From Fimbriimonadaceae bacterium (lineage in GTDB: Bacteria > Armatimonadota > Fimbriimonadia > Fimbriimonadales > Fimbriimonadaceae): a stretch of DNA of 64,000 bases. Within the stretch, counting starts at the first letter, position 1. The number at the start of each line of letters is the position of its first letter. The stretch covers positions 28,819 through 92,818 of the forward strand of contig JBASWW010000071.1 of the NCBI GenBank assembly GCA_049276675.1. Reading direction: 5' to 3'. The translations under genes were made by a program, and so were the position numbers. Below are positions 1-64,000 of the stretch, in pieces. The notes under the pieces are model-generated. The model did not search any database. It was given only the letters and a program-made list of their open reading frames with translations, and was not told where the DNA came from.

Positions 1-2
1 GC

Positions 3-1082
3 GAGCCATGGGCCGCTGACGAGCAGGTCGAGGACGAGGACATGTCGGTCTATGTCGGCGATCTGGATGGCCGGATCGTGGCGGCCTGGGTGGTGCGGCA
101 CATGGGTGCGACGCTCGCGGCCGAAAGCTCGGTGCGGTGTGGCGGAGTAGCCGGAGTTGCGGTGCGTCCCGATGTGCGGAGCTCGGGAGTCGGCACGTCC
201 CTTATGCGATGGGCGATCCAGCGGATGCGGGATGACGGCTATGCACTCTCCCACCTCTATGCCTTCCGGGAAAGCTGGTACCGGCGGCTCGGTTGGGAAG
301 TGTGCGGGGCGCGGATGAAAATCCAGTGTCCGCAGCACCGGCTTCCCGAGATTAGGTCCAATCTGCAGGCGCGCGAGGTCCTGGGCGAGGGTGCATGGAA
401 GGTGATCGAGCCGGTTTATCAGAGCTTTGCCAGCAATTACTCCGGAATGAACGTGCGGACGGCTAGCCAGTGGGTTACCGTGACGCGCGGCACGAAAAGT
501 CTCGCAAGGGTTTTTGCGATCGGCGACCCTGCCGAGGCGTATTGCGTTTCCCATGTCCAGACCGCCTTCTGGGAGGAGCAGCATGTCTCTGAGGTGGCTT
601 GGTCGAGCCGGGAGGGCTACGATGCTCTGCTCGCCTTCTTGCGGAGCGTTGCCTCCAACAAAACTGCGCTCACTTGGTACGAGCCTCCGGACAGCCCATT
701 TCTTGCCCAGCACACCGAGCAGGGGGTAAAGGTTTCGCTGGATCGGCCCATCATGTACCGCGTCCTCGATCTGGAGGTCTCGCTCTCCGCTCTACGGCCA
801 GATGGCGCCGGCGAATTCACGATGGCCGTTCTCGACGAAGACGTGCCTGAGAATCGCGGCCCTTGGCGTATTGCCTTTGGAGCGCACGGGATCGAAATCG
901 CCAAAGCCGTCGACGCCGACATCGAGATCGACATCCGCCGTCTCTCGCAGGCTGTTTTAGGCGAGCCCTCCTTCGCAACCTTGCTGAGGCATGGTTTGAT
1001 CAGATGCGGATCGGAGGGGGCTGCTGCGGCCGCAGCCAAGCTGTTCAGCCCGAGGCCGGTTTATTGCATGGACTTCTTTTAG
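3..1082 (+). CDS. GNAT family N-acetyltransferase, Eis-like with SCP2-type C-terminal domain (5' partial)
   Basis: ORF 42..1082 stays open upstream to base 3, so the N-terminus lies outside the window. It has an acetyl-CoA-site style segment VAVRPDVRSSGVGTSLMRWAIQ and LGWEV. Length and tail resemble three-domain Eis-type acetyltransferases. Confidence 0.6.
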   Translation, partial: EPWAADEQVEDEDMSVYVGDLDGRIVAAWVVRHMGATLAAESSVRCGGVAGVAVRPDVRSSGVGTSLMRWAIQRMRDDGYALSHLYAFRESWYRRLGWEVCGARMKIQCPQHRLPEIRSNLQAREVLGEGAWKVIEPVYQSFASNYSGMNVRTASQWVTVTRGTKSLARVFAIGDPAEAYCVSHVQTAFWEEQHVSEVAWSSREGYDALLAFLRSVASNKTALTWYEPPDSPFLAQHTEQGVKVSLDRPIMYRVLDLEVSLSALRPDGAGEFTMAVLDEDVPENRGPWRIAFGAHGIEIAKAVDADIEIDIRRLSQAVLGEPSFATLLRHGLIRCGSEGAAAAAAKLFSPRPVYCMDFF

Positions 1083-1201
1083 GCATGTCGAACCGGTTGA
1101 TGATGATTCGGGCGCGCACAAATCCTTTTTAATCCCATGTGCCTCAAGGAAATGGAGCCACAATCTGGGTAACAATCTTCTGATTCACCGAAGCTGCCGT
1201 C

Positions 1202-3238
1202 ATGCCAAAGCCTGAACCCGCGCAAGCCCTCGCCAAGCTCGAAGCCGTCCCATTCACCCAGGTGCGGATCAAGGACCGTTTCTGGGCGCCGAGGCAGGAG
1301 ACGAACCGGAAGGCGACCGTCGAGCACAGCCTGCAGATGCTCGACAAATACGGCAATCTCCTCGTCATGCAGCTTGCCGCCGCCGGTAAGCGCGAAGGAT
1401 TCAAGGGGCTGCTTTTTACCGATTCGGACCTTTACAAGACCCTGGAGGGTATCGCCTACACGCTCGCCACCCATCCCGATCCGAAGCTCGACAAGCGCAT
1501 GGACGAGATCATCGCGCTCATCTCCACAGCCCAAATGGAAGATGGCTATATCGACACTTGGTTCCAGGTCACCCGACCCGACCAGCGGTTCAAGAACCTG
1601 CGCGATTGGCACGAGATGTATTGCGCGGGGCACCTTTTCGAGGCTGCCGTCGCCCACCATCAGGCCACCGGAAAAACAAATTTCCTGGACATAGCGACGA
1701 AGCTTGCCGGGCTGCTCTACGAGAGGTATGGGCCGGATGGCGAGGTCGGCTACTGCGGCCACCCGGAGCCGGAACTTGCGCTCATCAGGCTCTGGAAAGC
1801 TACCGGGGACAAGCGATGGTTCACGCTCAGCCAGCGGATGATAGAGCACCGGGGCGACAAGATCTTCGCTGCGGAGCATAAAACGCCGGTCGAGCGCTAC
1901 GACGGCACCTACTGGCTGGACGACATGCCGATCCGGGAGCACACGGAGATCAAGGGCCATGCCGTTCGCGCGGCCTATCTGATGTCAGGCGTCGCCGATA
2001 TTGCGCGGGAAACCGGGGATGCGGGGCTCATAGAGATGCTGCAGCAGGTCTGGCGCAATACGACCCAGAAGCGCATCTACATCACCGGCGGCATCGGGCC
2101 AAGCGCCGCCAACGAGGGTTTCACCGTGGACTACGACCTCCCCAATCTCACAGCCTATCAGGAAACCTGCGCCTCCATCGCCATTTCCCTGTGGGGGCAT
2201 CGCATGACCCTGCTTCTCGGGGACGCCAAGTACATGGACGTGGTGGAGACGGCTCTCTATAATGGGCTGCTCAGCGGCATTGGGCTCGATGGCAAGAGCT
2301 TCTTTTATGTGAATCCGCTCGCGAGCGAGGGCAGCCACCACCGAAGCGAGTGGTTTGAGTGTGCCTGCTGCCCGCCGAATGTGCTCCGAACCATCGCCTC
2401 TTTAGGGGGATATGCGTATGCCAAGGGTGGCTCGGGTGCGAGAAGCCTCTACGTAAATCTTTATATCGCCGGCTCGATGGAGACCAGCCTCGACGGACAG
2501 ACGGTCGCTCTGGATGTGAAAACCGACTATCCCTGGGATGGAAAGGTCGAGATCACGATCAAGAATCCTGCCAGATTTGCGCTGCACCTACGCAACCCGG
2601 GCTGGTGCCGGAACGCCACCATTCATTTCCCTGGAGGGACCCGCTCCGTCGGGTCCAACGCCTGCGCAGATGACGCGGACCCGACGGGGTCCAACGCCTG
2701 CGCAGATGACGCGGACCCGACGGTGTCCAACGCCTTCGCTGATGACGCGGACCCGACGGGGTCCAACGCCTTCGCTGATGACGCGGACCCGACGGAGCGG
2801 GTCCCTCCCGTGGAAAAGGGATATGTGGTTATAGATAGAACGTGGGAGGCAGGGGACAAGGTGGTCTTGGGCCTGGACATGCCCATCGTTCAGATGATCG
2901 CCAACCCTGCCGTGGAGGAAAATGCCGGGCGATTGGCGATCCAGCGAGGACCGCTCGTTTACTGTGCGGAGGAGCCAGATAACGAGATAGCGGTCGGGGA
3001 GATCGTCATCCCGGCGGGGAGCCCTATGCGGAGCCGGTTCCAGGAGGATTTGCTTGGCGGCGTCGTTGTAGTCGAAGCGGACGCGCTGCGGTCTCCGGCT
3101 TTAGATTGGGATGGGACGCTGTATCAACCTATCCAAGAGTCAAGGAAGATAACGGCGAATTGCATCCCATACGGTTTTTGGGCGAACCGCCTGCCCGGAG
3201 CAATGGCCGTCTGGTTCCCTGCGCTACCGCTTTCCTGA
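1202..3238 (+). CDS. Glycoside hydrolase family 127 (beta-L-arabinofuranosidase-like, DUF1680)
   Basis: 678-aa ORF with HypBA1-type motifs YQETCAS and ECACCPPNVLR (Glu/Cys plus Cys-Cys site) and HPEPELALIRLW. It carries an in-frame repeat insertion near the C-terminus. Confidence 0.85.
   Translation: MPKPEPAQALAKLEAVPFTQVRIKDRFWAPRQETNRKATVEHSLQMLDKYGNLLVMQLAAAGKREGFKGLLFTDSDLYKTLEGIAYTLATHPDPKLDKRMDEIIALISTAQMEDGYIDTWFQVTRPDQRFKNLRDWHEMYCAGHLFEAAVAHHQATGKTNFLDIATKLAGLLYERYGPDGEVGYCGHPEPELALIRLWKATGDKRWFTLSQRMIEHRGDKIFAAEHKTPVERYDGTYWLDDMPIREHTEIKGHAVRAAYLMSGVADIARETGDAGLIEMLQQVWRNTTQKRIYITGGIGPSAANEGFTVDYDLPNLTAYQETCASIAISLWGHRMTLLLGDAKYMDVVETALYNGLLSGIGLDGKSFFYVNPLASEGSHHRSEWFECACCPPNVLRTIASLGGYAYAKGGSGARSLYVNLYIAGSMETSLDGQTVALDVKTDYPWDGKVEITIKNPARFALHLRNPGWCRNATIHFPGGTRSVGSNACADDADPTGSNACADDADPTVSNAFADDADPTGSNAFADDADPTERVPPVEKGYVVIDRTWEAGDKVVLGLDMPIVQMIANPAVEENAGRLAIQRGPLVYCAEEPDNEIAVGEIVIPAGSPMRSRFQEDLLGGVVVVEADALRSPALDWDGTLYQPIQESRKITANCIPYGFWANRLPGAMAVWFPALPLS
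2633..2808. repeat. Composite palindromic/tandem repeat element: 23-nt perfect inverted arms flanking four 36-bp tandem units
   Basis: Arm ggagggacccgctccgtcgggtc (2633-2655) is the exact reverse complement of gacccgacggagcgggtccctcc (2786-2808). Units lie at 2651-2686, 2687-2722, 2723-2758 and 2759-2794. Units 1 and 2 are identical; units 3 and 4 differ from them at a few positions. The element translates as (G/V)SNA(C/F)ADDADPT x4. Confidence 0.95.
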
Positions 3239-5464
3239 GGGGCTTGGCCGCCTTTCTGCGATCTGCACGATCCCTGCGTCTATATATTGTCCTCCGGAGT
3301 TCTGGTGGCATTGGATTGCGAGGACGTGCCGGCCCTTGGACAGGTTGGGTATCGGGACATTGCGGTAACTGGTGGTCCAGCCGGGCGCCTTGTAGATCTG
3401 CTTCCCGTCTAGCCAGACCGTGACGTCGTCGTCGTGGTGGATCCGGAGAAACATTGGCGACTTTCGATTGGCGATTTGCGGTGATACTGTGAAAGTTCGG
3501 CGAAGCCAGATGTCCTCCGTGTTCCACTTCGTGCGCACGATCGCACCGGGCGTTTCGGGCGTGCCGAATCCGCCAGGCCCGGCAGACCATGTGATCGCTT
3601 CAAAGGACGGCAAAAGCCAGCCCTCGGGGGGTGGCGTAGTGGTGAATCTCCAATCTTGACCGGTAGCTTCGGATGTTGGCAGGATCGGGATGAACCTCGG
3701 CGGCGGCAGAAAGAGCGATTGAACTGCCTCGCGAACCCTCGTCTCGTCCATCTTCAGCAGTGCGCGATCGTAGGTCATAAGCCCATTGACCTCTGCCTCG
3801 ACATCCGTGGTTTGCGTATAGACAGCGCCGGAGAGCCCCGGCTTGTCAATGAGATAGCGTAATTCTTCGAGGAGCATCACGAATCGGTCGGTCAGCTCTT
3901 TTTTGGTTTTGAAGGATTGATAGCCCCAGCCGGTTTCATGCCACATGTGCCCCGGCATCGGCAGGCCAAGCCCGCCGAATTCGCCTAGAAAGAGGGCCCG
4001 CTTGGGATCACGTGGTGGCGAGCTTGGCCCGGGGTACACGTGCCAGTCGAAAAAGTCCCCCACCCCCCTATCCGTCCATCCAGAAGCGCTGTTCACGAGC
4101 CTCGTAGGGTCGTACTCCTTGACCCACTTCGCGACCTTGGCCGTTTCCCATTGGCCCCAGCCTTCGTTAAAGGGCACCCAGCTAACGATCGAAGGATGAT
4201 TTTTAAGCGAGTCGATCATCGCTTTCAATTCGGCCCGGTAGATCGCGGCCGATTCAGGCGTGCGCGTGATGTCCGGGTCGTCGCCGCCGATGTATTTGTC
4301 CCCGCTCGGCATGTCCTGCATGACCAGAAGGCCCATCTTGTCCGTCCAGTAATACCAGCGCGCGGACTCGACCTTCACGTGTTTGCGTACCATATTGAAG
4401 CCGAGACGCTTCGTGACGTCGAGGTCGTATTTCATCGCCGCATCGCTAGGCGGCGTATAGAGCCCGTCTGGCCAGAAACCCTGGTCGAGAGGCCCGATCA
4501 GGAAGATGGGCTTCCCATTAAGATGCACTCTCGGCTGTCCGCTCTCGTCCTTTTTGAGCGAGACCTCACGGAACGCAAAGTAGCTCGTGACCTCGTCATG
4601 AAGCCATGAAACTTTGAACGAATACAGCGTGGGGCTGTCCGGCGACCAAAGCTTGGGCTTGGGAACCTTCAAAACCGCCGTCGTGCCATATACCGCCTTC
4701 TTGCGGATCTTCTTCGACCCATCCGAAATCTCGACCGTGAAAGTGGTCCTCACCGTCGGGCCGCCGAATGACGTCCGCGGGCGGAGGGATACTCGCACCG
4801 TGCCGTCGTTGCTCGTCTTCACGTCCAGCCCGTCGATCGAATGCGCCGGCACCCCTTCCAGCCAAACCGTCTGCCAGATGCCGCTCGTCGGCACGTACCA
4901 GATACCCTCCGGCTTCAAGACCTGCTTTCCGCGAGGCTGGGTCCCCGCATCCGACGGATCGCGGACCGAAACGAACAGCTCCTGCTCCCCCGAAGGCTTC
5001 AACGCATCCGTGATGTCGAACGTGAACGGATCATAGCCGCCCCGATGCGTGCCGACCAACTGGCCATTGACCCACACCGCCGTCTCCCAATCGACAGCGC
5101 CGAAGTGCAGCAGCACGCGGTCGCCTTTCGGGCGGGAAAAGGTCGTCCGGTACCACATCGTGTCCTCCGGCCCCACTCGCCGCGCAATACCGGAAAGCTG
5201 CGATTCCACCGGGAACGGGACGAGGATCTTATCGGACAGAGCCTCCACACGAGGACGTGTGGAGGAATTTCCGGGGAAAAGTGCGAATTGCCACAGCCCG
5301 TTCAGGTTCACCCAATTCTTGCGCACCATCTGCGGGCGCGGGTATTCGCGGTGCGCATTGCCCGCCGTCACCTTGTCGGTCCATCGAGTCTTGAGCGTCT
5401 GCCCGCCCGCCGGAATGACGAAAAGAGCCAACACCAGGCACAGGAGAACCGCTCCGCTGTTCAT
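3224..5464 (-). CDS. Glycoside hydrolase family 2 protein (beta-galactosidase/mannosidase-like), secreted
   Basis: Domain order is sugar-binding, Ig-like, then TIM barrel, with NMVRKHVKVE and WVPFNEGWG (NE acid/base style). The signal-peptide-like MNSGAVLLCLVLALFVIPAGG favours ATG 5464 over the ORF-track start at 5509. Confidence 0.8.
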   Translation of the reverse strand: MNSGAVLLCLVLALFVIPAGGQTLKTRWTDKVTAGNAHREYPRPQMVRKNWVNLNGLWQFALFPGNSSTRPRVEALSDKILVPFPVESQLSGIARRVGPEDTMWYRTTFSRPKGDRVLLHFGAVDWETAVWVNGQLVGTHRGGYDPFTFDITDALKPSGEQELFVSVRDPSDAGTQPRGKQVLKPEGIWYVPTSGIWQTVWLEGVPAHSIDGLDVKTSNDGTVRVSLRPRTSFGGPTVRTTFTVEISDGSKKIRKKAVYGTTAVLKVPKPKLWSPDSPTLYSFKVSWLHDEVTSYFAFREVSLKKDESGQPRVHLNGKPIFLIGPLDQGFWPDGLYTPPSDAAMKYDLDVTKRLGFNMVRKHVKVESARWYYWTDKMGLLVMQDMPSGDKYIGGDDPDITRTPESAAIYRAELKAMIDSLKNHPSIVSWVPFNEGWGQWETAKVAKWVKEYDPTRLVNSASGWTDRGVGDFFDWHVYPGPSSPPRDPKRALFLGEFGGLGLPMPGHMWHETGWGYQSFKTKKELTDRFVMLLEELRYLIDKPGLSGAVYTQTTDVEAEVNGLMTYDRALLKMDETRVREAVQSLFLPPPRFIPILPTSEATGQDWRFTTTPPPEGWLLPSFEAITWSAGPGGFGTPETPGAIVRTKWNTEDIWLRRTFTVSPQIANRKSPMFLRIHHDDDVTVWLDGKQIYKAPGWTTSYRNVPIPNLSKGRHVLAIQCHQNSGGQYIDAGIVQIAERRPSPSGKR

Positions 5465-5613
5465 AGCCAAGAGAATACGACATCGGGATGCCTCAGGATG
5501 CGGGGGCACGATTCATCCCCGAGCCCACAGGATTCATCCCCGGCCCACAGGGCTCATCACCGGCCCAGCCCGCACGATTGATCCCCGCCGTTGGAGATTT
5601 GAGAGGCGCAAGG

Positions 5614-7464
5614 ATGAACAGTGCCCATGCCTGCCAAAATGCGGGCATGCTCAGCGTGATCATTGCGGCTGCCGTCGGACAGTCCACCGTCGAATGGCCC
5701 GCCTACGGCAACGACCCGGGCGGAATGCGCTATTCGACCCTGGCCGCGATAGACAAGTCCCATGTCAAGAAGCTAAAAGTGGCTTGGACATATCGGCACG
5801 GCGACATCGCAGATGAGCGAGGGCAGCCCAAATCCTCCTTCGAGTCCACGCCGATCATGGTCGGCGGAACCCTCTATTTCAGCACACCCTTCAGCCGTGT
5901 GATTGCCCTCAATGCGGCGACCGGTGAGCACCAATGGTCTTTCGATCCGAAGATCAACCGCCGCCGCCCGATAGCGAGCGAGCCCCTGATCCACCGCGGC
6001 GTTGCGGCCTGGCGCGACTCCAAGACGGGCCAGAGACGCATATTCATTGGCACCTATGACGCACGGCTCTTCGCCCTCGATGCGGCATCCGGCAAGCCCC
6101 TAAAAGATTTTGGCGATGCGGGCATGATCGATCTCAAGAAGGGCCTTCGAAGAGTGATCCCCGGCGAATACCAGATCGCCCAGCCGCCCACGGTGATCGG
6201 CGATATCGTCGTCATGGGCTCGACAATCGGCGACAACAACGAGGCGGAGGCTTCCAGCGGCACTGTTCGGGCGTTCGACGCGAGGACCGGGGAGCTGGTC
6301 TGGTCCTTCGAGCCCTTTCCCGGAGGGGCGGCGAATGCGTGGGCAGTGATGTCGGCCGATCCCGCGACCGGGACCGTCTTCATCCCTACGAGCAGCCCGA
6401 GCCCGGATTACTTTGGCGGCCTCCGGCCCGGAAACAATGCGGACGCCAACAGCCTCGTCGCTCTGAATGCGAAGACCGGGCGGGTCAAGTGGCGCTACCA
6501 GGTCGTACGGCACGACGTATGGGACTACGACATCCCAGCGCAGCCAATTCTCTGCACGATCCGTCGAATCCCTGCGGTGGTGATCCTGACCAAGATGGGG
6601 TTCGTATTCGTGTTGGATCGGCGCACGGGGAAGCCGATATCGCCGGTCGCGGACAAAGTGGTGCCCGCATCCAAGGTGCCTGGGGAGAAGCTCTCGCGAA
6701 CGCAGCCGGTTCCGAAGCTGCCCGCCCCACTCGTGCCGCAGAAGCTCGCCGGACCCTTCGGCAACAATCCGCAAGAGCTCGAGGCGGCTCGCGCTCAGAT
6801 CGGGCGTCTGCCGCTTGGCAAGCTCTACGATCCGCCCAGCCTGGCCGGGACGATCCAGTATCCGGGGGCGATCGGGGGCTGCAATTGGTCGGGGGGCGCG
6901 TTCGACCCGGCCACGACGACGCTTTACGTGAACACGAACAACGTTCCGACCCTCGTGCGGCTGATCCCGCGCGATAAGGTTCCGGAGTATCTCACGGAGA
7001 ACCCCGGCGCCGCCGTCAGCAAGATGGCGGGCGCACCCTATGTCCTGGCGCGAAACACGATGCTCACGCCGGATCGCCTGCCCATCAATCCGCCGCCCTG
7101 GGGCGTGCTGACGACGGTCGATCTCACGAGCGGAAAGCTGCGATGGCAAAAGCCGCTCGGATTCGTGCCGAAGCTGGCCGCCAATCCCCTTGCCAAGAAG
7201 TGGGGCTCGCCTAATTTCGGCGGCGCAATCGTGACCAAGGGCGGCCTTGTCTTCATCGCCGCGGCGCAGGACAACATCTTTCGAGCTTTTGATGCTGCGA
7301 GTGGGAAGGTGCTGTGGGAATACGAGCTTCCCGCAGGGGGCAATGCGACGCCGATGACCTACTCGGTGGGCGGGAGACAGTACGTCGTGATCTGCGCGGG
7401 CGGGCACTCGGGGCTTGACACCAAGCGCGGGGACTACGTGATCGCGTTCGCGTTGCCACAGTAG
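5614..7464 (+). CDS. PQQ-dependent dehydrogenase (quinoprotein glucose/sorbosone dehydrogenase-like beta-propeller)
   Basis: WPAYGNDPGGMRYS...LKVAWTY start of quinoprotein propellers, repeated blade motifs, and the C-terminal GGNATPMTY..VVICAGGH. The internal ATG at 5614 gives a signal-like N-terminus. Confidence 0.8.
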   Translation: MNSAHACQNAGMLSVIIAAAVGQSTVEWPAYGNDPGGMRYSTLAAIDKSHVKKLKVAWTYRHGDIADERGQPKSSFESTPIMVGGTLYFSTPFSRVIALNAATGEHQWSFDPKINRRRPIASEPLIHRGVAAWRDSKTGQRRIFIGTYDARLFALDAASGKPLKDFGDAGMIDLKKGLRRVIPGEYQIAQPPTVIGDIVVMGSTIGDNNEAEASSGTVRAFDARTGELVWSFEPFPGGAANAWAVMSADPATGTVFIPTSSPSPDYFGGLRPGNNADANSLVALNAKTGRVKWRYQVVRHDVWDYDIPAQPILCTIRRIPAVVILTKMGFVFVLDRRTGKPISPVADKVVPASKVPGEKLSRTQPVPKLPAPLVPQKLAGPFGNNPQELEAARAQIGRLPLGKLYDPPSLAGTIQYPGAIGGCNWSGGAFDPATTTLYVNTNNVPTLVRLIPRDKVPEYLTENPGAAVSKMAGAPYVLARNTMLTPDRLPINPPPWGVLTTVDLTSGKLRWQKPLGFVPKLAANPLAKKWGSPNFGGAIVTKGGLVFIAAAQDNIFRAFDAASGKVLWEYELPAGGNATPMTYSVGGRQYVVICAGGHSGLDTKRGDYVIAFALPQ

Positions 7465-7597
7465 ACTACAGCGTGCTCCATCGCTGAGTAGGACATGTAA
7501 AGCAGTGGGAACTACCGACCTCAGCGGCAGGCAGTCGTCTTACGGATACAAATTAGGTTCGGTATGCGGAAATCCTGTCCCTGGGATTGAGGATGGT

Positions 7598-7783
7598 ATG
7601 AGTGCAAGCAAGTGGTTATCGCTCCTGGCGGGTCTATTCCTTGGTTTTGGGGTAGTCGGAATGATCCTATTCGACGAGGAGAACGAAGCGGGTGGACGCC
7701 TCCCTGCCTATGTCGGGCTCGCAATTGGCGTCCCACTGCTGGTCGCGGCGATCATCGTTAAGGGGCCAAAGAAGGGTGGATGA
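7598..7783 (+). CDS. Small hypothetical membrane protein (2 predicted TM helices)
   Basis: ATG 7598 is preceded by GAGGA. Two hydrophobic stretches are present: WLSLLAGLFLGFGVVGMILF and AYVGLAIGVPLLVAAIIV. No family recognised. Confidence 0.35.
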   Translation: MSASKWLSLLAGLFLGFGVVGMILFDEENEAGGRLPAYVGLAIGVPLLVAAIIVKGPKKGG

Positions 7784-7833
7784 CGGGTTTTGATGCCTTA
7801 TCCCGACCTTGAAGATGGCCTTGTGAGCGGGTG

Positions 7834-8067
7834 ATGGCGCGGAAGCTGTTCTCCGCCGGGCTGATTCTGCTTGTGTCGGGCCTATTTATCGTCAATGGGA
7901 TTCGGGGGCTCATAACCAAATCCGTCGAGGTTCGATACGGCCGCTTTAGCCGGGAAACGCACTTTCTGACCGACGACAGCGCAATGCAGTATTCGTGGGC
8001 AAGACTCATTTTTGGATGCGTGATCCTGACGGTCTCTGGATACAAACTCCTCAGGAACCGCTTCTAG
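7834..8067 (+). CDS. Small hypothetical membrane protein (2 predicted TM helices)
   Basis: 77-aa ORF with LFSAGLILLVSGLFIVNGI and LIFGCVILTVSGY. No family recognised. Confidence 0.35.
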   Translation: MARKLFSAGLILLVSGLFIVNGIRGLITKSVEVRYGRFSRETHFLTDDSAMQYSWARLIFGCVILTVSGYKLLRNRF

Positions 8068-8106
8068 GGAAATGGCTTAGAGACGTGATGGGCATGCCGC
8101 CAGGGC

Positions 8107-8577
8107 CTAGACTGACTCAGCCAGGAGTGCGTCCACATCCAATGGGTCGAGGGTCATCGCGAGGTTGCCACCCTTGCGCGGCCATTCCGGCTCCGGGCGA
8201 TCGCGATACAGCTCGATCCCATTGCCATCCGGATCATTGAGATAGAGGGATTCGCTCACGCCGTGGTCGGAGGCGCCGGACAGCGGCACTCCATGCTCCA
8301 GCAGGCGCTTGAGAGCGGTCGCCAGGGCCTTCCTCGATGGATAGAGGATCGCGAAATGGTAGAGCCCAGGCGCGGTCCTCGGAGCGGGCGCGCCGCCTCG
8401 GCTCTCCCACACATTGAGCCCGAGGTGGTGGTGGTAGCCGCCATAGGAGAGGAACGCCGCGCTGTCGCCGAACATCTGCTGCAGCTCCATCCCCAGCACA
8501 TCGCGGTAAAAGGCGACCGACCGCTCGAGGTTGGAGACCTTGAGATGGACATGGCCGATAACCGGGTGCTCGTTCAT
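8107..8577 (-). CDS. VOC family protein (glyoxalase/bleomycin resistance/extradiol dioxygenase fold)
   Basis: IGHVHLKVSNLERSVAFYRDVLGMEL and HHHLGLN..., then a second beta-alpha-beta-beta-beta module with HGVSESLYLNDPDGNGIEL. ATG 8577 is preferred over GTG 8592. Confidence 0.8.
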   Translation of the reverse strand: MNEHPVIGHVHLKVSNLERSVAFYRDVLGMELQQMFGDSAAFLSYGGYHHHLGLNVWESRGGAPAPRTAPGLYHFAILYPSRKALATALKRLLEHGVPLSGASDHGVSESLYLNDPDGNGIELYRDRPEPEWPRKGGNLAMTLDPLDVDALLAESV

Positions 8578-8655
8578 GGTTGGCACGGGCACATTGCATC
8601 CCCTAACATTTTCTCCAAGTTACTGTGGAGCCGGGGATGGATTGTGCCGCGGCGG

Positions 8656-8790
8656 CTACTTTTTCTTGCCCTTGCCCTTATCGTCGCCGCGCGGGGCGGA
8701 TGGCGGGCGCTCGGCTTGCTGCTTTGTCTGCTTGGCCTTGTGCGCGTCGCTGTTGCCAGATGAATTCTTCTTTGGTTTCTTGTCTCCCAT
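8656..8790 (-). CDS. Unannotated micro-ORF, 44 aa, Lys-rich (MGDKKPKKNSSGNSDAHKAKQTKQQAERPPSAPRGDDKGKGKKK)
   Basis: Found by hand translation; it is below the ORF-track length cutoff. ATG 8790 follows GGGAG by 8 nt, third-position G/C bias is high, and it lies co-directionally between the YdeP-like and VOC genes. Confidence 0.4.
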   Translation of the reverse strand: MGDKKPKKNSSGNSDAHKAKQTKQQAERPPSAPRGDDKGKGKKK

Positions 8791-8795
8791 TGCGA

Positions 8796-8942
8796 TTACA
8801 CTCCCTTCTTGCGGATGCGCTGGCTGGACTTCTTTTCGCTCAGCTTGTTGACCGGTGTGGACTCGAAGCCAGCCGAGCCCGAAGGCTTATCCTTGAGCTT
8901 GTCGACGGCGACTTTGATCTCTTTCTTCGTCGGGCGCTTCAT
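8796..8942 (-). CDS. Unannotated micro-ORF, 48 aa, Lys-rich (MKRPTKKEIKVAVDKLKDKPSGSAGFESTPVNKLSEKKSSQRIRKKGV)
   Basis: Found by hand translation. The ATG at 8942 lies 20 nt downstream of the YdeP-like stop. Codon third positions are G/C-rich, as in neighbouring genes. Confidence 0.4.
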   Translation of the reverse strand: MKRPTKKEIKVAVDKLKDKPSGSAGFESTPVNKLSEKKSSQRIRKKGV

Positions 8943-8961
8943 GGCTCAGGGTACCCGGCGG

Positions 8962-11196
8962 CTAGCACGCGCGCATATTCTTGCGGGATGCTGAGGGGAG
9001 CTTTTTCTTGGCGGGGGGCTCTGCCTTCGGCTGCTTCGAGGGCTCGATCTTGATGGCCACCGACTTAAAGCCGGGCGTTCTCGAGCGGGGATCGACCACT
9101 CGCGGCACGAGGACGTTGGCCTCGGGGTAGTACATGAGCGCGCAGCCCAGGGCGATGTCGAACGGGCGAGCGAGGATTCCGGCCATTTTGCCCGTCGCGC
9201 TCGTGACGTCCACGGGCTGATCCTCCTCGAGGCCGAGGCGCTCCATGTCCTTCACATGCAGGAGAATGACGTCGCGCCGATCCTGCGCCCGGTAGAGGTC
9301 CTCCTCTTCATAGACGACGGTATTGAATTGGCCCTCCGAGCGGACGGTCATGAGGCGCAGCTCGTTGGTTTCCAGCGGCTGGTGCCTCGGGATCGGGTGG
9401 GCGTGGAAGGCGGCTCTGCCGGTCGGGGTTGAGAAGATCGGCTCGCGCAGGTGCCGGCCGGGGATGTGGAACTCCTTATTGAGCTCGATTTGCTCAAGGC
9501 CGGGCACGAGGCGGGCGATCAGCTTCCGGATCTCGTCGTGGTCGGCTAGCCCCTTCCAGTTCAGAGCGTGCTCCATGCCAAGTGTCCGGAGCCCGAGTTC
9601 GGCAATGATCTCCACCTCGCTGCGCGGCCCCATGTAGCGGCAGTGTCCTCCGTCGCTGAGCCGGACATAGTTGAACATGGATTCCTGGGTCGTGGTCTGG
9701 CTCTCCTCGTCACGCGCGAGCACCGGAAGGATGAGCGTGGTCTTGCCTCGGCCATGGACGTGCCCGGTGTTGAGCGAGGTGCTGAGGTAGACGGCGGTCT
9801 TGATGCGGCCCAGCGCCTCGGAGACAAAGGAGGCATCGGGATTCGAGCCGTAGAGGTTTCCGCCCAGGCAGAAGGCAAAGTCAATCTCTCCCCTTCCCGA
9901 AGCCTCGATCGCCGCCATCGTGTCGTGGCCCTCAAAGGCCGGCGCTTCGATCCCCAGTTTCGCGAGGCCCTCGACCGCCGCCCGGCTAATTGCGGGGGTC
10001 ACTCCGATCGATCCAAGCCCCTGCACGTTGCTGTGGCCCCGGATCGGCATGAGCCCTGCGCCCGGCTTGCCGACCATCCCGCGCAGCAGGGCAAGATTGA
10101 CGATCCATTGCACGTTCTCGACCCCGTGCTCGTGGTGGGTGATCCCCATCGTCCAGGCAAAGATCGTGCGCCCGGACTTTGCATATTCCGCGGCGATGTC
10201 CTCAATGATCTGCCGCTCGACACCGCTGCCCTCCTCGATGTCTTGCCAGGTCAGACTCCTTGCATAGGCCGACACAGCTTCGAAGCCATCGGTTGCGGAG
10301 GCAACGAAAGCCTTGTCGCAGGCATCTCTTTCGATAATGGCCTTGGCGATCCCGGCTAGCAACGCGATATCGCCGCCGATCCTCGGCTGCACGTAAAGCG
10401 AGGCGATGCTCGATCCCCGAACCATGCTGCGCAAACTGGAGGGCACTCGGAAGCTGTCCAGCCCAAGCTCGCGGACGGGGTTGATTACGATCACCCGCCC
10501 GCCCCTTTGGCGAAGTTTCATCAGCGAGGTCATGAGTCGAGGATGATTGGAGGCCGGGTTTCCGCCGATGAGGAAGAGCAGATCGCAGGATTCCAGGTCT
10601 TCTAGCGAAACGGTAGCTGTGCCCGTGCCGATCGAGTCTTTAAGGCCGACGCCGCTCGCTTGATGGCAATAGTAGGAGCAGTTATTGACATGGTTGGTGC
10701 CGCAAGCACGGGCGAGAAGCTGCATGAGGAAGCCTGCCTCGTTCGAGCTTCGCCCGCTAGAATAGAAGAAGGTGCGATCGGGCTCGGCGGCCTTGAGTTG
10801 GGTAGCAATCCGGTCGAAAGCATCCTCCCATGAGATCGGGCGGTAGCGGGTGTCGCCAGCCTCTGCGATGACGGGCTGGGTGAGACGGCCAAGCATCTCC
10901 AGCTCGCGCGAGGAGAATGCGCACATCTGGTCGAGCGTGTAGGATTCGAACAGCTTTGGGTCGATGCAGCCGCGCATATCGGCGGCCATCGCCTGCAGCG
11001 ACTTCTTGCAGACCTCCGGAAAGCGTCCCGCCTCGTTGACCATGCCGCCCATCTGGCCCCCCATGCCCAGAGCGCAGGTCTTGCAGGCATTCTTCGAACG
11101 CATGGCCCGCCAAAGGCGCAAATAGCCGACCTCGCTCCCTTTGCGCAAGGCATACCGGATCGCCTGCCATCCTCCTCCGCTCGATACCTTTCTCAT
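8962..11196 (-). CDS. FdhF/YdeP family molybdopterin oxidoreductase
   Basis: N-terminus GGGWQAIRYALRKG...ACKTCALGMGGQ is typical of the YdeP subgroup, followed by a MopB catalytic region and a C-terminal molybdopterin-binding barrel. The start may instead be 11223, as in the ORF track. Confidence 0.85.
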   Translation of the reverse strand: MRKVSSGGGWQAIRYALRKGSEVGYLRLWRAMRSKNACKTCALGMGGQMGGMVNEAGRFPEVCKKSLQAMAADMRGCIDPKLFESYTLDQMCAFSSRELEMLGRLTQPVIAEAGDTRYRPISWEDAFDRIATQLKAAEPDRTFFYSSGRSSNEAGFLMQLLARACGTNHVNNCSYYCHQASGVGLKDSIGTGTATVSLEDLESCDLLFLIGGNPASNHPRLMTSLMKLRQRGGRVIVINPVRELGLDSFRVPSSLRSMVRGSSIASLYVQPRIGGDIALLAGIAKAIIERDACDKAFVASATDGFEAVSAYARSLTWQDIEEGSGVERQIIEDIAAEYAKSGRTIFAWTMGITHHEHGVENVQWIVNLALLRGMVGKPGAGLMPIRGHSNVQGLGSIGVTPAISRAAVEGLAKLGIEAPAFEGHDTMAAIEASGRGEIDFAFCLGGNLYGSNPDASFVSEALGRIKTAVYLSTSLNTGHVHGRGKTTLILPVLARDEESQTTTQESMFNYVRLSDGGHCRYMGPRSEVEIIAELGLRTLGMEHALNWKGLADHDEIRKLIARLVPGLEQIELNKEFHIPGRHLREPIFSTPTGRAAFHAHPIPRHQPLETNELRLMTVRSEGQFNTVVYEEEDLYRAQDRRDVILLHVKDMERLGLEEDQPVDVTSATGKMAGILARPFDIALGCALMYYPEANVLVPRVVDPRSRTPGFKSVAIKIEPSKQPKAEPPAKKKLPSASRKNMRAC

Positions 11197-11206
11197 CTGC
11201 GTGTCC

Positions 11207-11530
11207 TCATGCCTCTTTAGCATTTGCCAGGACGTCCTCGATCCAGGACATGCCTCTCATCATCGCCGGGAAGCCGATGGTGGTCAGGCATTGAAGCGCG
11301 GCATGGCGAATCTCATCCGGAGTGGCGCCCGCTTCAAGAGCCTTGCGGACATGGCTATGCACTCCGCCTTCAAGCCCTGCCGCAATCGCGATACCGACCT
11401 TGACAAGCTGGCTTGTTTTGGCGTCGAGTGGGCCCGCTCCAGCAACGGCCTGTCCTAGCTCCTGATAGGCATTGCCGACCGTCGGGTAGCGGTCAACGAA
11501 ATCGGTGAATCGCTTGGGCAGTTTGCTCAT
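11207..11530 (-). CDS. Carboxymuconolactone decarboxylase (AhpD-like) family protein
   Basis: 107-aa all-helical ORF with the pattern LDAKTSQLVKVGIAIAAG...HVRKALEAGATPDEIRHAA, typical of the CMD/AhpD-like family. Confidence 0.7.
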   Translation of the reverse strand: MSKLPKRFTDFVDRYPTVGNAYQELGQAVAGAGPLDAKTSQLVKVGIAIAAGLEGGVHSHVRKALEAGATPDEIRHAALQCLTTIGFPAMMRGMSWIEDVLANAKEA

Positions 11531-11580
11531 GCCATTACTATGGCGCGGCCGGGCAGGTGGTGTACGCTTCTAGCTCAGAG

Positions 11581-12813
11581 ATGGCTGAACGCGACAACCT
11601 CGAATATGAAGCGGCGCTGGATCTCATCTTAATCCATGCACAAGTGAGCCGGGTCGAAAGCGCCCCTCTGCTTGCGGCTTTGGGAGGGTTTCTGGCAGGG
11701 CCGGTCTTTGCGCAGGCGGACAGCCCGAGGTTCGATAATTCAGCGGTGGATGGATACGCGGTCCGCTCTGCCGACCTTACAGGCGCCACGAGGGCCAGTC
11801 CCGTCGAGCTTGCCCTGAAAGGAACCATCCGCGCGGGCGGAACCGGGCTGGAGGCTGCAGTCGAGCCGGGGACGGCCGTGCGCGTGCTGACCGGAGCCCC
11901 CGTTCCGCGCGGCGCCGATGGCGTCGCGATGCAGGAGGACGTGCAGCCAGGCAATGGATCAGTCGCTTTTGCATCAGAACTCTCACGCGGAGCAAACATT
12001 CGGCGTCAAGCCGAGGAGTACGCGGCTGGAACGGAACTCCTACCTGCGGGCATTCGCCTGAATTCGGCCATTATCGCGCTCGCAGCAGGAGCGGGCCACA
12101 AAACTCTTCCCGTCCATGTCCCTCCAAGAGTGGCCATTCTAACCACCGGCGACGAGATGGTCGAGCCTGGAGCAGAGCTGGTTTCGGGCCAGATATGGGA
12201 GTCCAACTCCTGGGGGCTGGCGGCGGAACTTCAGGCCCTGGGGATCGAAGCGTCCCGCTACCGGGTCCCCGATGACCCGATCCGCACACGAGCGGCTCTC
12301 GACGCGGCGGCCGTGGAAGCCGATGTTCTTATCACGTCAGGCGGAGTCTCAGTCGGGGAGCATGATTACGTGAAGTGCGTCTGCGAGGAGATGGGCGCGG
12401 TCAGGCGTTTTTGGGGGATGAAAGCCAAGCCGGGGCAGCCTTTCTACTTCGCCACGCTCGGCGATAAACTGGTTTTCGGACTACCCGGCAACCCTGTTTC
12501 TGCGCTCGTGACGTATGCCATGCTCGTGAAGCCTGCCCTGCTCAAGATGATGGGGTGGCGGGGGACGATGCCTCGGGTTCGGGCAAGGCTCCTCTCGGCG
12601 ATTTCGAAGAAGCCTGCACGGCTCGAGTTTGTGCGGGCCAGGAGTGAGTTTAGGGGGACACAGCTTTGGGCGGAGTCGAGCGGGCGAAGGGGCTCGCATA
12701 TGCTGGGCGGCCTTGCCTGGGCGGATTGCCTGATCCACTTTCCGTTAGGCTGCGAGAGGCTCGAAGCCGGAGACGAGGCGGACATCACAATGCTCGATTG
12801 GAGGGGCGAATGA
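11581..12813 (+). CDS. moeA: Molybdopterin molybdotransferase MoeA
   Basis: Motifs SPRFDNSAVDGYAV, TGAPVPRGADGV, TTGDE, SGGVSVGEHDY and GLPGNPVSA. Confidence 0.9.
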   Translation: MAERDNLEYEAALDLILIHAQVSRVESAPLLAALGGFLAGPVFAQADSPRFDNSAVDGYAVRSADLTGATRASPVELALKGTIRAGGTGLEAAVEPGTAVRVLTGAPVPRGADGVAMQEDVQPGNGSVAFASELSRGANIRRQAEEYAAGTELLPAGIRLNSAIIALAAGAGHKTLPVHVPPRVAILTTGDEMVEPGAELVSGQIWESNSWGLAAELQALGIEASRYRVPDDPIRTRAALDAAAVEADVLITSGGVSVGEHDYVKCVCEEMGAVRRFWGMKAKPGQPFYFATLGDKLVFGLPGNPVSALVTYAMLVKPALLKMMGWRGTMPRVRARLLSAISKKPARLEFVRARSEFRGTQLWAESSGRRGSHMLGGLAWADCLIHFPLGCERLEAGDEADITMLDWRGE

Positions 12814-13052
12814 AGCGGGTCTCGATCACCTACTACGCGATCTTTCGCGAGCAGCGAGGGCTCGGATCTGAAGAACTGCTAACCTCGGCGGCGTCCTATG
12901 GCGATCTTTACGACGAGCTCAGAGCGCGGCATGGGTTCACCCTCGATCCCTCGCTCGTGCGGTCAGCCGTGAACGGCGCATTTGTGCCTAAGGACCAGCT
13001 CTTGTGCGAGGGCGATGCGGTCGTTTTCATCCCGCCGGTGGCCGGGGGATGA
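12810..13052 (+). CDS. moaD: Molybdopterin synthase sulfur-carrier subunit MoaD (ThiS/MoaD beta-grasp)
   Basis: 80 aa ending ...FIPPVAGG (C-terminal Gly-Gly). The ATG overlaps the moeA stop (ATGA). Confidence 0.85.
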   Translation: MKRVSITYYAIFREQRGLGSEELLTSAASYGDLYDELRARHGFTLDPSLVRSAVNGAFVPKDQLLCEGDAVVFIPPVAGG

Positions 13053-14485
13053 GCTTCCGACTCACCCATGATCCATTGAGCGAGCGGCCCGACCTCGGCG
13101 CTCCCGAAGATGGGGCCGTTGCTTCCTTTGTGGGCCGGGTGCGCAACAACGATGCGGGGCGGCCAGTCGAGTCGCTCGAATATGAAGCTTTTGACCAACT
13201 TGCCATCAGCGAAGGGCTGGCGATATTGGCTGAGGCGCGTGGCCGCTTTGCAATCTCGGAAGCAGCCTGCACACACAGGCTGGGGAGATTGAGTATCGGC
13301 GAAGCGGCTATCCGAATCGATGTGGCTGCCCCTCATCGACAGGCTGCCTTCGACGCCTGCCGCTACATCCTCGACGAGGTCAAGAAACGGGTGCCGATCT
13401 GGAAGAAGGAGCACTTCATCGGCAGACCCCCTGAATGGGTAAACAGCACCAATCCACCTGCAGGCAGCGCATACTACTCCCGCCAGATCGTGCTGCCCGA
13501 GGTCGGCGCAGCTGGCCAGCGCAAACTGGGCGAGGCGAGCGTTCTCGTGGTTGGGGCGGGCGGGCTGGGCTGCTCTGCGCTGCAGTACTTGGCGGGAGCA
13601 GGAGTGGGAGTGATAGGCGTCTGCGATTTTGATCGCCTCCACGAAAGCAACTTGCACCGGCAAACGCTCTACAGCCATGCGGACGTGGGCCAGTCGAAAG
13701 CGGGGCTTGCTGCGCGCCGGATCGAATCTATGAATCCGTTCATGACGGTAAGGGCGCACAATGAAGCGATCACCGCCGAGATTCTGCAGGGCTACGACCT
13801 TGTGCTCGACTGCGCGGATAACTTTGCCACGAAATTCTTGCTAAACGACGCCTGCGTCCAAGCTGGAAAGGTGCTAATTCAGGCGAGCATTTATCAGTTC
13901 GAGGGACAGGTTCTGCTTATCCAGCCCGGCGGTCCATGCCTGAGATGCTTGTGGCCGGAACAGCCCGATGAGGGATGCATTGGCTCCTGTGCGGACGCCG
14001 GGGTTCTGGGCTTCGTGCCCGGAGCTTTTGGGGCGGTGCAGGCGGCAGAAGCGATCAAATTCATCTTGGGGATATCCAGCCCGCTTTGCGAGGGCAAGAT
14101 GCTGATTCTTGAGCTTCTCGGCTATGAAACCCATTTCATTGCCGTCCCGAGAGACCCGAACTGCCCCGCTTGCGGTGCCGGTGCTCCAGCGGTCTCGGAG
14201 TCGGCTTCTTTGTGCATATCCGCAGAGGAGGTTTCCGATTGCCTGCTGATCGACCTTCGAACCCCCGACGAAGTAGCGCAAAGGCCCCTTGGCTCGTGTT
14301 CGATGGTTCTGAGCGAGGTCGAGGTTCTGAGTCGAGACTGGCGTGACGCCGGGCGCTGCGTTCTGGTCTGCCGCAAAGGCATTCGCAGCCGCGCTCTCGC
14401 GCTCGAGCTCCGCGAGCAGGGTTTTGAAAATGTCTACTCTCTGACCGGCGGCGCGGAGGCTCTGTTGAGGCTCCAAGCTAGGTAA
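13049..14485 (+). CDS. Fusion protein: molybdopterin synthase catalytic subunit MoaE + MoeB/ThiF-type adenylyltransferase + rhodanese domain
   Basis: The N-terminal ~140 aa are MoaE-like (HRQAAFDACRYILDEVKKRVPIWKKE). The middle is ThiF/MoeB-like (VLVVGAGGLGCSALQYLAGAGVG, CLRC and CPAC pairs). The C-terminus is a rhodanese with loop CRKGIRS. ATG 13049 overlaps the moaD stop. Confidence 0.85.
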   Translation: MSFRLTHDPLSERPDLGAPEDGAVASFVGRVRNNDAGRPVESLEYEAFDQLAISEGLAILAEARGRFAISEAACTHRLGRLSIGEAAIRIDVAAPHRQAAFDACRYILDEVKKRVPIWKKEHFIGRPPEWVNSTNPPAGSAYYSRQIVLPEVGAAGQRKLGEASVLVVGAGGLGCSALQYLAGAGVGVIGVCDFDRLHESNLHRQTLYSHADVGQSKAGLAARRIESMNPFMTVRAHNEAITAEILQGYDLVLDCADNFATKFLLNDACVQAGKVLIQASIYQFEGQVLLIQPGGPCLRCLWPEQPDEGCIGSCADAGVLGFVPGAFGAVQAAEAIKFILGISSPLCEGKMLILELLGYETHFIAVPRDPNCPACGAGAPAVSESASLCISAEEVSDCLLIDLRTPDEVAQRPLGSCSMVLSEVEVLSRDWRDAGRCVLVCRKGIRSRALALELREQGFENVYSLTGGAEALLRLQAR

Positions 14486-15239
14486 GGAGCAGCTTTGTCG
14501 CCGCAATGGCAAGTACAGCGCTCAAAAGCCAGCGAATCCAATAGGGTGCAAGCTTGCGGGCTCCGATCTCGCTGCCGATGAGCCCGCCGAGAAAGGCCGC
14601 CCCTGCCAGCGCCCCCGCTGAGGCCGGCAACGACTGCAGACCCGCTACATGTCCAAGCAGCCCCGCCCCCGAGTTTACAAAGATGAAGAGTGCGGAGATG
14701 CCGAGGGTCTCGCGGATTGTCGCCCAGCCGGTCAGAATCAGAAGAGGGCTTAAAAATATTCCGCCCCCCACACCGATCAAGCCCGATACGAACCCAATCG
14801 CGCCGCCGAAAGCCAGCCCGGCGGAGATCGGGAGGGGCCGAACCACTTTCTCTTCACGGGGCAACAAAAGGGCGACCGCGGCCAAGATGAGTACGGAGCC
14901 GAGCACGGTCCTATAAGCGTCTCGCGATGTCCCAATTGATCCGCCGATGAACGAAGCAGGCACCGACGCGAATGCAAATACCCAGAACACCGTCGGCTTG
15001 AAGCAACCCTCGCGGATGTACCGAAGGCTTGCCAATCCTGACACGAGCAGGTTGAGCACGAGCGCCGTCGGCTTCATCTGCGCTGGCGCCATTCCGGCGA
15101 GCGCCATCGCGGCAAGGTAGCCCGATGCTCCCCCGTGCCCGACCGAGGAATACAGCACCGCCACCAGGAGAGCCGCCAAAGCGAGCAGCCAAAGGTCCAC
15201 GGATTCAGTTTGCCCGCGATAGATGCCGGGTGTCACCAT
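14478..15239 (-). CDS. Sulfite exporter TauE/SafE family membrane protein
   Basis: Polytopic protein with duplicated TauE-type segments (GHGGASGY..., GVGGGIFLSPLL). The start is uncertain: the ORF track gives 15308 and ATG 15239 is used here. Confidence 0.75.
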   Translation of the reverse strand: MVTPGIYRGQTESVDLWLLALAALLVAVLYSSVGHGGASGYLAAMALAGMAPAQMKPTALVLNLLVSGLASLRYIREGCFKPTVFWVFAFASVPASFIGGSIGTSRDAYRTVLGSVLILAAVALLLPREEKVVRPLPISAGLAFGGAIGFVSGLIGVGGGIFLSPLLILTGWATIRETLGISALFIFVNSGAGLLGHVAGLQSLPASAGALAGAAFLGGLIGSEIGARKLAPYWIRWLLSAVLAIAATKLLLT

Positions 15240-15246
15240 AGGGGAT

Positions 15247-15810
15247 GTGATTGATGTGGAGGCGGTGCTTCTCACTGGCGGCGCGAGCAGGAGAATGGGC
15301 GGGGACAAGGCCTCCCTACGACTTCCAACGGGAACGATGGCTCAGACGATTGCGGACGCGCTGATTGGGGCAGGATTGGCAGTGACTGTCCTGGGCCGTC
15401 AGCCGCTGCCGGGTTTGCCGTTCCAAATGGATGGTGGCGAATTCGAAGGCCCACTTCGAGCCATCGCCGCTTTTGAGCCAACCAAGAAGTTCGTCTTTGC
15501 TTGTTCCTGCGACCTTCCCCTCTTCGATGCCCGCCTCATTCAGCTGCTATGGGACCGAATGGGAAACTTCGATGCCGCCATTCCCGCGGCTGGAGACCGC
15601 CTCCAGCCGCTTTGCGCGCTCTACCGCTCAGCGGCGTTCGAAGCGGCCAGGAGTCTGGCTTCAGAAGGTGAGCGCCGGATCATGGCATGGATAGACACAT
15701 TGAACATGGCTACGATCACCCAAGCCGATCTCGGGCAAGCTGGTATCTCACCTCTCGCGATCAGGAGCGCAAACACACCGCAGGAGCTCGAGGCGCTGCT
15801 TGGACCCTAG
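15247..15810 (+). CDS. mobA: Molybdenum cofactor guanylyltransferase MobA
   Basis: LLTGGASRRMGGDKASL nucleotide-binding motif and a CSCDLPL segment. The start is ambiguous among 15223, 15247 and 15256 (GTG codons). Confidence 0.8.
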   Translation: MIDVEAVLLTGGASRRMGGDKASLRLPTGTMAQTIADALIGAGLAVTVLGRQPLPGLPFQMDGGEFEGPLRAIAAFEPTKKFVFACSCDLPLFDARLIQLLWDRMGNFDAAIPAAGDRLQPLCALYRSAAFEAARSLASEGERRIMAWIDTLNMATITQADLGQAGISPLAIRSANTPQELEALLGP

Positions 15811-16925
15811 CCCCCGATCTGGCTCATACTGCGGCCGACGGTGCGCTGACCCTCGGCCAGATAATGGCGCTCGGGCTTATGGAGAACAACATGATAAAAC
15901 AGGCTTCGAAGCTCCTCGTCGGACACCCCTGCCCGCAAGGGATCACGAAGGTTCAGTTCCCCGTCCGACATCAGGCATGGGCGAAGGAACCCGTCGTGGG
16001 TCAGCCGCAGGCGATTGCAGCTCTCGCAGAAGTCGTGCGTGATCTGGCTGATGAAGCCGATCGTGCCAGGGGCGCCGGGGATGCGATAGCTTCGGGCTGG
16101 CCCGTTGGTCGCGATGACCGCATGCTCCAGAGCCCCATGCACCATCTCGATCCGGTCGCGGATTTCTGCCGAAGATACGAACATGCGCCTCATCTGGGCA
16201 TCCCCAAGCATGCCGCCCGATGTCTGCCGGATCTGGAGCAATCCCTTCCCGTTGTGGGCTGCAAAAGTATCGAACGGCTCCACGTCTCCAAGGTCCCACC
16301 GGATGGGCATCAGCTCGATGAATCGAATGTGGATTTCCTCGCGCTGGGTCCAGGAGGCGAAGTCAGCAGCCTCGTGATCGTTCACTCCGCGCATGGCGAC
16401 GCAATTGATCTTGATCGGATCGAGCCCCGACTTCTTGGCTGCGGAGATGCCGCGAAGAACCTTCTCCAACGAGCCCCGCCTTGCGATTTCAACGAATCTA
16501 GCGGGGTCGAGCGTGTCCAGGCTGACATTGATCCGACTAAGCCCATTGAGTGCAAGATCGGGGGCCATCTCTTCAAGAAGGTGCCCGTTCGTCGTGCAGC
16601 TCAGGTCGTCAATGCCGGGCAGGCTGGCGATCTCCCCCACGATGCGAGGAAGATCCTTGCGGAGGAGAGGCTCGCCGCCGGTCAGCCGAACCTTCCGAAT
16701 CCCAATCGACGCCCCGATCCGGACCAGCCGAACGATCTCGTCACTCGTCAGATGTTCGTGCTTGGGTGTCGCCGGGTAGCCCTCTTCTGGCATGCAATAG
16801 ACGCAGCGGAAATTGCACCGATCCGTGACCGACACCCGCAGGTAATCGACCGTTCTCCCGAATGGATCCTTCACAGACTTTCCAACCCGCTTCAAGATAC
16901 CGGCTGGCGCCGCAAGTAAACTCAC
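15807..16925 (-). CDS. moaA: GTP 3',8-cyclase MoaA (radical SAM)
   Basis: DRCNFRCVYCMP radical-SAM cluster motif and the C-terminal FCESCNRLRLTHDG auxiliary cluster motif. An alternative GTG start lies at 16874. Confidence 0.93.
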   Translation of the reverse strand: MSLLAAPAGILKRVGKSVKDPFGRTVDYLRVSVTDRCNFRCVYCMPEEGYPATPKHEHLTSDEIVRLVRIGASIGIRKVRLTGGEPLLRKDLPRIVGEIASLPGIDDLSCTTNGHLLEEMAPDLALNGLSRINVSLDTLDPARFVEIARRGSLEKVLRGISAAKKSGLDPIKINCVAMRGVNDHEAADFASWTQREEIHIRFIELMPIRWDLGDVEPFDTFAAHNGKGLLQIRQTSGGMLGDAQMRRMFVSSAEIRDRIEMVHGALEHAVIATNGPARSYRIPGAPGTIGFISQITHDFCESCNRLRLTHDGFLRPCLMSDGELNLRDPLRAGVSDEELRSLFYHVVLHKPERHYLAEGQRTVGRSMSQIGG

Positions 16926-16928
16926 CCC

Positions 16929-17387
16929 ATGCGCCGCCTATCCCACATCGACGAGAATGGCACACCTCGCATGGTGGATGTTTCGGGCAAAGCGGCTTCT
17001 GTACGAGCTGCCCTAGCCGAAGGCTGGCTTCTCATCAAGCCCGAGCATCAGGCGTCGCTAACCAGCTTGCCTAAAGGGGATGCGCTGACGGTCGCCCAGG
17101 TCGCCGGTATCCAGGCCGCGAAGAAGTGCAGCGAGCTCATTCCGCTCTGCCATCAGGTGGCGCTGACCTCCGTCGATGTTCAGATTGAGCCACGGGATGG
17201 CCACATACGAATCACCGCGGAAGCCTGCGCGAAGGACGCGACCGGGGTTGAAATGGAGGCCTATACGGCGGTCGTCGTGGCAGGCATCACCCTCATCGAT
17301 ATGCTTAAGGGCATCGACCCCGACCTCACACTGACCGACGTTCGGCTTCTGAAAAAGACAGGGGGAAAGCGCGACTGGACCCGCTGA
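16929..17387 (+). CDS. moaC: Cyclic pyranopterin monophosphate synthase MoaC
   Basis: MVDVSGK, LIPLCHQVALT and TGVEMEAYTA motifs. Confidence 0.93.
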   Translation: MRRLSHIDENGTPRMVDVSGKAASVRAALAEGWLLIKPEHQASLTSLPKGDALTVAQVAGIQAAKKCSELIPLCHQVALTSVDVQIEPRDGHIRITAEACAKDATGVEMEAYTAVVVAGITLIDMLKGIDPDLTLTDVRLLKKTGGKRDWTR

Positions 17388-17401
17388 TCGGAATCATTAC
17401 C

Positions 17402-17863
17402 GTGAGTGACAGCCGCTTCGCCGGAGAGAATCCGGACGAGAGCGGTCCCCGTCTGGCGAGCGCGCTGCGCGAAGCGGGCTACTCGCAATTCACCTTCACC
17501 CTCGTCCCGGATGAAACCGCCGCCATTCAAGAAGCCATTTTGGCGATGTGCCACAAGTGCACGGCAATCTTCACAACCGGTGGCACCGGGTTCGCCCCAA
17601 AGGACCTCACGCCAGAGGCCACTCAGCCCCTAATCGAAAGGCCCGCACCGAACCTGAGCGAATTGATGAGGCTCGCCGGCCATCGAGACACACCCTTCGC
17701 CCATCTGTCGCGGGGAGTAGCCGGATTGCGCGGCGGGACGCTCATCGTGAATCTGCCCGGGTCTCCGGCAGCCGTCGTGTCGGGAATAAAGGCGCTCGCA
17801 CCCCTGCTGCCTCACCTCTTCGAGACCCTGGCTGACTCACAGCCCGGACATCCGAGGTGCTGA
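17402..17863 (+). CDS. mog: Molybdopterin adenylyltransferase MogA/MoaB family
   Basis: TTGGTGFAPKDLTPEAT and LSRGVAG..LIVNLPGSP motifs. The conserved ITVSD block begins upstream of GTG 17402, so the true start may be a non-canonical codon near 17384-17396. Confidence 0.85.
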   Translation: MSDSRFAGENPDESGPRLASALREAGYSQFTFTLVPDETAAIQEAILAMCHKCTAIFTTGGTGFAPKDLTPEATQPLIERPAPNLSELMRLAGHRDTPFAHLSRGVAGLRGGTLIVNLPGSPAAVVSGIKALAPLLPHLFETLADSQPGHPRC

Positions 17864-17982
17864 ACCCGAATAGAGCCGCGATCCGAAGGCAAGCGCGGAA
17901 CTAATCAATGCGTTAAGAAAAGGGCTGTCTGGGGTATCCAGAAGCACTCTTGTCTCAACCACGCAGTAGAACTGACAGGTTG

Positions 17983-18055
17983 TGGAGGTAAGGGGACTCG
18001 AACCCCTGACTTCCTGCTTGCAAAGCAGGCGCTCTCCCAACTGAGCTATACCCCC
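17983..18055 (-). tRNA. tRNA-Ala (anticodon UGC)
   Basis: Hand fold of GGGGGTATAGCTCAGTTGGGAGAGCGCCTGCTTTGCAAGCAGGAAGTCAGGGGTTCGAGTCCCCTTACCTCCA. It has a 7-bp acceptor stem with the G3:U70 Ala identity pair, anticodon loop TTTGCAA and T-loop GGTTCGAGTCC. CCA is not encoded. Confidence 0.93.
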
Positions 18056-18155
18056 ACGCGGGAGGAGAGTTTACCAGCGGGGCGGAAGCGACAAAGCGCA
18101 ATCCGACTGGCAACGGCATGGAGTACCATCGCGCCGACCTGGAGCGGGAAACGGC

Positions 18156-18416
18156 CTAAGCAGCCTGCTCGGGATACACGCTAATCCGGCGGCGAGCTTT
18201 CGGACCCTCGAACATCACTTGGCCATCGGAGAGTGCGAAGAGCGTCCAATCGTTGCCGACCCCTACGTTCGAGCCCGGATGGAACTTGCTGCCGCATTGG
18301 CGTACAAGAATCGTTCCGGCCTTTACGACCTCGCCGCCGTACTTCTTCACGCCGCGACGCTGTGCGTTCGAGTCGCGTCCGTTCCTGGTTGAGCCTTGTC
18401 CCTTTTTATGTGCCAT
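18156..18416 (-). CDS. rpmA: 50S ribosomal protein L27
   Basis: [25 protein letters not shown]-terminus. Confidence 0.97.
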
Positions 18417-18424
18417 AGCAGTGA

Positions 18425-18742
18425 TCAGCCACCTTTGATGATATCGGTCACTCGGAGGAATGTTTGCGGCTGCCGGTGGCCCCAGCGCTTGCGCTCGTTT
18501 TTCTTGGCCTTGTAGTTAAAGCCGTCGATTTTCGGGCCTTTGGCTTGACGAATGATCTCAGCCTTGACCTTCGCACCCTTCACAAAAGGCGATCCAACCG
18601 TCAGCTTGTCGCCGTCGCAGACCATAATGACCTCGTCCAAGTCGAGCTTGGCGCCCGGCTCACCCTCAAGCTTCTCGACGATGATGACGCCGTCCTTCTC
18701 GGCCTTGAACTGCTTTCCCCCGGTCTTGACGATAGCGTACAT
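18425..18742 (-). CDS. rplU: 50S ribosomal protein L21
   Basis: [18 protein letters not shown] start at the internal ATG 18742, located immediately upstream of rpmA. Confidence 0.95.
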
Positions 18743-18859
18743 AGTCGTGTGCGCGCCCTTGACGCGAACTGGAATTGTGGCACGTCCGGACAAGAATAAT
18801 CAAGCGGAAGATCGACCAAAACGATTGAATCGGTCTTGTTCGTCCATCCCACCCGCTCG

Positions 18860-20803
18860 CTAGGCTGCATCCTCGAGCTCCGAGAGGGCCGCCACGATCT
18901 CCGGATCGAACCGGCCCGGATCGTCGAGCAGCGGCTTCCCGCGATCGTCAGCCAGGGCGAGCAGCGCGGAGAGAATTCGCGCGAGGAAGGGAATACCCTG
19001 CCCTTCCAATTCATTGGGACCCTTGCCGTCAAATCGCTCCTGCATCGCTTCGAGGCTCGGCTGAAGAATGCGGAACTCCTCGATCTTTTCGAGCTCAACC
19101 AATGCCTCGGCCCCGCCTTCGGCAGTGAGCCTCTTGTAAGTCGTGGCCACGATGCCTAGACAGTGGAGGATTGACTGTTGGGCAGGCGAAATCGCCACGG
19201 ACTCACGCAACAGATCAATCTGGGAAAGTACAAGAGCTTCGACTTCTTTGGCTCGCTCCGCGTCTTCGGCGGGCACCCATTCCCACACGCGCTCCGCACT
19301 GAGGTGCTCATGCTTGCGGTTCGTGTAAGCGCCCTTATATGCGAGCACCTTGTTTCGGCCAGCGCGCTTCGCCTGGAATAGGGCAGCATCCGCAGCTTTG
19401 AGCAGTGCCCCTGGCTCCCGGGCATTCTTCGGAAAGCAGGCGCAGCCTACGCTCACCGTCACATGCCGATCCCGGCCGGAACTGGTCGTAAACGAAACCT
19501 GGCTCACCTTCTTCCGGATCCGCTCGGCAACCGCCATCGCAGACGACATCGAGCTGCCGGGCATAACCACCGTAAACTCCTCGCCGCCATAGCGCGCGGC
19601 GAGGTCGTACGGCCGGACCGCCAGCTTGATCGCGTCGGCCACCAGCCGCAGGACCTCGTCCCCCGCGTCGTGCCCCTCTTCTTCGTTAAAGCTTCGGAAG
19701 TGGTCCACGTCGATCATCAACAATCCCATTTCCTGGCCCGTTCGCTGCGCCTCGGCAAACCGTCGCTGCAGGAATTCCTGCATGGTTCGGTGGTTGGCGA
19801 TGCCGGTGAGCGCGTCGTGGGTGGCCATCCGCTCGAAGCTCTCGAACAGCATCGAGCTGTTCAGGGCGAGAGAAAGATGCTCCGCTGCCGTTTGGAAGAG
19901 CTCCTGGCTTGCGTGGAAATGCTCGTCGCCTTCTCGCGCAACGAGCTCCAGCACGCCGATCAGCTTGTCGCTGATCACCAACGGGAACACGCTCAAGGCG
20001 CCCGGTTGGAGATAGCAGAATTTTGCCTCCAGCTCGGAGGTCATGACATGGTCCGCCACATCGTTAAGCAAGAACGGCTGCCTGCTGCCCGCAACAAGCT
20101 CCGCCACGCACGAGCTTCCGCCGCTCGTCTCAAGTTGCGCAAGGAGCGTGGTGCCGTGACGGTTTGCGCCGACGCTCGCCGCAAGGCGGAGACAGCCCGT
20201 CTCGGAGTCCACTGTCCAGAGCAGCACCGAGGCCAGTTCTGCCACCGATGCGATCTCATGCACTGCGGCCAGGCAAAGCTGCTGCATGCGCTGGTCCATG
20301 GTAAGCGCCTTGCCCAGCCTTTTGAGCGCAGCGGCAGCCCTCGTGCTTTTCGATGCCTGTCGACGAATGCTCCGCTCTTCCGAGGCGAGGGTTACCAGAA
20401 CCAGCACCTGCTTGGCGGAGCCTTCCTTTAGCCCGGCTACGTGGTAGCGCATTCCTTCGAGGTAGAGCGTTCCGGTTGAGCCATCGAACGCACTGCTGAC
20501 GAGGTTGCCGATCTGGGTGATCAGGACGCTTTGTGTGGCTTCGAGATAGGGGCTCTTCTTGGCAAGTCCCCAGGAATTGATGATATAGCCGGTTGAATCG
20601 AGCATCGCCGCCCCGACGAGTTCGGGGTCAAGCGAGTTGAGCAGAGCTGGCTCGGGAAGGTCGAGCACCAGAGAGGCACCGCCCTTCAAGGGCAGCGTAA
20701 GAGGGAAGCCCTCTACAGCGGCGATATCGCCGTCCTCTATCACCCGCACGCCCAGCTCGCGCAACAGGGCCACGAGGCTCTGATACGGAAAAGTTTCGCT
20801 CAA
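18860..20803 (-). CDS. GAF domain-containing diguanylate cyclase (GGDEF) with degenerate HD-GYP-like C-terminal region
   Basis: Central GAF-like region, DVDHFRSFNEEEGHDAGD and RYGGEEFTVVMPG (GGEEF) motifs. The C-terminal ERFDGKGPNELEGQGIPFLARIL resembles the second half of HD-GYP domains but lacks GYP. Confidence 0.8.
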   Translation of the reverse strand: MSETFPYQSLVALLRELGVRVIEDGDIAAVEGFPLTLPLKGGASLVLDLPEPALLNSLDPELVGAAMLDSTGYIINSWGLAKKSPYLEATQSVLITQIGNLVSSAFDGSTGTLYLEGMRYHVAGLKEGSAKQVLVLVTLASEERSIRRQASKSTRAAAALKRLGKALTMDQRMQQLCLAAVHEIASVAELASVLLWTVDSETGCLRLAASVGANRHGTTLLAQLETSGGSSCVAELVAGSRQPFLLNDVADHVMTSELEAKFCYLQPGALSVFPLVISDKLIGVLELVAREGDEHFHASQELFQTAAEHLSLALNSSMLFESFERMATHDALTGIANHRTMQEFLQRRFAEAQRTGQEMGLLMIDVDHFRSFNEEEGHDAGDEVLRLVADAIKLAVRPYDLAARYGGEEFTVVMPGSSMSSAMAVAERIRKKVSQVSFTTSSGRDRHVTVSVGCACFPKNAREPGALLKAADAALFQAKRAGRNKVLAYKGAYTNRKHEHLSAERVWEWVPAEDAERAKEVEALVLSQIDLLRESVAISPAQQSILHCLGIVATTYKRLTAEGGAEALVELEKIEEFRILQPSLEAMQERFDGKGPNELEGQGIPFLARILSALLALADDRGKPLLDDPGRFDPEIVAALSELEDAA

Positions 20804-20918
20804 CCATAAGGATTGTCGGCATCAGCCTCCAGCTAGCTGAGGATGAATCGCCGGAAAAACGTCATGTTGGCTGAATTGAACGCGATCCTAGGGCGCCGGC
20901 GTCTAGATATTGGACTCC

Positions 20919-22697
20919 ATGATGAAATTGCCTAAGCTTGCCCGCCGCTTCGCGTTCCTCGTCTTGCTCGCCGTTCTAGCCTCGTGTAACAGCGGCGCGG
21001 GAGGAGGCGGCACCCTCTACTATCAAACGGACTGGACCAACCGTGGCTCCGGCATCACCGGGCTCTCCCAACGCGTGAACGTCTTCGATTCAAGCGAGAA
21101 GCTGATCAAAACGGCGATCGTGAACCAGGATACGGGCGGGCTCCAGCAGGCCACCATAACCGAGGTTGGCAGCGGGATGCGACACGTCCGTGTCGATCTC
21201 TTCTCAGGGCGCGACCTGCAGGGCGTGCAGACCGGAGAACTGGATGTCTGGGTGGACATCGGCCGGGAAGCCTCTATCCTGAGCGGCGTGGGCGAGAGCC
21301 CGACACAGGTCAAGGTCACGCCCGCGGCCGCCACTTTCCCGGTGCAGCACAGCCGGCAATTCTATGCTGCCGGGTATTCACTTCCCGACAAGATGGTCTT
21401 CACCGAGATCGACGGCTTTACCTGGGAGGCTTTTGGTGGCGTGGCGACGGTAACCGAGGATGGCGCCGCGACGGGTATCGCCGAGGGATCGGGAACCATA
21501 CGCGCCACCCACACCGACACCGGTTTACAGGGCGGCGCGGCGATCACCATCAGTCCGTTCCAGACCGAGCAATCCAAGTGGACGGTGCTGGTCTATCTGA
21601 ATGGCGCCAACGACCTTTCCCAATTCAGCATGCTGAACGTGGATCAGATGGAGACCGTTGCGGGCAATCCAGCCAACTTGAGATTCATCGTGCAGTGGAA
21701 GCAGGCGCCAGATCTGGGCTTCCCGACGTGGTTTGACGGCACCCGCCGGTATCTGATCAAGAACAACGTGGCGGACGGCCAGATCGATAGCGAACTTATC
21801 CAGGACATGGGGACGGGCGTGGACATGGGTGATCCGGACACGCTCAACGACTTCGTGCAGTGGGCCCGAACCTACTATCCGGGCGACCGCTTCGTCATCG
21901 TCATTTGGAATCACGGCAACGGCTGGCTGAACCGCGACCGCGTCCCTCCTCCCACCAGGGGCGTCAGCTACGATGATCAAACCGGCAACTACATCCGCAC
22001 CCACCAGCTCTCGCAGGCTCTTGGGAATGATCCTTTCGACATTGTTGCGTGGGACGCGAGCCTCATGCAGATGATGGAGGTCGCATACGAGATCAAGGAC
22101 AATGCGCTTTATGTGGTTGGCAGCGAGGAAAGCCCGCCCGGCGAGGGGTATCCCTACGACACGATCTTTGCCAAGTTCCGGGACACTCCCGACGACACGA
22201 CCAAGAACCTCAGCAAGGCTTTCGTCGACGGCATGCTCGGGGTTGGCGGCTATGTGAATCGCAAGATCACACAGAGTTCGATCGAGACGGCGCAGCTCGA
22301 CGGCCTTGCCTCGGCGCTAGACAATCTCGCGGTCGAACTGATTGCCAACCAGGCTTCGATCGGAGCGGACATCGCATGGGTTCGCGACAACACGAAGAGC
22401 TACAGCGAGAGCCAAGCCATGAATCGCCACTTCCGCGATGTCGTGGACCTGTGCCTGAAGATCGAGTCGAGGCTGGCCGCTTTTCCGAGCATCGTGTCTG
22501 CGGCGGCGGCCGTTCGCGCGGCAGCGGCAGCGGCGGTCGTCTGGGAGGGCCACAACAACAACTCGCTGAACAGCTATGGTGTGTCGATCGACTTCTCGAA
22601 GGCTTCAGACTTCAATCTGAACAACTCAACGGACTATGCATTGCTGCGCTTCGCGACGGCGACGCAGTGGAACGAGTGGCTTCAGATCGCGCCTTAG
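20919..22697 (+). CDS. Clostripain-related (peptidase C11-like) lipoprotein with N-terminal Ig-like (Big_2-type) domain
   Basis: Lipobox LLAVLASC. WTVLVYLNGANDL, VIVIWNHGNGW (His-Gly site) and VAWDASLMQMMEVAYE resemble the C11 core, but the expected Cys position is Ser. Confidence 0.65.
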   Translation: MMKLPKLARRFAFLVLLAVLASCNSGAGGGGTLYYQTDWTNRGSGITGLSQRVNVFDSSEKLIKTAIVNQDTGGLQQATITEVGSGMRHVRVDLFSGRDLQGVQTGELDVWVDIGREASILSGVGESPTQVKVTPAAATFPVQHSRQFYAAGYSLPDKMVFTEIDGFTWEAFGGVATVTEDGAATGIAEGSGTIRATHTDTGLQGGAAITISPFQTEQSKWTVLVYLNGANDLSQFSMLNVDQMETVAGNPANLRFIVQWKQAPDLGFPTWFDGTRRYLIKNNVADGQIDSELIQDMGTGVDMGDPDTLNDFVQWARTYYPGDRFVIVIWNHGNGWLNRDRVPPPTRGVSYDDQTGNYIRTHQLSQALGNDPFDIVAWDASLMQMMEVAYEIKDNALYVVGSEESPPGEGYPYDTIFAKFRDTPDDTTKNLSKAFVDGMLGVGGYVNRKITQSSIETAQLDGLASALDNLAVELIANQASIGADIAWVRDNTKSYSESQAMNRHFRDVVDLCLKIESRLAAFPSIVSAAAAVRAAAAAAVVWEGHNNNSLNSYGVSIDFSKASDFNLNNSTDYALLRFATATQWNEWLQIAP

Positions 22698-22835
22698 GAA
22701 CGGCATTCTCAGGTCTTGTGACTCGGAGGCTGCCGGCCCGGTTTTTCGATCATCACAACATCTACGTGTATAGGGATGATTATGATCGGGGCTCATAGCC
22801 TCAGGCATTTCTCATCGCATGCTGCGGACAGATGG

Positions 22836-24554
22836 CTAGGCTGGAACAGGCTCGGGCTGCATGGGAGGTTGGGGCTTCGGCCTTGCGAATGTGATGACGC
22901 CCTCGATGAACATCCACGCCGCGAAGAACAGAAGGATGAGCCCCACCGTCGCCTCTGCCGTAAATCCGCCCGCATTGTAGGCTTTGAGAAGGATCGAGCT
23001 CAGCGCCCAGCAGCTCATGCCATACATGAACAGGCACGGCACGCCGGTCACGAGCAGTGCCCACTTCGCGCGGCGGGTGTTCCAGAGCCAGACCGTGATT
23101 CCTAGCAGCGTGAGGGCGGCGAGGAGCTGATTCGATGCCCCAAAGAGGTTCCAGAAGACGCGATAGGTGGGGATCGGCTTGCCATCGGGGCCAAGTGGCT
23201 GCTGGATCAGGAAGTAGACCGGGGCAAGGACGGTCAGGCCCGTTCCGAGCCACGCCCCCTTGGCATTATGCCAGCCCGTGAATTCTTGGATGATGTACCT
23301 GCCGAGGCGGGTGCACACATCGAGCGTGTCATAGACAAACGTGGTGAACGCCAGCATCATGGTCGCCATCGCAAGGGCCTTCGAGACCCCAATGATCGTG
23401 AGCGAGTTGCTCAGGCCGTCCGCAAAGATAAAGGGAGGCGCTTTGCCGGCGATAGGGTTCCCCTGCGTGAGAACCATCACCGTGGACAGCGAGATAAACG
23501 CAACGCCGGCTTCCAGCAGCATGGTGCCATAGCCGATCGGCTTGGCGTCCGTTTCCTTCTTGAGCTGCTTCGAGGTGGTCCCGGATGCAATGAGCGAATG
23601 GAACCCGCTGACCGCCCCGCACGCGATCATGATAAAGAGGAATGGGGCCAGCGTGCTTCCATCCTTGCCCATCCAGCCCGTGAACGCCGGATACGTTGCG
23701 GTGTAGCCACCAAAAAGCAGCCCGAGAACTCCCGTGGCGAGGAAGAAATAGAGGAAGTAGCCGCCAAGATGGCCTCTGGGCTGCAGCAAAAGCCACATTG
23801 GCATGACCGCCGCGATCACGCAGTACAGGAGGATACCGATGCCCCAGAGCTTCTGCGCCTGAGCGTCGGTGGTCCCAAATATTGAAGCGAGATCGAGCGG
23901 GATATGCTGCCCCGCCCAGATCGCGAGCAAGACAAGAGGCAGGAAGATCACGGTCGCCATGCCAAGAGAAAGCTTCGTGAACTTGAGGAGCAAGCCCATG
24001 ATGATCGGCAATGCGAGGTAGATCATCGAAGAGGTGGCGATCCCGCCGCCAGACACGATCTCCCCGTTTTCCAGCTTTTGCTGGCCGACGAATGAGGCCG
24101 CCGTGACGTCGGTGAATGCCACGATGATGTAGATCAGGGCGAGCCAGATGAAGCTGAGAAACAGCAGGTAGGCGCGAGGGGTCATGTGGTCGCGCACGAC
24201 GTTGGCGATAGTGCGCCCCTTGTGCCGAATGCTGGCCACCAGCGCGGCGAAGTCGTGCACTCCGCCAACGAGAATCGAGCCCACGAGAATCCAGATCAGG
24301 GCGGGAACCCAGCCAAACATGAGTCCGGCGAGGATCGGGCCAACGATTGGCCCGGCGGCGGCAATCGCGGAAAAGTGCTGTCCCAGGAGGAACTTGGAGT
24401 CGGTGGGGATGAAATCCTGGTCGTCCCTGAATTCGTTCGCCGGCGTCGGAGTGCGGTCGTCGAGCCTGAAAAGCCTCGCGAGCACCGGGCCGTATGTGAC
24501 GTAGGCGATACCGAGCAGGGCAAAGACACCTATTGCGACGACCAGCAGACTCAT
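22836..24554 (-). CDS. cstA: Carbon starvation protein A (peptide/pyruvate transporter CstA family)
   Basis: 572-aa polytopic protein whose N-terminus (YGPVLARLFRLDD..TPA...DDQDFIPT) and GHFSAIAAAGPIVGP-type motif are typical of CstA. Confidence 0.88.
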   Translation of the reverse strand: MSLLVVAIGVFALLGIAYVTYGPVLARLFRLDDRTPTPANEFRDDQDFIPTDSKFLLGQHFSAIAAAGPIVGPILAGLMFGWVPALIWILVGSILVGGVHDFAALVASIRHKGRTIANVVRDHMTPRAYLLFLSFIWLALIYIIVAFTDVTAASFVGQQKLENGEIVSGGGIATSSMIYLALPIIMGLLLKFTKLSLGMATVIFLPLVLLAIWAGQHIPLDLASIFGTTDAQAQKLWGIGILLYCVIAAVMPMWLLLQPRGHLGGYFLYFFLATGVLGLLFGGYTATYPAFTGWMGKDGSTLAPFLFIMIACGAVSGFHSLIASGTTSKQLKKETDAKPIGYGTMLLEAGVAFISLSTVMVLTQGNPIAGKAPPFIFADGLSNSLTIIGVSKALAMATMMLAFTTFVYDTLDVCTRLGRYIIQEFTGWHNAKGAWLGTGLTVLAPVYFLIQQPLGPDGKPIPTYRVFWNLFGASNQLLAALTLLGITVWLWNTRRAKWALLVTGVPCLFMYGMSCWALSSILLKAYNAGGFTAEATVGLILLFFAAWMFIEGVITFARPKPQPPMQPEPVPA

Positions 24555-24609
24555 TGTTTCACCTGATTGTCAGGACGGTCCTCATCCTCGTTTGGATACC
24601 GCCAACCTG

Positions 24610-25311
24610 CTATCGCTTCCGGCGCAGTCCCAGCAGAAGAGCGCCGAGCGCGGCCAAGGTGGCAGGCTCGGGCACGATTTCTCCCTCCATCTCGAACGCC
24701 CACTCCTGATCCTGGACGCCGTTGAAAACATCCATCGTGACCCAAGGACCGAACGCGGAGCCATCCTCCATGATCTCAAAATTCCATTGGGCGCGGGCCG
24801 TCCCCTTGGCCGTTCTCGTCGTCAGTATTCCGTTCTTGCCGCCACCGTTTGAGAAGGTTTGCAGCGTCCGGAATCCAATGAAGTAATGGCCGGGGCCGAG
24901 GACCAGATCCATCGAAAGGCTATTGCTCCACACATTCTCGCCGAAGGCGGCGTTAAACCATCCCGTGTCCGCCCGATCGAGCGGTTGGCTGAATGCGCCA
25001 GTGAAGACCTCGCCCGGAGGCCCACCTGGGTTGTCGCCGTTAAAGATGTACCAATCGCCGCCGAGGATTTCGGGGTTCGATATCGGCACGCTGTAATAGG
25101 TCAGCTTCGTGAGGCGAGTGGTTTCTGTAAGGATGAAGTCGTCAGCCGCGCAGCGATAGGAGACAAAGTCGGGATCGTTTGCCCGGCTTGCAGTCCATCC
25201 GTCGGCCGTGTTCATCAGGTCGGCGGGCTTGTTGTCGATGTTCGACCAGACAACCGTCGCATTGGAAACGGCCGCGAGGGCGAGAACGGAGAAAATTGCC
25301 GGCGTACGCAT
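24610..25311 (-). CDS. PEP-CTERM sorting domain-containing secreted protein
   Basis: N-terminal signal peptide. The C-terminus VPEPATLAALGALLLGLRRKR has the PEP motif, a hydrophobic helix and a basic tail. Confidence 0.8.
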   Translation of the reverse strand: MRTPAIFSVLALAAVSNATVVWSNIDNKPADLMNTADGWTASRANDPDFVSYRCAADDFILTETTRLTKLTYYSVPISNPEILGGDWYIFNGDNPGGPPGEVFTGAFSQPLDRADTGWFNAAFGENVWSNSLSMDLVLGPGHYFIGFRTLQTFSNGGGKNGILTTRTAKGTARAQWNFEIMEDGSAFGPWVTMDVFNGVQDQEWAFEMEGEIVPEPATLAALGALLLGLRRKR

Positions 25312-25373
25312 GATCCAGATTGTACGGCAGTTTTTGCCCGAGTGCGGTCAAACTTAGAGGAAAGGAGATCGAA

Positions 25374-26150
25374 ATGAGAAAGCTATTGATTGCAATCGTT
25401 GGCCTTGCTGCCATGCAGGCCGTTGGGCAGAACATCGTGACCAAGCTCGTCACGTACAAATCGGGCGATGTCGAGCTCGAAGCGTACATGGCCTACGACA
25501 TGTCGGCAAAGGGCAAAAGGCCGGCCGTGCTCGTGGTGCACGACTGGAACAGCATTGACGACTATGAGCGCGGGCGCGTGGTCCAGCTTGCGGAAATGGG
25601 ATATGTCGCCTTCGCGGTGGATATTTATGGAAAGGGCATTCGGCCCAAGAACCGGGAAGAGTCGGCGGCGCAAGCGGGCAAATATCGGGGCAACCGGACG
25701 CTGCTTCGTGAGCGGGTCGTGGCCGGACTCACCGAACTGAAGAAGAGTCCTCTCGTGGATACCTCGAAGATTGCCGCAATCGGCTATTGTTTTGGCGGCA
25801 CAACCGTGCTTGAACTGGCGAGAGCCGGTGCAGATGTCAAGGGCGTGGTGAGCTTCCATGGCGGCCTCTCAAGCCCTACTCCCGCTGACGCCAAGAACAT
25901 CAAGGCGAAGATATTGGTGTGCCACGGCGCAGACGATCCGGGTGTTCCCCCGGCGGAGGTTGCCGGCTTCGAAAAGGAGATGCGCGATGCAAAGGTCGAT
26001 TACACTTTGATCGCCTACAGCGGCGCGGTGCACAGCTTCACGGAGCCGAGCGCGGGAAACGATCCTTCAAAGGGTTCGGCCTATCATCCGCTCGCGGACA
26101 AGCGCTCGTGGGAACACATGAAGGTGTTCTTCACGGAACTGTTTAGGTAG
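25374..26150 (+). CDS. Dienelactone hydrolase family protein (secreted)
   Basis: Signal peptide MRKLLIAIVGLAAMQA. The alpha/beta hydrolase pattern includes PAVLVVHDW, GYCFGG (nucleophile elbow with Cys) and the HGADDP...H tail. Confidence 0.8.
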   Translation: MRKLLIAIVGLAAMQAVGQNIVTKLVTYKSGDVELEAYMAYDMSAKGKRPAVLVVHDWNSIDDYERGRVVQLAEMGYVAFAVDIYGKGIRPKNREESAAQAGKYRGNRTLLRERVVAGLTELKKSPLVDTSKIAAIGYCFGGTTVLELARAGADVKGVVSFHGGLSSPTPADAKNIKAKILVCHGADDPGVPPAEVAGFEKEMRDAKVDYTLIAYSGAVHSFTEPSAGNDPSKGSAYHPLADKRSWEHMKVFFTELFR

Positions 26151-26175
26151 GTCCGGCATTCCTGTCGGACTCAGT

Positions 26176-26808
26176 CTAGCCTTGCGGGGGCCTTGTTCGG
26201 GATGAGATGTCGTGGCTGTAGAGATAGGCGACGACCAGTCCCGCCAAGGCCATCTTTATGAGGCCCTCCAGCACGACGGTTGCGACCTCTGCGCCTGCAA
26301 GCCTGCTTCCCGCCGAGCCTCCGCCGATGAGCGTCATCAAGCCCTCGCCCGCGACTCCCAGCATCCCGATCATCGTGAACATTCGGCCCCAGTCGAGGAA
26401 TCTCCAGAGGCCGATGGTGCCTGCCACGCCGATCAATCCTGCTCCACAGAAGATCAGGTTAAAGAGGAAGAGCACGACCTGGTTGGTGAGTATGCCCGTC
26501 TGATACCAGCGGGTCATGCCATGGCCCAGAGTCCAGTTCGTGGCCAAGGACATCGAGCCGATAAAGGCGATGACCAGGACTAGGACAAACATCCAGTGGT
26601 CTTGAAGATTGCCCATAAATGGCGGCCTTGGGGCCCTATAGGGTGCTTGATACCCGCCCTGGGCGTATCCAGGCTGCCCAGTTGGAGGGGCTTGTTGCGG
26701 AGCGGCCGGCTGGGCCGGCGCGCCGGCCATCGCCGAACCGCAATGGACGCAAAACTTCGCGGTGGCGGCGTTTTCCCGCCCGCATTGAGGACAATTCTGC
26801 ATATTCAT
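26176..26808 (-). CDS. Zinc-ribbon domain membrane protein
   Basis: N-terminal CPQCGRENAATAKFCVHCG zinc ribbon, a Pro/Gln-rich linker, then several hydrophobic helices. Confidence 0.6.
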   Translation of the reverse strand: MNMQNCPQCGRENAATAKFCVHCGSAMAGAPAQPAAPQQAPPTGQPGYAQGGYQAPYRAPRPPFMGNLQDHWMFVLVLVIAFIGSMSLATNWTLGHGMTRWYQTGILTNQVVLFLFNLIFCGAGLIGVAGTIGLWRFLDWGRMFTMIGMLGVAGEGLMTLIGGGSAGSRLAGAEVATVVLEGLIKMALAGLVVAYLYSHDISSRTRPPQG

Positions 26809-26918
26809 CCGCTCCCAAAACGCGGGGCTTGGGACTCCCGCTCATCTTTCTGAGACGAGCCTGCCGCCCCGAAAGCACGTGGCGCAGCCGGGGATGATTT
26901 GTCGTACACTTCGCGGCA

Positions 26919-27491
26919 GTGGGCGAGATCATTGAGAAATCCCTTGCGGAAGCGGAAGACATGTTGCGGCACTTCGTCTCCGATCGCAACACGCTCGAGG
27001 CTATGGAGTCCGCGGTTGCCGAGATCGTCAAGGCGTTTCATTCGGGCGGAAAGCTCCTGTCCTGTGGCAATGGGGGAAGCATGTGCGACGCCATGCATTT
27101 CGCCGAGGAGTGGAGTGGCCGATTCCGCCTGGACCGGCGCCCGTACCCTGCGATTGCCCTCAGCGACCCCGCCCATATGAGCTGCGTAGCGAACGATTAC
27201 GGCTACGAATTCGTGTTTTCCAGGCAGGTCGAGGCACTTGCCAAGTCCGGCGATGTCCTGTTCATTCTCACGACCTCGGGCAATTCGCCCAGTATCGTCG
27301 AGGCGGCCAAGGCGGCTCGGCTGGCTGGAGCGAGAGTGATCGGGCTTCTAGGCAAAGGGGGTGGGGAGGTGCGAGCTTTGTGCGACATCGTCATCCACGC
27401 TCCGGGCAAGACATCCGACCGAATCCAAGAGCTCCACATGCTCGCACTGCATATCCTCATCGAAGCGGCTGAGGCGCAACTGGCTCCGTAG
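26919..27491 (+). CDS. gmhA: D-sedoheptulose 7-phosphate isomerase (SIS domain)
   Basis: CGNGGSMCDAMHFAEE, TTSGNSPSIVEA and the IQELHMLALHIL tail. GTG start. Confidence 0.88.
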   Translation: MGEIIEKSLAEAEDMLRHFVSDRNTLEAMESAVAEIVKAFHSGGKLLSCGNGGSMCDAMHFAEEWSGRFRLDRRPYPAIALSDPAHMSCVANDYGYEFVFSRQVEALAKSGDVLFILTTSGNSPSIVEAAKAARLAGARVIGLLGKGGGEVRALCDIVIHAPGKTSDRIQELHMLALHILIEAAEAQLAP

Positions 27492-27521
27492 GCGCCGGTT
27501 GGCTCGAACCGGCGAACCGCC

Positions 27522-29009
27522 ATGAAGGAAGAAACCAAGGTCCTTTGGCTAGTGATCTGTCTCGCTGCGGCGCTGCCGTTCCTCGGCTTTTGGCTCACCG
27601 GGCTCACCGACCTCGACGAGGGCTACTACGGCGCGGTCGCAGCCGAGATGAATCGCCGGGGCGAATGGCTCATCCCTTTTTACAACGGCTCGCCCTGGTT
27701 CGAAAAGCCCATTCTCCTTTACTGGCTTGCCAAGCCCAGCCTGATGCTCTTCGGCGAGGTGGTCGGTCCGCGCCTGCCGAGCGTCGTTTGCAGCCTTGGA
27801 ACCCTGGCCGTCGTGGCCTGGTTCTGTCGGAGGCGGCTGTCGGATGACACGGCGAAATGGGCGGTTCTGATTCTATCCGGGAGCATCCTGTTTGGGGCCG
27901 CGGGGCAGATGATGCTTGCCGATCCGTCCCTGACCCTCTTCCTTACAGCGGCATTCCTGACCTTCTATGAATCTTTGCTCGGAGATCGGCGCTGGAGGCT
28001 AGTGACGGCCGCCTGTCTGGGGTTCGCAGTTCTCGCCAAGGGGCCGGTCGCGCTGGTGCTGTTCGGTGCTGTGGCTGGGCTCACCTACTATTTGGAGCCA
28101 TGGATCAGGCATAAGTTTCGAGGGTATTGGCTGCTCGGCACGGGAATTCTGCTTGCCGTCTTGAGCCTGTGGTACTTGCCTGTCTATCTCGCCCGGCCGG
28201 ACGGCTTTGTCCAGGAATTCCTGATAAGGCAGAATCTTCAGCGATTCACCGGAGGCGATGCGGCGCACTCTATGAACTGGGCGCTCGGGCTCGCATTCTA
28301 TGCCGCCATTCTGCTCGTTGGCTTCATGCCTTGGTCGCTTTGGTGGAAGCGATCATTTCGCGAGGCAAAGAGGGACTCGCTAGAGCGTCCGATCCTGAGA
28401 TTTCTTCTTGGATGGGCCTTGGTCGTCTGGCTCCTCTTCACAATCAGCGCGGCCAAGCTCCCTCATTACATTCTCCCTGCGATGCCTCCTCTGGCGATCG
28501 TCCTGGGCCACTATCTCGCTCAACCGAAACTCAGACAGGTCTCGATGAAATGGGGGATCGCGTGGGTCGTGGTCCTCGCGGCGATCATGAACGCGGGGCT
28601 CTTCGCTTGGTATCGAGGGTGGTTCCCAGGCACCGCCTCGCAAGCGGAAGCCCACGAGCTGGCCCGCTTCATGCGCGATCAGAAAGGGCCGGTCGCGCTG
28701 TTTCGGCTCTCGCGCCCGGATGCCTCGCTTGGCACGGGGAAGGTGGAAATCCAGCAGACGATGCTGCCCTCCATGCTCTTCTATCTGGACAGCAACGTGC
28801 TGATGCCCCGAGCTCCAAGGGAGGGCGAAGATCCACTTTCCGATGTGAAGGAGCTGATTGCCGCGCCAAAGCCCCTTTGGGTTTTTACACGGGAAGGGCG
28901 CATCACTCCGGAGATCCAATCTTTCATAGAACGCTCGCAGCACACGCTTGAGCTTGCCAAGGCCGGGCCTGCGGGCGACTACCTGGTTTACAAGTTGGAC
29001 GTGCAGTGA
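27522..29009 (+). CDS. Glycosyltransferase family 39 (ArnT/PMT-like) membrane protein
   Basis: DLDEGYYGAVAAEMNRRGEWLIPFYNGSPWFEKPILLYWL N-terminal loop motif and ~11 TM helices. Confidence 0.82.
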   Translation: MKEETKVLWLVICLAAALPFLGFWLTGLTDLDEGYYGAVAAEMNRRGEWLIPFYNGSPWFEKPILLYWLAKPSLMLFGEVVGPRLPSVVCSLGTLAVVAWFCRRRLSDDTAKWAVLILSGSILFGAAGQMMLADPSLTLFLTAAFLTFYESLLGDRRWRLVTAACLGFAVLAKGPVALVLFGAVAGLTYYLEPWIRHKFRGYWLLGTGILLAVLSLWYLPVYLARPDGFVQEFLIRQNLQRFTGGDAAHSMNWALGLAFYAAILLVGFMPWSLWWKRSFREAKRDSLERPILRFLLGWALVVWLLFTISAAKLPHYILPAMPPLAIVLGHYLAQPKLRQVSMKWGIAWVVVLAAIMNAGLFAWYRGWFPGTASQAEAHELARFMRDQKGPVALFRLSRPDASLGTGKVEIQQTMLPSMLFYLDSNVLMPRAPREGEDPLSDVKELIAAPKPLWVFTREGRITPEIQSFIERSQHTLELAKAGPAGDYLVYKLDVQ

Positions 29010-29687
29010 CTAGAGCTTAAGAAACTTCCGCATGGCGGCAAGCTTCTTCGGCCCGATTCCCTTGACCGCCATAAGCTCATCAATGGAGGTGAACCCGCCC
29101 TGTGAACGTCGGTAGTCGAGGATTTTTGCGGCGGTGGCCGGACCGACGCCTGGGAGTCGCTCGAGCTGGGAGGCGGAGGCGGTGTTCAAGGATACGGAGC
29201 TCGGCGCAGGCTTGGCACTCGAGCGCGATCCGCCCTTGGACGTGCCTCCCGAAGCATAGTTGGTTTTTGCAGAAGGGCCGCCTCGGTAGGGTTCAGCAAC
29301 TTTTTCGAGCGCTTCCGGGGAGTCTTTGGCCGGGACGTAGATTTGGGTTCCGTCCAGCACTTTCGCGGCGAGATTGAGATTGTCTAGATCAGCATTGACC
29401 GCCCCGCCCGCCAGCTCGATCGCCTCCTGCACACGGATGTCGCCTTCGAGCTCCAGAACACCTGGCCGCTTCACCGCTCCCGCCACATGGACGGTGATCT
29501 TTCCGGAGATCGGGGCGGGCTTAGCTGCACCGCCAGTCGCTGTTTCAACCGCGATCGCCTTTTGCTCAAAGCCGATCGGCGCGGGCTTTTCGAGATAGCG
29601 CTGGCCCGCATAGCCCAGCCCGAACAGGGCGATCACCATTATCGCCAAGTAACCGAAGCGCTCGTTCGGCGTGAGCTGCGACAGCAT
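29010..29687 (-). CDS. comEA: ComEA family DNA-binding protein (SLBB + helix-hairpin-helix)
   Basis: TM anchor, SLBB-type VHVAGAVKRPGVLEL, and the C-terminal LNTASASQLERLPGVGPATAAKILDYR...ELMAVKGIGPKK HhH repeats. Confidence 0.88.
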   Translation of the reverse strand: MLSQLTPNERFGYLAIMVIALFGLGYAGQRYLEKPAPIGFEQKAIAVETATGGAAKPAPISGKITVHVAGAVKRPGVLELEGDIRVQEAIELAGGAVNADLDNLNLAAKVLDGTQIYVPAKDSPEALEKVAEPYRGGPSAKTNYASGGTSKGGSRSSAKPAPSSVSLNTASASQLERLPGVGPATAAKILDYRRSQGGFTSIDELMAVKGIGPKKLAAMRKFLKL

Positions 29688-29711
29688 GGCTTATTATTCC
29701 TAAAGATAACG

Positions 29712-30653
29712 CTAATCACGCACTTTTTCATCGCCGAACCATCGGCCATCTCCCAAGAGGGCATGTCTCCATCCGCGGACGCTCACAAGACATCCCTCGA
29801 CGCTCAATGCAAAGAGGCAGCGCTCCAAGATCAGCGCCCCGATGTGGATCGTGCCTTCACGCCCCTTCTCAATGCCCGCCAAACCCGCTCGCTCGCTGTC
29901 CGTCATCGAGCAGAGCCAGCCAACCGAGCGCCCAATTTCCTCATAGTCCAGGAATGCCCCGTGTACGCGCCGTGGCTCCCATGCGGCCATCGCTTCGCGG
30001 ATCGTGACGAGGTTGGTTGCCGTCGCGCCGAGGGCTACAACACGGCCAGCCTCCCCGGGCTGGCAATTCAGAGCGATCGCGTCGTCAATTTCCTGCACCG
30101 CGAACATCCGGGAGGCGACGCTCGGAGACTCTTCATGCAGGACCCCGCTGCGCAAGGCCAGGGTTCCGATGGGGAAACTATGCGAAAAGCGGATCTCCCT
30201 TTTCTTCCCAGCAAGCCTCGAAAACACAATCTCCGTGCTCTGACCTCCAACGTCCACTATCGAGAGCGGCGTGCGATGGGCGAAGGTCGGGTCCTCGGCA
30301 ACACTCTTAAAGCCCAGGTCGGCCTCGTCGTCGCCCGACAGCACGGTCACCGGCGTGTTCTGCGATTGGGCGCGGGCTAGAAACTCGTCTGTGTTCGAGG
30401 CAATCCTCGCCGCCATCGTCGCCGCGGCCACAAGCCGATCCGCGCCCGCTTCGATCGCGCGGTCATAGAACTTGCGCACGGCCTTCAAGGTCTTGGCCAA
30501 TCCAGCCTCGGATAAAACGCCCGTCTTTTTTGTGCCTTCCCCAAGGCCCGTCACGCTGCTAGCTTCCATGACGGGAATCCAAACGCCCTCTCGCAGCTCC
30601 GCGACGACCAGCAGCACGGAGTTGGACCCCACATCGATGACAGCCCGACGCAT
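29712..30653 (-). CDS. Ppx/GppA family phosphatase (exopolyphosphatase-like)
   Basis: AVIDVGSNSVLLVVAE N-terminal ASKHA motif and VDVGGQSTE. Confidence 0.85.
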   Translation of the reverse strand: MRRAVIDVGSNSVLLVVAELREGVWIPVMEASSVTGLGEGTKKTGVLSEAGLAKTLKAVRKFYDRAIEAGADRLVAAATMAARIASNTDEFLARAQSQNTPVTVLSGDDEADLGFKSVAEDPTFAHRTPLSIVDVGGQSTEIVFSRLAGKKREIRFSHSFPIGTLALRSGVLHEESPSVASRMFAVQEIDDAIALNCQPGEAGRVVALGATATNLVTIREAMAAWEPRRVHGAFLDYEEIGRSVGWLCSMTDSERAGLAGIEKGREGTIHIGALILERCLFALSVEGCLVSVRGWRHALLGDGRWFGDEKVRD

Positions 30654-30685
30654 CCAATGAGTCTACACGGCAGTAGAATCCGGAC

Positions 30686-32122
30686 ATGGCCAAGCTGCTG
30701 GGCATTGATGTGGGCACTTCCGGGGCGAGGGCATTGCTGATCGACGAGGCGGGGCGGGTTCTGCGCCAATCGTCCGCCGCATACCCGATCTCGACGCCGA
30801 GACCCCTATGGTCCGAGCAAAATCCCGAAGATTGGTGGCAAGGCGTTTGCCGCTGTATCGAGGCCATCGGCGAGCGGCAAGTTGATGCGATCGGGATCAC
30901 GGGCCAGATGCATGGCTCGGTCTTCCTGGATGCGCGCGATGAGGTTATCCGGCCCGCAATTCTCTGGAACGACCAGCGCACCGCGGCAGAATGCGCGGAG
31001 ATCGATGCAGCAGTCGGCCGGGACAAAGTTCGGCAGATCACCTGCAATCCGCCGTTGACCGGATTCCAGCTACCCAAGATCCTTTGGCTGCGCAATCATG
31101 AGCTCAGCGGCTACCAGCGACTCAGGAGTGTGCTGCTGCCGAAAGACTTTATAAGGTTCAAGCTCACCGGCGTCAAAGCCACCGAGCATAGCGACGCGAG
31201 CGGTGTTGGACTGCTGGACGTCCCAAACCGAACTTGGTCGGGCGAAATGATGGGCTTGCTGGAGCTTGATCCGAGCCTCTTTCCGCCGACTTTCGAGTCC
31301 GAGGAACCAACAGGACAGACCCGCGCAACGAGTGGTATCGAAGCCGGCATCCCGGTCGTAGGCGGAGGGGGCGACCAGGCGGCGGCGGGTGTGGGCACTG
31401 GAGCCGTAGCAGAAGGCATCTTGAGCGTGAGTCTGGGAACGAGCGGCGTGGTGTTCACCGCCCTCGATGAGCCGCTATACGATCCAAATAGCTCGGTGCA
31501 TACCTTTTGCCATGCAAACGGAAAGTGGCACGCAATGGGGGTCATGCTCGCGTGCGGCGGTGCGTTGCGTTGGTTTCGGGACACGTTCCACCCCGGCAAG
31601 TCCTATGATGAGGTCGCTGAACTCGCTGCAGGAGCCCCGCCGGGATGTGAGGGCCTGACTTTTCTGCCGTACCTCACGGGGGAGCGTTGCCCGCATAACG
31701 ATCCGGCGGCAACGGCCGCTTTCGCGGGTTTGACTTTGGGACATGGGCCCGCGCACCTCGCTCGAAGCGTTTTCGAGGGAATCAGTTTTGGGCTCGTGGA
31801 GGCCAACCGCGAGCTGACGAAGCTTGGGGCGGCGGTTCGCGAGATACGGGTGACGGGTGGCGGGGCAAAGAGCCCTTTCTGGTTGCAGATGCTGGCGGAT
31901 TTGCTCGATTCGCCGTGCGTGATACCCGAGGTGGACGAGGGTCCGGCGTACGGAGCCGCAATCCTGGCAGGAGCGGGCATCGGGCTTTGGCCGAGCGTTG
32001 AAAGCGCTTGCGCCGACGTAGTTAGATTCCAGGGCGTGACCCATCCCCAAGGAACCGAGTATTGGGAATGTCAGGGCCGCTTCGCAGATCTTTACGCCTC
32101 GATAAGAGATTGGAAGCATTAA
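30686..32122 (+). CDS. xylB: Xylulokinase (FGGY carbohydrate kinase)
   Basis: LGIDVGTSGARALLIDE, WSEQNPEDWW, GITGQMHG and the C-terminal GGGAKSPFWLQMLADL. Confidence 0.88.
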   Translation: MAKLLGIDVGTSGARALLIDEAGRVLRQSSAAYPISTPRPLWSEQNPEDWWQGVCRCIEAIGERQVDAIGITGQMHGSVFLDARDEVIRPAILWNDQRTAAECAEIDAAVGRDKVRQITCNPPLTGFQLPKILWLRNHELSGYQRLRSVLLPKDFIRFKLTGVKATEHSDASGVGLLDVPNRTWSGEMMGLLELDPSLFPPTFESEEPTGQTRATSGIEAGIPVVGGGGDQAAAGVGTGAVAEGILSVSLGTSGVVFTALDEPLYDPNSSVHTFCHANGKWHAMGVMLACGGALRWFRDTFHPGKSYDEVAELAAGAPPGCEGLTFLPYLTGERCPHNDPAATAAFAGLTLGHGPAHLARSVFEGISFGLVEANRELTKLGAAVREIRVTGGGAKSPFWLQMLADLLDSPCVIPEVDEGPAYGAAILAGAGIGLWPSVESACADVVRFQGVTHPQGTEYWECQGRFADLYASIRDWKH

Positions 32123-32204
32123 GGGATGGTTGGGCAGCGTGGCTCGAACCTACGATCTGGTAGTATAAGCGGTCACGTTTCCGCGTGACCGAGAGACATC
32201 ATTT

Positions 32205-33938
32205 ATGACGACCGACGAGAGCCTGACGCCAACGGACCAAGAAACGGGTCCAGGGCCGCAAGAGGAAGCAGCCCAGGCGTCCGAACCCATCGAGGCGGCA
32301 GAGCCGCCTTCCAACGACCAATCGCTGCCACCGGAGCAACCCGAAGCGGAGGCGGAAGAGCCTCGGACGCCTGCACCGGAGGACGAAGTGCCGGCCGCCG
32401 CAGCCGTTGCCGAGGACGAGCCGCCGAGCCCGTTTCCACGGCAGGATCCTCGGTTGCCTGAGCCCGAGCCCGTCGCGGCAGTGGAGGTTCGATCTGAGGC
32501 TGAATCGCGCCAAGACGATCGTGGCCTGTTTGAAGCGGCGATGAACGCGATGGAGGCTGGAGAGGACCCTGGGTTCGAAGGCTCATACAAGAAACTTTCT
32601 CGTGGCGACATGGTCGAAGCGACGGTCATTCAAGTGGACCGCGACCGGGTATTCGTCGATCTCGGAACGAAGTCGGAAGGGATTGTGCCGCTCGGCGAGC
32701 TCAGCGATTTGAATCTCGAATCGGCTTTAGGCCACGTGCAGATTGGCGACAAGATCAACGTCGTCGTGCTCCGCCCAGAGGGTGGCGAGGGCAACCCGAT
32801 CGTATCGAAAAAGCGTGCCGACTTCGAATCATCTTGGGATGTCATCGAGCAATCTTTCGAGCAGGGCAAGTTCATCAATGCTCAAGTTATCGACCGGGTA
32901 AAGGGCGGCCTCGTGGTTGATATCGGCGTCCGGGGGTTCGTGCCAGCAACCCACGTGGGCAGCGGCAAGCTTCGAAATATCGAAAAATATGTCGGCCAGC
33001 CGATGCAGCTCAAGATCATCGAGATCGACCGGGATAAGAAAAAAGTCGTTCTCTCCAATCGGCAGGCTGCGGAAGACCAGCGTGCTAAGGCAAAAGAGGA
33101 CATCTTTACAAACGTCGCGCCCGGCGACATTGTCGACGGCTCGATTCGAAGGTTGACTGAATACGGCGCATTCGTCGACCTCGGCGGAGTCGATGGGCTG
33201 CTACACATCAGCGAAATGAGCTGGGCCAGGATCAGCCATCCGAAAGAGATGTTCCGCGAGGGCCAGAAAATCAAGGTCATGGTCTTGCGGCTCGATCCCG
33301 CCGCTGGCAAGATCAGCTTGGGCCATCGCCAGGTGCTTCCTGATCCTTGGAATCTGATAAAAGAGCAATACACAGTCGGCCAGAAGATCACGTGCACCAT
33401 CGGCCGGATCGTTCTAAGCGGCGCATTTATCAAGCTACCCGAAGGGGCAGAGGCCTTCATGCCGGCCAGTGAGATGTCGGTTCGACGTATTCGAAGGCCG
33501 CAGGACGCGGTGGAAGAAGGGCAGGAAGTCGAGGCGCAAATCATCGACCTTCGGCCCGATGAGCGGCGCATGGTTCTCTCGATGCGCGCACTAGGAGGCG
33601 GCTCGGAGCCGCAGCGTGCGGGGGCGGGACCTGGACAGGCAGCGCCATCTTATGACGATGACCGAGGGCTCGGCGACAAGCGCGGCAAAAAGGTCAAGAA
33701 GAAGGGTCGCGGCGGCAGGCACGAAGAAGAAGAGTTCGAGGAAGTCGTTGGCAGGCGTGGGTTTGCGACTGGCGGTGCGACGATCGGAGAGCGCCTGGGC
33801 ATGCTCAAGGGATTTCTGGGTCGCGATGAAGAGGAAGAGGAACTTGAGCGGCCTGATGAAGCGGCTTCGGAGGAAGCCAAGGCAGAACCAGCCCCCGAGC
33901 CCAAATCCGACGATGGCGATTCGCCCGAAGAGAAGTAA
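32205..33938 (+). CDS. rpsA: 30S ribosomal protein S1 with acidic N- and C-terminal extensions
   Basis: Four S1 OB-fold repeats (GDMVEATVIQVDRDRVFVDLG, GKFINAQVIDRVKGGLVVDIG, GDIVDGSIRRLTEYGAFVDLG, GQKITCTIGRIVLSGAFIKL), flanked by Glu/Pro/Ala-rich tails. Confidence 0.9.
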   Translation: MTTDESLTPTDQETGPGPQEEAAQASEPIEAAEPPSNDQSLPPEQPEAEAEEPRTPAPEDEVPAAAAVAEDEPPSPFPRQDPRLPEPEPVAAVEVRSEAESRQDDRGLFEAAMNAMEAGEDPGFEGSYKKLSRGDMVEATVIQVDRDRVFVDLGTKSEGIVPLGELSDLNLESALGHVQIGDKINVVVLRPEGGEGNPIVSKKRADFESSWDVIEQSFEQGKFINAQVIDRVKGGLVVDIGVRGFVPATHVGSGKLRNIEKYVGQPMQLKIIEIDRDKKKVVLSNRQAAEDQRAKAKEDIFTNVAPGDIVDGSIRRLTEYGAFVDLGGVDGLLHISEMSWARISHPKEMFREGQKIKVMVLRLDPAAGKISLGHRQVLPDPWNLIKEQYTVGQKITCTIGRIVLSGAFIKLPEGAEAFMPASEMSVRRIRRPQDAVEEGQEVEAQIIDLRPDERRMVLSMRALGGGSEPQRAGAGPGQAAPSYDDDRGLGDKRGKKVKKKGRGGRHEEEEFEEVVGRRGFATGGATIGERLGMLKGFLGRDEEEEELERPDEAASEEAKAEPAPEPKSDDGDSPEEK

Positions 33939-33962
33939 TCCGTTCTTATTTCGGACTCGCAG

Positions 33963-33999
33963 CGGGTCAGAGCCGAGTGGCGACTCTGCCCCGTTTTTT
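33963..33999 (+). terminator. Intrinsic terminator downstream of rpsA
   Basis: Stem cgggtcagag / ctctgccccg (10 bp, 1 mismatch), 11-nt loop, followed by TTTTTT at 33994-33999. Confidence 0.7.
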
Positions 34000-34028
34000 G
34001 TTTGCTTTGCACAGACAGGCAGGACAAA

Positions 34029-34583
34029 ATGAGAGTCGCGATCACGGGCGGGATCGCCGAGGGAAAAAGCACCGTCTTGGGATACCTCGCGTCAATGGGC
34101 CACTCAACATTGTCGAGCGATCGAGTAGCCGAGGACCTCTATAGTGATAGTTATATCCAGCAGCAACTAGCGGGCTTGCTGGGTATTGAAGTGCCCGTGT
34201 CGCGCGAGTCGGCGAGAAATGCGATTCTCGCACAGCCCGAACTCAGGCTAGGCCTAAACAGGCTACTTCATCCTCATATAGCAAACATTATATTGTCGGG
34301 TATATCAGAGTTTACAGAGGTGCCTCTTCTGCTGGAGACCTGCCTTCAGGGACGGTTCGACAGCATTTGGGTGGTGACCTGCGGCGGCACGGAGCAGATG
34401 CGCCGATTGATTGCTCGGCTTGGTGATGAGGAAGAGGCTGGCAGGCTGGTCCAGATTCAGATTCCCACGGAAGTGAAAACGAAATATGCGAATCAAGTGA
34501 TCCGAACTAACGCTGGTGAAGATACCGTCAAGGCATCTGTGGCGGCGGCTCTCTCAGTTGAGCTTGCGGCTCTTGCAACGTAA
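34029..34583 (+). CDS. coaE: Dephospho-CoA kinase
   Basis: MRVAITGGIAEGKSTV P-loop start and an EVPLL segment. Confidence 0.85.
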   Translation: MRVAITGGIAEGKSTVLGYLASMGHSTLSSDRVAEDLYSDSYIQQQLAGLLGIEVPVSRESARNAILAQPELRLGLNRLLHPHIANIILSGISEFTEVPLLLETCLQGRFDSIWVVTCGGTEQMRRLIARLGDEEEAGRLVQIQIPTEVKTKYANQVIRTNAGEDTVKASVAAALSVELAALAT

Positions 34584-34601
34584 ACGGGATCGTGCTATAC
34601 T
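34573..34601 (+). promoter_or_regulatory. Sigma70-like promoter candidate (TTGCAA - 17 nt - TATACT)
   Basis: TTGCAA at 34573-34578 and TATACT at 34596-34601 with a 17-nt spacer. It lies about 200 nt upstream of the GTG 34808 gene, which has a strong AAGGAGG Shine-Dalgarno. Confidence 0.4.
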
Positions 34602-34807
34602 CTCCCAGTTTTCTTAGCAGGTAGGGCGCCTAGGTCACGACAAGCACAGCTGACCTGTGCGGCTTTTATGAATAAGAATAGGTTTTGGTTGCGGACTGCG
34701 AGACATTTCGGCCAAGGAGCGTCCATACTCATGCGGCGCCCGGTTGAATGTTGTCGGGTTGCGCATGGACTTTGGATTATGAGGACTGACAAGGAGGACT
34801 CGCTATT

Positions 34808-36718
34808 GTGAGGCGGTTCATTACATCTTTGCCCGGGCGCGCCGTGATGCATTTCATGGCTGTCGCCCTTGTTTTGCCGTACCTATCTCTCGCGCTTGCG
34901 AATAGGGCCGAGGCTCAGCTTACGACTTTGCAGTCGTGGGCCGTGCTGGAGTTCGAAAACCAGAGCAAGAAAGGTGGGGCAAACTTTGGAAAGGCTGCTG
35001 CTGAGGCAGTCCATAACGAGTTGGCGAAAGCAGCCAAGGTTGACACCGTGCCGCAGGAGACGATCCAGCGGTCGATGACCGATCTTGGCCAGGTTCCGCC
35101 ACTCCGCACGAAGACGGACATGCTGCGTCTGGGCCAAGAGGTTCGAGCAACTTCTGTGGTAACCGGCGCGGTGGTCGACTGGCGTGTATCTCAGAGTGGA
35201 GGCGGAAAGAGCGGCGAGGTCGTCCTGCAGGTGATCGTCACCGACGTTGCGTCGGGGTTGCCCGCGAATGGCGCCCTTGTACAGGGTCAATCGACGACGC
35301 GTGCCGGCGACGTGTCGGATGAGACGCTTATCAACGAGGCTCTTTCGTCGGCAGCAGCGCAAGCCGTTCTGACAATCAATAGCCAGATCCTTCCGACGGG
35401 GACGGTTTTGAATACCGTCGGCCAGGAAGCTCTGATCAATCAGGGCGAGCGAACCGGCTTCAAGGTCGGGCAGGAAGTTGTCGTCCTTCGGGGACGTCAG
35501 CAGGTTGCGACCGCGGTTGTGGTCGACACCGATCCCGATAGCTCGAACATTCGAATCACTAAACAAATCCTTGGCACACAGCCTGGGGACAAGGTTCGGG
35601 CGATCTTCCCGGTGCCTGTTCCCAAGGCAGGCGGGGGGGTTTGGGGCTCTCCTGGCGGCACGCCGAACGCGAAGCCGGGAGCACGACGGGCACGTGGGGG
35701 CGCTGGCATTGGCTCCATCGCCGTTCTCATTGGCATTGCCGCGATCTTGTTCGGGGGCGGCCGCGGGTCCAGCGGAACTTTGGCCCATGATGTGAACGCC
35801 CAGGCTACGCTCTATCCGAACGAGTCGGGTGTGCCGGCAGTTCATCTGAGCTGGAGCCCGGATCTGTTCGCAAAGGGTGCGCAGCAGCGCGTCCAGTGGC
35901 AGATTTGGCGGGACGACGTCATTGACACCCCGGTTCTTGCCGTCTCTGGCGATCGGGTGACCGCCATAGACACAACGGAAGCAAGGGATGTCAGCTGGCA
36001 AGGTGCTCCGACCGGAGGCACTGAATGTGTTGGGGACAGTCGTGAAGACGCTCTGGCCCGACCTGGTGTTACGCCAGGCAGACCCTATCAGTATCAAGTT
36101 CAGTTGCTCTACAAGGTCAATTCGATCGATCTGCCCACCGGTGGCGGTGGTACCGGAACGACTGGAACGACTGGAACTACTGGAACGACCGGAACGACCG
36201 GAACGACGGGAACGACGGGCACAAATCTCTCTACAGGTGGAACAACCACCGGTGGAACAACCACGACCGGCGGAACGACGGGAACGCAGGATTGCTACTT
36301 CGCTTCGCTCAAGACAGCTGCTCGGGGCCTTGCGACCCCGTACAACAGACCTACGTTGGTTTCGCCGGCTCCCAATGCGGTGATTTCAACGCCGACGCCG
36401 TTTAGCTTCCAGTCGGTGGTGAATCCAGCATTCCCGTCGACGGTGCTATACGTGGTTCAGATCGCTACCACACCGACCTTCCCCAAGGGATCGACGGTTA
36501 CGGTTGCAACCCTGACCCGAAACGACCTGGGGACCTTGAGCACGGCCATTGTGGACGTGAGCACGATATTCCCAGGAGCTAATGAACTGTGGTGGAGGGT
36601 TGGCGCCCGCAATGTTGCGGACAATCCGGGGCCTTTGCCGGATTCGAGTGGCCAACGTTACATCTTCAGCTCCCCGCGAAGGTTCACGAGGCCGGGCGGT
36701 CCTCCTCCGCCTCCGTAA
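34808..36718 (+). CDS. Hypothetical envelope protein: signal peptide, LpoB/CsgG-like N-terminal module, internal TM helix, Thr/Gly-repeat linker
   Basis: GTG start 10 nt after AAGGAGG. WAVLEFENQSKKGG...VVTGAVVDW resembles the alpha/beta module of LpoB/CsgG/TolB-N type lipoproteins. Hydrophobic IGSIAVLIGIAAILFGG and a (TGT)n stretch are present. Confidence 0.6.
   Translation: MRRFITSLPGRAVMHFMAVALVLPYLSLALANRAEAQLTTLQSWAVLEFENQSKKGGANFGKAAAEAVHNELAKAAKVDTVPQETIQRSMTDLGQVPPLRTKTDMLRLGQEVRATSVVTGAVVDWRVSQSGGGKSGEVVLQVIVTDVASGLPANGALVQGQSTTRAGDVSDETLINEALSSAAAQAVLTINSQILPTGTVLNTVGQEALINQGERTGFKVGQEVVVLRGRQQVATAVVVDTDPDSSNIRITKQILGTQPGDKVRAIFPVPVPKAGGGVWGSPGGTPNAKPGARRARGGAGIGSIAVLIGIAAILFGGGRGSSGTLAHDVNAQATLYPNESGVPAVHLSWSPDLFAKGAQQRVQWQIWRDDVIDTPVLAVSGDRVTAIDTTEARDVSWQGAPTGGTECVGDSREDALARPGVTPGRPYQYQVQLLYKVNSIDLPTGGGGTGTTGTTGTTGTTGTTGTTGTTGTNLSTGGTTTGGTTTTGGTTGTQDCYFASLKTAARGLATPYNRPTLVSPAPNAVISTPTPFSFQSVVNPAFPSTVLYVVQIATTPTFPKGSTVTVATLTRNDLGTLSTAIVDVSTIFPGANELWWRVGARNVADNPGPLPDSSGQRYIFSSPRRFTRPGGPPPPP
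36155..36217. repeat. Seven tandem 9-bp units (ggaacgacN) encoding (GTT)7
   Basis: ggaacgact x2, ggaactact, ggaacgacc x2, ggaacgacg x2, followed by degenerate GGTTT-type units to about 36290. Confidence 0.95.
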
Positions 36719-36777
36719 CCTCGATAATTCCCCCGGCTTAGCATCGAACGCCGGGGGAATAGCGGACGTCCTCAATA

Positions 36778-39597
36778 ATGAGATTTAGCATCGTCAGGAA
36801 TACTTCTATGAAATCTGCACTTTTCAGAGCCCTTGGGGTAGTTGGATGCGCCGGCGCTACGGCCACGGTCGCGCTTGGCCAGGGCTGGTCCGATGGATGG
36901 TGTCATCCCGACGATCCGCTCCCGCCCCCTCCCGCGTATAGTATCGATTTCGGAGCAAATGTGATCGGCAACGATCTGCTCCTCGCAAGTTTGGGCATCA
37001 GGGGCACGGTCACTTGGGGAAGCCAGGACGGGCCCTGCTACGATCCCGCAGTCACGATGAACGCAAGAGGCCGCCTCGGCTTTCTTTCGGGAATTGATGG
37101 CTCGATCCAGTCCAACTTTGATGACCTGCTCGCGTATGTGACGGGTGCGCTATTTGATGTTTCTGGCGCGATGTCCTATGCGACGAGCACTCGCGACGGG
37201 ACACGAACCCTGTACGGTGCGAATGGCTGGAATTTGGCTTTCGTGGGTGAGAGCGATCGCTATTTGGTTGGTGAAACCACCAACGACAACACCTATGTTG
37301 CGCTGCGAATGGATGTGGTGGGCGATGCCGCTCGCCTGCGATGGCGGCTGACGAATCTAGGAACAGAAACCGCCGCGCTGGGCTTGTGGTACGGCGCTTG
37401 GACCGGGATGGTCGGGCAGTTCTCTGATGCCACTGGCGAGCGGTTCTCCGGAGCACGCAGCATTGCTGGTGGCAAGAATGGCTATGTCTATCCGCGCAAT
37501 GGCGAGAAGCCTGTAAGGACGGACCAGCGATACATTCGGGCTCTCGACGTGAACCGATTCCCGCCAGTGGTGGATTTCATGTTCGGCCAGACCACCGCAT
37601 ATGGATTGCGCGTTGAAACCGGGGCCACGGTCGCTACGACCGACTCCAATGGGCAGAGTGACGCTACGGAGGCCAGCGAATTCGCTCTTGGCAACAATAT
37701 CTTTATGCTGGGGCCACAGGGCGACCAGACATTCCCCGACTTCACGGTCGAGGACCTGTTCTTCCTTGACGATCCCGCCTTCATCCTAAAGTTTGCGGAG
37801 GTTAACACCGCACCCCAGGGTACGCGTGAGATCATTCACTGGATGCGAAGCACCTGGAGCGAAGGCAACTATGCCAAGCCCTACGCGGTGATTCTCGATG
37901 CGCCCAAGCTTCTCAGTGTCGACAACCAAGGAGCCAATGGACTCACCCCGAATCCGTTCACGATCCGCGTTTACGTCGACAATATCCGCGCCTATACGAC
38001 CGTCAATGAGGAGATTCCTCTTCAGGACACCAAGGTAAAGATTATCTTGCCGACCGGACTGACGCTCGAGCCGGGCGAAACCGCTGAGCGGCTGATTGGT
38101 ACCGTGCCGCCGTATGAGATTCGATCAGTCGATTACCGTGTGCGGGCAGATGGCGAGCAATTTGGCGCCCTTGCCTATCGCATCACCGTAGACTCGCTTT
38201 CGGTGCCGAACAATCCGCCGTTCACGCCCGAGAAGGTTATGACGGGCACCATCCAGGTCTCGGCGACACCAAAGCTTCGGATTGCACAGGGCGCAAATCT
38301 GATAACCACCCCCTGGATTTATGGCGATACGTCGTGGGAAACCATCTTGGCGATGCAGCAGCCCCAGGACTTCCAGGCATTCGACTGGAACGCGACCCAA
38401 CAGGGTTACGTGGTCTCGACCAGCGCACAGCGCGCGGTTGGAACGTGGATCATCGCTCCTGTGGACTATGGCTATCGACAGCTCGCCGGCAACCCGCAAG
38501 TTCCGGGCGATATTGCAAACGGCGCTCCGCTCACCCAGATCAAGCAAGGCTGGAACCTGATCGGCAATCCTTATCCTTACGCCTTCCCGCTTGGGCAGAT
38601 CGTGGGAATTTCAGGGGCGAACAATCAGGAGGCATTCCGGTGGGCCGAGCTCGTCCAGCTGGGCTTCATCGAAGGCTATCTCGCCTATTGGGATATCAAC
38701 ACCCAGTCCTATAAGTTCATTCAGGGCAACGACGCGCTGCTTCAGCCGAATACGGGCTACTGGATCTACTTGAACACGGTGCACGAGCTGACGATTTCTT
38801 GGCCGGCAATCTTCGAGCCGTTCCTTCCGGGATCGAACCGGGCGCGCTGGCAGCAATCGGACAGCCAGTGGCGAGTTCAGCTCGTCGCGAACAGCACAAG
38901 CTCGGTGGACGACTGGAACTATGTGGGGCAGGCAAAGGATGCGGCTTCCGCCAAGTCTCTTCGCACCCTCGATGCGCCGATGGGGCCGACCCAGATGGTA
39001 AACGTCACGATCGGCGGGCTGATTGACGGCAAGCCGGTGCGGCTAGCTCAGTCCATGCTCGATGCGAGAGGCCGGAAAGAGTGGTCGGTGTTCGTTGATG
39101 CGAAGGAGGCCGGTCCGGTGACCCTCACTTGGCCGAACGCAACCACGGTGCCGCGCGGCACTAGGCTGAAGCTCGTCGACATGACGAACAACCAGTCGCG
39201 CGACATGCGCCGAACCTCGGGATACACGTTTGTCATGCAGGAGCCAGGCGTTCGCGAGTTCAAGGTTCAGGTCGAGCCAGGCGGCTCATCCTCTGCCACG
39301 ATCACGAACATAGCGGTCGGCGGCGGCGGCAGAGCGCCCGGCAGCGGATTCACGATCAGCTACACCCTTTCAGGGCCGGCTACGACCACCGTTCGAGTGC
39401 TCTCGGGCGCTGGAAAGGAGGTCTACGTAGCGGCACGGGGACGAGCCGATTCGCAGGGCCAGAACCAGGTGACTTGGGGGACGCGCGACAGTGCGGGCCG
39501 CTCCGTGGCTCCTGGCGTTTATAAGATCGAGATCGTCGTTGAGACCGAAGACGGCCAGCTAGTGCGAAAGACGGTGCCCGTGAACGTCATTCGCTAA
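36778..39597 (+). CDS. Large hypothetical secreted protein with C-terminal FlgD Ig-like-type domain
   Basis: 939-aa ORF with a signal-like N-terminus (MKSALFRALGVVGCAGATATVALG). The last ~80 aa (FTISYTLSGPATTTVRVLSGAGKEVY...APGVYKIEIVVE) match the FlgD-Ig/FlgD_ig pattern. Confidence 0.6.
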   Translation: MRFSIVRNTSMKSALFRALGVVGCAGATATVALGQGWSDGWCHPDDPLPPPPAYSIDFGANVIGNDLLLASLGIRGTVTWGSQDGPCYDPAVTMNARGRLGFLSGIDGSIQSNFDDLLAYVTGALFDVSGAMSYATSTRDGTRTLYGANGWNLAFVGESDRYLVGETTNDNTYVALRMDVVGDAARLRWRLTNLGTETAALGLWYGAWTGMVGQFSDATGERFSGARSIAGGKNGYVYPRNGEKPVRTDQRYIRALDVNRFPPVVDFMFGQTTAYGLRVETGATVATTDSNGQSDATEASEFALGNNIFMLGPQGDQTFPDFTVEDLFFLDDPAFILKFAEVNTAPQGTREIIHWMRSTWSEGNYAKPYAVILDAPKLLSVDNQGANGLTPNPFTIRVYVDNIRAYTTVNEEIPLQDTKVKIILPTGLTLEPGETAERLIGTVPPYEIRSVDYRVRADGEQFGALAYRITVDSLSVPNNPPFTPEKVMTGTIQVSATPKLRIAQGANLITTPWIYGDTSWETILAMQQPQDFQAFDWNATQQGYVVSTSAQRAVGTWIIAPVDYGYRQLAGNPQVPGDIANGAPLTQIKQGWNLIGNPYPYAFPLGQIVGISGANNQEAFRWAELVQLGFIEGYLAYWDINTQSYKFIQGNDALLQPNTGYWIYLNTVHELTISWPAIFEPFLPGSNRARWQQSDSQWRVQLVANSTSSVDDWNYVGQAKDAASAKSLRTLDAPMGPTQMVNVTIGGLIDGKPVRLAQSMLDARGRKEWSVFVDAKEAGPVTLTWPNATTVPRGTRLKLVDMTNNQSRDMRRTSGYTFVMQEPGVREFKVQVEPGGSSSATITNIAVGGGGRAPGSGFTISYTLSGPATTTVRVLSGAGKEVYVAARGRADSQGQNQVTWGTRDSAGRSVAPGVYKIEIVVETEDGQLVRKTVPVNVIR

Positions 39598-39615
39598 AGA
39601 CGAGAATGGGTAGAT

Positions 39616-39650
39616 GTGTAAGGGCCGGCGAGAGCTGGCCTTTACACTTT
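39616..39650 (+). terminator. Hairpin terminator candidate after the 939-aa gene
   Basis: gtgtaagggccgg / ctggcctttacac, 13 bp including two G:U pairs, loop cgagag, then TTT. Confidence 0.55.
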
Positions 39651-39697
39651 AAGAACGCACGATGAGGAACGTTAGGGGCGTCTAAAAAGTAGGCTCC

Positions 39698-41698
39698 ATG
39701 AAACTAGTAAAGCTAATCGTTGGTTCGCTCTTTTTGGCTTGCTTGGGCTTCGCATTTTCGTCCTCAGGAACCTTGCGGCTCACCACATTTCCTTCCATGG
39801 CTGTCGCCGATGCGGGCAGCTCGGTCACCGTGACGGCCGAGGTTCGCGATTCGAATGGCAAGCCCGTCCCGGATGGCACGCAGGTCATCTTCGAGGCGAC
39901 TGCCGGTACTTTCCGAGAGAATGTCGTCGCGACCGCGAACGGCTTTGCCCGCGCTGTCTTTGTGCCGGGCAGCATTGCAGGGACGGCCAAGATCACCGCG
40001 AGCGCATTTGCTTTCAACGTGACCACGAGCGTGGAACTGGAGCTAGTCAGCGACCGCTCGCTTCTGTCCTCGGCCAACGAGTACATCGAAGTTGTGGCGC
40101 CCGACTATATGATGTATAGCATGGATCAGAGGATAATCGGCGCTGCCGGACCCCAAAAGGGCGTGAGCGTCCGGTACCGTGAAATCGAGATCGAAGCGGA
40201 CGATATTCAGATCAACGTCCAGACCTATGAGCTGCGGGCGCGCAAAGCGCGACTGCGGATGGGCACCGTCGAACGCGATTTCGAAGAGCTTTACTTCACC
40301 CTGAACCGCCGAAGAGGATTCGGCACAACCGCACATAACGTTCCGGAATTGACGATTGCGCCGCTAGGGACCGCGTTCCGCATGGTTGAAACTGGGGCGG
40401 AGCGTACTCGCTTCGGCATGGTCGCGATCAATTCAGGCGGAGTCCAGCCCTTCTATGATCAGCTTCCCTTGAACACATTCGAGTTCACGGATCTAACCGA
40501 CTCGACGACCATGATTGCCGCCAAGCGGGCAACCGCGTTCCCCAACAAAGAGATCCAATTCCAGAAAGTTGAGATCTATATGGGCGACGCGAAGGTTCTC
40601 AAGCTGCCGCTCTTTCAAGTTAATCTCATCGGTGGAACGCCCCTCCTTACCGATCAGATTCTGAATCTTGACAACAACCAGCTGTCGATCAATTACCCCC
40701 ACTATCTTTCGCTCAAACCCGGCCAGACGAGCCTATTGCGGTTCCGAACCGGTGAACGATACGGCCGTGGCTTCAACGTGAGCAGCGGCGCGTACTTGGA
40801 CTACGAGCTGAACTGGAATCGAGGCGATGACAGCCAGGGGAACCTTACCGTCAGCGGACTTGCGAGAAGCGACTGGAGCATCAGCGCCCGCCAATATAAC
40901 AAGATCGACAATCGCACGACTCTTTTCGCGCAGTCGCAGATAACCGCGCTGCGCACCCTCTACTCTTCAGGCAATATCAACAGGCAGATGGACGGCTATC
41001 AATTGAATTTGTCTGGCAGCGCCTCGAGAACATTGCGAGGGTTGCCCTACAACTCCGAGCAGTATTCGATGGTCGCCGAAAAAGATCCCACCAAGGTCGG
41101 CAGCCTGCCGCTCCGACTTTACTATGGAATGGTCGCGTCCCATAGCGGAACCCAATCCTCCACATTTTCGAGCACCCAGACGGCATATGGCCCGAGGGCA
41201 AGGATGCAATTACTTCCCCTCACGCTCGATCGGAACAGCTCGCTGAACGCCTCGCTATCCGTCAGCCATTTAAGCGGGCACAACACGAGCCGGGGCTTGA
41301 CCATTCACGGATCGACAAACCTGAGCTATCGGGCGTCCAAAGATGCATCGCTCCTGCTCACCTACGATTACATGGACGACAAGTACACCAACAGCTTTGG
41401 CGGCAAGCAGAGACTGAGCGCGCAAGGCTCCTACTATACGGGCAAGGTGAACCTGAACGTATTCGCCAGCAAGAGCCTGGACGCGCAACGTGCGACCTAC
41501 TTCGTCGACGCCACGTACAGATTCAGCAACGTCTGGCGCCTGGCATATAGCTATACATTCGACCAGTATCTGACCGAAAAGTTTGCGGACTACACTATTG
41601 GCCTGGTCTACACCTTCGGGTGGCGCGACTTTGGACTCATGTACAATGCCCGCACGAAGAGATTTGGGGTTCAGGTTCTTGGCGCTTCGTTTAACTAG
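39698..41698 (+). CDS. Hypothetical outer-membrane-type protein: signal peptide, Big_1 (invasin/intimin-like Ig) domain, long beta-rich C-terminal region
   Basis: AGSSVTVTAEVRDSNGKPVPDGTQVIFEATAGTF is a Big_1-type pattern. The C-terminal ~450 aa have alternating beta-strand-like composition ending ...RFGVQVLGASFN, an aromatic residue near the terminus as in beta-barrels. Confidence 0.55.
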   Translation: MKLVKLIVGSLFLACLGFAFSSSGTLRLTTFPSMAVADAGSSVTVTAEVRDSNGKPVPDGTQVIFEATAGTFRENVVATANGFARAVFVPGSIAGTAKITASAFAFNVTTSVELELVSDRSLLSSANEYIEVVAPDYMMYSMDQRIIGAAGPQKGVSVRYREIEIEADDIQINVQTYELRARKARLRMGTVERDFEELYFTLNRRRGFGTTAHNVPELTIAPLGTAFRMVETGAERTRFGMVAINSGGVQPFYDQLPLNTFEFTDLTDSTTMIAAKRATAFPNKEIQFQKVEIYMGDAKVLKLPLFQVNLIGGTPLLTDQILNLDNNQLSINYPHYLSLKPGQTSLLRFRTGERYGRGFNVSSGAYLDYELNWNRGDDSQGNLTVSGLARSDWSISARQYNKIDNRTTLFAQSQITALRTLYSSGNINRQMDGYQLNLSGSASRTLRGLPYNSEQYSMVAEKDPTKVGSLPLRLYYGMVASHSGTQSSTFSSTQTAYGPRARMQLLPLTLDRNSSLNASLSVSHLSGHNTSRGLTIHGSTNLSYRASKDASLLLTYDYMDDKYTNSFGGKQRLSAQGSYYTGKVNLNVFASKSLDAQRATYFVDATYRFSNVWRLAYSYTFDQYLTEKFADYTIGLVYTFGWRDFGLMYNARTKRFGVQVLGASFN

Positions 41699-43466
41699 CA
41701 TCCTGCTTGCGCTTCTTTGCGGCGCGATTGCGCGTCCCGATGCGTTCGGACGATTTGGTTATGGGGGCCTGCCTGTTCCGGGCTTCCTCGTGAACAAGGA
41801 AGGCTTTAAAGCCAGCTATCCCGGCGCCGATACATTCCGGTTTCCGAGGGCTGCCGATAAATGGAAGCCCGTGGCAACGAGCGATCTCAGCCAAACGATC
41901 TTTGTGAGCGACGAGCCAGGGTTCCCCCAAAAGCTTCGCGTTGACCTGCTGTCACAGGGATTTTCGCTCTATCTCACCAGCGACACTGTCTTGGAGCTGA
42001 ATTCGGGATCGAGCCCAATTCTCACTTGGGTAGAGGGGAGCGTAGAAAGCGGCGTGATGACGCCGGCCTCAAATTGGCTGGCAATCAGCTTTAGAGATTC
42101 CCAGCCCCCTGTTCTCTTGGCGTTTCTGGATGGACCAGGTAGCGCGATCATCGAGGGTCAGGTGGGTGCGTGGCGGCTCCGACTCAGCTACAAGGGCTGG
42201 ATTCGAATCACCCTGCCATTCGGTCTAAAGGCAATGCCGACGAACACCGCCGGCGATCTAGGCAGTTTAGTCCAGCAGGCGAAGAAGCAGATAGAGGCTT
42301 GGACGCAGATCCCTCCACTTCTGCTTGGGGTCGAGATTGCAGAGGACCCTGCGGGCCTCACGGCTACATGGAAATTTGACAAACCGGGTGCACTGATTCC
42401 GCCGGCAGCCATCCTGAGTGCGTTAGGGGGCTATGGGCTCAAGATTCTCAGCCCGTCGCGGCGCGTGTTTGATGACCTCGAGGGTCTGGGGCCTCTGTGG
42501 ATCTGCGAGACGGCCGATCTAAAGGTGCGATTTCCAATCAAGCGATTGCCAACCGGACGAGCCCTCATCAATGGCGAAGAACTGCCGCTGCCGGCCAAGC
42601 CCTCGTCCGAAATCGCGGGCATCGTCGAAACGGCCTTCGGTAACCTCATCGCGTCTTCAAATGCGAGCCTGGCTCAGGGGGCGCAGGCGGCAATTGATGC
42701 TTTTCTGGCAGGAACCGCGTACGCGGTCGAGCCAGCCACTCAACAGCAGTTGCCTTACCAGCCCGACGGCGAGGGAATTGAGAGTGCCGCCGCCTATGCG
42801 CTTCTTATGCAATCGATTGGCACTGCGGAAAAGGGGACGTCCGATTCCAATTCGCTGCTCACATCGTTGACTTGGCGCAGGGACTGGCTGACCTGGAAGG
42901 TGTGGTCCACCGATCCGGTCAAATCGCGGCGGGCGACTGCGCTTGCCGCCGTTGCCGGAGCATTGTGCCCAGAGCCCCAGCGCAGACTCGAAGCCGCCAT
43001 GAGCGAAGCGGGACTGGCAGCTGATCGCGGACTTCTCATGTGGCGGGCCCGCATGACGCGCAAAGACGAGCGGACTGAGTTGATCGAGCCGCTCCTCGAA
43101 TTGCGTCGGGCGATATTCAGCTTTCAGCCGATCGTCGACCCCTATCTGACGGCTCTTTCGAGCGAGATGCGGTTGTACAGCCCCGTCGGGGTGCGAACGA
43201 AGGAAACACCGGAGGGCTTGGAACTCTCAATCGACGCCAGCGACACCGCCCAAAGGGTCTTGATCATGGCTTCCTCTGTGGCCATCGAGGTTAAACCCGG
43301 CGCAAATGTCGCATCGATCGGCCTATCCCAGGCCCTTGGCTTTGTTCTGATTCGGATCAAGCCGAGCCAAGCGGGCGCTGCCACCATCCTGGTCGCGCGC
43401 CAGCCGTGGCATACGCGACTCCCTCACCTCAATGCTTTGCCGCGCTATTCCGAGATCGTGAAGTGA
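41646..43466 (+). CDS. Hypothetical secreted protein
   Basis: Long ORF with a signal-like LTSILLALLCGAIA segment. The start is ambiguous (41583, 41646, or a TTG near 41676). No family recognised. Confidence 0.5.
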   Translation: MPARRDLGFRFLALRLTSILLALLCGAIARPDAFGRFGYGGLPVPGFLVNKEGFKASYPGADTFRFPRAADKWKPVATSDLSQTIFVSDEPGFPQKLRVDLLSQGFSLYLTSDTVLELNSGSSPILTWVEGSVESGVMTPASNWLAISFRDSQPPVLLAFLDGPGSAIIEGQVGAWRLRLSYKGWIRITLPFGLKAMPTNTAGDLGSLVQQAKKQIEAWTQIPPLLLGVEIAEDPAGLTATWKFDKPGALIPPAAILSALGGYGLKILSPSRRVFDDLEGLGPLWICETADLKVRFPIKRLPTGRALINGEELPLPAKPSSEIAGIVETAFGNLIASSNASLAQGAQAAIDAFLAGTAYAVEPATQQQLPYQPDGEGIESAAAYALLMQSIGTAEKGTSDSNSLLTSLTWRRDWLTWKVWSTDPVKSRRATALAAVAGALCPEPQRRLEAAMSEAGLAADRGLLMWRARMTRKDERTELIEPLLELRRAIFSFQPIVDPYLTALSSEMRLYSPVGVRTKETPEGLELSIDASDTAQRVLIMASSVAIEVKPGANVASIGLSQALGFVLIRIKPSQAGAATILVARQPWHTRLPHLNALPRYSEIVK

Positions 43467-44961
43467 CAAGATCGGAATTGTAGTGGAGGCCCACGTTCGC
43501 TTTTCTCTCCTGCGCGCCCTCGACAATCAGTGCTGCAACCGTCAGCAGGTTGCGAGTTTCCAAGCTGTACGCGGAGAACGGGGCGGCGGGAAGAGAATTG
43601 AACTCCGCTCGAAGCTCAGCAATCTGCTCCCGAGCGTACGCGAGGCCGTCGAAGGTCCGCACGATTCCCGCATGGTCGGTCATGGTCTTTTGAAGGGCGC
43701 GACGGATCCTTATCGCAGAGTTTTCCGCGATGGACGCAGGCAGTTCTGGCTGCAAAAGCTTCTCCTGGGGGCCGGAGGGCGAGTTCGCGGCATGTTTTGC
43801 GGCGGCGGTTCCAAAAACGACCGCTTCAAGAAGGCTATTGCTGGCAAGCCTATTTGCGCCATGAACGCCGCTTGAAGCCACTTCACCCACCGCGTAGAGT
43901 CCGGAAATCGAGGTTTTGCCTGCGAGGTCGGTGGCGATCCCGCCGCAGGAATAGTGCTGCGCGGGTACCACGGGGATCCACTGCTTATGGAGTTCGACCC
44001 CGATCGAGGCAAGCGTGTCATAGATAGTCGGGAACTCCTCTTGGAGCTGAGCGCGAGGCAAGTGGGCCGCATCGAGATAAACGCACCAGGTCCCGAGCCG
44101 TTTGATTTCGGTGTCTATAGCGCGCGCTACAATGTCTCGCGGTGCGAGCTCCAGCGCGGAGTTGTAGCCGTACATGAAGCGCTCGCCCAGGTGATTTCTC
44201 AATGTTGCGCCTGCCCCACGCACAGCTTCTGAGATCAAAAAGCTCCTGAATTGCGGATGATAGAGCGTCGTCGGGTGGAACTGCATAAACTCCATGTCCC
44301 GAATTTCCGCACCTATTTCGGTGGCAAGGCACAGTCCGTCGCCGGTGGCTACTGATGGATTGGTCGTATGCTGGTAAACCTTTCCGCAACCTCCTGTAGC
44401 GATCGCTATAGCACGCGACTCGAAAATGCGACCACCGACTCCCTCTATCATGGCGGCCGTTCCCCAATAGCGACTGCCCCGAACCAGCCGATAGACGAAC
44501 GCATGGTCATGGATCGTGATCGCTGGATTTGCCTTTACCGCCTTGACAACCGCCCTCTCTATCTCAGCTCCCGTCCGGTCGCTCGCATGAACGATTCGAT
44601 TGCGACTGTGGCCACCCTCTCTGCCAAGAGCCAGGCCCCGGACGTCGGGGGATCGGTCGAAGCGCGCACCGAGGGATTCGAGCCAGGCGATGGCATCCGG
44701 AGCCTGCTGGACTAGAAACCGCACCGCCGCAGGATCGGATAGTCCCGCGCCAGCAGCCAAGGTATCCGCTTCATGGAGCTGCCACGAATCTGCCTCGCCA
44801 ACCGCGGCCGCGATGCCTCCCTGGGCATAGTTAGTGTTGGATTCGGACACGTCGGCTTTCGTGATCACGGCCACCGTTCCATGCTCGGCGGCTTTTAGGG
44901 CAAATGTGAGCCCGGCGAGCCCGCTCCCCACCACAACGAAGTCAAACCTTGCTGAGTTCAA
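43429..44961 (-). CDS. nadB: L-aspartate oxidase
   Basis: FDFVVVGSGLAGL FAD motif, YAQGGIAA, and the HPTTLY and HGANRLASNSLLE motifs. Confidence 0.92.
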   Translation of the reverse strand: MNSARFDFVVVGSGLAGLTFALKAAEHGTVAVITKADVSESNTNYAQGGIAAAVGEADSWQLHEADTLAAGAGLSDPAAVRFLVQQAPDAIAWLESLGARFDRSPDVRGLALGREGGHSRNRIVHASDRTGAEIERAVVKAVKANPAITIHDHAFVYRLVRGSRYWGTAAMIEGVGGRIFESRAIAIATGGCGKVYQHTTNPSVATGDGLCLATEIGAEIRDMEFMQFHPTTLYHPQFRSFLISEAVRGAGATLRNHLGERFMYGYNSALELAPRDIVARAIDTEIKRLGTWCVYLDAAHLPRAQLQEEFPTIYDTLASIGVELHKQWIPVVPAQHYSCGGIATDLAGKTSISGLYAVGEVASSGVHGANRLASNSLLEAVVFGTAAAKHAANSPSGPQEKLLQPELPASIAENSAIRIRRALQKTMTDHAGIVRTFDGLAYAREQIAELRAEFNSLPAAPFSAYSLETRNLLTVAALIVEGAQERKANVGLHYNSDLVTSRSRNSAAKH

Positions 44962-45085
44962 TTAACACCTTGTTTGTAAAGAACGTACCATCTATCGAAT
45001 TGCGTCCCCCTAAGGGATTGCAAAGAACCGCCGAAACGTAGGATAAGGACGGTAGTCAATCATAGTGCATAGCCGCAAACGAAGA

Positions 45086-45667
45086 ATGAAGCTGCTTAAC
45101 CGGGCATTGGGCGCGACTGTCATCGCGCTGGCTGGCGCATGGGCTTTCGCGATGAGCGAAGGGCCAGGCACCGAGGCGCATCTTCCGTCGCAGGCGGCGG
45201 CCGATGTCTTGCGCGAGCAGACGGGGGCGGATGGCGCATTCTTGGCGGCCGGCCTTGTAAGGGAGTCCTATAAGAGCGATAACCTGGCGAGCCTGATTCA
45301 GTATCCGACCGATGAGGTTGTGCTGGTTCAGCTTAAGGGATCGCAGATTCGGCAGGCATTCGAGCGGTCCGTTTCGCTCTATCCTCAGCCGAATTCGAGC
45401 TTCCTTCAGATCTCCGGCTTTGAAGTAACCTTCTCCAAGTCCGCTGCCGCCGGGCAGCGCATTATGAGCGTCATGGCAGGCTCGGCGAGGCTCGACGACG
45501 AGAAACAATACGTCGTCGCCATGCCGAACACACTTGGCCGTGGCGGCCTCGGGTACTTCAAAATATGGGACAAATCGAAGATCGTAAAAACCTCGCCCCT
45601 AACGGTAGAAGGCATGCTCAAGGGCAAAAAGTTCGCCGAAACATCACCACGCTGGTCGGCGCTTTAG
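45086..45667 (+). CDS. 5'-nucleotidase C-terminal domain-like secreted protein
   Basis: Signal peptide MKLLNRALGATVIALAGAWA. The pattern of the UshA-type C-terminal substrate-binding domain is present (LQISGFEVTF...GQRIMSV..., YVVAMPNTLGRGG). Confidence 0.6.
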   Translation: MKLLNRALGATVIALAGAWAFAMSEGPGTEAHLPSQAAADVLREQTGADGAFLAAGLVRESYKSDNLASLIQYPTDEVVLVQLKGSQIRQAFERSVSLYPQPNSSFLQISGFEVTFSKSAAAGQRIMSVMAGSARLDDEKQYVVAMPNTLGRGGLGYFKIWDKSKIVKTSPLTVEGMLKGKKFAETSPRWSAL

Positions 45668-46590
45668 TAGCTGGGCTGATCCTCGCCGCGTGTATCCCAC
45701 TAAGGGCGGCCCATGGCAGCGGGCAAGCCGCGAAGGTCCCACCCAAGCTTCAATTCGACCAGAAGAACGCATGGGCGCACCTTGTCAAGCAGTGCGATTT
45801 CGGCCCAAGGGTTCCGGGCACAGACGCGCACATAAAGACACGAGATTGGATCGCCGACGAAATGCGCAAGAACACGCAGAACGTCCGCCTGCAGGAGTTC
45901 TCGCACAAGTGGTCCAAGACCGGCAAAGAAGTGAAGATGTGGAATATCATCGGCGAGCAGAATTGGGGCAAGGGTAAAAAGAATATCGTTTTGCTGGCGC
46001 ATTGGGACTCGAGGCCTTATGCAAATGAGGATCCCAATCCGGCGAATCGGTCCAAGCCGGTGCTCGGCGCGAATGACGGCGCAAGCGGAGTCGCCGTCCT
46101 CTTGGAGCTCATGCGCGTCATGAAGGATCGCAACCCCGATCTCGGCATTCTGTATCTGATGACCGACGGAGAAGACCTTGGACCGGAAACCGACGAGATG
46201 TTTCTCGGCGCCGTCCATTTTGCAAAAAACCTCCCTACGCCGAAGCCTGATTACGGCATCCTGCTCGACATGGTTGGCAGCAAGAACGCCCGGATCGCCA
46301 TTGAGATGAACGGGTTCGCCTCCATGCCGGAGCGGGTGCGAGCATTTTATCGTGCCGCTCAGCTTGGCGGTTTTGGAAGGACATTCCCCAACGAATACGG
46401 CCAGAGTATTTCCGATGACCATCTGGCTCTTATCGGAGCCGGCATTCCAACGATGGACCTCATTGACTTCGAGAATCTAGGCAACTGGCATACGATCACC
46501 GACACTCCCGAGAACTCCTCGGCAGATTCGCTCGGGCAAGTGGGCAAGGCGGTCGAAAGCTGGCTGATTTCGCCGGCCGCGATTAAGTAG
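45565..46590 (+). CDS. M28 family peptidase (glutaminyl-cyclase-like)
   Basis: HWDSRPYA, GANDGASGVAVLLEL and LMTDGEDLG metal-ligand motifs. The start is uncertain because ATG 45565 overlaps the upstream gene by 103 nt. Confidence 0.75.
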   Translation: MGQIEDRKNLAPNGRRHAQGQKVRRNITTLVGALVAGLILAACIPLRAAHGSGQAAKVPPKLQFDQKNAWAHLVKQCDFGPRVPGTDAHIKTRDWIADEMRKNTQNVRLQEFSHKWSKTGKEVKMWNIIGEQNWGKGKKNIVLLAHWDSRPYANEDPNPANRSKPVLGANDGASGVAVLLELMRVMKDRNPDLGILYLMTDGEDLGPETDEMFLGAVHFAKNLPTPKPDYGILLDMVGSKNARIAIEMNGFASMPERVRAFYRAAQLGGFGRTFPNEYGQSISDDHLALIGAGIPTMDLIDFENLGNWHTITDTPENSSADSLGQVGKAVESWLISPAAIK

Positions 46591-46990
46591 CCTTGGTGAT
46601 GGATATCCGGCGGCCCGGTCCCTCAAACTCAATCACCACATGCCGGGCCTGCGAAGTTTCGATGAGGCCGACTGCGCGCTCGGGCCATTCGATCAGGCAA
46701 AGATGGGTCTCCAGATAATCTTCGAGGCCAATGCCCGCATGGGAAGCCACCCGGTACAGGTCCGCATGCATTACGGGAGGGTCGGTGTCGAAAACCTGGA
46801 CCAAATTGAAAGTGGGAGATCGCACCGCATCTCGGACGCCAAGTTCCTCCAGCATGCCGCGAACGAGCGTGGTCTTGCCCGCGCCCAGCTCACCGTGCAG
46901 GAACACCACTTCGCCTACACGAAGGCCTCGGACGAACTCCGCGCCGATTGCTCTCGTGGCCGCCTCGTCGGCAGCGTAGGTGCCTTTCAA
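46583..46990 (-). CDS. tsaE: tRNA threonylcarbamoyladenosine biosynthesis ATPase TsaE
   Basis: LHGELGAGKTTLVRGM P-loop and SPTFNLV motif. A TTG start at 46990 overlaps the stop of the upstream small ORF (TTGA). The long N-terminal extension in the ORF track is not TsaE-like. Confidence 0.8.
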   Translation of the reverse strand: MKGTYAADEAATRAIGAEFVRGLRVGEVVFLHGELGAGKTTLVRGMLEELGVRDAVRSPTFNLVQVFDTDPPVMHADLYRVASHAGIGLEDYLETHLCLIEWPERAVGLIETSQARHVVIEFEGPGRRISITKAT

Positions 46991-47190
46991 CGCCTCGGTC
47001 GCCGAACAAGCTCCTGAGCATTGGTTCGCGCCTGCACGAGCCTTTCGCGGTGGTCGTTGAACACGCAGATGGAGCGCAGCCCGAGGATATTCGCCACTTC
47101 GACGGCGGTTTCCCATCGCTGTGGATTGACCTTGCCGTCCTTGCACTTTCGGGCGTCTAAATCGTATCGGGCGCAGTCTCGGCAGTACAC
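46987..47190 (-). CDS. Small hypothetical Cys-containing protein (67 aa), translationally coupled to tsaE
   Basis: MYCRDCARYDLDARKCKDGK... ORF whose TGA overlaps the proposed TTG start of tsaE. No family recognised. Confidence 0.45.
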   Translation of the reverse strand: MYCRDCARYDLDARKCKDGKVNPQRWETAVEVANILGLRSICVFNDHRERLVQARTNAQELVRRPRR

Positions 47191-47219
47191 TTCAGGTTCC
47201 TCTGGGCGGTATCAAAAAA

Positions 47220-48215
47220 ATGACGGTGGCGCTACTCGGATTGACTCTGATTGCTCAAGTTGCAGCTCCAAGCCTCAAGTTTAACGGCAAGGCGCTCGTG
47301 ATTCAAGTAGACGGCCAAAAAGAGGTCGTTCCATTGAGGGAAAATCTTCCACCTGCCCGGATGGTTTGGTCTTTCCGGAAGGACGACAAATGGGCCGTGT
47401 GGGATTCGAAGAGAGGGTTGACCATTCGCTCAGGAAAGCGTGTTCGAAGCACCCGGCTTGCGGCTATTCCCGTCTCGCCCCGCCTGTTTTCGCGTGAGGA
47501 GATTATCGCCACTGCGCGGCTCATCAAAACGGGAACAAGAAAGCGAGATGCCTCGGCGATAGCGGGAGCCAAGAGGATCGGAACGAAGGTCTATCTTCTA
47601 GCAAGATGGACAGATCGCGCAGGCAGGCCATGGCTGGAGGCGCTGGTTGAGGTTGATTTCGAGGAAGAGATGCCTGCACCGAAGCTCTTGGGGAGATTCG
47701 ATGGATTGTCTCTGGCTAAAGCGCCTGTGGACGACAAGCTTTTGATCCTTGGAAACCAGCTCGCCATCGTCGCGAGAATGGGCGGGGGATGGGGAGTCGC
47801 ACGTTACGACCCCGAGAGCACCGTCTTCACCTCCGTTATGCTGGGTCAAAGCCTAACTCGCTACGATGCTCTGAACCACCGACTCGGCCTTTTTCAGGAG
47901 CCGACCACGTATGGAACGACGAGGGTTGGAAGAGTAGACCTGGCGAACGGGTTCCGCCGCGATCTCTTCGAAACACGTGGGACGGCAGAACTGTTGGACC
48001 AGGAGGAGCCGTTGCTGTTCGTGCTTCGGCGACGCGGCGGTCCTTGGCTGCGCAATTCGGAGACGGGCGCTGAGGTGAAGATTCCTGCTTCGGCTCGCGT
48101 TCGGAAGGTGGCCGCCGGAGTGCTCGTGTGGTCTCCCGCACTCAAGCCCACGTTTGCAGCGCTCTATGATCCCTCGCGCTGGGCTGTGCTGGCTCGCATG
48201 GAGACGCCCGGGTGA
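47220..48215 (+). CDS. Hypothetical protein (signal-like N-terminus)
   Basis: 331-aa ORF starting MTVALLGLTLIAQVAAP. No family recognised. Confidence 0.5.
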   Translation: MTVALLGLTLIAQVAAPSLKFNGKALVIQVDGQKEVVPLRENLPPARMVWSFRKDDKWAVWDSKRGLTIRSGKRVRSTRLAAIPVSPRLFSREEIIATARLIKTGTRKRDASAIAGAKRIGTKVYLLARWTDRAGRPWLEALVEVDFEEEMPAPKLLGRFDGLSLAKAPVDDKLLILGNQLAIVARMGGGWGVARYDPESTVFTSVMLGQSLTRYDALNHRLGLFQEPTTYGTTRVGRVDLANGFRRDLFETRGTAELLDQEEPLLFVLRRRGGPWLRNSETGAEVKIPASARVRKVAAGVLVWSPALKPTFAALYDPSRWAVLARMETPG

Positions 48216-48324
48216 GCGGGTGTTTAACGTGGAGACAGATAGGGGGAGAGGAAGGGAGAGCCGAGTAAACGGCCATCTATGCGCCCCAGCGATTTAATCC
48301 CCAAAGATCTGTTTGAAATGATGC

Positions 48325-49455
48325 TTAGATGAACTCCAAGGCGACCTCGGAGCAGAAATGCCTGCCCTCGGGTGTTAGTTTCGCGCGGCCGCCAGAGGTG
48401 CTTACCCAGCCGCGCCGCACGACTCGGTCCATGGCCTTGGCTTCGATCTCCATGCCCGCGAGACAAAGTCCCTCATTGAGCCGGATGCCGAGCATGATTT
48501 GCTCCATTCTTGCGTTGGCCTCAGTTAGCGATTCCGATTCGAAAGCCACTTCTTCGTTTGCTGCGATGGCGGCGCAGTATCTCTCTGGGTGCTTGAGGTT
48601 GGTGTAACGATGGCGTGCGAGGTTTGATGAATCGGAGAAGTTGGTCATACAGCCCACCGCCCCCGGCCCATAGCCCGCATAGTCTTCGCCCCGCCAGTAG
48701 CAAAGGTTGTGGCGGCACTCGAAACCCGGTTGGGCGAAGTTGCTGATCTCGTACTGAAGGTAGCCCGCAGACTGGGCGAAGACAACGGCATCCTCATACA
48801 TAGCAACCTGAGCCTCATCGTCGGGCAGGACCAGCTGGCCGTGAAGATGCTGCTTGTAGAAAGGCGTGTTTGGCTCCAGTGTGAGGCAGTAAAGGCTCAA
48901 ATGTTCCGGTCGGAGTTCGATCACCCGCCGCAGATTCTCATGCCATGCACGGCTGCTTTGGCCAGGAAGCGCAAACATCAGGTCGAGGTTAATATTCTCG
49001 AAACCTGCATCCCGAGCCGCGCCAAACGCTTGCTCGATCTCCCCCGAACGGTGGACCCTGCCCAGCCGCAGCAGGTCGTCATCCTTGAAGCTCTGGGCAC
49101 CGAGGCTGATCCGGTTGAACCCAGCCTCGCGCATCCTCCGGAACTTCGCCATGTCGACAGTGCCAGGATTCGCCTCGCTCGTGATTTCTGCGTCAGTGAC
49201 CGGCGGATGGGCCCGAACCACCGCTTCCAGAATCCGCACGAGTTGCTCTGGCGGGATGAATGTGGGCGTACCGCCTCCGAAGAAGATGGTCTTCGCCGGT
49301 ATGCCGGTCCACGGGCTGCGCTCGATCTCGGCGATGATAGCGGCGGTCGTGCTCTCCATGATGTCTCCACTCATGGCGTAGGAATTGAAGTCGCAATAGC
49401 CGCATTTACTCGGACAAAACGGGATATGGACGTAGACGGCGATCTGTTGAGGCAC
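48325..49455 (-). CDS. hemW: Radical SAM family heme chaperone HemW
   Basis: VYVHIPFCPSKCGYCDFNS radical-SAM motif and the HemN-like C-terminal domain. The GTG start overlaps the upstream stop (TAGTG). Confidence 0.88.
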   Translation of the reverse strand: MPQQIAVYVHIPFCPSKCGYCDFNSYAMSGDIMESTTAAIIAEIERSPWTGIPAKTIFFGGGTPTFIPPEQLVRILEAVVRAHPPVTDAEITSEANPGTVDMAKFRRMREAGFNRISLGAQSFKDDDLLRLGRVHRSGEIEQAFGAARDAGFENINLDLMFALPGQSSRAWHENLRRVIELRPEHLSLYCLTLEPNTPFYKQHLHGQLVLPDDEAQVAMYEDAVVFAQSAGYLQYEISNFAQPGFECRHNLCYWRGEDYAGYGPGAVGCMTNFSDSSNLARHRYTNLKHPERYCAAIAANEEVAFESESLTEANARMEQIMLGIRLNEGLCLAGMEIEAKAMDRVVRRGWVSTSGGRAKLTPEGRHFCSEVALEFI

Positions 49456-50246
49456 TACTTGACCTCTTCGAAAAGCAGTATGCGCTGGGCTGGCAGATCA
49501 ACCTTGCATAGCTCGCCCTTGTCAGTGATATAGGCTTTCTGCGTGTGATCGGGCCAGATGAAGTCGATTGTCTGACCTTTCTTCTTGACGAGCCCGGTTC
49601 CTTGCGTCCAGTCGAAGCGGTTGGATATGCGCGCTGTGACTTTGAGGGGAGCTCCTGTGACCGGGTTGAGCACGGCGAAGGTCTTTTCGCGCAGAGTCAC
49701 CTCGCCGTTCTTGATCATGGGAGTGAATGCGGCATCGAAGGGCGCCATACCGTCCGCGGGGAAGATGGTCGTGGTCTTGGTTCCCTTGGGACCGGAGGTC
49801 GTGAGCTCGATTTCATCCTTGCCGAAAAGCGCCTCGCCCCGATAGTTTCCGCTCGCGTCCTGCCAGGTGTACGTTTCTCTGAGAACCTTGCCCTCCAGGC
49901 TGACATAGGTTTGGCGGGTTAGCTTAATAGTCGAGCGTGCTTCGAGATTGCCTCCCTTGAGCACCTGGGTGGTGTAGGCGTCGGTGTCGAGCACCAGGCA
50001 GGGTTTTTGAGCGAAAAGGCCGTTGACGACCTTCCAGCCCATCCAGCCAAGCCGGAGGTCGATGGAGGTTTTGTTGACGACGTCGCCGAACGAGGTGCCC
50101 GTCTTGCGGCTCACGTATAGGCCGAGGACGCTCGGTGACTGAAGCTGGACCCCTAGGGCGTATTCCTTCTGGCCGCCGAGCCAAGGTCCCTGGGTGTGGG
50201 CTGCTGCGGAAATTAGGATGACGGCAAACCAGAGGTAGCGGCTCAT
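49455..50246 (-). CDS. Hypothetical secreted protein
   Basis: The internal ATG gives signal peptide MSRYLWFAVILISAAAHTQG. Translationally coupled to hemW. No family recognised. Confidence 0.5.
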   Translation of the reverse strand: MSRYLWFAVILISAAAHTQGPWLGGQKEYALGVQLQSPSVLGLYVSRKTGTSFGDVVNKTSIDLRLGWMGWKVVNGLFAQKPCLVLDTDAYTTQVLKGGNLEARSTIKLTRQTYVSLEGKVLRETYTWQDASGNYRGEALFGKDEIELTTSGPKGTKTTTIFPADGMAPFDAAFTPMIKNGEVTLREKTFAVLNPVTGAPLKVTARISNRFDWTQGTGLVKKKGQTIDFIWPDHTQKAYITDKGELCKVDLPAQRILLFEEVK

Positions 50247-50330
50247 AGCACTAACAATTTGGATGCATCGAGTGGGATGGAAAGTTCTGAAGACTCCCAC
50301 GGTTCACAATGGCACCGACTGCTGGGACAA

Positions 50331-52388
50331 TCATGGGGTGCCCTCATGGGCTACAGCATCTGTCGTTGCCTCGCGCTCCATCCTCTCCGGAGCGGAGATT
50401 CCAAGGAGATCGAAGGCCGCTTTTAGCCCGATCCTCGCAGCTTCGCATAAGGCCAGCCTGGCTTGGGTGAGCTCAGGTTGGTCGGGCTGGATGACGCGGC
50501 AGGCATCGTAAAAGAGGTGATAGGTCCGGGCGAGATCGACCGCGTAGGTCGTGAGACGGTGTACGCCGTAGTCCTCGGCACACCTTTGGACCTCGTATGG
50601 CAGGTCAACGATCTTTTTAATGAGGGCGAGCTCTTTGGGATGAGTAAGGTGTTGCGGTGTTAGGGTGTCACGGTGTTGACCTCCCACCGCAACACCCGCC
50701 TCCTCCGCTTTCCTAATCACCGAGCAAATCCTCGCATGCGCGTACTGGGCATAGAAGACCGGGTTCTCCTCGCTCTGCTTGGTCGCGAGGTCTATATCGA
50801 AGTCCATGTGGGTCTCATGGCTTCGCATGAGATAGAAGAAGCGGGCGACGTCTTTTCCGATCCTCTGTCGCTCTTCTTCGCTGGCCTTCGGTGCGACTGC
50901 TGCGCCCAGCTCGTTGATGAGGTCCTTTAGCTCGTAGATGTTGCCGTCCCGCTTGCGCATCGGGGCTGGCTTGCCATCCTTCACGAACCGCACGATCTGG
51001 AAGATGACGATCTCCAGGCGCTCCGGCTTGCCGTCCTTCATGGGATAGCCGAGCGCCTCGTACATCGCGTAGATTCGCCCGATGTACCCGTGATGGTCGG
51101 GGCCCAGGATCATGTACGCTTTGTCGAACCCGCGCTCCCCGAGCTTGCTTTCGAGGTACGCGACGTCGGCGGCAATATAGGCCGGCCTGCCATCCTCTCG
51201 GATCAGGACCCTGTCCTGGTCGTCGCCGAACCGCGTCGAGCGCAACCATACTGCGCCGGGCGGCTGCTCGACTTTGACCAACCCTCTCTCAGGGTCGTCG
51301 CGTGGCGTTTCCATTCGATACGGCTCGTTATCCGCCGCTCCGTTTGCCTTGAGCTTCTCGATGGCGGCGGCGACCTTGCCCTCGTCGTGGAGGGTCTGCT
51401 CGGAGAACCAGCAGTCGAAGTCGACGCCAAAGTCTTCCAACGTTCGAGATTGCTCTTGGGTCATGCCCCACACTGCCAAGTCCTGAAGTTCTTCAGCGGT
51501 GAGCTTGATGATTAGTTCAGCTTCTTTAGACTCGCCGTGCAGGTCGACTTTCTTGTCGATCGCCTCCCAGATTGCAACCTGACGTTGTTGAGCTACTTTG
51601 CCGAAGCCGACTTGGGACGCGGGCGAGTTCGGATCATCGAGCTTTGCCAAGATGTGTCTTGCATTGCGCAGATTGGACTTCAGCTGTTCGAAGAGGATTC
51701 GTCGAATAGCGATGGCTGCACGTTCGACGTATTCGCCCTTGTAGCCGTTCTCAGGGACGGGTCGTCCGAGCAGGCTTGCGCGAACCGACTCAGCAAACAA
51801 TCGCATCTGCTCCGAGTTCACGCCATCGTTCACGTAGTACTCCCGGTACACGTCGTGACCCGCTGTCCCGAACACACGGCACAACGTATCCCCGAAAGCC
51901 GCGCCACGGCCCGAGCCGACCGTGATCGGGCCGTTCGGATTGACGGAGACGAACTCGACGTTCAGGCGTTGCGGTGTTTCGGTGTTCCGGTGTTGGGTGT
52001 TGGGGAGCCTTGATCCCAACTCCAAGATGAGCTGCACATACGAGGCGATGAAGGAGGGATCGAGGCGGAGGTTGAGGAAGCCGGGGCCGGCGACGTCAAC
52101 GCCGGCAAAAACCGGGTTTGAACCCTCTCCCCCCAGCCCCCTCTCCCCCGGAGCGGGAGAGGGGGAGGTTAATAGCTCCGCCTGCAGCATCTCCGCGATC
52201 GAGCGAGGCGTCATCCCGCTTGACTTGGCGGCAACCAGCGCGAAATTGCATGCGAAGTCGCCATGCTCCGGCTGCTTCGTGTCCTGAATCTCGACTTCGA
52301 CGGCGCGCGCGGTTTCCGGCAGCTTTCCCTGACCGACAAGGGATGCCACGGCGGCGCGGAGGAGGTCGGCGAGAAACGAGCGGAGCAC
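50331..52388 (-). CDS. argS: Arginine--tRNA ligase (long form with repeat-derived insertions and non-canonical HIGH region)
   Basis: N-terminal Add-1-type domain (VAGPGFLNLRL), VEFVSVNPNGP...GRGAAFGD, REYYVNDG, the DALR anticodon-binding region (YAQYAHARICSV) and the C-terminal LTQARLALCEA pattern. Confidence 0.88.
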   Translation of the reverse strand: MLRSFLADLLRAAVASLVGQGKLPETARAVEVEIQDTKQPEHGDFACNFALVAAKSSGMTPRSIAEMLQAELLTSPSPAPGERGLGGEGSNPVFAGVDVAGPGFLNLRLDPSFIASYVQLILELGSRLPNTQHRNTETPQRLNVEFVSVNPNGPITVGSGRGAAFGDTLCRVFGTAGHDVYREYYVNDGVNSEQMRLFAESVRASLLGRPVPENGYKGEYVERAAIAIRRILFEQLKSNLRNARHILAKLDDPNSPASQVGFGKVAQQRQVAIWEAIDKKVDLHGESKEAELIIKLTAEELQDLAVWGMTQEQSRTLEDFGVDFDCWFSEQTLHDEGKVAAAIEKLKANGAADNEPYRMETPRDDPERGLVKVEQPPGAVWLRSTRFGDDQDRVLIREDGRPAYIAADVAYLESKLGERGFDKAYMILGPDHHGYIGRIYAMYEALGYPMKDGKPERLEIVIFQIVRFVKDGKPAPMRKRDGNIYELKDLINELGAAVAPKASEEERQRIGKDVARFFYLMRSHETHMDFDIDLATKQSEENPVFYAQYAHARICSVIRKAEEAGVAVGGQHRDTLTPQHLTHPKELALIKKIVDLPYEVQRCAEDYGVHRLTTYAVDLARTYHLFYDACRVIQPDQPELTQARLALCEAARIGLKAAFDLLGISAPERMEREATTDAVAHEGTP

Positions 52389-52426
52389 GCTATGGTGTAC
52401 CCGCTTTCAGCAAGGCAGTGAACCGG

Positions 52427-52909
52427 CTAACCTTCGGGATGGCCGGGAAGCAATTCCTCGGCCCGGAAGAGATTGGGCTCGCTCTTGATGATGTCAATCA
52501 GCTTCTGCATCGAGGACTCCTCCTCGACCTGCTCGGTGATAAACCATTGCAGGAACTGGAAGGTGGTGAAGTCTTTCTCGGCAAGCGCCGCCTCCGCCAT
52601 CTTGTGAAACTGGCCCGTCACGGTCCGCTCATTTTGCAGCGCCCATTCCACAGCCGAGACGCCAGACTGGTAGTCGGTTTTCGCCTTTGGAACCAGCGGG
52701 ATATCTACCTGGGCCTCGACGTCGACGAGGAAGGTCACGATTTTGAGCGCGTGCATCCGCTCCTCTTCAGACTGCTTGTAGAAGTATCCGGCCCACCTTT
52801 CCAGGCTCTGGCTTCCGAAGAAGGCGGCGATGCCCAGGTAGGCGTTGCTGGCTTCCAGTTCATGGCCGATCTGCTCGTTCAGCAGCTTGGCTAGGTTTGG
52901 CTTGATCAT
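52427..52909 (-). CDS. ftnA: Ferritin (non-heme, Ftn type)
   Basis: LLNEQIGHELEASNAYL and EEERMHALK ferroxidase-centre motifs. Confidence 0.88.
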   Translation of the reverse strand: MIKPNLAKLLNEQIGHELEASNAYLGIAAFFGSQSLERWAGYFYKQSEEERMHALKIVTFLVDVEAQVDIPLVPKAKTDYQSGVSAVEWALQNERTVTGQFHKMAEAALAEKDFTTFQFLQWFITEQVEEESSMQKLIDIIKSEPNLFRAEELLPGHPEG

Positions 52910-52951
52910 GCTTGTTTCTACTTTCCTTGGGTTCGAATCGTCTCGCTATTC

Positions 52952-53677
52952 GTGACCATACCCGTTCCACGCGGCACCCTACTCAACACGGCCACGGTGG
53001 CGGCGGGCTCACTGATTGGGCTTGCGATCGGCTCGGGCCTGGATGACCGGTACAAGCAGATCGCGATCGGCGGCCTGGGGCTCGTGAACATCGGGCTCGG
53101 CGTCAAGATGTTCATTCAGAGCCGGAATGTCGTGATTGTGGCGATGAGCATTGCTCTTGGCGGGATGCTCGGATTGGCACTGGGGATACACGGCGGCATC
53201 GAGAACTTCGCCGACTGGGCAAAAAGCACGCTTGGCGCAACGGGTCAGGACCACTTTACGACCGGCCTGGTGGCGGCTAGCGTCCTGTTCTGCATCGGGC
53301 CGATGACGCTGGTCGGCTGTGTCGAGGATGGCCTCGAAGGGAGGAGCGAGCTGCTCGCGATTAAGAGCACGATGGATGGGATCGTGTCGATCTTCTTCGC
53401 CGCCGCTTGGGGCTATGGGGTCCTCTTGTCCGCGCTCGTGGTCCTTATCTTTCAATCCGCCCTGACCCTCATGGCCGGCCTCCTCAGGCCGGTCGCGAAG
53501 GATCCGGATGTGCTCGCCGAGATCTCCGGAGTGGGCGGCGTGATGCTATTGAGTATCGCCTTGGGATTGCTCGATCTGAAAAATCTGCCCACCGCGAACT
53601 TCCTTCCTGCTCTGATCCTCGGCCCGGTGTTCGCTATCGCCTTCCGTAGGCTATCTCGCAATCGTACGTCCGTTTGA
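52952..53677 (+). CDS. DUF554 domain-containing membrane protein (YdfK/YqgA-like)
   Basis: N-terminal GTLLNTATVAAGSLIGLAIG pattern and a 6-7 TM profile typical of DUF554. Confidence 0.7.
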   Translation: MTIPVPRGTLLNTATVAAGSLIGLAIGSGLDDRYKQIAIGGLGLVNIGLGVKMFIQSRNVVIVAMSIALGGMLGLALGIHGGIENFADWAKSTLGATGQDHFTTGLVAASVLFCIGPMTLVGCVEDGLEGRSELLAIKSTMDGIVSIFFAAAWGYGVLLSALVVLIFQSALTLMAGLLRPVAKDPDVLAEISGVGGVMLLSIALGLLDLKNLPTANFLPALILGPVFAIAFRRLSRNRTSV

Positions 53678-53735
53678 AAAGGGCCAGTCCGCCCCCTCCT
53701 CCATTGCTTCGCTCTGAAAGAGGGGGCGTGAGTGG

Positions 53736-54689
53736 CTAGTTTCTGCCGATGCTTTGAAGCTTCGGCATCAGCTCCACGCCGCGGAACCGGGTGTTCGCGG
53801 CAGCGGTGGCGATTGTCGTCCAGGCGTCGAAGCCCGAGCCGTTGTCCCGTCCGGCCAGGAGCAGCGACCCGTTGTTGCTCGCTCCATAGATTTTGTCGCC
53901 GTCCACCGTGAAATGGCCCACGTTCTGCCCGGTCAGAGAATACGTCACTGACCAGACTCCCCCCGACTTGGTCATCTTGCAGATACCGCTGGCGCCGCTG
54001 ACATACAGGGTGTTCGCGTCAATCATGTAGATGTCGCGGATGCTGCCAATCGGGGTCTCAAACAGCGGAGAGTAATTCTGTCCGTCCCAAGACCCTGCCC
54101 CGTTCAAGCCCTCAAAAGCGCCCGACCCGGTGAAGTAATAAATTCCGCCAAAGGCAGTGATGGACCGGGTGCTAAAGGGCTCTGGCAGGACCTGCGATGG
54201 CGTCGTTGTGAAGGTGCCATTGTAAATCCCCATGTCGCCGCCAGTCGTCCAATAGCTGTTTCCATCAGGCGAATATACGGCCCGAACGCCATCGCCAGCG
54301 CTCGGGAAAAAGGCTTGAGATAGCTCGATCGTCCCGTTAAGAGCCATCCTGGCAATCACTCGCGGGGAGGCCGTCGGGGAGAATGCCCCGTCACGAACGG
54401 GCAGGTCGTAGCCTGCCAGCATCAAATATCGCTTGTCACCAGAAATCTGCAGGCCACCTTCGCTTGTCTCTCCAAACGAGGCGGTCAGGTTTCTGCCTCC
54501 AATATTGCTGAGGCTGAGATCGCTTCCAACTTGTACACCAGCGACCGTGTATTGCCGAATGGTGACGGGCAGATTGCCAACGGTCGAGCCGCCATCTCCC
54601 ACTACAACCACTGCCAACTTGCTCTTCGGCGCTCCTGCGCTGCTGAGCGATGCGGCCGCAAGGGCCAGAATCAATAATAGACTTCGCAT
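53736..54689 (-). CDS. Hypothetical secreted protein (possible beta-propeller)
   Basis: Signal peptide MRSLLLILALAAASLSSAGA and repetitive Gly/Ser/Tyr-rich beta-like segments. No family recognised. Confidence 0.5.
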   Translation of the reverse strand: MRSLLLILALAAASLSSAGAPKSKLAVVVVGDGGSTVGNLPVTIRQYTVAGVQVGSDLSLSNIGGRNLTASFGETSEGGLQISGDKRYLMLAGYDLPVRDGAFSPTASPRVIARMALNGTIELSQAFFPSAGDGVRAVYSPDGNSYWTTGGDMGIYNGTFTTTPSQVLPEPFSTRSITAFGGIYYFTGSGAFEGLNGAGSWDGQNYSPLFETPIGSIRDIYMIDANTLYVSGASGICKMTKSGGVWSVTYSLTGQNVGHFTVDGDKIYGASNNGSLLLAGRDNGSGFDAWTTIATAAANTRFRGVELMPKLQSIGRN

Positions 54690-54807
54690 TAGTTTCACTC
54701 CTTTCAAGGCTGCATTTAGAGTGAAGGGGGGTTGTTATGCGAGCATGAAAATGACCTGCTCGCTGGGATTCGCTAACACACGCATAACCAGCCGAGCTGG
54801 CGCGTCG

Positions 54808-55845
54808 CTAGGGTTTTGCGCTCTTCGCGAGGCGGGAAAGGACCGGGCCGAGATCGTAAACCAGGAAGTTTCGATCCTTGCTGTTCATAGCGACTAGGAC
54901 CCCGTTCCTGAATTTGCCCAGCTTCGACGAAGAGGCGTCGATTCCATCGGTCGCATCCGCTCCCCCTTCAAGGATCGCAATAGGCTCTCCATTCTGGTTG
55001 TCCCTGGGATAAACGTGATACCGGCTGTTTCCGTCCATCTGCTCGGTGCAGATCACGTATCCTTTTGTGCCCAGTTCGACGACAGCAATGCCTTCCCGGT
55101 CACCGCCAAACGTTCCGGTCGCGAATGTCCCAAGCTCCTTGGCCGCGACAGGGCTATCGGGATCGGCGGCATACTTTCGCACGCCAAACTTCTCCTCAGC
55201 CAAATACACGTAGCCAAACCTATCATCAACCGCCAGCGATTCGATCTCTGCACCAGGTTCCGCAAAACCGACCTCACGAACTTTCACCAGCCCGATTCTT
55301 CCCGCCGCCGCCGTGAGCCTATATTGCCAGACATAACCGCTGGTCGGGCCCTCTTTGCGGCTCACGAAAGCGAACGTGGCGCCATCCTTGCGCTTATACA
55401 TCGCGATGCCCATGGGTGCTCCGAGCTCCCCTTCCTCGCCCGCAAACACGGCCGTCGCTCCCGATATGTCGCTGAGCGACCTCTTAATTGGGTCGATCGC
55501 AAAAATGCGGAGTCGCCGCTGTTTTCGTTCTGTAACCACCGCGATGTCCACGGATCGCTTGCCGAGATTGAATCCGTACTCCACATCGACGTTGTTCGGC
55601 TGGTCGAGTCCCTTGACCACCTGCACTTTCTTGCCATCGAGGTCAAACACATAGAGGGCGCCATCCTTTTTGTCGGTCCCGATGATGAGGCTGCGGGCGG
55701 AGTCCTTCGGATTCACCCAAATGGCGGGATCGTCGGCGTCGCCGATCACGGCGGCGATTCTGAACGATGGGCGGATCGTCAGAACGGGAGATTCGCCGAC
55801 CGAGCTCAGCACGAGAACGGCGATGGGGAGGAGTAGTCGTTTCAT
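54808..55845 (-). CDS. Beta-propeller phytase (3-phytase family)
   Basis: Signal peptide, GDADDPAIWVNPKDSARSLIIGTDKKDGALYVFDLDGK and later GIAMY / EGIAV blade motifs characteristic of BPP phytases. Confidence 0.8.
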   Translation of the reverse strand: MKRLLLPIAVLVLSSVGESPVLTIRPSFRIAAVIGDADDPAIWVNPKDSARSLIIGTDKKDGALYVFDLDGKKVQVVKGLDQPNNVDVEYGFNLGKRSVDIAVVTERKQRRLRIFAIDPIKRSLSDISGATAVFAGEEGELGAPMGIAMYKRKDGATFAFVSRKEGPTSGYVWQYRLTAAAGRIGLVKVREVGFAEPGAEIESLAVDDRFGYVYLAEEKFGVRKYAADPDSPVAAKELGTFATGTFGGDREGIAVVELGTKGYVICTEQMDGNSRYHVYPRDNQNGEPIAILEGGADATDGIDASSSKLGKFRNGVLVAMNSKDRNFLVYDLGPVLSRLAKSAKP

Positions 55846-55881
55846 GGATTTTTGGGCCGGCGAAAGCCGGCCCCTCCTTTC

Positions 55882-56736
55882 TTACTTGGCTATGCAGTTT
55901 CCTGCGGTGTCAAGGATGTCCGCGGGCGCTGTCCAGGCGCCGCAATCAGCTCGGCCGGAGTTATTCCCATTGGTGCTGCTTCCGCCGCGCCCCCCTTGCG
56001 GGAACTGATACCAGCGGTAGTCGCAATACTGGTTCTGACCCGTGCGGTTGCTCCAGTCGGTCTTTCGAAACTTCGCGTGTCCGTCGAAATAGAGGTAGTT
56101 CGTTCCCTCTGAGTGGCCGCCCAAGGTTGGCCTGTTCTCGAAATCGCCCGAGCAGTCTTCCTTGCGCCCGTAGAGTTTGCGAAGCTCGTCCCCCTCGATC
56201 TCGGTGTCGTTCGCCTCAAGCACGAGCAGAGTGTCGCTGGGCTCGTCGTAGGAGCTCGCATTGGGCCATTCCTGGACGGCATGCTCGTTGATCGAGTATG
56301 TGGCCCAAAACGCATAGGCCGGCTCACCGTTCGGATCGACGGTCTCGGTCAAGCCCCACTGGTCGGCCAGGCCGGAGTCTCGCAGGAAATAAAACCTGTT
56401 GTCGCTGAGGTATTGCGGCCGGGTCTGGGGCACCATCGGGCAGAAATAGATGTTGCCGCGCGGCTTGGTGAAGTCGGGGGGAGTGCCCTTGATGTAGGGG
56501 GCGAACTGGAAGAGCCATACCCACTCAGCATAGTCGTCTCCCTGGATCATCATCTCGTCATAGTCGCCCATGTACATTTGGGCGGCCAATCCGATCTGCT
56601 TTTGATTGGAGATGCAGGCAGCCTTCTTCGCGGCGGCTTTTGCCTGGGCGAAGACAGGAAAGAGAATAGCGGCAAGGATCGCAATGATGGCGATCACGAC
56701 GAGAAGCTCGATAAGAGTGAAGGCTTTTTGACGCAT
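55882..56736 (-). CDS. Prepilin-type N-terminal cleavage/methylation domain protein, DUF1559 (H-X9-DG) family
   Basis: [27 protein letters not shown]-terminus and the late [16 protein letters not shown] motif (H-X9-DG). Confidence 0.88.
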
Positions 56737-56847
56737 GGAACACCTCGAACAAGACTGTCCCCTACGGCGGTTAATAGACCTTTATGGCAAGGTCAAGGGG
56801 AGATTAAGGTTCCCCGGCCCGCTCTCCGAGCCGGGGAGGTCCGTTCC

Positions 56848-58368
56848 TTAGGCCTTGCCGTTTTTGCCCGCTCTGATCGCAGGCACCTTTTGCACCAGAT
56901 CAGGCAGGTTGATGCCGCTGAGGGCTTCCACCACGACCGGGACCTGGGCCAGCACATCGGCCACGCCTTTGCTCAGCTTGTCCATGCCGGTATCGCCGCC
57001 GCCGGTGTTGACCATCGTGATCTTGTCGATCTTGCCAAGCGGGGCGGCCACAGCAGCAGCTATCTCCGGAAGCTTCTCGATCAGCATCTGGCTGACGGCG
57101 GCCTCATTGTATTCCTGCCAAGCCTTGGCTTTTTGCATCATGCCTTCGGCCTCGGCGAGGATTTTGGCCCGCATGCCTTCCGCCTCGGCGAGCGATTTCT
57201 GTCGGATGGCTTCCGCTTCGGCATCGCCCTTGGCACGGATCACATCGGCATCCGCCATGCCAAGGATTCGGGCAGAGTCCGCTTCGGCCTCGGCGAGGGC
57301 TCTGCGACGATGCGCCTCCGCTTCGGCGAGCATCCGCACCTTGACCTTCTCGGCCTCGGCCGGCTTTTGCACCTCGTGCATCAGCTCCAACTCGCGCCGC
57401 TCGATCTCCGAGTGCTCGACCTCGATCTGCTTCTTCTTCTCAACCAGTGAGATGCCTAGAAGCTCTTCGCTGAGGAGCTGCTGCTGTTTGGCTTTCTGCA
57501 GCTCATAGGCCAGATCGCTTTCCGCTCGGGCGGTCGCCACTTCGGCTTCGAAGGCTCGCAGGCGCAGGTCCTTGTCCTTTTCCTTCTCGGCAATGGCGAT
57601 GTCGGCGCTCAATTTTGCAAGCTGGCCCTCTTCATTGGCTTTGCTCGAGGTTATGGTCGCCTCGCGCTCGGCAAGGGATTTGCCCATAGTGGCGTCACGG
57701 GTTGCGCTTGCCTCGCCGATCACGGCATTCTTCTGGACGTCGGCCATTTTGGGCCGGCCGATCGCCTTGAGATATCCCTGCGGGTCCTGGATCTCCCGGA
57801 TCGTGAACGAGATCACCTGGATGCCCATGTTCGCGAGGTCCTCCGCGGTCAGCCTCTGGACGCTCTGGGCGAAGGTTTCCGGCGAGGAGTGGATCTCCTC
57901 GAACGGCAGTGTGCTGATGACGGAGCGCAGGTGGCCGCTCATCATCTGCAGCGCGATCTCGTTCATCTCCGTTCGGCTGCGGCTGAGGAACATCTCGGCG
58001 GCGGTGATGAGCGCCGTCGGGTCGTCGGATCGCACCTTGATTTGGGCGATTCCGTCAACGATGATCGGCACGCCAAACTTCGTGTAGAACTCGGGCGTGC
58101 GGATTTCGAGCGTCATCAGCTCGAGGTTGAGGCGATCCACTCGCTCGCGAACGGGCCAGACGAACGTGCCTCCACCGTGGTAGATCCGGAAATTCTTGTG
58201 AACCCGGCTGCCGTCCTGAGCGGTGTAGCTCGAGGGCCGGCCACTGACGATGAGCACTTCATTGGGCCCTACCTTCTCGTACTTGGCGGCATAGAATCCG
58301 GCAAGCAAGAGAAGCACTACGACTGCGCTGAGCAGCCAGATCATTGGCGAATTGATGATGGTTTCCAT
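56848..58368 (-). CDS. Flotillin family protein (SPFH/Band 7 domain)
   Basis: N-terminal TM helix, SPFH core (VGPNEVLIVSG..., IVDGIAQIKV) and a long AEAEA-rich coiled-coil region. Confidence 0.88.
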   Translation of the reverse strand: METIINSPMIWLLSAVVVLLLLAGFYAAKYEKVGPNEVLIVSGRPSSYTAQDGSRVHKNFRIYHGGGTFVWPVRERVDRLNLELMTLEIRTPEFYTKFGVPIIVDGIAQIKVRSDDPTALITAAEMFLSRSRTEMNEIALQMMSGHLRSVISTLPFEEIHSSPETFAQSVQRLTAEDLANMGIQVISFTIREIQDPQGYLKAIGRPKMADVQKNAVIGEASATRDATMGKSLAEREATITSSKANEEGQLAKLSADIAIAEKEKDKDLRLRAFEAEVATARAESDLAYELQKAKQQQLLSEELLGISLVEKKKQIEVEHSEIERRELELMHEVQKPAEAEKVKVRMLAEAEAHRRRALAEAEADSARILGMADADVIRAKGDAEAEAIRQKSLAEAEGMRAKILAEAEGMMQKAKAWQEYNEAAVSQMLIEKLPEIAAAVAAPLGKIDKITMVNTGGGDTGMDKLSKGVADVLAQVPVVVEALSGINLPDLVQKVPAIRAGKNGKA

Positions 58369-58394
58369 CTTGTTTTTGTCTCCTGAGCGCCCGT

Positions 58395-58494
58395 CTTTTG
58401 TGCTCCTTGTGATTCTTTGTGGCTCTTCGTGTCACTTCCCAGCTTTCCGAGAGGATCACGAAGGGCACAAGGGCTCACTAAGGGCACGAAGAAG
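58395..58494. repeat. Inverted arrays of CTTnGTG / CACnAAG heptamer-like motifs forming a long imperfect palindrome between nfeD-like and flotillin genes
   Basis: The left arm cttttgtgctccttgtgattctttgtggctcttcgtg and the right arm cacgaagggcacaagggctcactaagggcacgaagaag each contain four motif copies on opposite strands. The central spacer is ~21 nt. Confidence 0.8.
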
Positions 58495-58503
58495 TTGGTT
58501 CGC

Positions 58504-59103
58504 TCAAAACTCCTCCACGACCGCGATGCGATCGCGTAAATCAGTGACCAGCACCCGCATTCCCTTCTCGATGGGATGCTGCGCGCGAGCTGGAATGGTG
58601 TGCCGTTTTCCTTCTGCGCTGTAGGCAATAGAGCCCACGCCCTCTGCTGGAATGGTGAGCGAGACGTGGGCGATCATGCCGACAAGCGAGCAACCCTCCA
58701 TCGGCTTGCCCGTATTGGCGAGGAGCCTTTGCGTAGCTCGGACGAGCCAAGCGAAAAGGACGATGCTCAGGCCCAATGCGCCGAACACGCTCGGCCACGG
58801 TTCCAGCCCAATCAAGACCCGCAGGCAAAGGCCAAAAACTCCGAATAGGGTGATCGAAATGCCGACGGCCGCGGGCAGGAAGGCGGGGAGGCGCTCGGCA
58901 GAGGTATTGGGTGTTGGGTATGAGGTCTTGGGGGCAATCCGGGAGACACGCCCCATAAGACCGGTGCGTCCTATCCGACCCAGCCGCATTCGGCCAACCG
59001 TCGCAAAGAGGATTAGCGCGAGGCCAAGGCCGCTGAGCATCGAGACGGCAAAGACCTGCTCGATCGTGACGCCAAGAAACGACAAAAGCTGGGAAACGTA
59101 CAT
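58504..59103 (-). CDS. NfeD-like membrane protein (flotillin-associated, C-terminal OB-fold)
   Basis: Several TM helices followed by GMIAHVSLTIPAEGVGSIAY...GMRVLVTDLRDRIAVVEE, the NfeD-type beta-barrel pattern. Located immediately upstream of flotillin. Confidence 0.7.
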   Translation of the reverse strand: MYVSQLLSFLGVTIEQVFAVSMLSGLGLALILFATVGRMRLGRIGRTGLMGRVSRIAPKTSYPTPNTSAERLPAFLPAAVGISITLFGVFGLCLRVLIGLEPWPSVFGALGLSIVLFAWLVRATQRLLANTGKPMEGCSLVGMIAHVSLTIPAEGVGSIAYSAEGKRHTIPARAQHPIEKGMRVLVTDLRDRIAVVEEF

Positions 59104-59267
59104 CTTGCACCTTTCGGTGCAGTCGCACGCTTGCCAGCTCGGCTGCCGTCGAGACTCCGTTGTCAGGCGTTTCGTCAGCGGCTCAAAGTGAATGCGGCTG
59201 CGCTATTTGGTTGTTGGCTCAGTATGTAACGGCGGCTCGCCTCCAGCGCCCTTCCAGGTCCAAAGAC

Positions 59268-59798
59268 CTAACGAAGCCGCCTCAGCGAGTTGAAAAATTT
59301 CCGGACGTCCGGAAATCCGTCACCCATGCCCATCTGCATGAGCATATACAACCGATCCCGGCGAAGCGCGAACCAAACTCGTCCCGAGCCAATTCCTCCG
59401 GGTCCGGCGAAGTCGCAAAGCTGCCCATCCATGCCCGAGAACCGTGCATTCTTAAACCTGGTGAGCGTCATGCCCGCATCTTTAGCCATTCCCTCCCGCA
59501 TCGCAGGAAAGAGCAGTTTCTCGGTCTCCTTGGTCGCGATGAACGGAAGGCGCATGGTGGCGGCCATGTAAACATCCACTCCGTCTTGGGCCAGCAGTCC
59601 ACGCAAGTTGGTGGAGAATCCCATTTCGGAGATAGACTCAGTCTTCTGGGTTGGGGGGACCGGCAATCGAACCGAGATCTTTGCCGCCTTGAACGAGTAG
59701 CGATCCCATTTCTGCTGGGTGACTCCCAAGGAAGCGGCAAGCAGGGCAAGGACGCACAGGAGTAGCCTAGATCGTGTTAAGTGCGGCATAGTCAACAT
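59268..59798 (-). CDS. Hypothetical secreted protein
   Basis: Signal peptide LLLCVLALLAASLG. No family recognised. Confidence 0.5.
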   Translation of the reverse strand: MLTMPHLTRSRLLLCVLALLAASLGVTQQKWDRYSFKAAKISVRLPVPPTQKTESISEMGFSTNLRGLLAQDGVDVYMAATMRLPFIATKETEKLLFPAMREGMAKDAGMTLTRFKNARFSGMDGQLCDFAGPGGIGSGRVWFALRRDRLYMLMQMGMGDGFPDVRKFFNSLRRLR

Positions 59799-59802
59799 CA
59801 GT

Positions 59803-60867
59803 ATGTCCGAGCTTCGATATCATCCGTTCCTTGGCACATGGGTTATGACCGCCACCCACCGCCAGGACCGGACCTTCCATCCTCCGCCCGGCTATTGCCC
59901 GCTTTGCCCCACCCAGCCAGGCGGATTCCCGACCGAAATCCCATTCGAGAGCTACGACATCGCGGTCTTCGAGAACAAGTTCCCTTCCCTGAGCCAGAGC
60001 CCGCCGGAGCCGGCTATCGAAGGCACGCCCCTGATGCCGGTGCGGCCGAGCCAAGGGGTCTGCGAAGTGGTCTGTTATACGGACGATCACAATGCCACCT
60101 TCGCGGGCCTTCCACTGGAGCAGGTGCGCAAGCTGACCCGTGTCTGGCAGGAGCGCTATACCGAGCTCGCGGCGCGAGATGACGTCGAATACGTTTTCAT
60201 TTTTGAAAACAAGGGCGCGGAGATCGGCGTCACCCTCTCCCATCCCCACGGCCAGATCTACGCCTACCCCTTCATCCCCGCCGTCTTGCAGACCGAACTT
60301 GCCAATGAACGCGCTCACCTGGACAGCACTAGCAGGAATCTCTGGGATGACTGGCTGGGAATGGAGCTGAGCCTAAATGAGGGCGCCGGTTGGTTCGTCC
60401 CGGCGGCTCAAGAGGACCGATCCGCGGGGCCGAGCCGAACCGCGTCCTCAGGTAGTTCTTCTCTAGGTAAGCGAGTGGTCGCTCAAAATCCGACCTTCGC
60501 CGCGATCGTCCCCTTCTTCGCCCGCTACCCGTATGAGGTCTGGGTGGCGCCATTTCGTCACATCCGATCCCTGAAGGAGATGTCCCAAGCGGAGCTGGAC
60601 GATCTTGCCGCCATCCTGCTAGACGTCGCGCGGCGGTACGACAAGCTCTTCGGCTTTTCCTTGCCGTATATCATGTCCATGCATCAGGAGCCCGCCGTCC
60701 CCGGCTACGAATTCACCCGCTTCCACGTCGAGTTCTATCCGCCGCACCGCACCGCCGACAAGCTGAAATACCTAGCCGGGAGCGAGGCAGGAGCGGGCGC
60801 ATTCATCAACGACACTTTGCCCGAGGAGACGGCGGCTCAGTTAAGGACTCTGAGCGTCGATACTTGA
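59803..60867 (+). CDS. galT: Galactose-1-phosphate uridylyltransferase (HIT superfamily, type 1)
   Basis: CPLCP zinc motif, SHPHGQIY active-site HxHxQ, and FYPPHRTADKLKYLAGSE. The internal ATG 59803 (MSELRYHPF) is preferred. Confidence 0.88.
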   Translation: MSELRYHPFLGTWVMTATHRQDRTFHPPPGYCPLCPTQPGGFPTEIPFESYDIAVFENKFPSLSQSPPEPAIEGTPLMPVRPSQGVCEVVCYTDDHNATFAGLPLEQVRKLTRVWQERYTELAARDDVEYVFIFENKGAEIGVTLSHPHGQIYAYPFIPAVLQTELANERAHLDSTSRNLWDDWLGMELSLNEGAGWFVPAAQEDRSAGPSRTASSGSSSLGKRVVAQNPTFAAIVPFFARYPYEVWVAPFRHIRSLKEMSQAELDDLAAILLDVARRYDKLFGFSLPYIMSMHQEPAVPGYEFTRFHVEFYPPHRTADKLKYLAGSEAGAGAFINDTLPEETAAQLRTLSVDT

Positions 60868-60944
60868 TCACTGAATTTGCAAGGGCTCACTACCAGCAGG
60901 GGCCTGCTCCGTCGGGTCCGTGCAGTTGGCTGAATACGCGGCGC

Positions 60945-61084
60945 GATTGACACGACGGAGCGTGTCCCTCCTGCTCCCCGAGATCACTCCCCGGGCTCCT
61001 CATCCGCGGTCAGCGATTGACACGACGGAGCGTGTCCATCCTGCTCCCCGAGATCACTCCTCCGGCTCCTCATCCGCGGTCAGC
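60945..61084. repeat. Two tandem 70-bp units, each with a gacacg-acggag-cgtgtc hairpin; the second unit includes the 3' end of the PrcA-like gene
   Basis: Units 60945-61014 and 61015-61084 differ at only a few positions. Each would encode LTADEEP(G/E)E-stop on the minus strand. Confidence 0.95.
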
Positions 61085-61746
61085 CTTCTGAAGCGGTTCT
61101 CGTGGGTTTGGCCCCTTTCCAAAAGGACCGCTTCGGGATACACGCCGTCAGTCGGCTTGGCATCGCCTTCGGACTGGGCCGCATCCACCCAAGCCTTCTT
61201 CAGCGCCTCCGAGGCCGCCTCGGGAGTTAAGCCCTTCGTCTTGATGGCGGCCAGAGAGGCCTTGAGACGGGCTGCTGACTCGTCGTTCGCCGCGCAATAG
61301 GCAAACCCGCGCCTCTGGGTGTAGTCGCCGTCGTAATCGAGGATGTAGTAGGAGTCCTCGGCGGGAGTGTCGCCGCACTCCGCAAAGAGCGCCCGGGCGA
61401 CGAATGGCGCGGTGTTGAAATCCCCGAAGGCCCGCTTGAGGGACCCGCTCAGGGCGGTGACGACCCGCTGGATAGTGACATCCTGCTCGCTCCGGTTGAA
61501 CCCCTCTTGATGGGCGAAGTCTATTGCGGCCACCCTCAGTGCCTCGACGTCCGACTGCTGGCCGATCGCCCCGAACATGAGCTGATCGTATATCTCGTAG
61601 ACCTTGCGGGCATGGCGGCGGTAGGTCAGCATGAGGATTCCGGCGTCGAGCGACAGGGCCAGCACGGGCGAGCCCTGACCAAGCTTGGATTCGACGTAGC
61701 CGGCTCTGTGGCCCATGCCCTCTTGCCAGTCGTAGGGGGTCAGCAT
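61054..61746 (-). CDS. Proteasome alpha-type (PrcA-like) Ntn-fold protein, isolated gene
   Basis: The block order resembles actinobacterial PrcA: SPVLALSLDAGILMLTY, KVYEIYDQLMFGAIGQQSDVEALR, ARALFAECG...YYILDYDGDY, and the tail NRFRRLT. There is no Thr directly preceding the first strand. ATG 61746 avoids overlap with tRNA-Lys. Confidence 0.6.
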   Translation of the reverse strand: MLTPYDWQEGMGHRAGYVESKLGQGSPVLALSLDAGILMLTYRRHARKVYEIYDQLMFGAIGQQSDVEALRVAAIDFAHQEGFNRSEQDVTIQRVVTALSGSLKRAFGDFNTAPFVARALFAECGDTPAEDSYYILDYDGDYTQRRGFAYCAANDESAARLKASLAAIKTKGLTPEAASEALKKAWVDAAQSEGDAKPTDGVYPEAVLLERGQTHENRFRRLTADEEPEE

Positions 61747-61774
61747 TGATTTTTTATACTCAGCGGTCAGGCGG

Positions 61775-61850
61775 TGGTGAGTCGGCTGGGACTCGAACCC
61801 AGGACCCACGCCTTAAAAGGGCGTTGCTCTACCGACTGAGCTACCGACTC
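61775..61850 (-). tRNA. tRNA-Lys (anticodon UUU), CCA encoded
   Basis: Hand fold of GAGTCGGTAGCTCAGTCGGTAGAGCAACGCCCTTTTAAGGCGTGGGTCCTGGGTTCGAGTCCCAGCCGACTCACCA. Acceptor GAGTCGG/CCGACTC, anticodon loop CTTTTAA, T-loop GGTTCGAGTCC. Confidence 0.92.
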
Positions 61851-62082
61851 ACCAGCCTGAGATGGTACCTCTGGGGCTTTCGCCAATTGGCTGGCGCAGA
61901 GCGTCCGATGCACTCGGATCCCCCCAATGCACTCAACACTCAACGCTTCCCATCCCGCCCGCACTTGTGCCGGAAAGTGCGGCTCGACCCTCCGCTGGCT
62001 TGCGCCGCCAACCGAAAACTAATCTGGCAGTGACCGCCACAACTGTCATTCATGCGGTCCCATCCTGCCCAAAGGACGGAAT

Positions 62083-62538
62083 ATGAAAACCATGCGTCGA
62101 ACCTGCGCGCGTCGAAAACGGGGATTTTCTCTTGTCGAAGTGATGGTCTCTATCTTCCTGGTGGCTGCCACCGGGACGATCTTCTATGGCCTCGCACCGA
62201 TGGCTGCCAAGACCGGAAAAATGGTCGGAAACTACCAGCAGGCATCGAGCATTCTCCAGCACAAAGTGGATCAGCTCCGGGGGGTCGGCTACGGACGGCT
62301 TACCTATGACGAGATGAAGAACGCGGGCATCATTGATACCTCGCCGAGCTCTTCGCCCTACCGATTTAACACGGTCGATGCCCTCTCGAGCCTATTTCCA
62401 GCGGCTACCGGAACCATCGCCGTCACCGATTTCAACGCCAAGGTGAAGCAGGTGGTCGTGACCTTGACCTGGACCGGAAGCGCAGCCAAGCAAGGCAATG
62501 GCACGCTAACCGTGACGGCACTGGTGCCAAGGACCTAA
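62083..62538 (+). CDS. Prepilin-type N-terminal cleavage/methylation domain protein (pseudopilin/minor pilin)
   Basis: RKRGFSLVEVMVSIFLVAATGTIF class III signal. The ATG is preceded by AAAGGA. Confidence 0.8.
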   Translation: MKTMRRTCARRKRGFSLVEVMVSIFLVAATGTIFYGLAPMAAKTGKMVGNYQQASSILQHKVDQLRGVGYGRLTYDEMKNAGIIDTSPSSSPYRFNTVDALSSLFPAATGTIAVTDFNAKVKQVVVTLTWTGSAAKQGNGTLTVTALVPRT

Positions 62539-62540
62539 CC

Positions 62541-63065
62541 ATGAAGAAACGCGGATTCAGCCTTTTGGAAACGATGCTCGCGGTGACGGTGCTTGGCTTT
62601 GTGCTGGCCGGCTCGGCGGGCTTGATTGTGAATGTGATTCGAAGCTTCAACTGGACGACATCAGCCATAGATGCCGATCAGAGCGCCAGCATGGCGATGC
62701 AGAAGATCACCCGTGATCTCCAGCCTGCCAAGCAAGTCGTGGTGCAGTCGCCCACTTCCTTGCTGATCTACTATCCGTTCAAAAATGCCGACGGCACGTA
62801 CACGAAGACCATTCTCGACACGACCAATACCGTGCAGTACTACCGAGGCAACGCGAACGGCGTGGCCAACCCGACCGGTGCCTACATCCTTCGCAAACCG
62901 GCACTGAGCGCCTATTCGGAGGTCACCTCTGGGGTCACCAACCTGCAATTTACGAGTCCGAACCCTGCCAACGTCACGATTACGCTCGGGACGAACCGAA
63001 AGGGCGGCACCTCAAACGTTACATGCGACCTCGTTCAGCGCGCGGTCTTTCTGAGGAACTATTGA
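62541..63065 (+). CDS. Prepilin-type N-terminal cleavage/methylation domain protein (pseudopilin/minor pilin)
   Basis: MKKRGFSLLETMLAVTVLGFVLAG class III signal. The gene starts 3 nt after the previous stop. Confidence 0.8.
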   Translation: MKKRGFSLLETMLAVTVLGFVLAGSAGLIVNVIRSFNWTTSAIDADQSASMAMQKITRDLQPAKQVVVQSPTSLLIYYPFKNADGTYTKTILDTTNTVQYYRGNANGVANPTGAYILRKPALSAYSEVTSGVTNLQFTSPNPANVTITLGTNRKGGTSNVTCDLVQRAVFLRNY

Positions 63066-63066
63066 T

Positions 63067-64000
63067 ATGAAGCAAATCGTTCACGCACTGGCGGCACCCC
63101 GGCGTGGCAAGGGAAGAGTCCAAAGAGGCTCCGCCCTGGTCACCGCCCTTATTTCCCTGTTCTTCGTCATGGTGATCGGTGCAGGCATCCTTGCCCACAC
63201 CATGCAAGGGCTCAAGCTCTCCAAGCGCGCCAAGACGAGCACGGCTGCCTTCAATCTAGCGGAGTCGGGCGCCGAGCTCGGCTTGCGATGGCTGAAGGAT
63301 CAATCCTCACCACCCAGCGGGGGCAGCGCTTTTGATCCGTTCAATGGCGCGCAGTCCATGGGCGGAGGAACCTACCAGGTCTCGATCATTCCCGATCCAG
63401 GCAACGCTGGCGCCGTGCTGAAGACCTTCAAGGTGGTCGCAGATGGCACGTTCGCGGGCAAGATCGAGCGGGTCGAGCTGGTCATGAAGCAGCAGTCGTT
63501 CGGCAAGTTCGCCTATTTCACCCATAGCGAAACCTCCTCGATCACAAACGGCCGAGTCTGGTTCATCCCCTCGGACCGCATCCGTGGCCCGGCGCACAGC
63601 AATAACGCTTCGGCAAGCAACTTCCAGATCAACTGGGGCAACACGGGCGCGATCTTCCAAGGAATGGTGACGTCGGTCGCTAACAGCATCTCCTATGCGC
63701 CTTCCAATCCTGCGAACGAGGCCGACTATCTAAAGGTCTACAAGACCGGCAGCCAAGGGTATCAGCTTGGCGTCGATGTCATCCAGATGCCAAGCAGCTC
63801 GGATGTTCAGAAGGCTGCGGCATGGGGCGCGACTTCTGGGTACCCCGGAGGCAACGGGGTCTACACGCCCGCAAATGGCGGTATCTATGTCGTCGGCAAC
63901 TCCAGTGTGGTTGCTCAGGTCGATGGGAGTGGCAACCAAGAATTCGCGATCACCCAGGGCGCGAATACGACCACTGTCAAGGTCGATGTTCAGAATAATC
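63067..64000 (+). CDS. PilX-N-like minor pilin/pseudopilin, 3' partial (runs off the window)
   Basis: Hand-translated open frame from ATG 63067 with no stop up to base 64000, and absent from the ORF track for that reason. GSALVTALISLFFVMVIGAGIL hydrophobic N-terminus without the canonical G-F/E cleavage motif, as in PilX-type proteins. Confidence 0.65.
   Translation, partial: MKQIVHALAAPRRGKGRVQRGSALVTALISLFFVMVIGAGILAHTMQGLKLSKRAKTSTAAFNLAESGAELGLRWLKDQSSPPSGGSAFDPFNGAQSMGGGTYQVSIIPDPGNAGAVLKTFKVVADGTFAGKIERVELVMKQQSFGKFAYFTHSETSSITNGRVWFIPSDRIRGPAHSNNASASNFQINWGNTGAIFQGMVTSVANSISYAPSNPANEADYLKVYKTGSQGYQLGVDVIQMPSSSDVQKAAAWGATSGYPGGNGVYTPANGGIYVVGNSSVVAQVDGSGNQEFAITQGANTTTVKVDVQNN

Follow-up and report, generated by a model that had tools for sequence, protein, structure and literature searches.

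A REP/REPIN-like palindromic element with four 36-bp units lies in frame within a GH127 gene of a Fimbriimonadaceae bacterium

The GH127 beta-L-arabinofuranosidase gene of a Fimbriimonadaceae bacterium carries a 176-nt palindromic element in frame, at positions 2633-2808 of the window (the whole 64-kb stretch of DNA that was analysed). The element consists of two inverted arms around four 36-bp tandem units. The arms belong to a family of hairpin repeats found in other genomes, the insert is lineage-specific, and the residues that it encodes are predicted to form a disordered loop. We consider it likely that a REP/REPIN-like element entered the GH127 gene, grew by 36-bp units and persists as a near-neutral passenger that is translated as a loop.

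Results

Anatomy of the element

The element is delimited by a perfect inverted repeat of 24 nt (GGAGGGACCCGCTCCGTCGGGTCC), which reaches 31 nt at 90% when imperfect pairing is allowed; the expected number of arm matches in a shuffled window is 0. Each arm folds on itself into a hairpin, whose 7-bp stem (GGACCCG/CGGGTCC) closes the loop CTCCGT. A first-pass annotation of this DNA had described a perfect inverted repeat around four units, with each arm forming a hairpin. Both features are real, although the repeat measures 24 rather than 23 nt and the stem 7 rather than 6 bp. The covariance model R1 scores the left arm (2631-2662) at 43.6 bits (E 8e-10) and the right arm (2779-2810, minus strand) at 43.0 bits (E 1.2e-9). 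The left arm encodes G478-S485 (GGTRSVGS).

Table 1. Coordinates of the host gene, the element and its relatives in the window
Feature	Position	Strand	Details
GH127 beta-L-arabinofuranosidase gene, element host	1202..3238	+	678 aa; Pfam and structure matches
Outer edge of imperfect 31-nt inverted repeat	2626..2815		extra 7 nt per side match at 4/7; overlap host codons including invariant G478
Left arm	2633..2656	+	tag GGAG 2633-2636, stem GGACCCG 2637-2643, loop CTCCGT 2644-2649, stem CGGGTCC 2650-2656
Four 36-bp units	2651..2794	+	2651-2686, 2687-2722, 2723-2758, 2759-2794; encode residues 484-531
Right arm	2785..2808	-	exact reverse complement of the left arm; encodes DPTERVPP (residues 528-535)
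Second family member	60894..60973		left arm degenerate 60896-60919 (+); 28-nt spacer; right arm 60948-60971 (-)
70-bp x2 tandem duplication	60943..61082		TRF score 263; second right-arm copy 61018-61041 (-), R1 E 5.5e-7

Each unit starts with the left arm's 3' half-stem, continues with a 20-nt spacer (AACGCCTGCGCAGATGACGC or a TTCGCT variant) and ends with the right arm's 5' half-stem. Because the unit is built of two half-stems and a spacer, each unit junction recreates a hairpin (GGACCC-GACG-GGGTCC). TRF describes the array (2651-2795) with a period of 36, 4.0 copies, 96% matches and a score of 255, and the units are 94-100% identical to each other. Units 3-4 are separated from units 1-2 by the same two substitutions, G>T and A>T, as the first pass had stated, and unit 3 carries another G>T; the changes include Cys>Phe and Gly>Val at the protein level. 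Through a 10/11-nt inverted repeat (CCGTCGGGTCC/GGACCCGACGG), the end of each unit is complementary to the left arm. The 10-bp internal inverted repeat formerly assigned to every unit is present in full in the first unit, but the internal units are complementary over only 6 bp (GGGTCC/GGACCC).

The 144-nt array translates as (G/V)SNA(C/F)ADDADPT x4 in the frame of ORF 1202-3238, and the opposite strand is open across the element (minus-strand ORF 2623..2886), both as first described. Across the element, the frame of the gene is open, together with a second plus-strand frame and one or more on the minus strand. A 201-nt stretch folds as RNA at -118.7 kcal/mol (z = -7.5 versus shuffles) and as DNA with z = -7.1. 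Rfam at the gathering score yields only tRNAs in the window and 10 loci, and at E up to 10 it yields only chance-level matches over 2500-2950. A hammerhead, suggested by CUGAUGA in units 3-4, is rejected on this basis. The array is not a CRISPR, given that its units are contiguous and spacers are absent.

Host gene and encoded insert

The host gene displays the three Pfam domains, the fold and the zinc-site residues of the GH127 family. PF07944 (E 3e-105), PF20736 and PF20737 all score above the cut-off; the PF20736 match is partial (profile positions 2-66 of 95, protein 416-480), and residues 481-564 match no Pfam family. In Foldseek comparisons, the model superimposes on 4QK0, 6EX6 and 3WKW with TM values of 0.76-0.83 (0.78/0.83 for 4QK0). 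GH127 enzymes combine a catalytic (alpha/alpha)6 domain with two beta-sandwich domains and contain a Cys3-Glu zinc site (PMC10850190). The zinc-site and catalytic motif residues E321, C323, C389 and C390, with zinc ligands assigned by motif rather than structure, are invariant across the orthologue alignment. A Fimbriimonadaceae MAG encodes the same protein (NCBI MFY9235414.1, 100% identity), and the ENA copy differs at two residues, both within the repeat. Compared with the related species L001, dN/dS is 0.10 upstream and 0.14 downstream of the insert; judged from these alignments, the reading frame 3' of the insert is under purifying selection.

The host protein contains 51 residues where orthologues and solved GH127 structures have one. 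The insert is absent from 14/14 orthologues aligned, and the alignment with Ara127N (4QJY) skips it (query 19-478 = chain 14-500; query 530-672 = chain 502-645), which bears out the earlier expectation of lineage-specific residues. The same annotation had placed the insert in the C-terminal region, but it is located in the middle beta-sandwich domain (PF20736). The anticipated loop agrees with the structure model, in which pLDDT is below 50 for residues 487-532 and 23-33 over 490-530 with no secondary structure predicted. The insert is thus modelled as a disordered loop, with a net charge of about -16 (four Asp per unit). The element appears to be read through in frame, as indicated by the intact frame and downstream selection. 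A search with the 59-residue insert peptide returned no scoring match; the parent protein was also unscored, probably due to composition filtering, which makes this negative uninformative. An intein is excluded by size and the absence of motifs. A gene-60-like translational bypass from GGA 478 to GGA 540 was rejected as well, since no stop follows the take-off codon and the hop would remove the conserved PPVEKG.

Related strains and timing of the insertion

L003, an independent assembly of a strain that is 99.2% identical, also carries four units. Over 5.5 kb, it differs from the source assembly by 43 mismatches and one indel, with identical arms and insert flanks. The GH127 gene (2,037 nt) has just 3 differences, all inside the repeat, whereas the flanking genes have dozens of SNPs. 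The unit variants differ between the two assemblies; both are short-read assemblies and L003 has a coverage of 2.8x, so the unit count may be imprecise. A third contig, L002, shows an abrupt change of identity within the GH127 gene.

The empty site that the first pass had recommended seeking is present in L001, at a syntenic position with 81-83% nucleotide identity and the shared gene order acetyltransferase-GH127-GH2. This orthologous site has no sequence in common with the arms or spacer. The net gain of 153 nt is smaller than the 176-nt element, indicating that host sequence was partly lost or overwritten, with junctions that are not resolvable at 80% divergence. Metagenome scans for the unit junction and for the spacer each gave 0 matches and turned up neither a donor copy nor an allele with another unit number.

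A cross-phylum family of GGAG hairpins

The arm is a dispersed repeat, as the first-pass annotation had supposed. The family has more than 119 loci in other genomes among the matches listed, where about 4 are expected by chance (an estimate), and these lie in at least about 75 genome assemblies from at least eight phyla, with a maximum of at least nine contigs per other genome. Among the matches listed, the same 21-24-mer occurs in assemblies of Verrucomicrobiota, Planctomycetota, Kiritimatiellota, Lentisphaerota, Desulfobacterota, Armatimonadota, Fermentibacteria, Eisenbacteria and Chloroflexota. A scan of viral contigs for the arm gave 0 matches.

The family is laid out as a 20-nt hairpin plus a 4-nt tag with the consensus (T)GGAG-GGNCNNG-CTCCGT-CNNGNCC, in which the tag and loop are conserved and the stem covaries freely. 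Of 241 arms, 201 carry the tag GGAG and 3 carry GTAG. Perfect-stem hairpins carry the loop CTCCGT in 173 cases, CTCTGT in 14 and CTTCGT in 4, compared with 0-3 for scrambled control loops. Five of the seven stem pairs covary (score 0.58 versus 0.13 in shuffles; 97% of cells paired) in a set preselected for at least 6/7 stem pairs, and among arms not chosen by stem, 42/54 have at least 6/7 pairs. This conservation of tag and loop combined with covarying stems implies recognition by a trans-acting factor.

The copies are organised as 79 singles, 61 inverted dimers (41 + 20) and 12 tandem pairs, and arrays also occur; the tags-outward inverted dimers are mostly heterodimers. By crude gene calls, intergenic sites are convergent in 19 cases and divergent in 5. 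About one-third of the copies lie within greedy ORFs, and five of the eight long ones submitted have Pfam family support. Copies are found in frame in Pfam-supported genes for GH106, HsdR, MmeI and Glu/Gln-tRNA synthetase, and intragenic copies occur in both orientations and several frames. The hairpin family is stop-free in all six frames.

Neither a transposase, in the window or the fetched loci DNA, nor a recurrent neighbour gene, in all-against-all clustering of 2,090 ORFs from the loci, was found. A tblastn search with two Pseudomonas RAYTs against the window and 122 loci (~0.9 Mb) gave nothing better than E 0.85. The arm sequence and the encoded peptides have no description in the searchable literature, and neither Rfam nor that literature yielded the family, its GGAG tag or its occurrence across phyla. 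The motif is absent from the supplements of PMC3733652, and "GGAG" is absent from its text.

A second locus in the window

R1 identifies two sure family loci and one marginal locus in the window. The second sure locus, at 60.9 kb, is intergenic, flanked by galT and a proteasome-like gene in convergent orientation. Its arms score at E 2e-4 and 2.5e-8, and the right arm contains a compensatory stem change (GACACG/CGTGTC). The adjoining 70-bp duplication includes the last 29 nt of the minus-strand ORF 61054..61809. An arm-core match at 58011 lies within a gene and is attributed to chance.

Discussion

REP-type repeats are normally intergenic. What kind of element, then, resides in the GH127 gene? 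The REP/MITE-type reading of the first-pass annotation holds for its REP-like part. Like GTAG/CGTC REPs, BIMEs and REPINs, the family consists of short GC-rich hairpins with an unpaired 4-nt tag and compensatory stems, arranged singly, in inverted dimers (mostly heterodimers) or in clusters; the copies are mainly extragenic with a bias to gene 3' ends, and some lie within ORFs (PMC3733652, PMC3116915). REP tags may be degenerate (GYAG, GTRG or GTGG; PMC3733652); however, the family tag is GGAG rather than GTAG or CGTC, and the 6-nt loop CTCCGT is as strongly conserved as the tag. Published abstracts describe REPIN populations as lineage-specific and vertically inherited. In contrast, a near-identical 24-mer is found here in at least eight phyla among the matches listed, and no RAYT is seen in the window or the 122 loci. 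A MITE is not established. The element resembles one in being short, non-coding and dispersed with perfect 24-nt terminal inverted repeats, but the GH127 copy has no target-site duplication (the flanks TTTCCCT and CGTGGAA are not direct repeats) and no parent IS or autonomous element with the same ends was found. Furthermore, each "terminal repeat" is an independent hairpin that also occurs alone. The array also recalls slippage repeats in its 36-bp period divisible by three, its near-identical units and its variants reshuffled between strains, but differs from them in that each unit derives from a palindromic element, with its two half-stems and spacer.

Intragenic palindromic repeats are known in Rickettsia, Opitutus and Thauera, and REPs within ORFs encode 20-82 residues in O. 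terrae, R. conorii and Thauera (PMC3733652). The likeness to Rickettsia palindromic elements (RPEs) noted at first pass is upheld by the presence of the same family in frame in other Pfam-supported genes. RPEs, as cited in PMC3733652, are palindromic repeats of ~100-180 nt that lie in frame in genes for known proteins, add a surface segment and have intergenic copies too. The GH127 element shares these features, including an apparent in-frame insertion in a coding gene, as judged by the frame and downstream purifying selection. It differs in its Armatimonadota host, in 24-nt tag-plus-hairpin arms common to several phyla and in an interior amplified to four 36-bp units. Homology to RPE-1 to RPE-8 is unlikely because phylum, GC content and tag are different. 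Therefore, the element behaves like an RPE but is not classed as one.

We propose the following course of events. A REP/REPIN-like element in a one-unit form of ~68 nt, with two identical inverted hairpin arms and a 20-nt spacer, would have inserted in the loop behind the conserved "NG" of beta-sandwich domain 1. The insertion would postdate the divergence from L001 and predate that of the two 99.2%-identical strains. Next, an illegitimate join may have linked the right arm's 5' half-stem to the left arm's 3' half-stem, generating a 36-bp (12-codon) direct repeat that slippage or unequal exchange could expand to four units, with variants still being reshuffled by continuing exchange. Only changes in length by multiples of three nucleotides that kept a stop-free frame would have survived. 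Since frames are open across the element, translation would run on through it and yield a disordered, acidic surface loop of 51 residues, GGTRSV-(GSNACADDADPT)x4-ERVPP. Neither the catalytic barrel nor the remainder of the two beta-sandwich domains is disrupted, which suggests that the insert is near-neutral passenger DNA. We infer that the family moves, probably mobilised by an HUH/Y1 (RAYT-like) enzyme that acts on single-stranded DNA. Several observations run against this account: the motif is near-identical across phyla, unlike the standard REP-RAYT picture, no transposase, target-site duplication or same-spacer donor copy was found, and the 64-kb window has only two sure loci.

Could the element instead be retained for an RNA or single-stranded DNA role in the gene, such as ribosome slowing, mRNA protection or targeting, or factor binding, with the peptide as a by-product? 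The extreme fold energy, the tag and loop conserved across phyla with covarying stems and the bias of intergenic copies to gene 3' ends are consistent with such a role. The antisense arm loop ACGGAG also forms an ANGGAN hexaloop that we take to resemble CsrA/RsmE sites. However, copies in genes occur in either orientation and several frames, Rfam contains no matching family and nothing connects the hairpin to GH127 expression, and we regard this role as unlikely.

Selection on the peptide itself is also quite improbable. The acidic 12-residue repeat would then be a functional addition (a flexible linker, metal-binding stretch or surface-charge module) and the palindrome incidental or secondary. 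Two strains do keep the insert with four units each, the repeat is strongly acidic, and the gene is under purifying selection. Against this, the arms equal a non-coding repeat family base for base, the insert site is empty in orthologues and falls in a region with no Pfam family, the model has no structure there, and the Cys>Phe and Gly>Val changes among units show no sign of constraint.

It is very unlikely that the insert or its unit number arose from short-read mis-assembly over the repeat. A 36-bp period over 144 bp is difficult for short reads, and the low coverage of L003, the discordant unit variants and the identity shift in L002 would fit an artefact. Nevertheless, two assemblies that are otherwise distinct agree on four in-frame units and on the sequence of the arms and flanks, neither the frame nor the conservation downstream is disturbed, and the arms belong to an independently attested family. 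Formation of the palindrome in place, by template switching or host-sequence duplication with coincidental likeness to repeats elsewhere, is close to refuted. In its favour, the arms share their outer 6-8 nt with host codons (GGAGGG includes the codon of the invariant Gly478) and no target duplication is seen. Against it, a 24-nt consensus match in tag, loop and stem register (R1 E ~1e-9) is not chance and the L001 site is unlike the arms and spacer.

The preferred reading, insertion of a REP/REPIN-like element, bears on how proteins gain new segments. Palindromic repeats in genes are one of few bacterial routes to wholly new peptide segments, and the phenomenon, known until now chiefly from Rickettsia and a few REP-rich genomes, extends to Armatimonadota. 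A second step is also visible here, namely internal 12-codon amplification with reshuffling that appears to be ongoing between strains. More tentatively, the arms may define an uncatalogued cross-phylum hairpin super-family that settles repeatedly in genes, and the conserved unpaired positions imply one conserved trans-acting partner; we hold this for a possibility somewhat short of even. Candidates for the partner are an RNA-binding protein and an enzyme of the HUH/RAYT type that has spread by transfer. If so, the family would have the widest range of any known REP-like system and would act as a general source of new loops in proteins, and the GH127 copy would have been caught growing in 12-codon steps. 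A single cognate enzyme or binding protein would make the family a tractable system for studying REP-like spread and tolerance in coding DNA. For annotation, the family explains the recurrent predicted peptides GGTRSVAS, DATERVPP, GRDGARPS and EGRAPSRP in these phyla.

Structure and insertion of the element

The element at window positions 2633-2808 (176 nt) consists of two arms and an array of 36-bp units that lies between them and overlaps their inner halves. Each arm comprises an unpaired GGAG tag and a hairpin with the stem GGACCCG/CGGGTCC and the loop CTCCGT. The first-pass annotation described this organization correctly overall, with three small corrections. The perfect inverted repeat formed by the arms is 24 nt rather than 23 nt long and extends, imperfectly, to 31 nt; the hairpin stem is 7 bp rather than 6 bp; and the internal inverted repeat assigned to each unit (10-11 nt) is a pairing of the left arm with the 3' end of each unit, adjacent internal units having only 6 complementary bases. 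Units 1 and 2 are identical, and units 3 and 4 share the two substitutions already recognized (G>T and A>T), unit 3 carrying one additional G>T. Folding of this stretch is much more stable than that of shuffled sequences (RNA z = -7.5; DNA z = -7.1).

Coordinates of the repeats and of the genes that carry or adjoin them
Feature	Locus	Positions	Strand	Remarks
GH127 beta-L-arabinofuranosidase gene	Window	1202-3238	+	678 residues; Pfam catalytic, middle and C-terminal domains all matched
Left arm	Window	2633-2656		Perfect inverted repeat, 24 nt, GGAGGGACCCGCTCCGTCGGGTCC
Four head-to-tail 36-bp units	Window	2651-2795		Tandem Repeats Finder, 96% matches, score 255
Right arm	Window	2785-2808		Perfect inverted repeat of left arm, 24 nt, GGAGGGACCCGCTCCGTCGGGTCC
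GH2 ORF	Window	3224-5509	-	Longest called form
PQQ-dehydrogenase ORF	Window	5488-7464	+	Longest called form
20-bp unit GATTCATCCCCGGCCCACAG x 2.8	Window	5510-5567		Junction of GH2 and PQQ-dehydrogenase ORFs
9-bp unit GGAACGACT x 6.9	Window	36155-36216		Intragenic tandem repeat
Hairpin GGAGGGGCCGG-CTTTCG-CCGGCCC	Window	55848-55879	-	Arm covariance model 19 bits, E 0.005
33-bp unit x 2.5	Window	57139-57222		Intragenic tandem repeat; extends to six 33/39-nt copies at 57111-57331
70-bp x2 tandem duplication	Window	60943-61082		95-96% identity; holds one hairpin arm and the proteasome-like ORF's final 29 nt with the stop codon
Proteasome-like ORF	Window	61054..61809	-	3' end within 70-bp duplication
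GH106 rhamnosidase	L097			GGPRSVVAALTNGRDGARPS; Pfam support
ResIII/HsdR helicases	L025, L120			Pfam support
MmeI-family enzyme	L068			Pfam support
Glu/Gln-tRNA synthetase, anticodon-binding domain	L095 (Chthonomonas sp. UBA2387)	5152-6930		Pfam match to the domain falls in two stretches
RHS-like repeat proteins with arms	L037, L087			Judged by sequence, not Pfam

The host protein is identical to NCBI MFY9235414.1 (Fimbriimonadaceae MAG, phylum Armatimonadota), and its AlphaFold model aligns structurally with Ara127N, BT3674 and HypBA1 (TM 0.76-0.83). The element encodes GGTRSV-(GSNACADDADPT)x4-ERVPP, with four Asp residues per unit, and a Pfam search of the protein matched no family over this segment. 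Fourteen orthologues (56-80% identity) have nothing at the site. In the alignment with the solved Ara127N sequence, query residues 19-478 match chain residues 14-500 and query residues 530-672 match 502-645; the window protein thus has 51 residues where the crystal structure has one, within the range of about 48-58 lineage-specific residues anticipated earlier. An empty site (...AAT GGC GAA AAG GTT CTT CGC CCA AAG...) is found in a syntenic contig of a related species (L001; 81-83% nucleotide identity), which likewise has the gene order acetyltransferase-GH127-GH2. The net gain is 153 nt versus an element of 176 nt, and the exact junctions are beyond reconstruction at this divergence; the outer bases overlap host codons, including that of the invariant Gly478, and no target-site duplication is visible at the insert.

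The first-pass annotation placed the element in the C-terminal region. The Pfam match to the middle domain (beta-sandwich 1) covers just profile positions 2-66 of 95 and stops at residue 480; therefore, the middle domain, not the C-terminal one, is interrupted. Given that HypBA1 dimerizes via beta-sandwich 2 (PMC10850190), the insert probably lies away from a HypBA1-type dimer interface. In the predicted structure, residues ~487-532 form a low-confidence segment (pLDDT 23-33) without secondary structure between two confident strands. Among the aligned orthologues, no residue of the catalytic or zinc-site motifs varies. Relative to L001, dN/dS is 0.10 upstream of the insert and 0.14 downstream, and the downstream value indicates that selection maintains the frame after the element.

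Probable origin and variation of the array

An assembly artefact is not an obvious explanation of the element, because an independent ENA assembly contig (L003; 99.2% identity over 5.5 kb, with 43 mismatches and one indel) has the same arms and four units. Within the 2,037-nt GH127 gene the two differ at only three positions, all in the repeat (2724, 2772 and 2776), and the unit order is A-A-B'-B in the window and A-A-B-A in L003. This change looks like the signature of exchange between units, and read-level ambiguity in L003 (2.8x coverage) is the less likely reading. The element thus appears to be still evolving.

A second ENA contig (L002 10001-12020, ERZ534011, protein P0003) is 99.6% identical to window 1-2380 and then switches, within the conserved GH127 motif CACCPPN, to an Ara127N-like C-terminus that has no nucleotide similarity to the window and no insert; the contig is chimeric through mis-assembly or else represents a recombinant allele. 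About 60 nt past the stop of this divergent end, L002 carries a classical GTAG-tagged REP hairpin (11939-11962, GTAGGGGCGCAGCACGCTGCGCCC), which belongs to a separate repeat family that has the tag-plus-hairpin architecture in common with the arms.

The anatomy of the GH127 copy suggests a most likely order of events. The one-unit ancestor would have been 68 nt long (arm, 20-nt spacer, arm). The unit junction, GGACCCG-ACG-GGGTCC, is a right-arm 5' half-stem fused to a left-arm 3' half-stem and is 4 nt shorter than a full arm. Slippage between the 7-nt direct repeats common to both arms would give a frame-breaking 40-nt period, and the 36-nt period would be the version compatible with translation. 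Once two units were in place, homologous slippage could add further units.

Dispersed hairpin family

The arm is a dispersed repeat: it recurs at 60.9 kb in the window, and a search for GGGACNCGCTCCGTCGNGTCC in one genome per species found at least 119 stretches, versus an estimated chance expectation of ~4. The listed stretches represent at least about 75 assemblies, labelled as Verrucomicrobiota, Planctomycetota, Kiritimatiellae, Lentisphaerae, Desulfobacterota, Fermentibacteria, Eisenbacteria, Chloroflexota and Chthonomonas (Armatimonadota). Among the listed loci the family unit is (T)GGAG-GGNCNNG-CTCCGT-CNNGNCC-G; of the 241 arms, 201 carry the GGAG tag, and perfect 7-bp stems surround the loop CTCCGT in 173 instances, compared with 14 for CTCTGT and 4 for CTTCGT, which each differ from it by one base, and 0-3 for scrambled control loops. 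Both-side changes occur in five of seven stem pairs, with covariation of 0.58 versus 0.13 after shuffling in a set preselected for pairing; in an arm set chosen without regard to pairing, 42 of 54 form at least 6 of 7 pairs. A covariance model from 52 arms recovers both GH127 arms at E about 1e-9.

The listed loci comprise 79 single arms, 12 tandem neighbours, 41 dimers with tags outward (stems different in 33, same in 8) and 20 with tags inward. Array formation seems to be a trait of the family: L107 (minus strand), which is among these tandem cases, has at least five arms at a 36-nt period, and L009, L035, L053, L060 and L082 hold arrays with periods of 32, 39, 38, 196 and 122 nt. By crude gene calls, 19 intergenic clusters lie between convergent genes versus 5 between divergent genes. 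A scan of 2.9 million viral contigs did not find the motif, the searched collections contain no donor copy with the spacer of the GH127 element, no RAYT or other transposase was found in ~0.9 Mb of window and family loci, Rfam has no matching family, and our literature search found no paper with the element sequence or its encoded peptides.

Arms or dimers also lie inside long ORFs of several other genomes, with Pfam support for five of the eight ORFs submitted. In L095, the insert is an in-frame hetero-dimer (LEGPAPSGPGADGHDGACPS), and one of the two Pfam stretches begins just past it; the host gene is essential, and Chthonomonas belongs to the phylum of the window. Because of these in-frame copies, and because all six reading frames of both window arms are free of stop codons on direct reading, the RPE-like behaviour proposed in the first pass is, as judged from sequence, a family property and not a one-off.

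Relation to known repeats

The observation made in the first pass is confirmed and its interpretation supported. An element comparable to Rickettsia RPEs and tolerated in a coding sequence fits the insertion relative to orthologues, the preserved frame and the in-frame copies elsewhere. Translated palindromic repeats inside genes are established both for RPEs and for GTAG/CGTC REPs, the latter from Opitutus terrae, R. conorii and Thauera with clusters encoding up to 82 residues, and REPs/BIMEs have the same organization as the arm family (PMC3733652). The element works like RPEs and these intragenic REPs. The family falls outside the GTAG/CGTC super-families by its tag, which is GGAG, with GTAG in only 3 arms among the listed loci. 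Of the earlier REP/MITE-type label, the REP-like organization is supported and the MITE part is not established: neither the target duplication nor the parent IS of MITEs was found for the element.

REPINs are regarded as vertically inherited and lineage-specific in the published accounts, whereas the arm family is not lineage-specific. Its near-identical tag and loop across phyla do not fit that picture and imply that the family either spread horizontally together with a cognate enzyme or is constrained by a conserved binding partner. Taken by itself, the GH127 locus is one more case of a known phenomenon, from a new phylum and with unusual internal amplification; the wider family behind it is the lead of greater interest. 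Read antisense, the arm loop is ACGGAG, which presumably resembles CsrA/RsmE hairpin sites.

Other repeats in the window

The 60.9-kb locus lies between convergent galT and proteasome-like genes. A degenerate left arm there faces a right arm with a compensatory stem change (GACACG/CGTGTC), and the right arm is duplicated once more inside the 70-bp tandem repeat; as with the GH127 copy, a hairpin arm anchors a tandem duplication. The hairpin at 55848-55879, which separates two minus-strand genes and ends 9 nt before an ATG, may be either a degenerate arm relative or an ordinary terminator. The longest called forms of the GH2 and PQQ-dehydrogenase ORFs overlap at the junction that carries the 20-bp repeat, which may be operator-like.

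Follow-up and report, generated by a model that had tools for sequence, protein, structure and literature searches.

A cluster of four co-directional genes encoding exported products, here designated g1 to g4, was found in a 64,000-nt window (the whole stretch of DNA analysed) from an uncultured soil Fimbriimonadaceae bacterium of the little-studied phylum Armatimonadota. This cluster is the Fimbriimonadales form of an Armatimonadota-wide cluster, and our tentative first choice for its function is an apparatus of the outer membrane (OM) that would export or anchor large surface proteins. Three of the four genes stayed together across the phylum, and the cluster thus looks like an undescribed cell-surface machine. 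An earlier sequence-only reading had proposed an assembly or secretion module: the parts did fit a periplasmic scaffold, an OM barrel, and large exported proteins, while the secretion or assembly function was deduced from this anatomy only.

Gene organization and conservation of the g1–g4 cluster

The four genes were arranged on the plus strand as g1 (34808..36718; 636 aa), g2 (36778..39597; 939 aa), g3 (39698..41698; 666 aa), and g4 (41679..43466; about 595 aa, with the maximal ORF starting at 41583). The g1–g2 and g2–g3 spacers were 59 nt and 100 nt, respectively, and the end of g3 overlapped the start of g4; relocation of the ORFs reproduced the positions and spacers of the sequence-only reading. 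The g4 start was set at TTG 41679 (20-nt overlap with g3) from orthologue alignment and the F. ginsengisoli gene call, with TTG 41664 and ATG 41646 still possible as alternatives, and an overlap of the g4 start with the g3 end was seen in nearly all loci. All four products had N-terminal export signals, and no lipobox was found in any of them; none of the four received a confident unrelated annotation. No energy source or inner-membrane component was evident within the cluster.

Other Fimbriimonadales species gave 70 informative loci, 62 of which kept the order g1–g2–g3–g4, and the intact loci included 18/62 without S1 and 19/62 without NadB, so that the synteny expected in related genomes was borne out also where the flanks differed. 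Orthologues of g1 were present in 66 Fimbriimonadales loci and five distant Armatimonadota loci, and homologues of g1, g2-type genes, and g3 were clustered in four to five distant Armatimonadota loci at 23–35% identity, while g4 homologues were confined to Fimbriimonadales. The clusters of other classes additionally contained an S8 protease, giant repeat proteins, and a small protein before g3. The conserved unit thus differed from the four-gene block of the earlier reading: across the phylum it was g1 plus g2-type cargo plus g3, rather than g1 to g4. Exceptions were locus L084, which had no g2-type gene, and loci L028 and L030–L032, which contained g3–g4 but had no g1–g2 within 10 kb. S1, CoaE, and NadB flanked the block in most Fimbriimonadales loci, with S1–CoaE found even in a distant class; since this S1–CoaE–cluster–NadB neighbourhood was itself fairly conserved, slow rearrangement of the genome, and not function, could account for some of the synteny.

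The 224-nt CoaE–g1 spacer contained a sigma-70-like match TTGCAA-17-TATACT (34573..34601, plus strand; score 9/12), which is a candidate promoter only, because sites of this kind were as numerous in the region as expected from shuffles; the promoter-like and terminator-like sites previously placed before g1 were consensus matches with a frequency not above that of shuffled sequence. Two hairpins were recognized on the plus strand: (i) an 11-bp GC-rich hairpin (36727..36760; z −2.8) directly past the g1 stop codon, at which position a stable structure was found in 53/63 orthologous loci, and (ii) a stem-loop (39611..39651; z −5.9, with 0/200 shuffles folding equally well) past the g2 stop codon, which had a 14-bp core and 18 pairs in total and preceded UUUACACUUU, with a stable structure at this position in 65/72 orthologous loci. 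The hairpin that had been noticed after g2 was thus upheld, but it was not the sole one, given the strong hairpin after g1.

Modular structures of the four exported products

The g1 product displayed the layout signal sequence–FlgT-like two-domain module–hydrophobic helix–Thr/Gly stalk–Ig-like end domain–poly-Pro tail. Its signal sequence (residues 1–37) had the conserved pattern MRRF...RAxAQ and was followed by a TolB-N/LpoB/CsgG/PelC-type alpha/beta domain and then a small beta-barrel, corresponding to the FlgT N and M domains (residues 38–268; 34919..35611, plus strand). The AF2 model of the N-terminal half (pLDDT 87, pTM 0.73) matched FlgT best (PDB 3w1e/8z5n; Foldseek E 4e-13 over 274 columns), followed by GNA1162, PelC, CsgG, and LpoB; at the Pfam level, g1 itself gave a weak LpoB match (E 0.09) and a few orthologues gave weak LpoB, FlgT_M, and LptE matches. 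The LpoB/CsgG/TolB-N-like module suspected earlier was therefore confirmed by the structure model, from which the N-terminal half of g1 is predicted to have the FlgT/PelC/CsgG/LpoB fold, typical of mostly ring-forming proteins located beneath the OM by a barrel or basal body. The signal sequence, the single internal hydrophobic helix, and the Thr/Gly repeat previously described were all present. The helix was conserved and Gly/Ala-rich (AGIGSIAVLIGIAAILF; residues 299–318; 35702..35761, plus strand), and its 15-residue flanks had mean Lys/Arg counts of 3.3 before and 0.8 after across 26 orthologues, a charge bias conflicting with a simple signal-peptide-plus-stop-transfer topology. The Thr/Gly repeat linker (residues 444–493; 36137..36286, plus strand) lay between Cys407 and Cys496, an invariant Cys pair of the C-terminal half, and ranged from 0 to about 100 residues among orthologues. 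The conserved C-terminal beta domain (residues 494–636; 36287..36718, plus strand) had the motif WWRVGARN..D.PGP and a PPPP tail; it was conserved in distant Armatimonadota too, and four orthologues gave weak SusE Pfam matches (best 8e-5).

The g2 product had a Sec-type signal peptide, a conserved Cys pair close to the mature N-terminus, and an N-terminal portion of about 580 aa that matched no known family. The conserved Cys pairs of g1 and g2, together with the signal peptides of all four products, speak for an extracytoplasmic location. Its C-terminal module (residues 585–939; 38530..39594, plus strand) comprised a beta domain with the pattern GWNLIGNPY...GYW, then a middle domain, and finally a FlgD-type Ig domain (residues 857–923); the FlgD_ig match (5e-7), found in 26/26 orthologues, agreed with the previous description of a 939-aa secreted protein with an FlgD-Ig-type end. 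HMMs built from residues 585–939 matched S8 (subtilisin-like) proteases and giant repeat proteins (1800–2300 aa) of the same cluster in other classes (L086–L089), so that the module of about 350 aa was common to large secreted cluster proteins of three unrelated kinds; these cargo proteins were rich in Ig and beta-propeller domains. The module resembles, by analogy, a shared sorting or anchoring tag. Within Fimbriimonadales, g2 was the only module carrier near the locus, and the idea of a cargo family thus depends on the other classes.

The g3 product contained a signal peptide, a Big_1 Ig domain (residues 26–105; 7e-9), a beta-sandwich (residues 130–205), and long strands plus a barrel up to residue 661, ending in ...GASFN. 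The Big_1 domain had already been noticed in the sequence-only reading and was kept in 10/10 distant family members examined, though the core profile used to find them left it out; this profile matched 364 representatives among 1.84 billion proteins, the named ones all being Armatimonadota, so that the family is small and specific. The AF2 model (pLDDT 75.8, pTM 0.43; moderate confidence) was entirely beta, its C-terminal part forming a large barrel, and the beta-sandwich plus barrel core (residues 130–661; 40085..41680, plus strand) had an LptD-like fold: all 12 top PDB fold matches were LptD (Foldseek E 4e-14 to 2e-10), albeit with TM-scores of no more than 0.30, and pilus ushers formed the next tier (E 2e-7 to 1e-6). 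The faint OstA/LptD and barrel impression first gained from the letters was thereby substantiated. At the sequence level, LptD/OstA Pfam gave no match in 26 family members, and hhalign against E. coli LptD gave a probability of 0.4%. The most conserved motif, NYPHYLSLKPG, had two invariant prolines and coincided with the strands that open the C-terminal barrel part. The mature protein contained zero cysteines, and hence the interdomain disulfides of LptD are absent. The model points to g3 as an OM-type beta-barrel with LptD and then pilus ushers as its nearest structural analogues; by the same analogy, its N-terminal Big_1 domain and beta-sandwich would face the periplasm.

The g4 product had a signal peptide, after which the mature protein started with a conserved FGRFGY, and domain searches gave no match to any known domain, in line with its earlier listing as a secreted protein with no recognisable motif.

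Proposed apparatus and alternative explanations

In the proposed export or anchoring apparatus, cargo (g2 here) would pass the inner membrane via Sec, and its C-terminal module would be the tag read by a g1–g3 complex. The g3 barrel would be the conduit or anchor point; g1 would be the scaffold under the barrel, from which the helix, the Thr/Gly stalk, and the end domain would extend towards or across the OM; and g4 may be a lineage-specific accessory subunit translationally coupled to g3. Through the hairpins that follow g1 and g2, scaffold, cargo, and barrel may be expressed at differing levels.

[quoted passage not shown] LptD E-values were 10^3 to 10^7 better than those of the next class in the g3 fold search, the beta-sandwich stood directly ahead of the barrel like the LptD jellyroll, and the prolines of NYPHYLSLKPG recall the LptD gate strands, which are proline-kinked; a single g3 was found per locus amid housekeeping genes, and one g1 orthologue gave a weak LptE Pfam match (E 0.086). 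Lipid A and core biosynthesis genes are present in F. ginsengisoli (PMC4072686) and core LPS genes in Armatimonadetes (PMC5007114), and OM lipoproteins such as LptE have been described as rarer than diderm envelopes and as probably added later (PMC11784454), which also speaks for an LptD role. This role is countered by the lack of sequence or profile likeness of g3 to LptD/OstA and of the interdomain disulfides in the cysteine-free mature protein, by an Ig domain ahead of the sandwich at the LptA docking end, by the absence of LptE from the 50 best fold matches of the g1 N-terminal half (among which FlgT, PelC, and CsgG were found), and by the nature of the conserved partners, large secreted proteins sharing one tag, for which an LPS translocon has no need.

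Alternatively, the genes might encode a structural envelope complex and no transporter, in which g2 (joined in other classes by the giant repeat proteins) would build a surface layer or a lattice spanning the periplasm, g3 would anchor it in the membrane, and g1 would act as spacer or tether across the wide periplasm; this we hold to be unlikely. The multidomain g1 with its long, length-variable Thr/Gly stalk would suit it, and cryo-ET has shown a periplasm of about 55 nm in a diderm Armatimonadota isolate (PMC11535203); the post-g2 hairpin accords with a structural protein being highly expressed, Ig and beta-propeller domains are abundant in the cargo, and FlgT, the top fold match of g1, is a structural ring protein. 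However, the same module on an S8 protease is easier to reconcile with secreted enzymes than with a lattice, an anchor does not need so large an LptD/usher-like barrel, and domain searches of the cluster proteins gave no SLH or OmpM-type peptidoglycan-binding domain. The least probable account, to which we give little credence, is that four unrelated envelope proteins without common function adjoin since the S1–CoaE...NadB core stretch rearranges slowly: the S1, CoaE, and NadB flanks are widespread (S1–CoaE reaching the distant class), the post-g1 and post-g2 hairpins could terminate separate transcription units, and the promoter and terminator matches were at chance level. Against it, the block survived without S1 or NadB, g1, g2-type genes, and g3 stayed clustered at such low identity while intervening and surrounding genes changed, g3 and g4 overlapped, and the shared C-terminal module ties several cluster genes together.

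Comparison with known systems

Like the intimin/invasin inverse autotransporters, g3 combined a Big_1/Invasin_D3 Ig domain and an OM barrel within a single polypeptide, but in reversed order (Ig N-terminal, barrel C-terminal), with a single Ig domain and a barrel part far larger than that of intimin, which has 12 strands. Chaperone-usher ushers (FimD and PapC) shared with g3 a large barrel plus an N-terminal beta domain, and pilus operons have an internal hairpin after an upstream structural gene, as did the g1–g4 cluster; unlike these systems, g3 had no Usher Pfam match and no domains C-terminal to its barrel, and the cluster contained no chaperone or pilin genes. The type IX secretion system (T9SS) resembled the cluster in having a C-terminal Ig-like beta-sandwich common to otherwise unrelated large secreted proteins, and faint NCBIfam matches to PorZ and PorU C-termini were obtained; it differed in that the shared g2 module was about 350 aa versus about 80 aa, Pfam assigned FlgD_ig and not Por_Secre_tail to it, and SprA/Sov, PorV, and GldKLMN genes were seen in no locus. 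T9SS is known from the FCB group, to which Armatimonadota do not belong.

FlgT, from the H-ring of the Vibrio flagellar basal body (PDB 3w1e and 8z5n), was the top fold match of g1 residues ~38–268 over two consecutive domains, and two g1 orthologues gave weak FlgT_M Pfam matches; nevertheless, identity was 12–13%, g1 had its helix, stalk, and Ig-like domain instead of the FlgT C domain, and no flagellar context was found in the window. F. ginsengisoli has been described as non-motile (PMC4072686). Proteobacterial LptD–LptE (PDB 4q35, 5iv9, and 9ia0) and g3 shared a beta-sandwich, presumably periplasmic in g3, directly before a very large C-terminal barrel, and g3, as lptD, occurred once per locus among core genes; g3 differed in its extra N-terminal Big_1 Ig domain, its sandwich of just ~75 residues, its lack of disulfides, its clustering with large tagged secreted proteins, and its partnership, there being no lipoprotein partner and the conserved partner g1 resembling FlgT/PelC and not LptE. 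Relative to PelB–PelC and CsgG, g1 was not a lipoprotein (no lipobox) and added a beta-barrel domain, hydrophobic helix, Thr/Gly stalk, and Ig-like domain, g3 was without a TPR region, and the cluster was without polysaccharide synthase or curli subunit genes; the g1 alpha/beta domain nonetheless had the fold of PelC, CsgG, LpoB, and GNA1162 (E 4e-7 to 1e-6, TM to target 0.6–0.68), and g1 was paired with an OM barrel gene, as PelC is with PelB.

Gene layout, surroundings and conservation of the g1-g4 cluster

The cluster was composed of four co-directional plus-strand genes: g1 (34808-36718, 636 aa), g2 (36778-39597, 939 aa), g3 (39698-41698, 666 aa), and g4 (maximal ORF 41583-43466). These ORFs were as claimed in the sequence-only reading, with gaps of 59 and 100 nt between the first three and with g4 overlapping the 3' end of g3; for g4, the start at TTG 41679, giving a 20-nt overlap, was favoured by orthologue alignment and by the gene call in the related cultured species F. 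ginsengisoli. All four products started with export signals. The same strand carried ribosomal protein S1 and CoaE genes 5' of the block, while a convergent NadB gene lay on its 3' side; the remaining window was ordinary chromosome with glycoside hydrolases, molybdenum-cofactor genes, a GGDEF protein, ArgS, and two tRNAs. A mobile element or horizontal island was rejected on the flat composition (GC 0.56-0.60 vs 0.58-0.63 elsewhere) and the housekeeping neighbours.

The promoter-like and terminator-like sites earlier placed before g1 did not stand out: consensus matches in promoter and terminator scans were no commoner than in shuffled sequence, and these sites were rejected as evidence of a transcription unit. 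A single hairpin had been proposed after g2; a strong, GC-rich stable hairpin was indeed located there (39611-39651, directly 3' of the g2 stop codon; z -5.9), but it was not the only one, since another (36727-36760; z -2.8) directly followed the g1 stop codon. Both hairpins kept their positions with differing sequences among the orthologous loci L001-L083, having z < -2 in 53/63 loci after g1 and in 65/72 after g2, and a U-tract 3' of them was present only in some loci. They could serve as internal attenuators or stabilise the mRNA, in either case setting the subunit ratios.

Several other genes of the window were noted. A 190-aa SIS_2 protein, followed by a PMT_2/ArnT-type membrane glycosyltransferase, was encoded at 26919-29009, 6 kb upstream of the cluster; the former is presumably GmhA-like (a heptose-pathway isomerase), the tested match being to SIS alone, and the pair may be relevant to the LPS core or to O-glycosylation of proteins, e.g., of the Thr-rich stalk of g1. 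A single 493-aa ORF (13004-14485) was a three-way molybdopterin synthesis fusion of MoaE, ThiF/MoeB, and rhodanese, and it adjoined MoeA and a molybdopterin oxidoreductase. No Pfam match was obtained at E<=1e-4 for ORFs 15687-16919 (410 aa; overlapped on the other strand by a 372-aa ORF), 24610-25311 (233 aa), and 49455-50300 (281 aa), or at E<=1e-3 for ORF 47220-48215 (331 aa).

A scan with one genome per species gave 80 loci, all from Fimbriimonadales except a few evidently mislabelled bins, and three more found by protein identity brought the set to 83. The g1-g2-g3-g4 order, whose synteny in related genomes had been put forward as a test, was kept in 62 of the 83 loci; 13 were cut by contig ends, and the remaining eight were true exceptions: (i) g3-g4 without g1-g2 within 10 kb upstream in L028 and L030-L032; (ii) g1 directly before g3, without g2, in L034; (iii) no g4, with NadB after g3, in L017; and (iv) a ~730-aa ORF, unrelated or highly diverged, in the place of g4 in L060 and L065. 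Homologues of g3 were full-length Fimbriimonadaceae proteins, the best having 72% identity and that of F. ginsengisoli 46%. L012, L038, and L062, plus protein P0295, were titled Methanoregulaceae archaeon, Methyloversatilis discipulorum, uncultured archaeon, and Rhodococcus sp.; these records carried a Fimbriimonadales-type cluster (37-46% identity) with the same neighbours, and they probably represent MAG contigs that were mis-binned or mislabelled. In some Fimbriimonadaceae, namely L002 (13778-15706) and L003 (6453-8381), a 642-aa Peptidase_S8 gene converged on g4 at the place held by NadB in the window.

Folds and topology of the encoded proteins

The earlier domain assignments were borne out by Pfam/NCBIfam: an LpoB-like module in g1 (a weak LpoB match), a C-terminal FlgD_ig in g2, an N-terminal Big_1 in g3, and no match at all in g4. 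The export signal, single internal hydrophobic helix, and Thr/Gly linker (a 50-residue repeat) described for g1 were likewise found. Sequence searches with g1, g3, and the g2-g4 profiles against PDB chains gave nothing past Big_1 and FlgD_ig; Ncd coiled-coil matches for g4 were treated as noise. Existing annotation for all four families went no further than hypothetical or "Ig-like domain-containing".

With the N-terminal part of g1 as a single-sequence query, only 10 mostly fragmentary proteins were obtained, and an alignment was then used instead. The AF2 model of g1 residues 1-335, built with 45 sequences (pLDDT 87, pTM 0.73), was composed of an alpha/beta domain of ~130-160 residues (pLDDT >90 over the domain), a small beta-barrel domain, and a helix at residues 299-316. 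Its best Foldseek match was FlgT (E 4e-13, over two domains), followed by GNA1162, PelC, CsgG, and LpoB (E 4e-7 to 1e-5, TM to target 0.6-0.68), while the Pfam LpoB/CsgG matches were weak. By the fold of this domain, g1 belongs to the TolB-N/LpoB/CsgG/PelC-like periplasmic domain superfamily. LptE was not found among the 50 best fold matches of the N-terminal half, and Pfam LptE matched one orthologue weakly (E 0.086).

The g1 signal (MRRF...) ended in a conserved RAxAQ, which predicts a periplasmic FlgT-like module; its conserved n-region MRRF(I/L)xSLxGK loosely resembled a twin-arginine motif. Around the g1 helix (window 35657-35806, residues ~284-333), a mean of 3.3 Lys/Arg before and 0.8 after was counted in 26 orthologues. 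This bias would be the orientation of a signal anchor exporting the C-terminal half, which is at odds with the topology that the N-terminal signal peptide would predict. The C-terminal half itself looks extracytoplasmic, with an invariant Cys pair, the Thr/Gly stalk, and a SusE-like beta domain. A speculative way out is to place the helix not in the inner membrane but either in or at the outer membrane, or inside the g3 barrel.

In the AF2 model of g3, built with 26 sequences (mean pLDDT 75.8, pTM 0.43), residues 24-117 formed an Ig domain and, past a short disordered linker, residues 130-205 formed a confidently predicted beta-sandwich (pLDDT ~90); long strands then led to a barrel that ended at residue 661. 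By DSSP, 20 barrel strands were clear beyond residue 343, with up to 6 further long strands ahead of it. LptD has a periplasmic beta-jellyroll followed by a 26-stranded barrel. The faint LptD/OstA-like character earlier noticed in g3 was echoed by the best fold matches, but not by sequence. In Foldseek against PDB, LptD occupied ranks 1-12 (E 4e-14 to 2e-10), with TM-scores <=0.30 for a model of pTM 0.43, and it was followed by FimD/PapC ushers (~1e-7) and then by TonB-dependent receptors and other barrels (~1e-5). Pfam LptD (PF04453) and LptD_N/OstA (PF03968) had no match at E<=10 in 26/26 family members, the g3 profile against PDB sequences matched the Ig domain only, and hhalign of the g3 core profile with E. 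coli LptD gave a probability of 0.4%. A siderophore-receptor match (E 0.002) was treated as noise.

Distant Armatimonadota loci and the C-terminal module of g2

The g3 core profile, Ig domain excluded, matched 364 proteins among 1.84 billion representative proteins at E<=1e-3, which we interpret as the profile not reaching the much larger family of canonical LptD. Big_1 was kept in 10/10 distant g3 members examined, and the named sources were all Armatimonadota. In the distant loci L084 and L086-L088, a g1 homologue (weak CsgG Pfam match) lay a few genes upstream of a g3 homologue; three of these four contexts had a subtilisin-like S8 protease and a ~1000-aa g2 homologue between g1 and g3, together with a small unannotated protein directly before the g3 homologue, and two had a 2150-2300-aa PD40/CarboxypepD_reg repeat protein before the cluster. 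L089, fetched via its g1 homologue, displayed the arrangement S1-CoaE, giant protein, g1, S8 protease, g2, and second giant protein. In L084 (14888-22124), the g1/g3 cluster lay 3 kb upstream of the flagellar genes flgF/G, flgA, flgH, flgI, and flgK (rod, L-ring, and P-ring), an adjacency of note given the resemblance of g1 to FlgT and the FlgD-type Ig domain in the presumed cargo tag, and one seen in a single lineage.

By local tblastn and HMM comparison, both halves of g1, residues ~300-939 of g2, and g3 were confirmed to have homologues in the distant loci, and no g4 homologue was detected there; kinship of g4 with the small proteins found next to g3 in other classes was rejected, as no HMM match was obtained at E<=0.1. 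When HMMs were built for g2 residues 585-850 and 850-939, they matched the S8 proteases and the giant proteins as well, and thus a ~350-aa C-terminal module was common to large secreted proteins of the cluster that are otherwise unrelated. Unlike the in-cluster S8 proteases of other classes, the Peptidase_S8 of L002/L003 did not contain this module.

Proposed function and comparison with known systems

The cluster may, on a tentative reading of its gene content and folds, be an outer membrane (OM) export or anchoring apparatus for large tagged proteins, a view somewhat less probable than its negation. Its parts would be g3 as an OM barrel with periplasmic beta domains, g1 as a partner whose fold is known from proteins located underneath OM barrels or basal bodies, mostly as rings, and several large Sec-exported proteins with a common long C-terminal module; the shared module might act as a recognition tag, and the g3 barrel might be the conduit. 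A purely structural role of the cluster is improbable, and coincidental adjacency of the four genes is very unlikely. g1-g4 diverged faster than the NadB and S1 genes (median identity 37-43% vs 62-71%) and yet kept their order. The synteny argument is weakened because the flanks also tend to be conserved; however, among the 62 intact loci, 18 were without S1 and 19 without NadB.

The main rival reading, in which g3 would serve as LptD in this phylum, was judged unlikely, although LptD was the clear best match by fold. Lipid A/LPS synthesis genes are present in F. ginsengisoli and Armatimonadetes (PMC4072686, PMC5007114), while published surveys of Terrabacterial diderm phyla found neither lptD nor lptE by sequence in those examined (PMC5007114, PMC8871954); a non-lipoprotein partner of g3 would make sense, since OM lipoproteins such as LptE are described as less widespread, patchier, and likely a later addition (PMC11784454). 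Against it, none of the sequence methods (Pfam, profile, and hhalign) supported LptD, the partner lipoprotein LptE was not among the 50 best fold matches of the N-terminal half of g1, and a conserved lipobox was absent from g1, g2, g3, and g4. Moreover, the sole Cys of g3 (residue 15) lies inside the signal peptide, so the mature protein has no cysteine and could form none of the interdomain jellyroll-barrel disulfides of LptD.

The export or anchoring apparatus can be put in a more specific form, which is possible but rather doubtful: g1 and g3 would be the OM core of an undescribed, Armatimonadota-specific export or surface-display system with an LptD-like barrel, recognising the ~350-aa module on proteases and giant adhesin-like proteins; in a variant of it, g3 would be the long-sought LptD equivalent of Terrabacterial diderms, cryptic at the sequence level, and might couple LPS insertion to the anchoring of surface proteins. 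Armatimonadota are diderm Terrabacteria with LPS genes, and how the OM is built and crossed in this branch is poorly known; a family with an LptD-like fold across the phylum, unseen by sequence models and paired with an FlgT/PelC-like protein, is a concrete candidate. This family may supply the missing LPS inserter, or else a new OM export route re-using LptD architecture, and the cultured F. ginsengisoli makes the question directly testable. If the four were only adjacent envelope proteins, the gain would be modest, namely better annotation for four "hypothetical" families.

The cluster fitted no named system, as the sequence-only reading had put it, and each comparison with a known system failed on at least one defining feature. 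CsgG/PelC are OM lipoproteins with a lipobox Cys that form 9- or 12-mer rings, whereas g1 has no lipobox and its signal ends in RAxAQ. FlgT shares the fold of its N and M domains with g1 (E 4e-13), but its C domain is lacking in g1, and flagellar genes were absent from the window and, among the distant loci, lay nearby only in L084. Cargo of the type IX secretion system (T9SS) ends in Por_Secre_tail/TIGR04183, while the g2 C-terminus matched FlgD_ig instead and was only faintly similar to the PorZ and PorU C-termini (E 0.085-0.22); no T9SS component was annotated in any fetched locus. Ushers have a plug domain, two C-terminal domains, and chaperone/pilin neighbours, whereas g3 ends with the barrel and has neither kind of neighbour, and no Usher Pfam match was obtained in the g3 family. 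Usher and T9SS membership was rejected on these failed features, and intimin-like membership was rejected too. Even so, the folds of the components are well known from OM machinery, and three parallels can be drawn: (i) PelBC or CsgG for the scaffold-and-barrel pairing of g1 and g3; (ii) ushers for a wide barrel passing Ig-like domains; and (iii) T9SS for a C-terminal tag on cargo.

Follow-up and report, generated by a model that had tools for sequence, protein, structure and literature searches.

REP/BIME sequences of Escherichia coli are short palindromes whose stem is immediately preceded on its 5′ side by a tetranucleotide tag; the units may stand alone, pair as inverted dimers or form tandem clusters, for the most part close to gene 3′ ends, and they flank a gene for an HUH/Y1 transposase. 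In Pseudomonas fluorescens, inverted REPs separated by a short variable spacer form one long hairpin, the REPIN, and published accounts place REPINs at the flanks of RAYT genes (Bertels and Rainey, 2011, PMC3116915; Bertels et al., 2017, PMC5581495). REPs tagged GTAG or CGTC, including those of Opitutus terrae and Rhodopirellula baltica, are stem-loops that pair as HH or TT dimers across spacers of 20–100 bp, form clusters by tandem reiteration that includes flanking DNA, lie close to stop codons and are also found in frame inside genes, most abundantly in the verrucomicrobium O. terrae (Di Nocera et al., 2013, PMC3733652). Rickettsia palindromic elements likewise persist in frame in conserved genes, and two of them, RPE-4 and RPE-6, bear the CGTC tag and lack a RAYT dedicated to them (PMC3733652). 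The IS200/IS605 elements (TnpA Y1; IS608) draw on the same transposase superfamily (Pfam Y1_Tnp), which recognizes hairpins in single-stranded DNA.

Here we analyze a pair of inverted hairpin arms in the spacer between galT and a proteasome-type gene in a 64-kb stretch of DNA from a Fimbriimonadaceae bacterium (hereafter, the window). Our favored reading, to which we assign a probability of roughly 85%, is that this locus (locus 2; locus 1 is a second copy inside a GH127 gene) is an old, partly decayed REP doublet, REPIN-like or a 'head-head' dimer with its tags facing outward, in which a 70-bp local tandem duplication later arose. The family to which the arms belong shares the architecture of the E. 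coli units, from the tagged palindrome to the flanked transposase gene, but its tag is GGAG where theirs is GTAG, its 7-bp stem carries a conserved hexaloop, CTCCGT, in which the tag's complement is embedded, and its hosts belong to PVC, Armatimonadota and other non-proteobacterial phyla. It resembles the Pseudomonas REPINs in its inverted pairs that can fold as one hairpin and in the RAYT genes that they flank, but the sequences are unrelated, and among the matches listed in our survey about 37% of the sampled arms stand in recognizable doublets, with heterodimers of differing stems common. The traits given above for the GTAG- and CGTC-tagged REPs recur in our family, but the tags listed for those REPs (GYAG, GYRG, GTRG, GTMG and GTGG) do not include GGAG (PMC3733652), and six tetrapeptides of our family, covering four of the six arm frames, have no counterpart among the intragenic REPs in the supplement of Di Nocera et al. 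(PMC3733652). Rickettsia elements are matched by the in-frame copies of our family in GH127, AcrB, Tex, GluRS and PurL, but tag, loop and sequence differ, and locus 2 is intergenic. Unlike IS200/IS605 elements, locus 2 has no transposase gene between its arms, which are inverted rather than arranged as same-orientation ends. Judged by sequence comparison, the system is thus known in kind, as a REP/REPIN–RAYT system; what is new is a family previously unnamed and without an Rfam entry, set apart from described families by the GGAG tag, the hexaloop with its tag complement and hosts outside the Proteobacteria.

Results

Two hairpin arms between convergent genes

A Pfam domain scan covered three flanking genes, and the arms, the duplication and the neighboring genes are laid out in the window as follows.

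2633–2808, no strand assigned: second copy in the window, a doublet with perfect arms (2633–2656 and 2785–2808) inside the GH127 gene at 1202–3238
59719–60867, plus strand: galT, galactose-1-phosphate uridylyltransferase (Pfam PF01087 and PF02744; start codon uncertain)
Between 60867 and 61054: convergent spacer of 186 nt separating galT from the proteasome-subunit-like gene
60896–60919, minus strand: left REP arm, degenerate, recognized by its matches to the copy at 2633–2808 and by family alignment
60920–60947, no strand assigned: inter-arm spacer of 28 nt, unconserved in sequence across the family
60943–61012, no strand assigned: gene-distal duplication unit 1, which carries the right REP arm, a 12-nt stretch and a gene-tail copy that is not translated
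60948–60971, plus strand: right REP arm in unit 1 (stem TGACACG, loop ACGGAG, stem CGTGTCC, tag CTCC)
60984–61013, minus strand: unused gene-tail copy, CTGACCGCGGATGAGGAGCCCGGGGAGTGA, reading LTADEEPGE* (last nine codons and stop), downstream of the real stop
61013–61082, no strand assigned: gene-proximal duplication unit 2, which carries a second right arm together with the true 3′ end and stop codon of the gene
61018–61041, plus strand: duplicate of the right arm with the mutated tag ATCC for CTCC (A at 61038), 12 nt past the stop codon of the proteasome-type gene
61054–61746, minus strand: proteasome-subunit-like gene of 230 aa (Pfam PF00227), with its TGA stop at 61056–61054

By sequence reading, the left arm begins 28 nt past the galT stop and consists of the tag GCAG (60896–60899), the stem strand GGGCCTG (60900–60906), the loop CTCCGT (60907–60912) and the stem strand CGGGTCC (60913–60919), which on the minus strand reads GGACCCG-ACGGAG-CAGGCCC-CTGC. 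It departs from the family consensus at two stem positions, both transitions that leave G.T on the plus strand, and at one tag position (GCAG versus GGAG); the right arm has T in place of the consensus G as its first stem base. Compared with the GH127 arms, 60896–60918 has three mismatches, both to 2633–2655 and to the reverse strand of 2786–2808, and 60949–60971 has two, with one difference from its own duplicate at 61019–61041. When the window was dinucleotide-shuffled, no arm matches were found at the mismatch level of either the left or the right arm, and the claim of the first-pass annotation that the two loci carry the same hairpin-arm family is borne out. Within the 64-kb window the family amounts to five arms at these two loci: those of locus 2 have one to three substitutions apiece and tags that read GCAG, CTCC and ATCC, and those of the GH127 locus are perfect. 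The same annotation had described locus 2 as a short form of the element, with a 30-nt gap between arms, and this description does not survive, as the 28 nt between the stems is ordinary for the family and it is the GH127 copy, expanded by an array, that is unusual. Searching Rfam at gathering thresholds over the window, and at E ≤ 10 over 60700–61300, returned no repeat match, just two tRNAs and two noise hits.

A repeat family with free stems and an invariant loop and tag

Aligned copies share the signature GG-N5-ACGGAG-N5′-CC-CTCC, which on the other strand is GGAG, a 7-bp stem, CTCCGT and the complementary stem strand; in each unit, therefore, the hexaloop and the tetranucleotide tag are invariant and the 7-bp stem is free in sequence. 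The conserved block, GGAC-N-CG ACGGAG CG-N′-GTCC CTCC, is sharp-edged, and the tag sits at the expected end of the palindrome but reads GGAG (CTCC on the other strand), one base off the REP-standard GTAG. Motif strings of 15 nt from the family had no occurrence in the searchable literature. We scanned the degenerate 21-mer GACMCGACGGAGCRKGYCCCT over a collection with one genome per species and found further copies at no fewer than 112 loci, in MAGs with labels from about eight phyla. Among the matches listed, most MAGs were labeled Chthoniobacterales or Verrucomicrobia, the other labels being Opitutaceae, Puniceicoccaceae, Kiritimatiellia, Planctomycetota/Pirellulales, Chthonomonas (Armatimonadota), Latescibacterota, Eisenbacteria and Myxococcales. 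The genome of the window is not among these matches; the name Fimbriimonadaceae given to homologues of its genes makes it probably an armatimonadote. These listed matches contain over 160 arm copies, and three MAGs have at least 39, at least 32 and at least 22 arms each. They also include 31 inverted doublets with tags facing outward; these doublets have sharp borders, and their spacers of about 20–210 nt are unrelated in sequence.

Because the 21-mer leaves two stem positions free of any pattern, pairing at these positions could be tabulated in the 166 listed arms: 81 had A-T, 78 had C-G, five had G-C, one had T-A and one was a mismatch. The two right-arm differences from the GH127 copy, C>A and G>T, had been presented as compensatory changes in one stem base pair. 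They are indeed the two sides of stem pair 4, in a structure (GGACNCG-ACGGAG-CGN′GTCC) that folds, but they need not have arisen in situ; the near-equal counts of A-T and C-G pairs (81 versus 78) indicate that C>A/G>T marks two major subtypes and not a local event.

The stems were also compared across an alignment of 37 distinct arms, in which 95% of cells were paired versus 64% in shuffles, and five of the seven stem pairs had changed on both sides. The covariation score was 0.749, compared with 0.150 in shuffles (none of 500 reached the observed value) and 0.05–0.11 when the partner strand was slid by one to three columns as a control. A second set, independent of the pattern scan, came from sites of the form ACGGAG-N7-CTCC in 80 RAYT loci (described below), with the stem left unconstrained. 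All 81 such sites had at least five of seven Watson-Crick pairs, and 69 of the 81 had all seven; among their 24 distinct stems, positions 1 and 2 were fixed as G-C and positions 3–7 showed three to five pair types. On this comparative evidence the hairpin stem is real and maintained by compensatory change.

RAYT genes flanked by the hairpins

We searched the loci for motifs in all six translated frames and then by tblastn, which led to a 166-aa ORF at L105:2486–2986, in a PVC-group MAG. On the NCBIfam model NF047646 for REP-associated tyrosine transposases (cut-off 80) the ORF reaches 86.4 bits; it also has a match to Pfam Y1_Tnp, and it fits the RAYT model far better than the IS200 model (86 versus 19 bits); one motif doublet lies before it and two lie after it. 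In a Latescibacterota MAG (L049), a RAYT that is 46% identical to the L105 protein is likewise flanked, by an arm that lies 39 nt upstream and a doublet on the downstream side. Homologues of the L105 protein number 1,759 at E ≤ 1e-5, and for many of them the source gives the name RayT. In 17 RAYT sequences, all from genomes other than that of the window, MPDHIHLF (the HUH motif) and KWEYVxxNPVR (the tyrosine region) are both conserved, and the best solved relative of the RAYT profile, although distant, is E. coli TnpA-REP (PDB 4ER8, E = 6e-11, 45 bits).

A metagenome profile scan yielded 80 RAYT loci, 24 of which have hairpins of the form 7-bp stem/ACGGAG/complementary stem within 400 nt of the gene. 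Each of the 24 has one to nine such hairpins, usually on both sides, compared with a chance expectation of about 0.001 per locus, and CTCC follows nearly all of them even though the search did not require it. These loci, together with L105 and L049, uphold the REP/RAYT-type origin that had been suggested from the window's sequence. In the 64-kb window itself, neither tblastn with the L105 RAYT nor a profile hmmsearch of the six frames gave a RAYT hit below E = 0.8.

We give hardly any credence to the alternative that the arms resemble each other by chance or represent another class of repeat, whether CRISPR remnant, integron attC site, template/variable-region pair of a DGR, or inverted repeats of a classical MITE moved by a DDE transposase. 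Chance similarity is rejected by the zero matches in shuffles. The 36-nt unit at locus 1 is of CRISPR-repeat size, but its units run head-to-tail without spacers, on which ground a CRISPR remnant was rejected. Inversion of the arms recalls MITE ends; a classical MITE was rejected because every single arm forms a hairpin of its own, covarying in the stem and conserved in loop and tag, and the genes flanked are Y1/HUH RAYT and not DDE genes. The near-copy of a gene 3′ end at locus 2 recalls the variable region of a DGR, but the copies are directly tandem and differ by C/A, C/T and G/C, which is not adenine-specific, and a DGR was rejected as well. No Rfam family matched. An attC site was likewise rejected.

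A tandem duplication beside a native gene tail

Tandem Repeats Finder reported a repeat at 60943–61084 with a period of 70, 2.0 copies and 95% matches, and direct comparison of 60943–61012 with 61013–61082 gave 96% identity, which substantiates the 70-bp tandem duplication of the first-pass annotation. The units differ at three positions: C at 60968 is A at 61038, C at 60991 is T at 61061, and G at 60993 is C at 61063. At position 61038 an independent assembly, L197, carries the consensus base. The duplication took in the right arm, a 12-nt spacer and, from the proteasome-type gene, its final 29 nt with the stop codon, and the join point has only short homology (CGCGG and GC). Both copies of the right arm have the same G>T substitution at the first stem base, which implies that this substitution is older than the duplication.

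On the minus strand, unit 2 reads ...CTG ACC GCG GAT GAG GAG CCG GAG GAG TGA, the gene end LTADEEPEE*, and unit 1 reads ...GAG CCC GGG GAG TGA, so that the division into a real gene end in unit 2 and an unused LTADEEPGE-stop in unit 1 had been read correctly. The annotation had left open whether the repeat remodeled the 3′ end of the gene or was templated on it. The proteasome-type protein has 735 homologues, and the tail is kept in the closest ones: it is the same in P0001 (93% identical), which ends in RLTADEEPEE, and P0002 and P0003 have close variants. Close orthologues at 77% and 72% identity have the tails LTSDEEPAGED and LTADEPPSEE. By this comparison the tail RLTADEEPEE* is native to the gene. 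The P0001 contig, L113, has the same convergent galT neighbor across a spacer of just 25 nt, TTTGGAGCGGACACTCCTACAAGCA, in which there is no recognizable intact REP arm and no duplication; this spacer is too short and diverged for an alignment to define an empty site or a target duplication decisively. Because the tail is native and the L113 tail exists without an intact REP or a duplication, the extra copy was templated on the gene, and the remodeling half of the proposal falls away.

Since one end of the duplicated segment lies within the gene and the other beyond the stop codon, the reading frame still runs into the native tail first and the protein is unchanged. Read from the sequence, then, the duplication copied the 3′ end of the gene and left the protein unaltered, the distal tail copy being dead sequence. 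Each tail copy is one substitution away from GAGCCCGAGGAG of the relative L113. Relative to GAG CCC GAG GAG in L113, the used copy has a synonymous change (CCC>CCG) and the unused copy a non-synonymous one (GAG>GGG), the kind of split, at one change each, that selection on the used copy and drift in the unused copy would give.

Both 70-bp units are present in one assembly, which raises the question of whether the duplication is an assembly artefact and the real genome has a single unit. L197, an independent Logan contig from run SRR28002555 that is 99.93% identical and encodes the exact proteasome-type protein, ends 23 nt past the stop codon, inside the REP arm, and neither shows nor excludes a second unit; the region is also repetitive. 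A contig break is typical of de Bruijn assembly at a two-copy repeat, however, so a break at exactly this point is what a true duplication leads one to expect, and artefactual duplicates are normally identical. The three differences in 70 positions make an artefact unlikely, and each tail copy has its own private substitution relative to the outgroup. Moreover, L197 has the CCG codon specific to unit 2 and unit 1 keeps the outgroup CCC, from which it follows by parsimony that CCG arose after the duplication. The family's other array, at the GH127 locus, is reproduced in an independent assembly. We consider an artefact very unlikely, and retain the reading of a genuine duplication beside an older doublet.

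Copies in frame and in tandem

The GH127 copy is a doublet with a 20-nt spacer enlarged by an internal tandem array of 4 x 36 nt (2651–2795). It forms an in-frame insert of about 51 aa, GGTRSVGS-[NACADDADPTGS]x4-...ERVPP, in the middle domain of a GH127 beta-L-arabinofuranosidase whose orthologues at 73% identity do not have it; L198, an independent assembly from ERZ534009 that is 99.2% identical, has the same 4 x 36-nt array. In other genomes, in-frame doublets were found in an AcrB-type transporter (L053), the central region of Tex (L098), the anticodon-binding domain of GluRS (L016), PurL (L029) and a kinase linker (L025). The frame that gives GGTRSV...TERVPP/TERRPP is used in four of the six in-frame cases, and the arm consensus is free of stop codons in all six frames.

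Tandem Repeats Finder placed a tandem array over an arm at two of the 112 listed loci. At the RAYT-flanking loci L105, L119, L131 and L134, reading of the sequence suggests reiterated units. Given the two arrays and these suggested reiterations, tandem amplification in the family appears to be recurrent, not frequent.

The hairpins as possible RNA structures

As DNA, the two locus-2 arms pair into one long hairpin of -21.7 kcal/mol (z = -2.6; minimum-free-energy fold), and the convergent stop codons are 28 nt and 12 nt away from them, matching the habit of REPs of sitting near gene 3′ ends. These properties would also suit an account in which the hairpins are kept mainly as functional RNA, whether as a bidirectional terminator, a stabilizer of mRNA 3′ ends or a translation-modulating structure, with the repeat family as a by-product. 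Liang, Rudd and Deutscher reportedly found in 2015 that translation in E. coli was lowered by REPs situated no more than about 15 nt from a stop codon. The stem mismatches of the left arm are G.U-compatible on the sense strand of galT, although two transitions would both be G.T on one strand about 50% of the time by chance. The literature places most REPs near the 3′ ends of ORFs, whether convergent or unidirectional, and has them acting as RNA (PMC3733652), and mRNAs containing REPs are targets of RNase R and PNPase (PMC12320835).

Several observations weigh against this account. The doublet alone folds better than shuffles, but RNA folds of the whole region do not (z = -0.37 and +0.70), the closest relative, L113, manages without a doublet, and an RNA role explains neither the copies inside unrelated coding sequences nor those flanking RAYT genes. 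There is no U-tract, and between 60700 and 61250 we found zero terminator-like sites on either strand; an intrinsic (Rho-independent) terminator, for which the criterion is a G+C-rich hairpin with a U-run, was rejected. A promoter scan of the spacer found none. A primary RNA function is, in our judgment, unlikely, and an RNA role adopted by a selfish element, as a 3′-end hairpin shared by the two convergent transcripts or through an effect of the arm 12 nt past the stop on translation termination, remains a candidate that is compatible with the account below, the two not being mutually exclusive.

Discussion

Under our favored reading, the REP doublet would be a non-autonomous unit that came to lie in the spacer between galT and the proteasome-type gene. 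By analogy with the E. coli and Pseudomonas REP/REPIN systems, a RAYT (an HUH/Y1 tyrosine transposase) encoded elsewhere in the genome would recognize the hairpins as single-stranded DNA and mobilize them, presumably reading the stem as a shape and the tag and loop as sequence. Of the accounts considered, that of a selfish or commensal element mobilized in trans by a RAYT has the best support. The 70-bp duplication would have followed the insertion, with replication slippage or unequal exchange as its probable mechanism; the succession that we infer is an old insertion, decay, a slippage-type duplication and further drift. Because of its tag and stem mutations, the locus-2 copy may no longer be recognizable by any RAYT, and judging from these changes its arms are probably fossils and the copy inert. 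The puzzle of the spare gene tail would then have a simple solution, as dead sequence from a local duplication beside a selfish palindromic repeat.

The family provides a compact signature, with a matching RAYT clade, for poorly studied phyla such as Armatimonadota, Verrucomicrobiota and Planctomycetota, among others. The signature can serve in masking repeats, in explaining contig breaks in MAGs and in flagging in-frame REPs that lengthen conserved enzymes such as GH127, AcrB, Tex, GluRS and PurL. Variable stems set against an invariant loop and tag also amount to natural mutagenesis data on the reading of substrates by RAYTs, and conservation of tag and loop across many phyla against a free stem suggests, at the level of sequence, a simple recognition code.

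It is conceivable, if doubtful, that the family constitutes a third REP 'tag class' beside GTAG and CGTC, with its own RAYT clade of over 1,700 homologues, in which recognition would depend on a GGAG tag complementary to part of the CTCCGT loop and the stem would be free. The doublet has a symmetry that bears on this idea: its hexaloops, CTCCGT and ACGGAG, are perfect complements and its tags pair with each other, an arrangement kept across the roughly eight phylum labels. More speculatively, and by analogy with the guide-tetranucleotide pairing of IS608, the transposase could select its cleavage or target site by tag–loop or loop–loop pairing, which, if true, would amount to a simple and re-programmable code for recognition of single-stranded DNA. 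With tag–loop pairing, the fragment GGAGCGGACACTCC in the otherwise empty site of L113 could be either a scar or a preferred target.

The proteasome-type gene and its spacer in related genomes

The proteasome-type gene (minus strand) that converges with galT was called mechanically as an ORF at 61054-61809, which overlaps tRNA-Lys (61775-61850, minus strand); its true start is the ATG at 61746, which matches all homologues. In the closest relative (contig L113), whose proteasome-type gene is 93% identical to that of the window as protein and ~86% identical as DNA, the spacer between galT and this gene is only 25 nt long (L113 1092-1116). Within it lies GGAGCGGACACTCC, which resembles the tag of a REP arm plus half a stem and the CTCC of the loop, and which, on this very short alignment, could be a scar left by a deletion or else a preferred target.

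An independent contig from a 99.93%-identical strain (L197, Logan assembly) ends inside the REP arm, 23 nt past the stop codon of the proteasome-type gene, consistent with a repeat-induced contig break. At position 61038 the window has A where L197 has the consensus C.

L197 1484-1506 (window 61053-61031): end segment of the contig

On contig L114 (1300-1419) the proteasome-type orthologue with 77% identity is followed downstream by a palindromic repeat of another kind, built from GTTTGGAG units and outside the REP family.

REP arms within and near coding sequences

The GH127 copy of the family sits in the middle domain of the protein, where the doublet and its array are in frame and add ~51 amino acids; GH127 orthologues at 73% identity lack the insert. 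The same four array copies are found in an independent ENA assembly that is 99.2% identical (L198). In-frame arms or doublets also occur in five genes of other genomes, and the frame GGTRSV...TERVPP/TERRPP is common to four of the six intragenic cases, GH127 included.

Window 2633-2808, inside ORF 1202-3238 (plus strand): REP doublet whose arms are perfect, enlarged by a tandem array of 4 x 36 nt
L053 5425-5498: inside AcrB
L098 3748-3782: inside Tex
L016 6677-6740: inside the GluRS anticodon-binding domain
L029 6151-6215: inside PurL
L025 1692-1760: inside a Ser/Thr kinase linker

A further array, from a Chthonomonas MAG, falls within an N-terminal extension of the dnaE ORF, upstream of the PHP domain, and probably lies in the 5′ leader rather than in coding sequence.

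L031 7611-7820: five tandem 42-nt units, one REP arm per unit

The RAYT locus

On contig L105 a RAYT gene is flanked on both sides by tail-to-tail REP heterodimers, which combine two stem types (GGCCCTG and GGACACG) across an 18-nt linking spacer that includes GGTAGC. The downstream heterodimer is itself tandemly duplicated with a 102-nt period.

L105 2486-2986, within region 2424-3170: RAYT gene

Other repeats in the window

Positions 36143-36286 hold a run of a 9-nt unit (GGAACGACN, ~7 copies), which if translated would be a tripeptide repeat, and a 15-nt pair. At 57111-57331, inside ORF 56848-58368 (minus strand), a repeat with a 33-nt period occurs six times (~62-74% identity) and looks like an 11-residue protein repeat. 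Two GGTGTTNC octamer runs (50638-50706 and 51960-52004), 1.3 kb apart and 84% alike over 32 nt, bear no relation to the REP family; the first belongs to an inverted repeat of 27 nt whose loop is 15 nt long.
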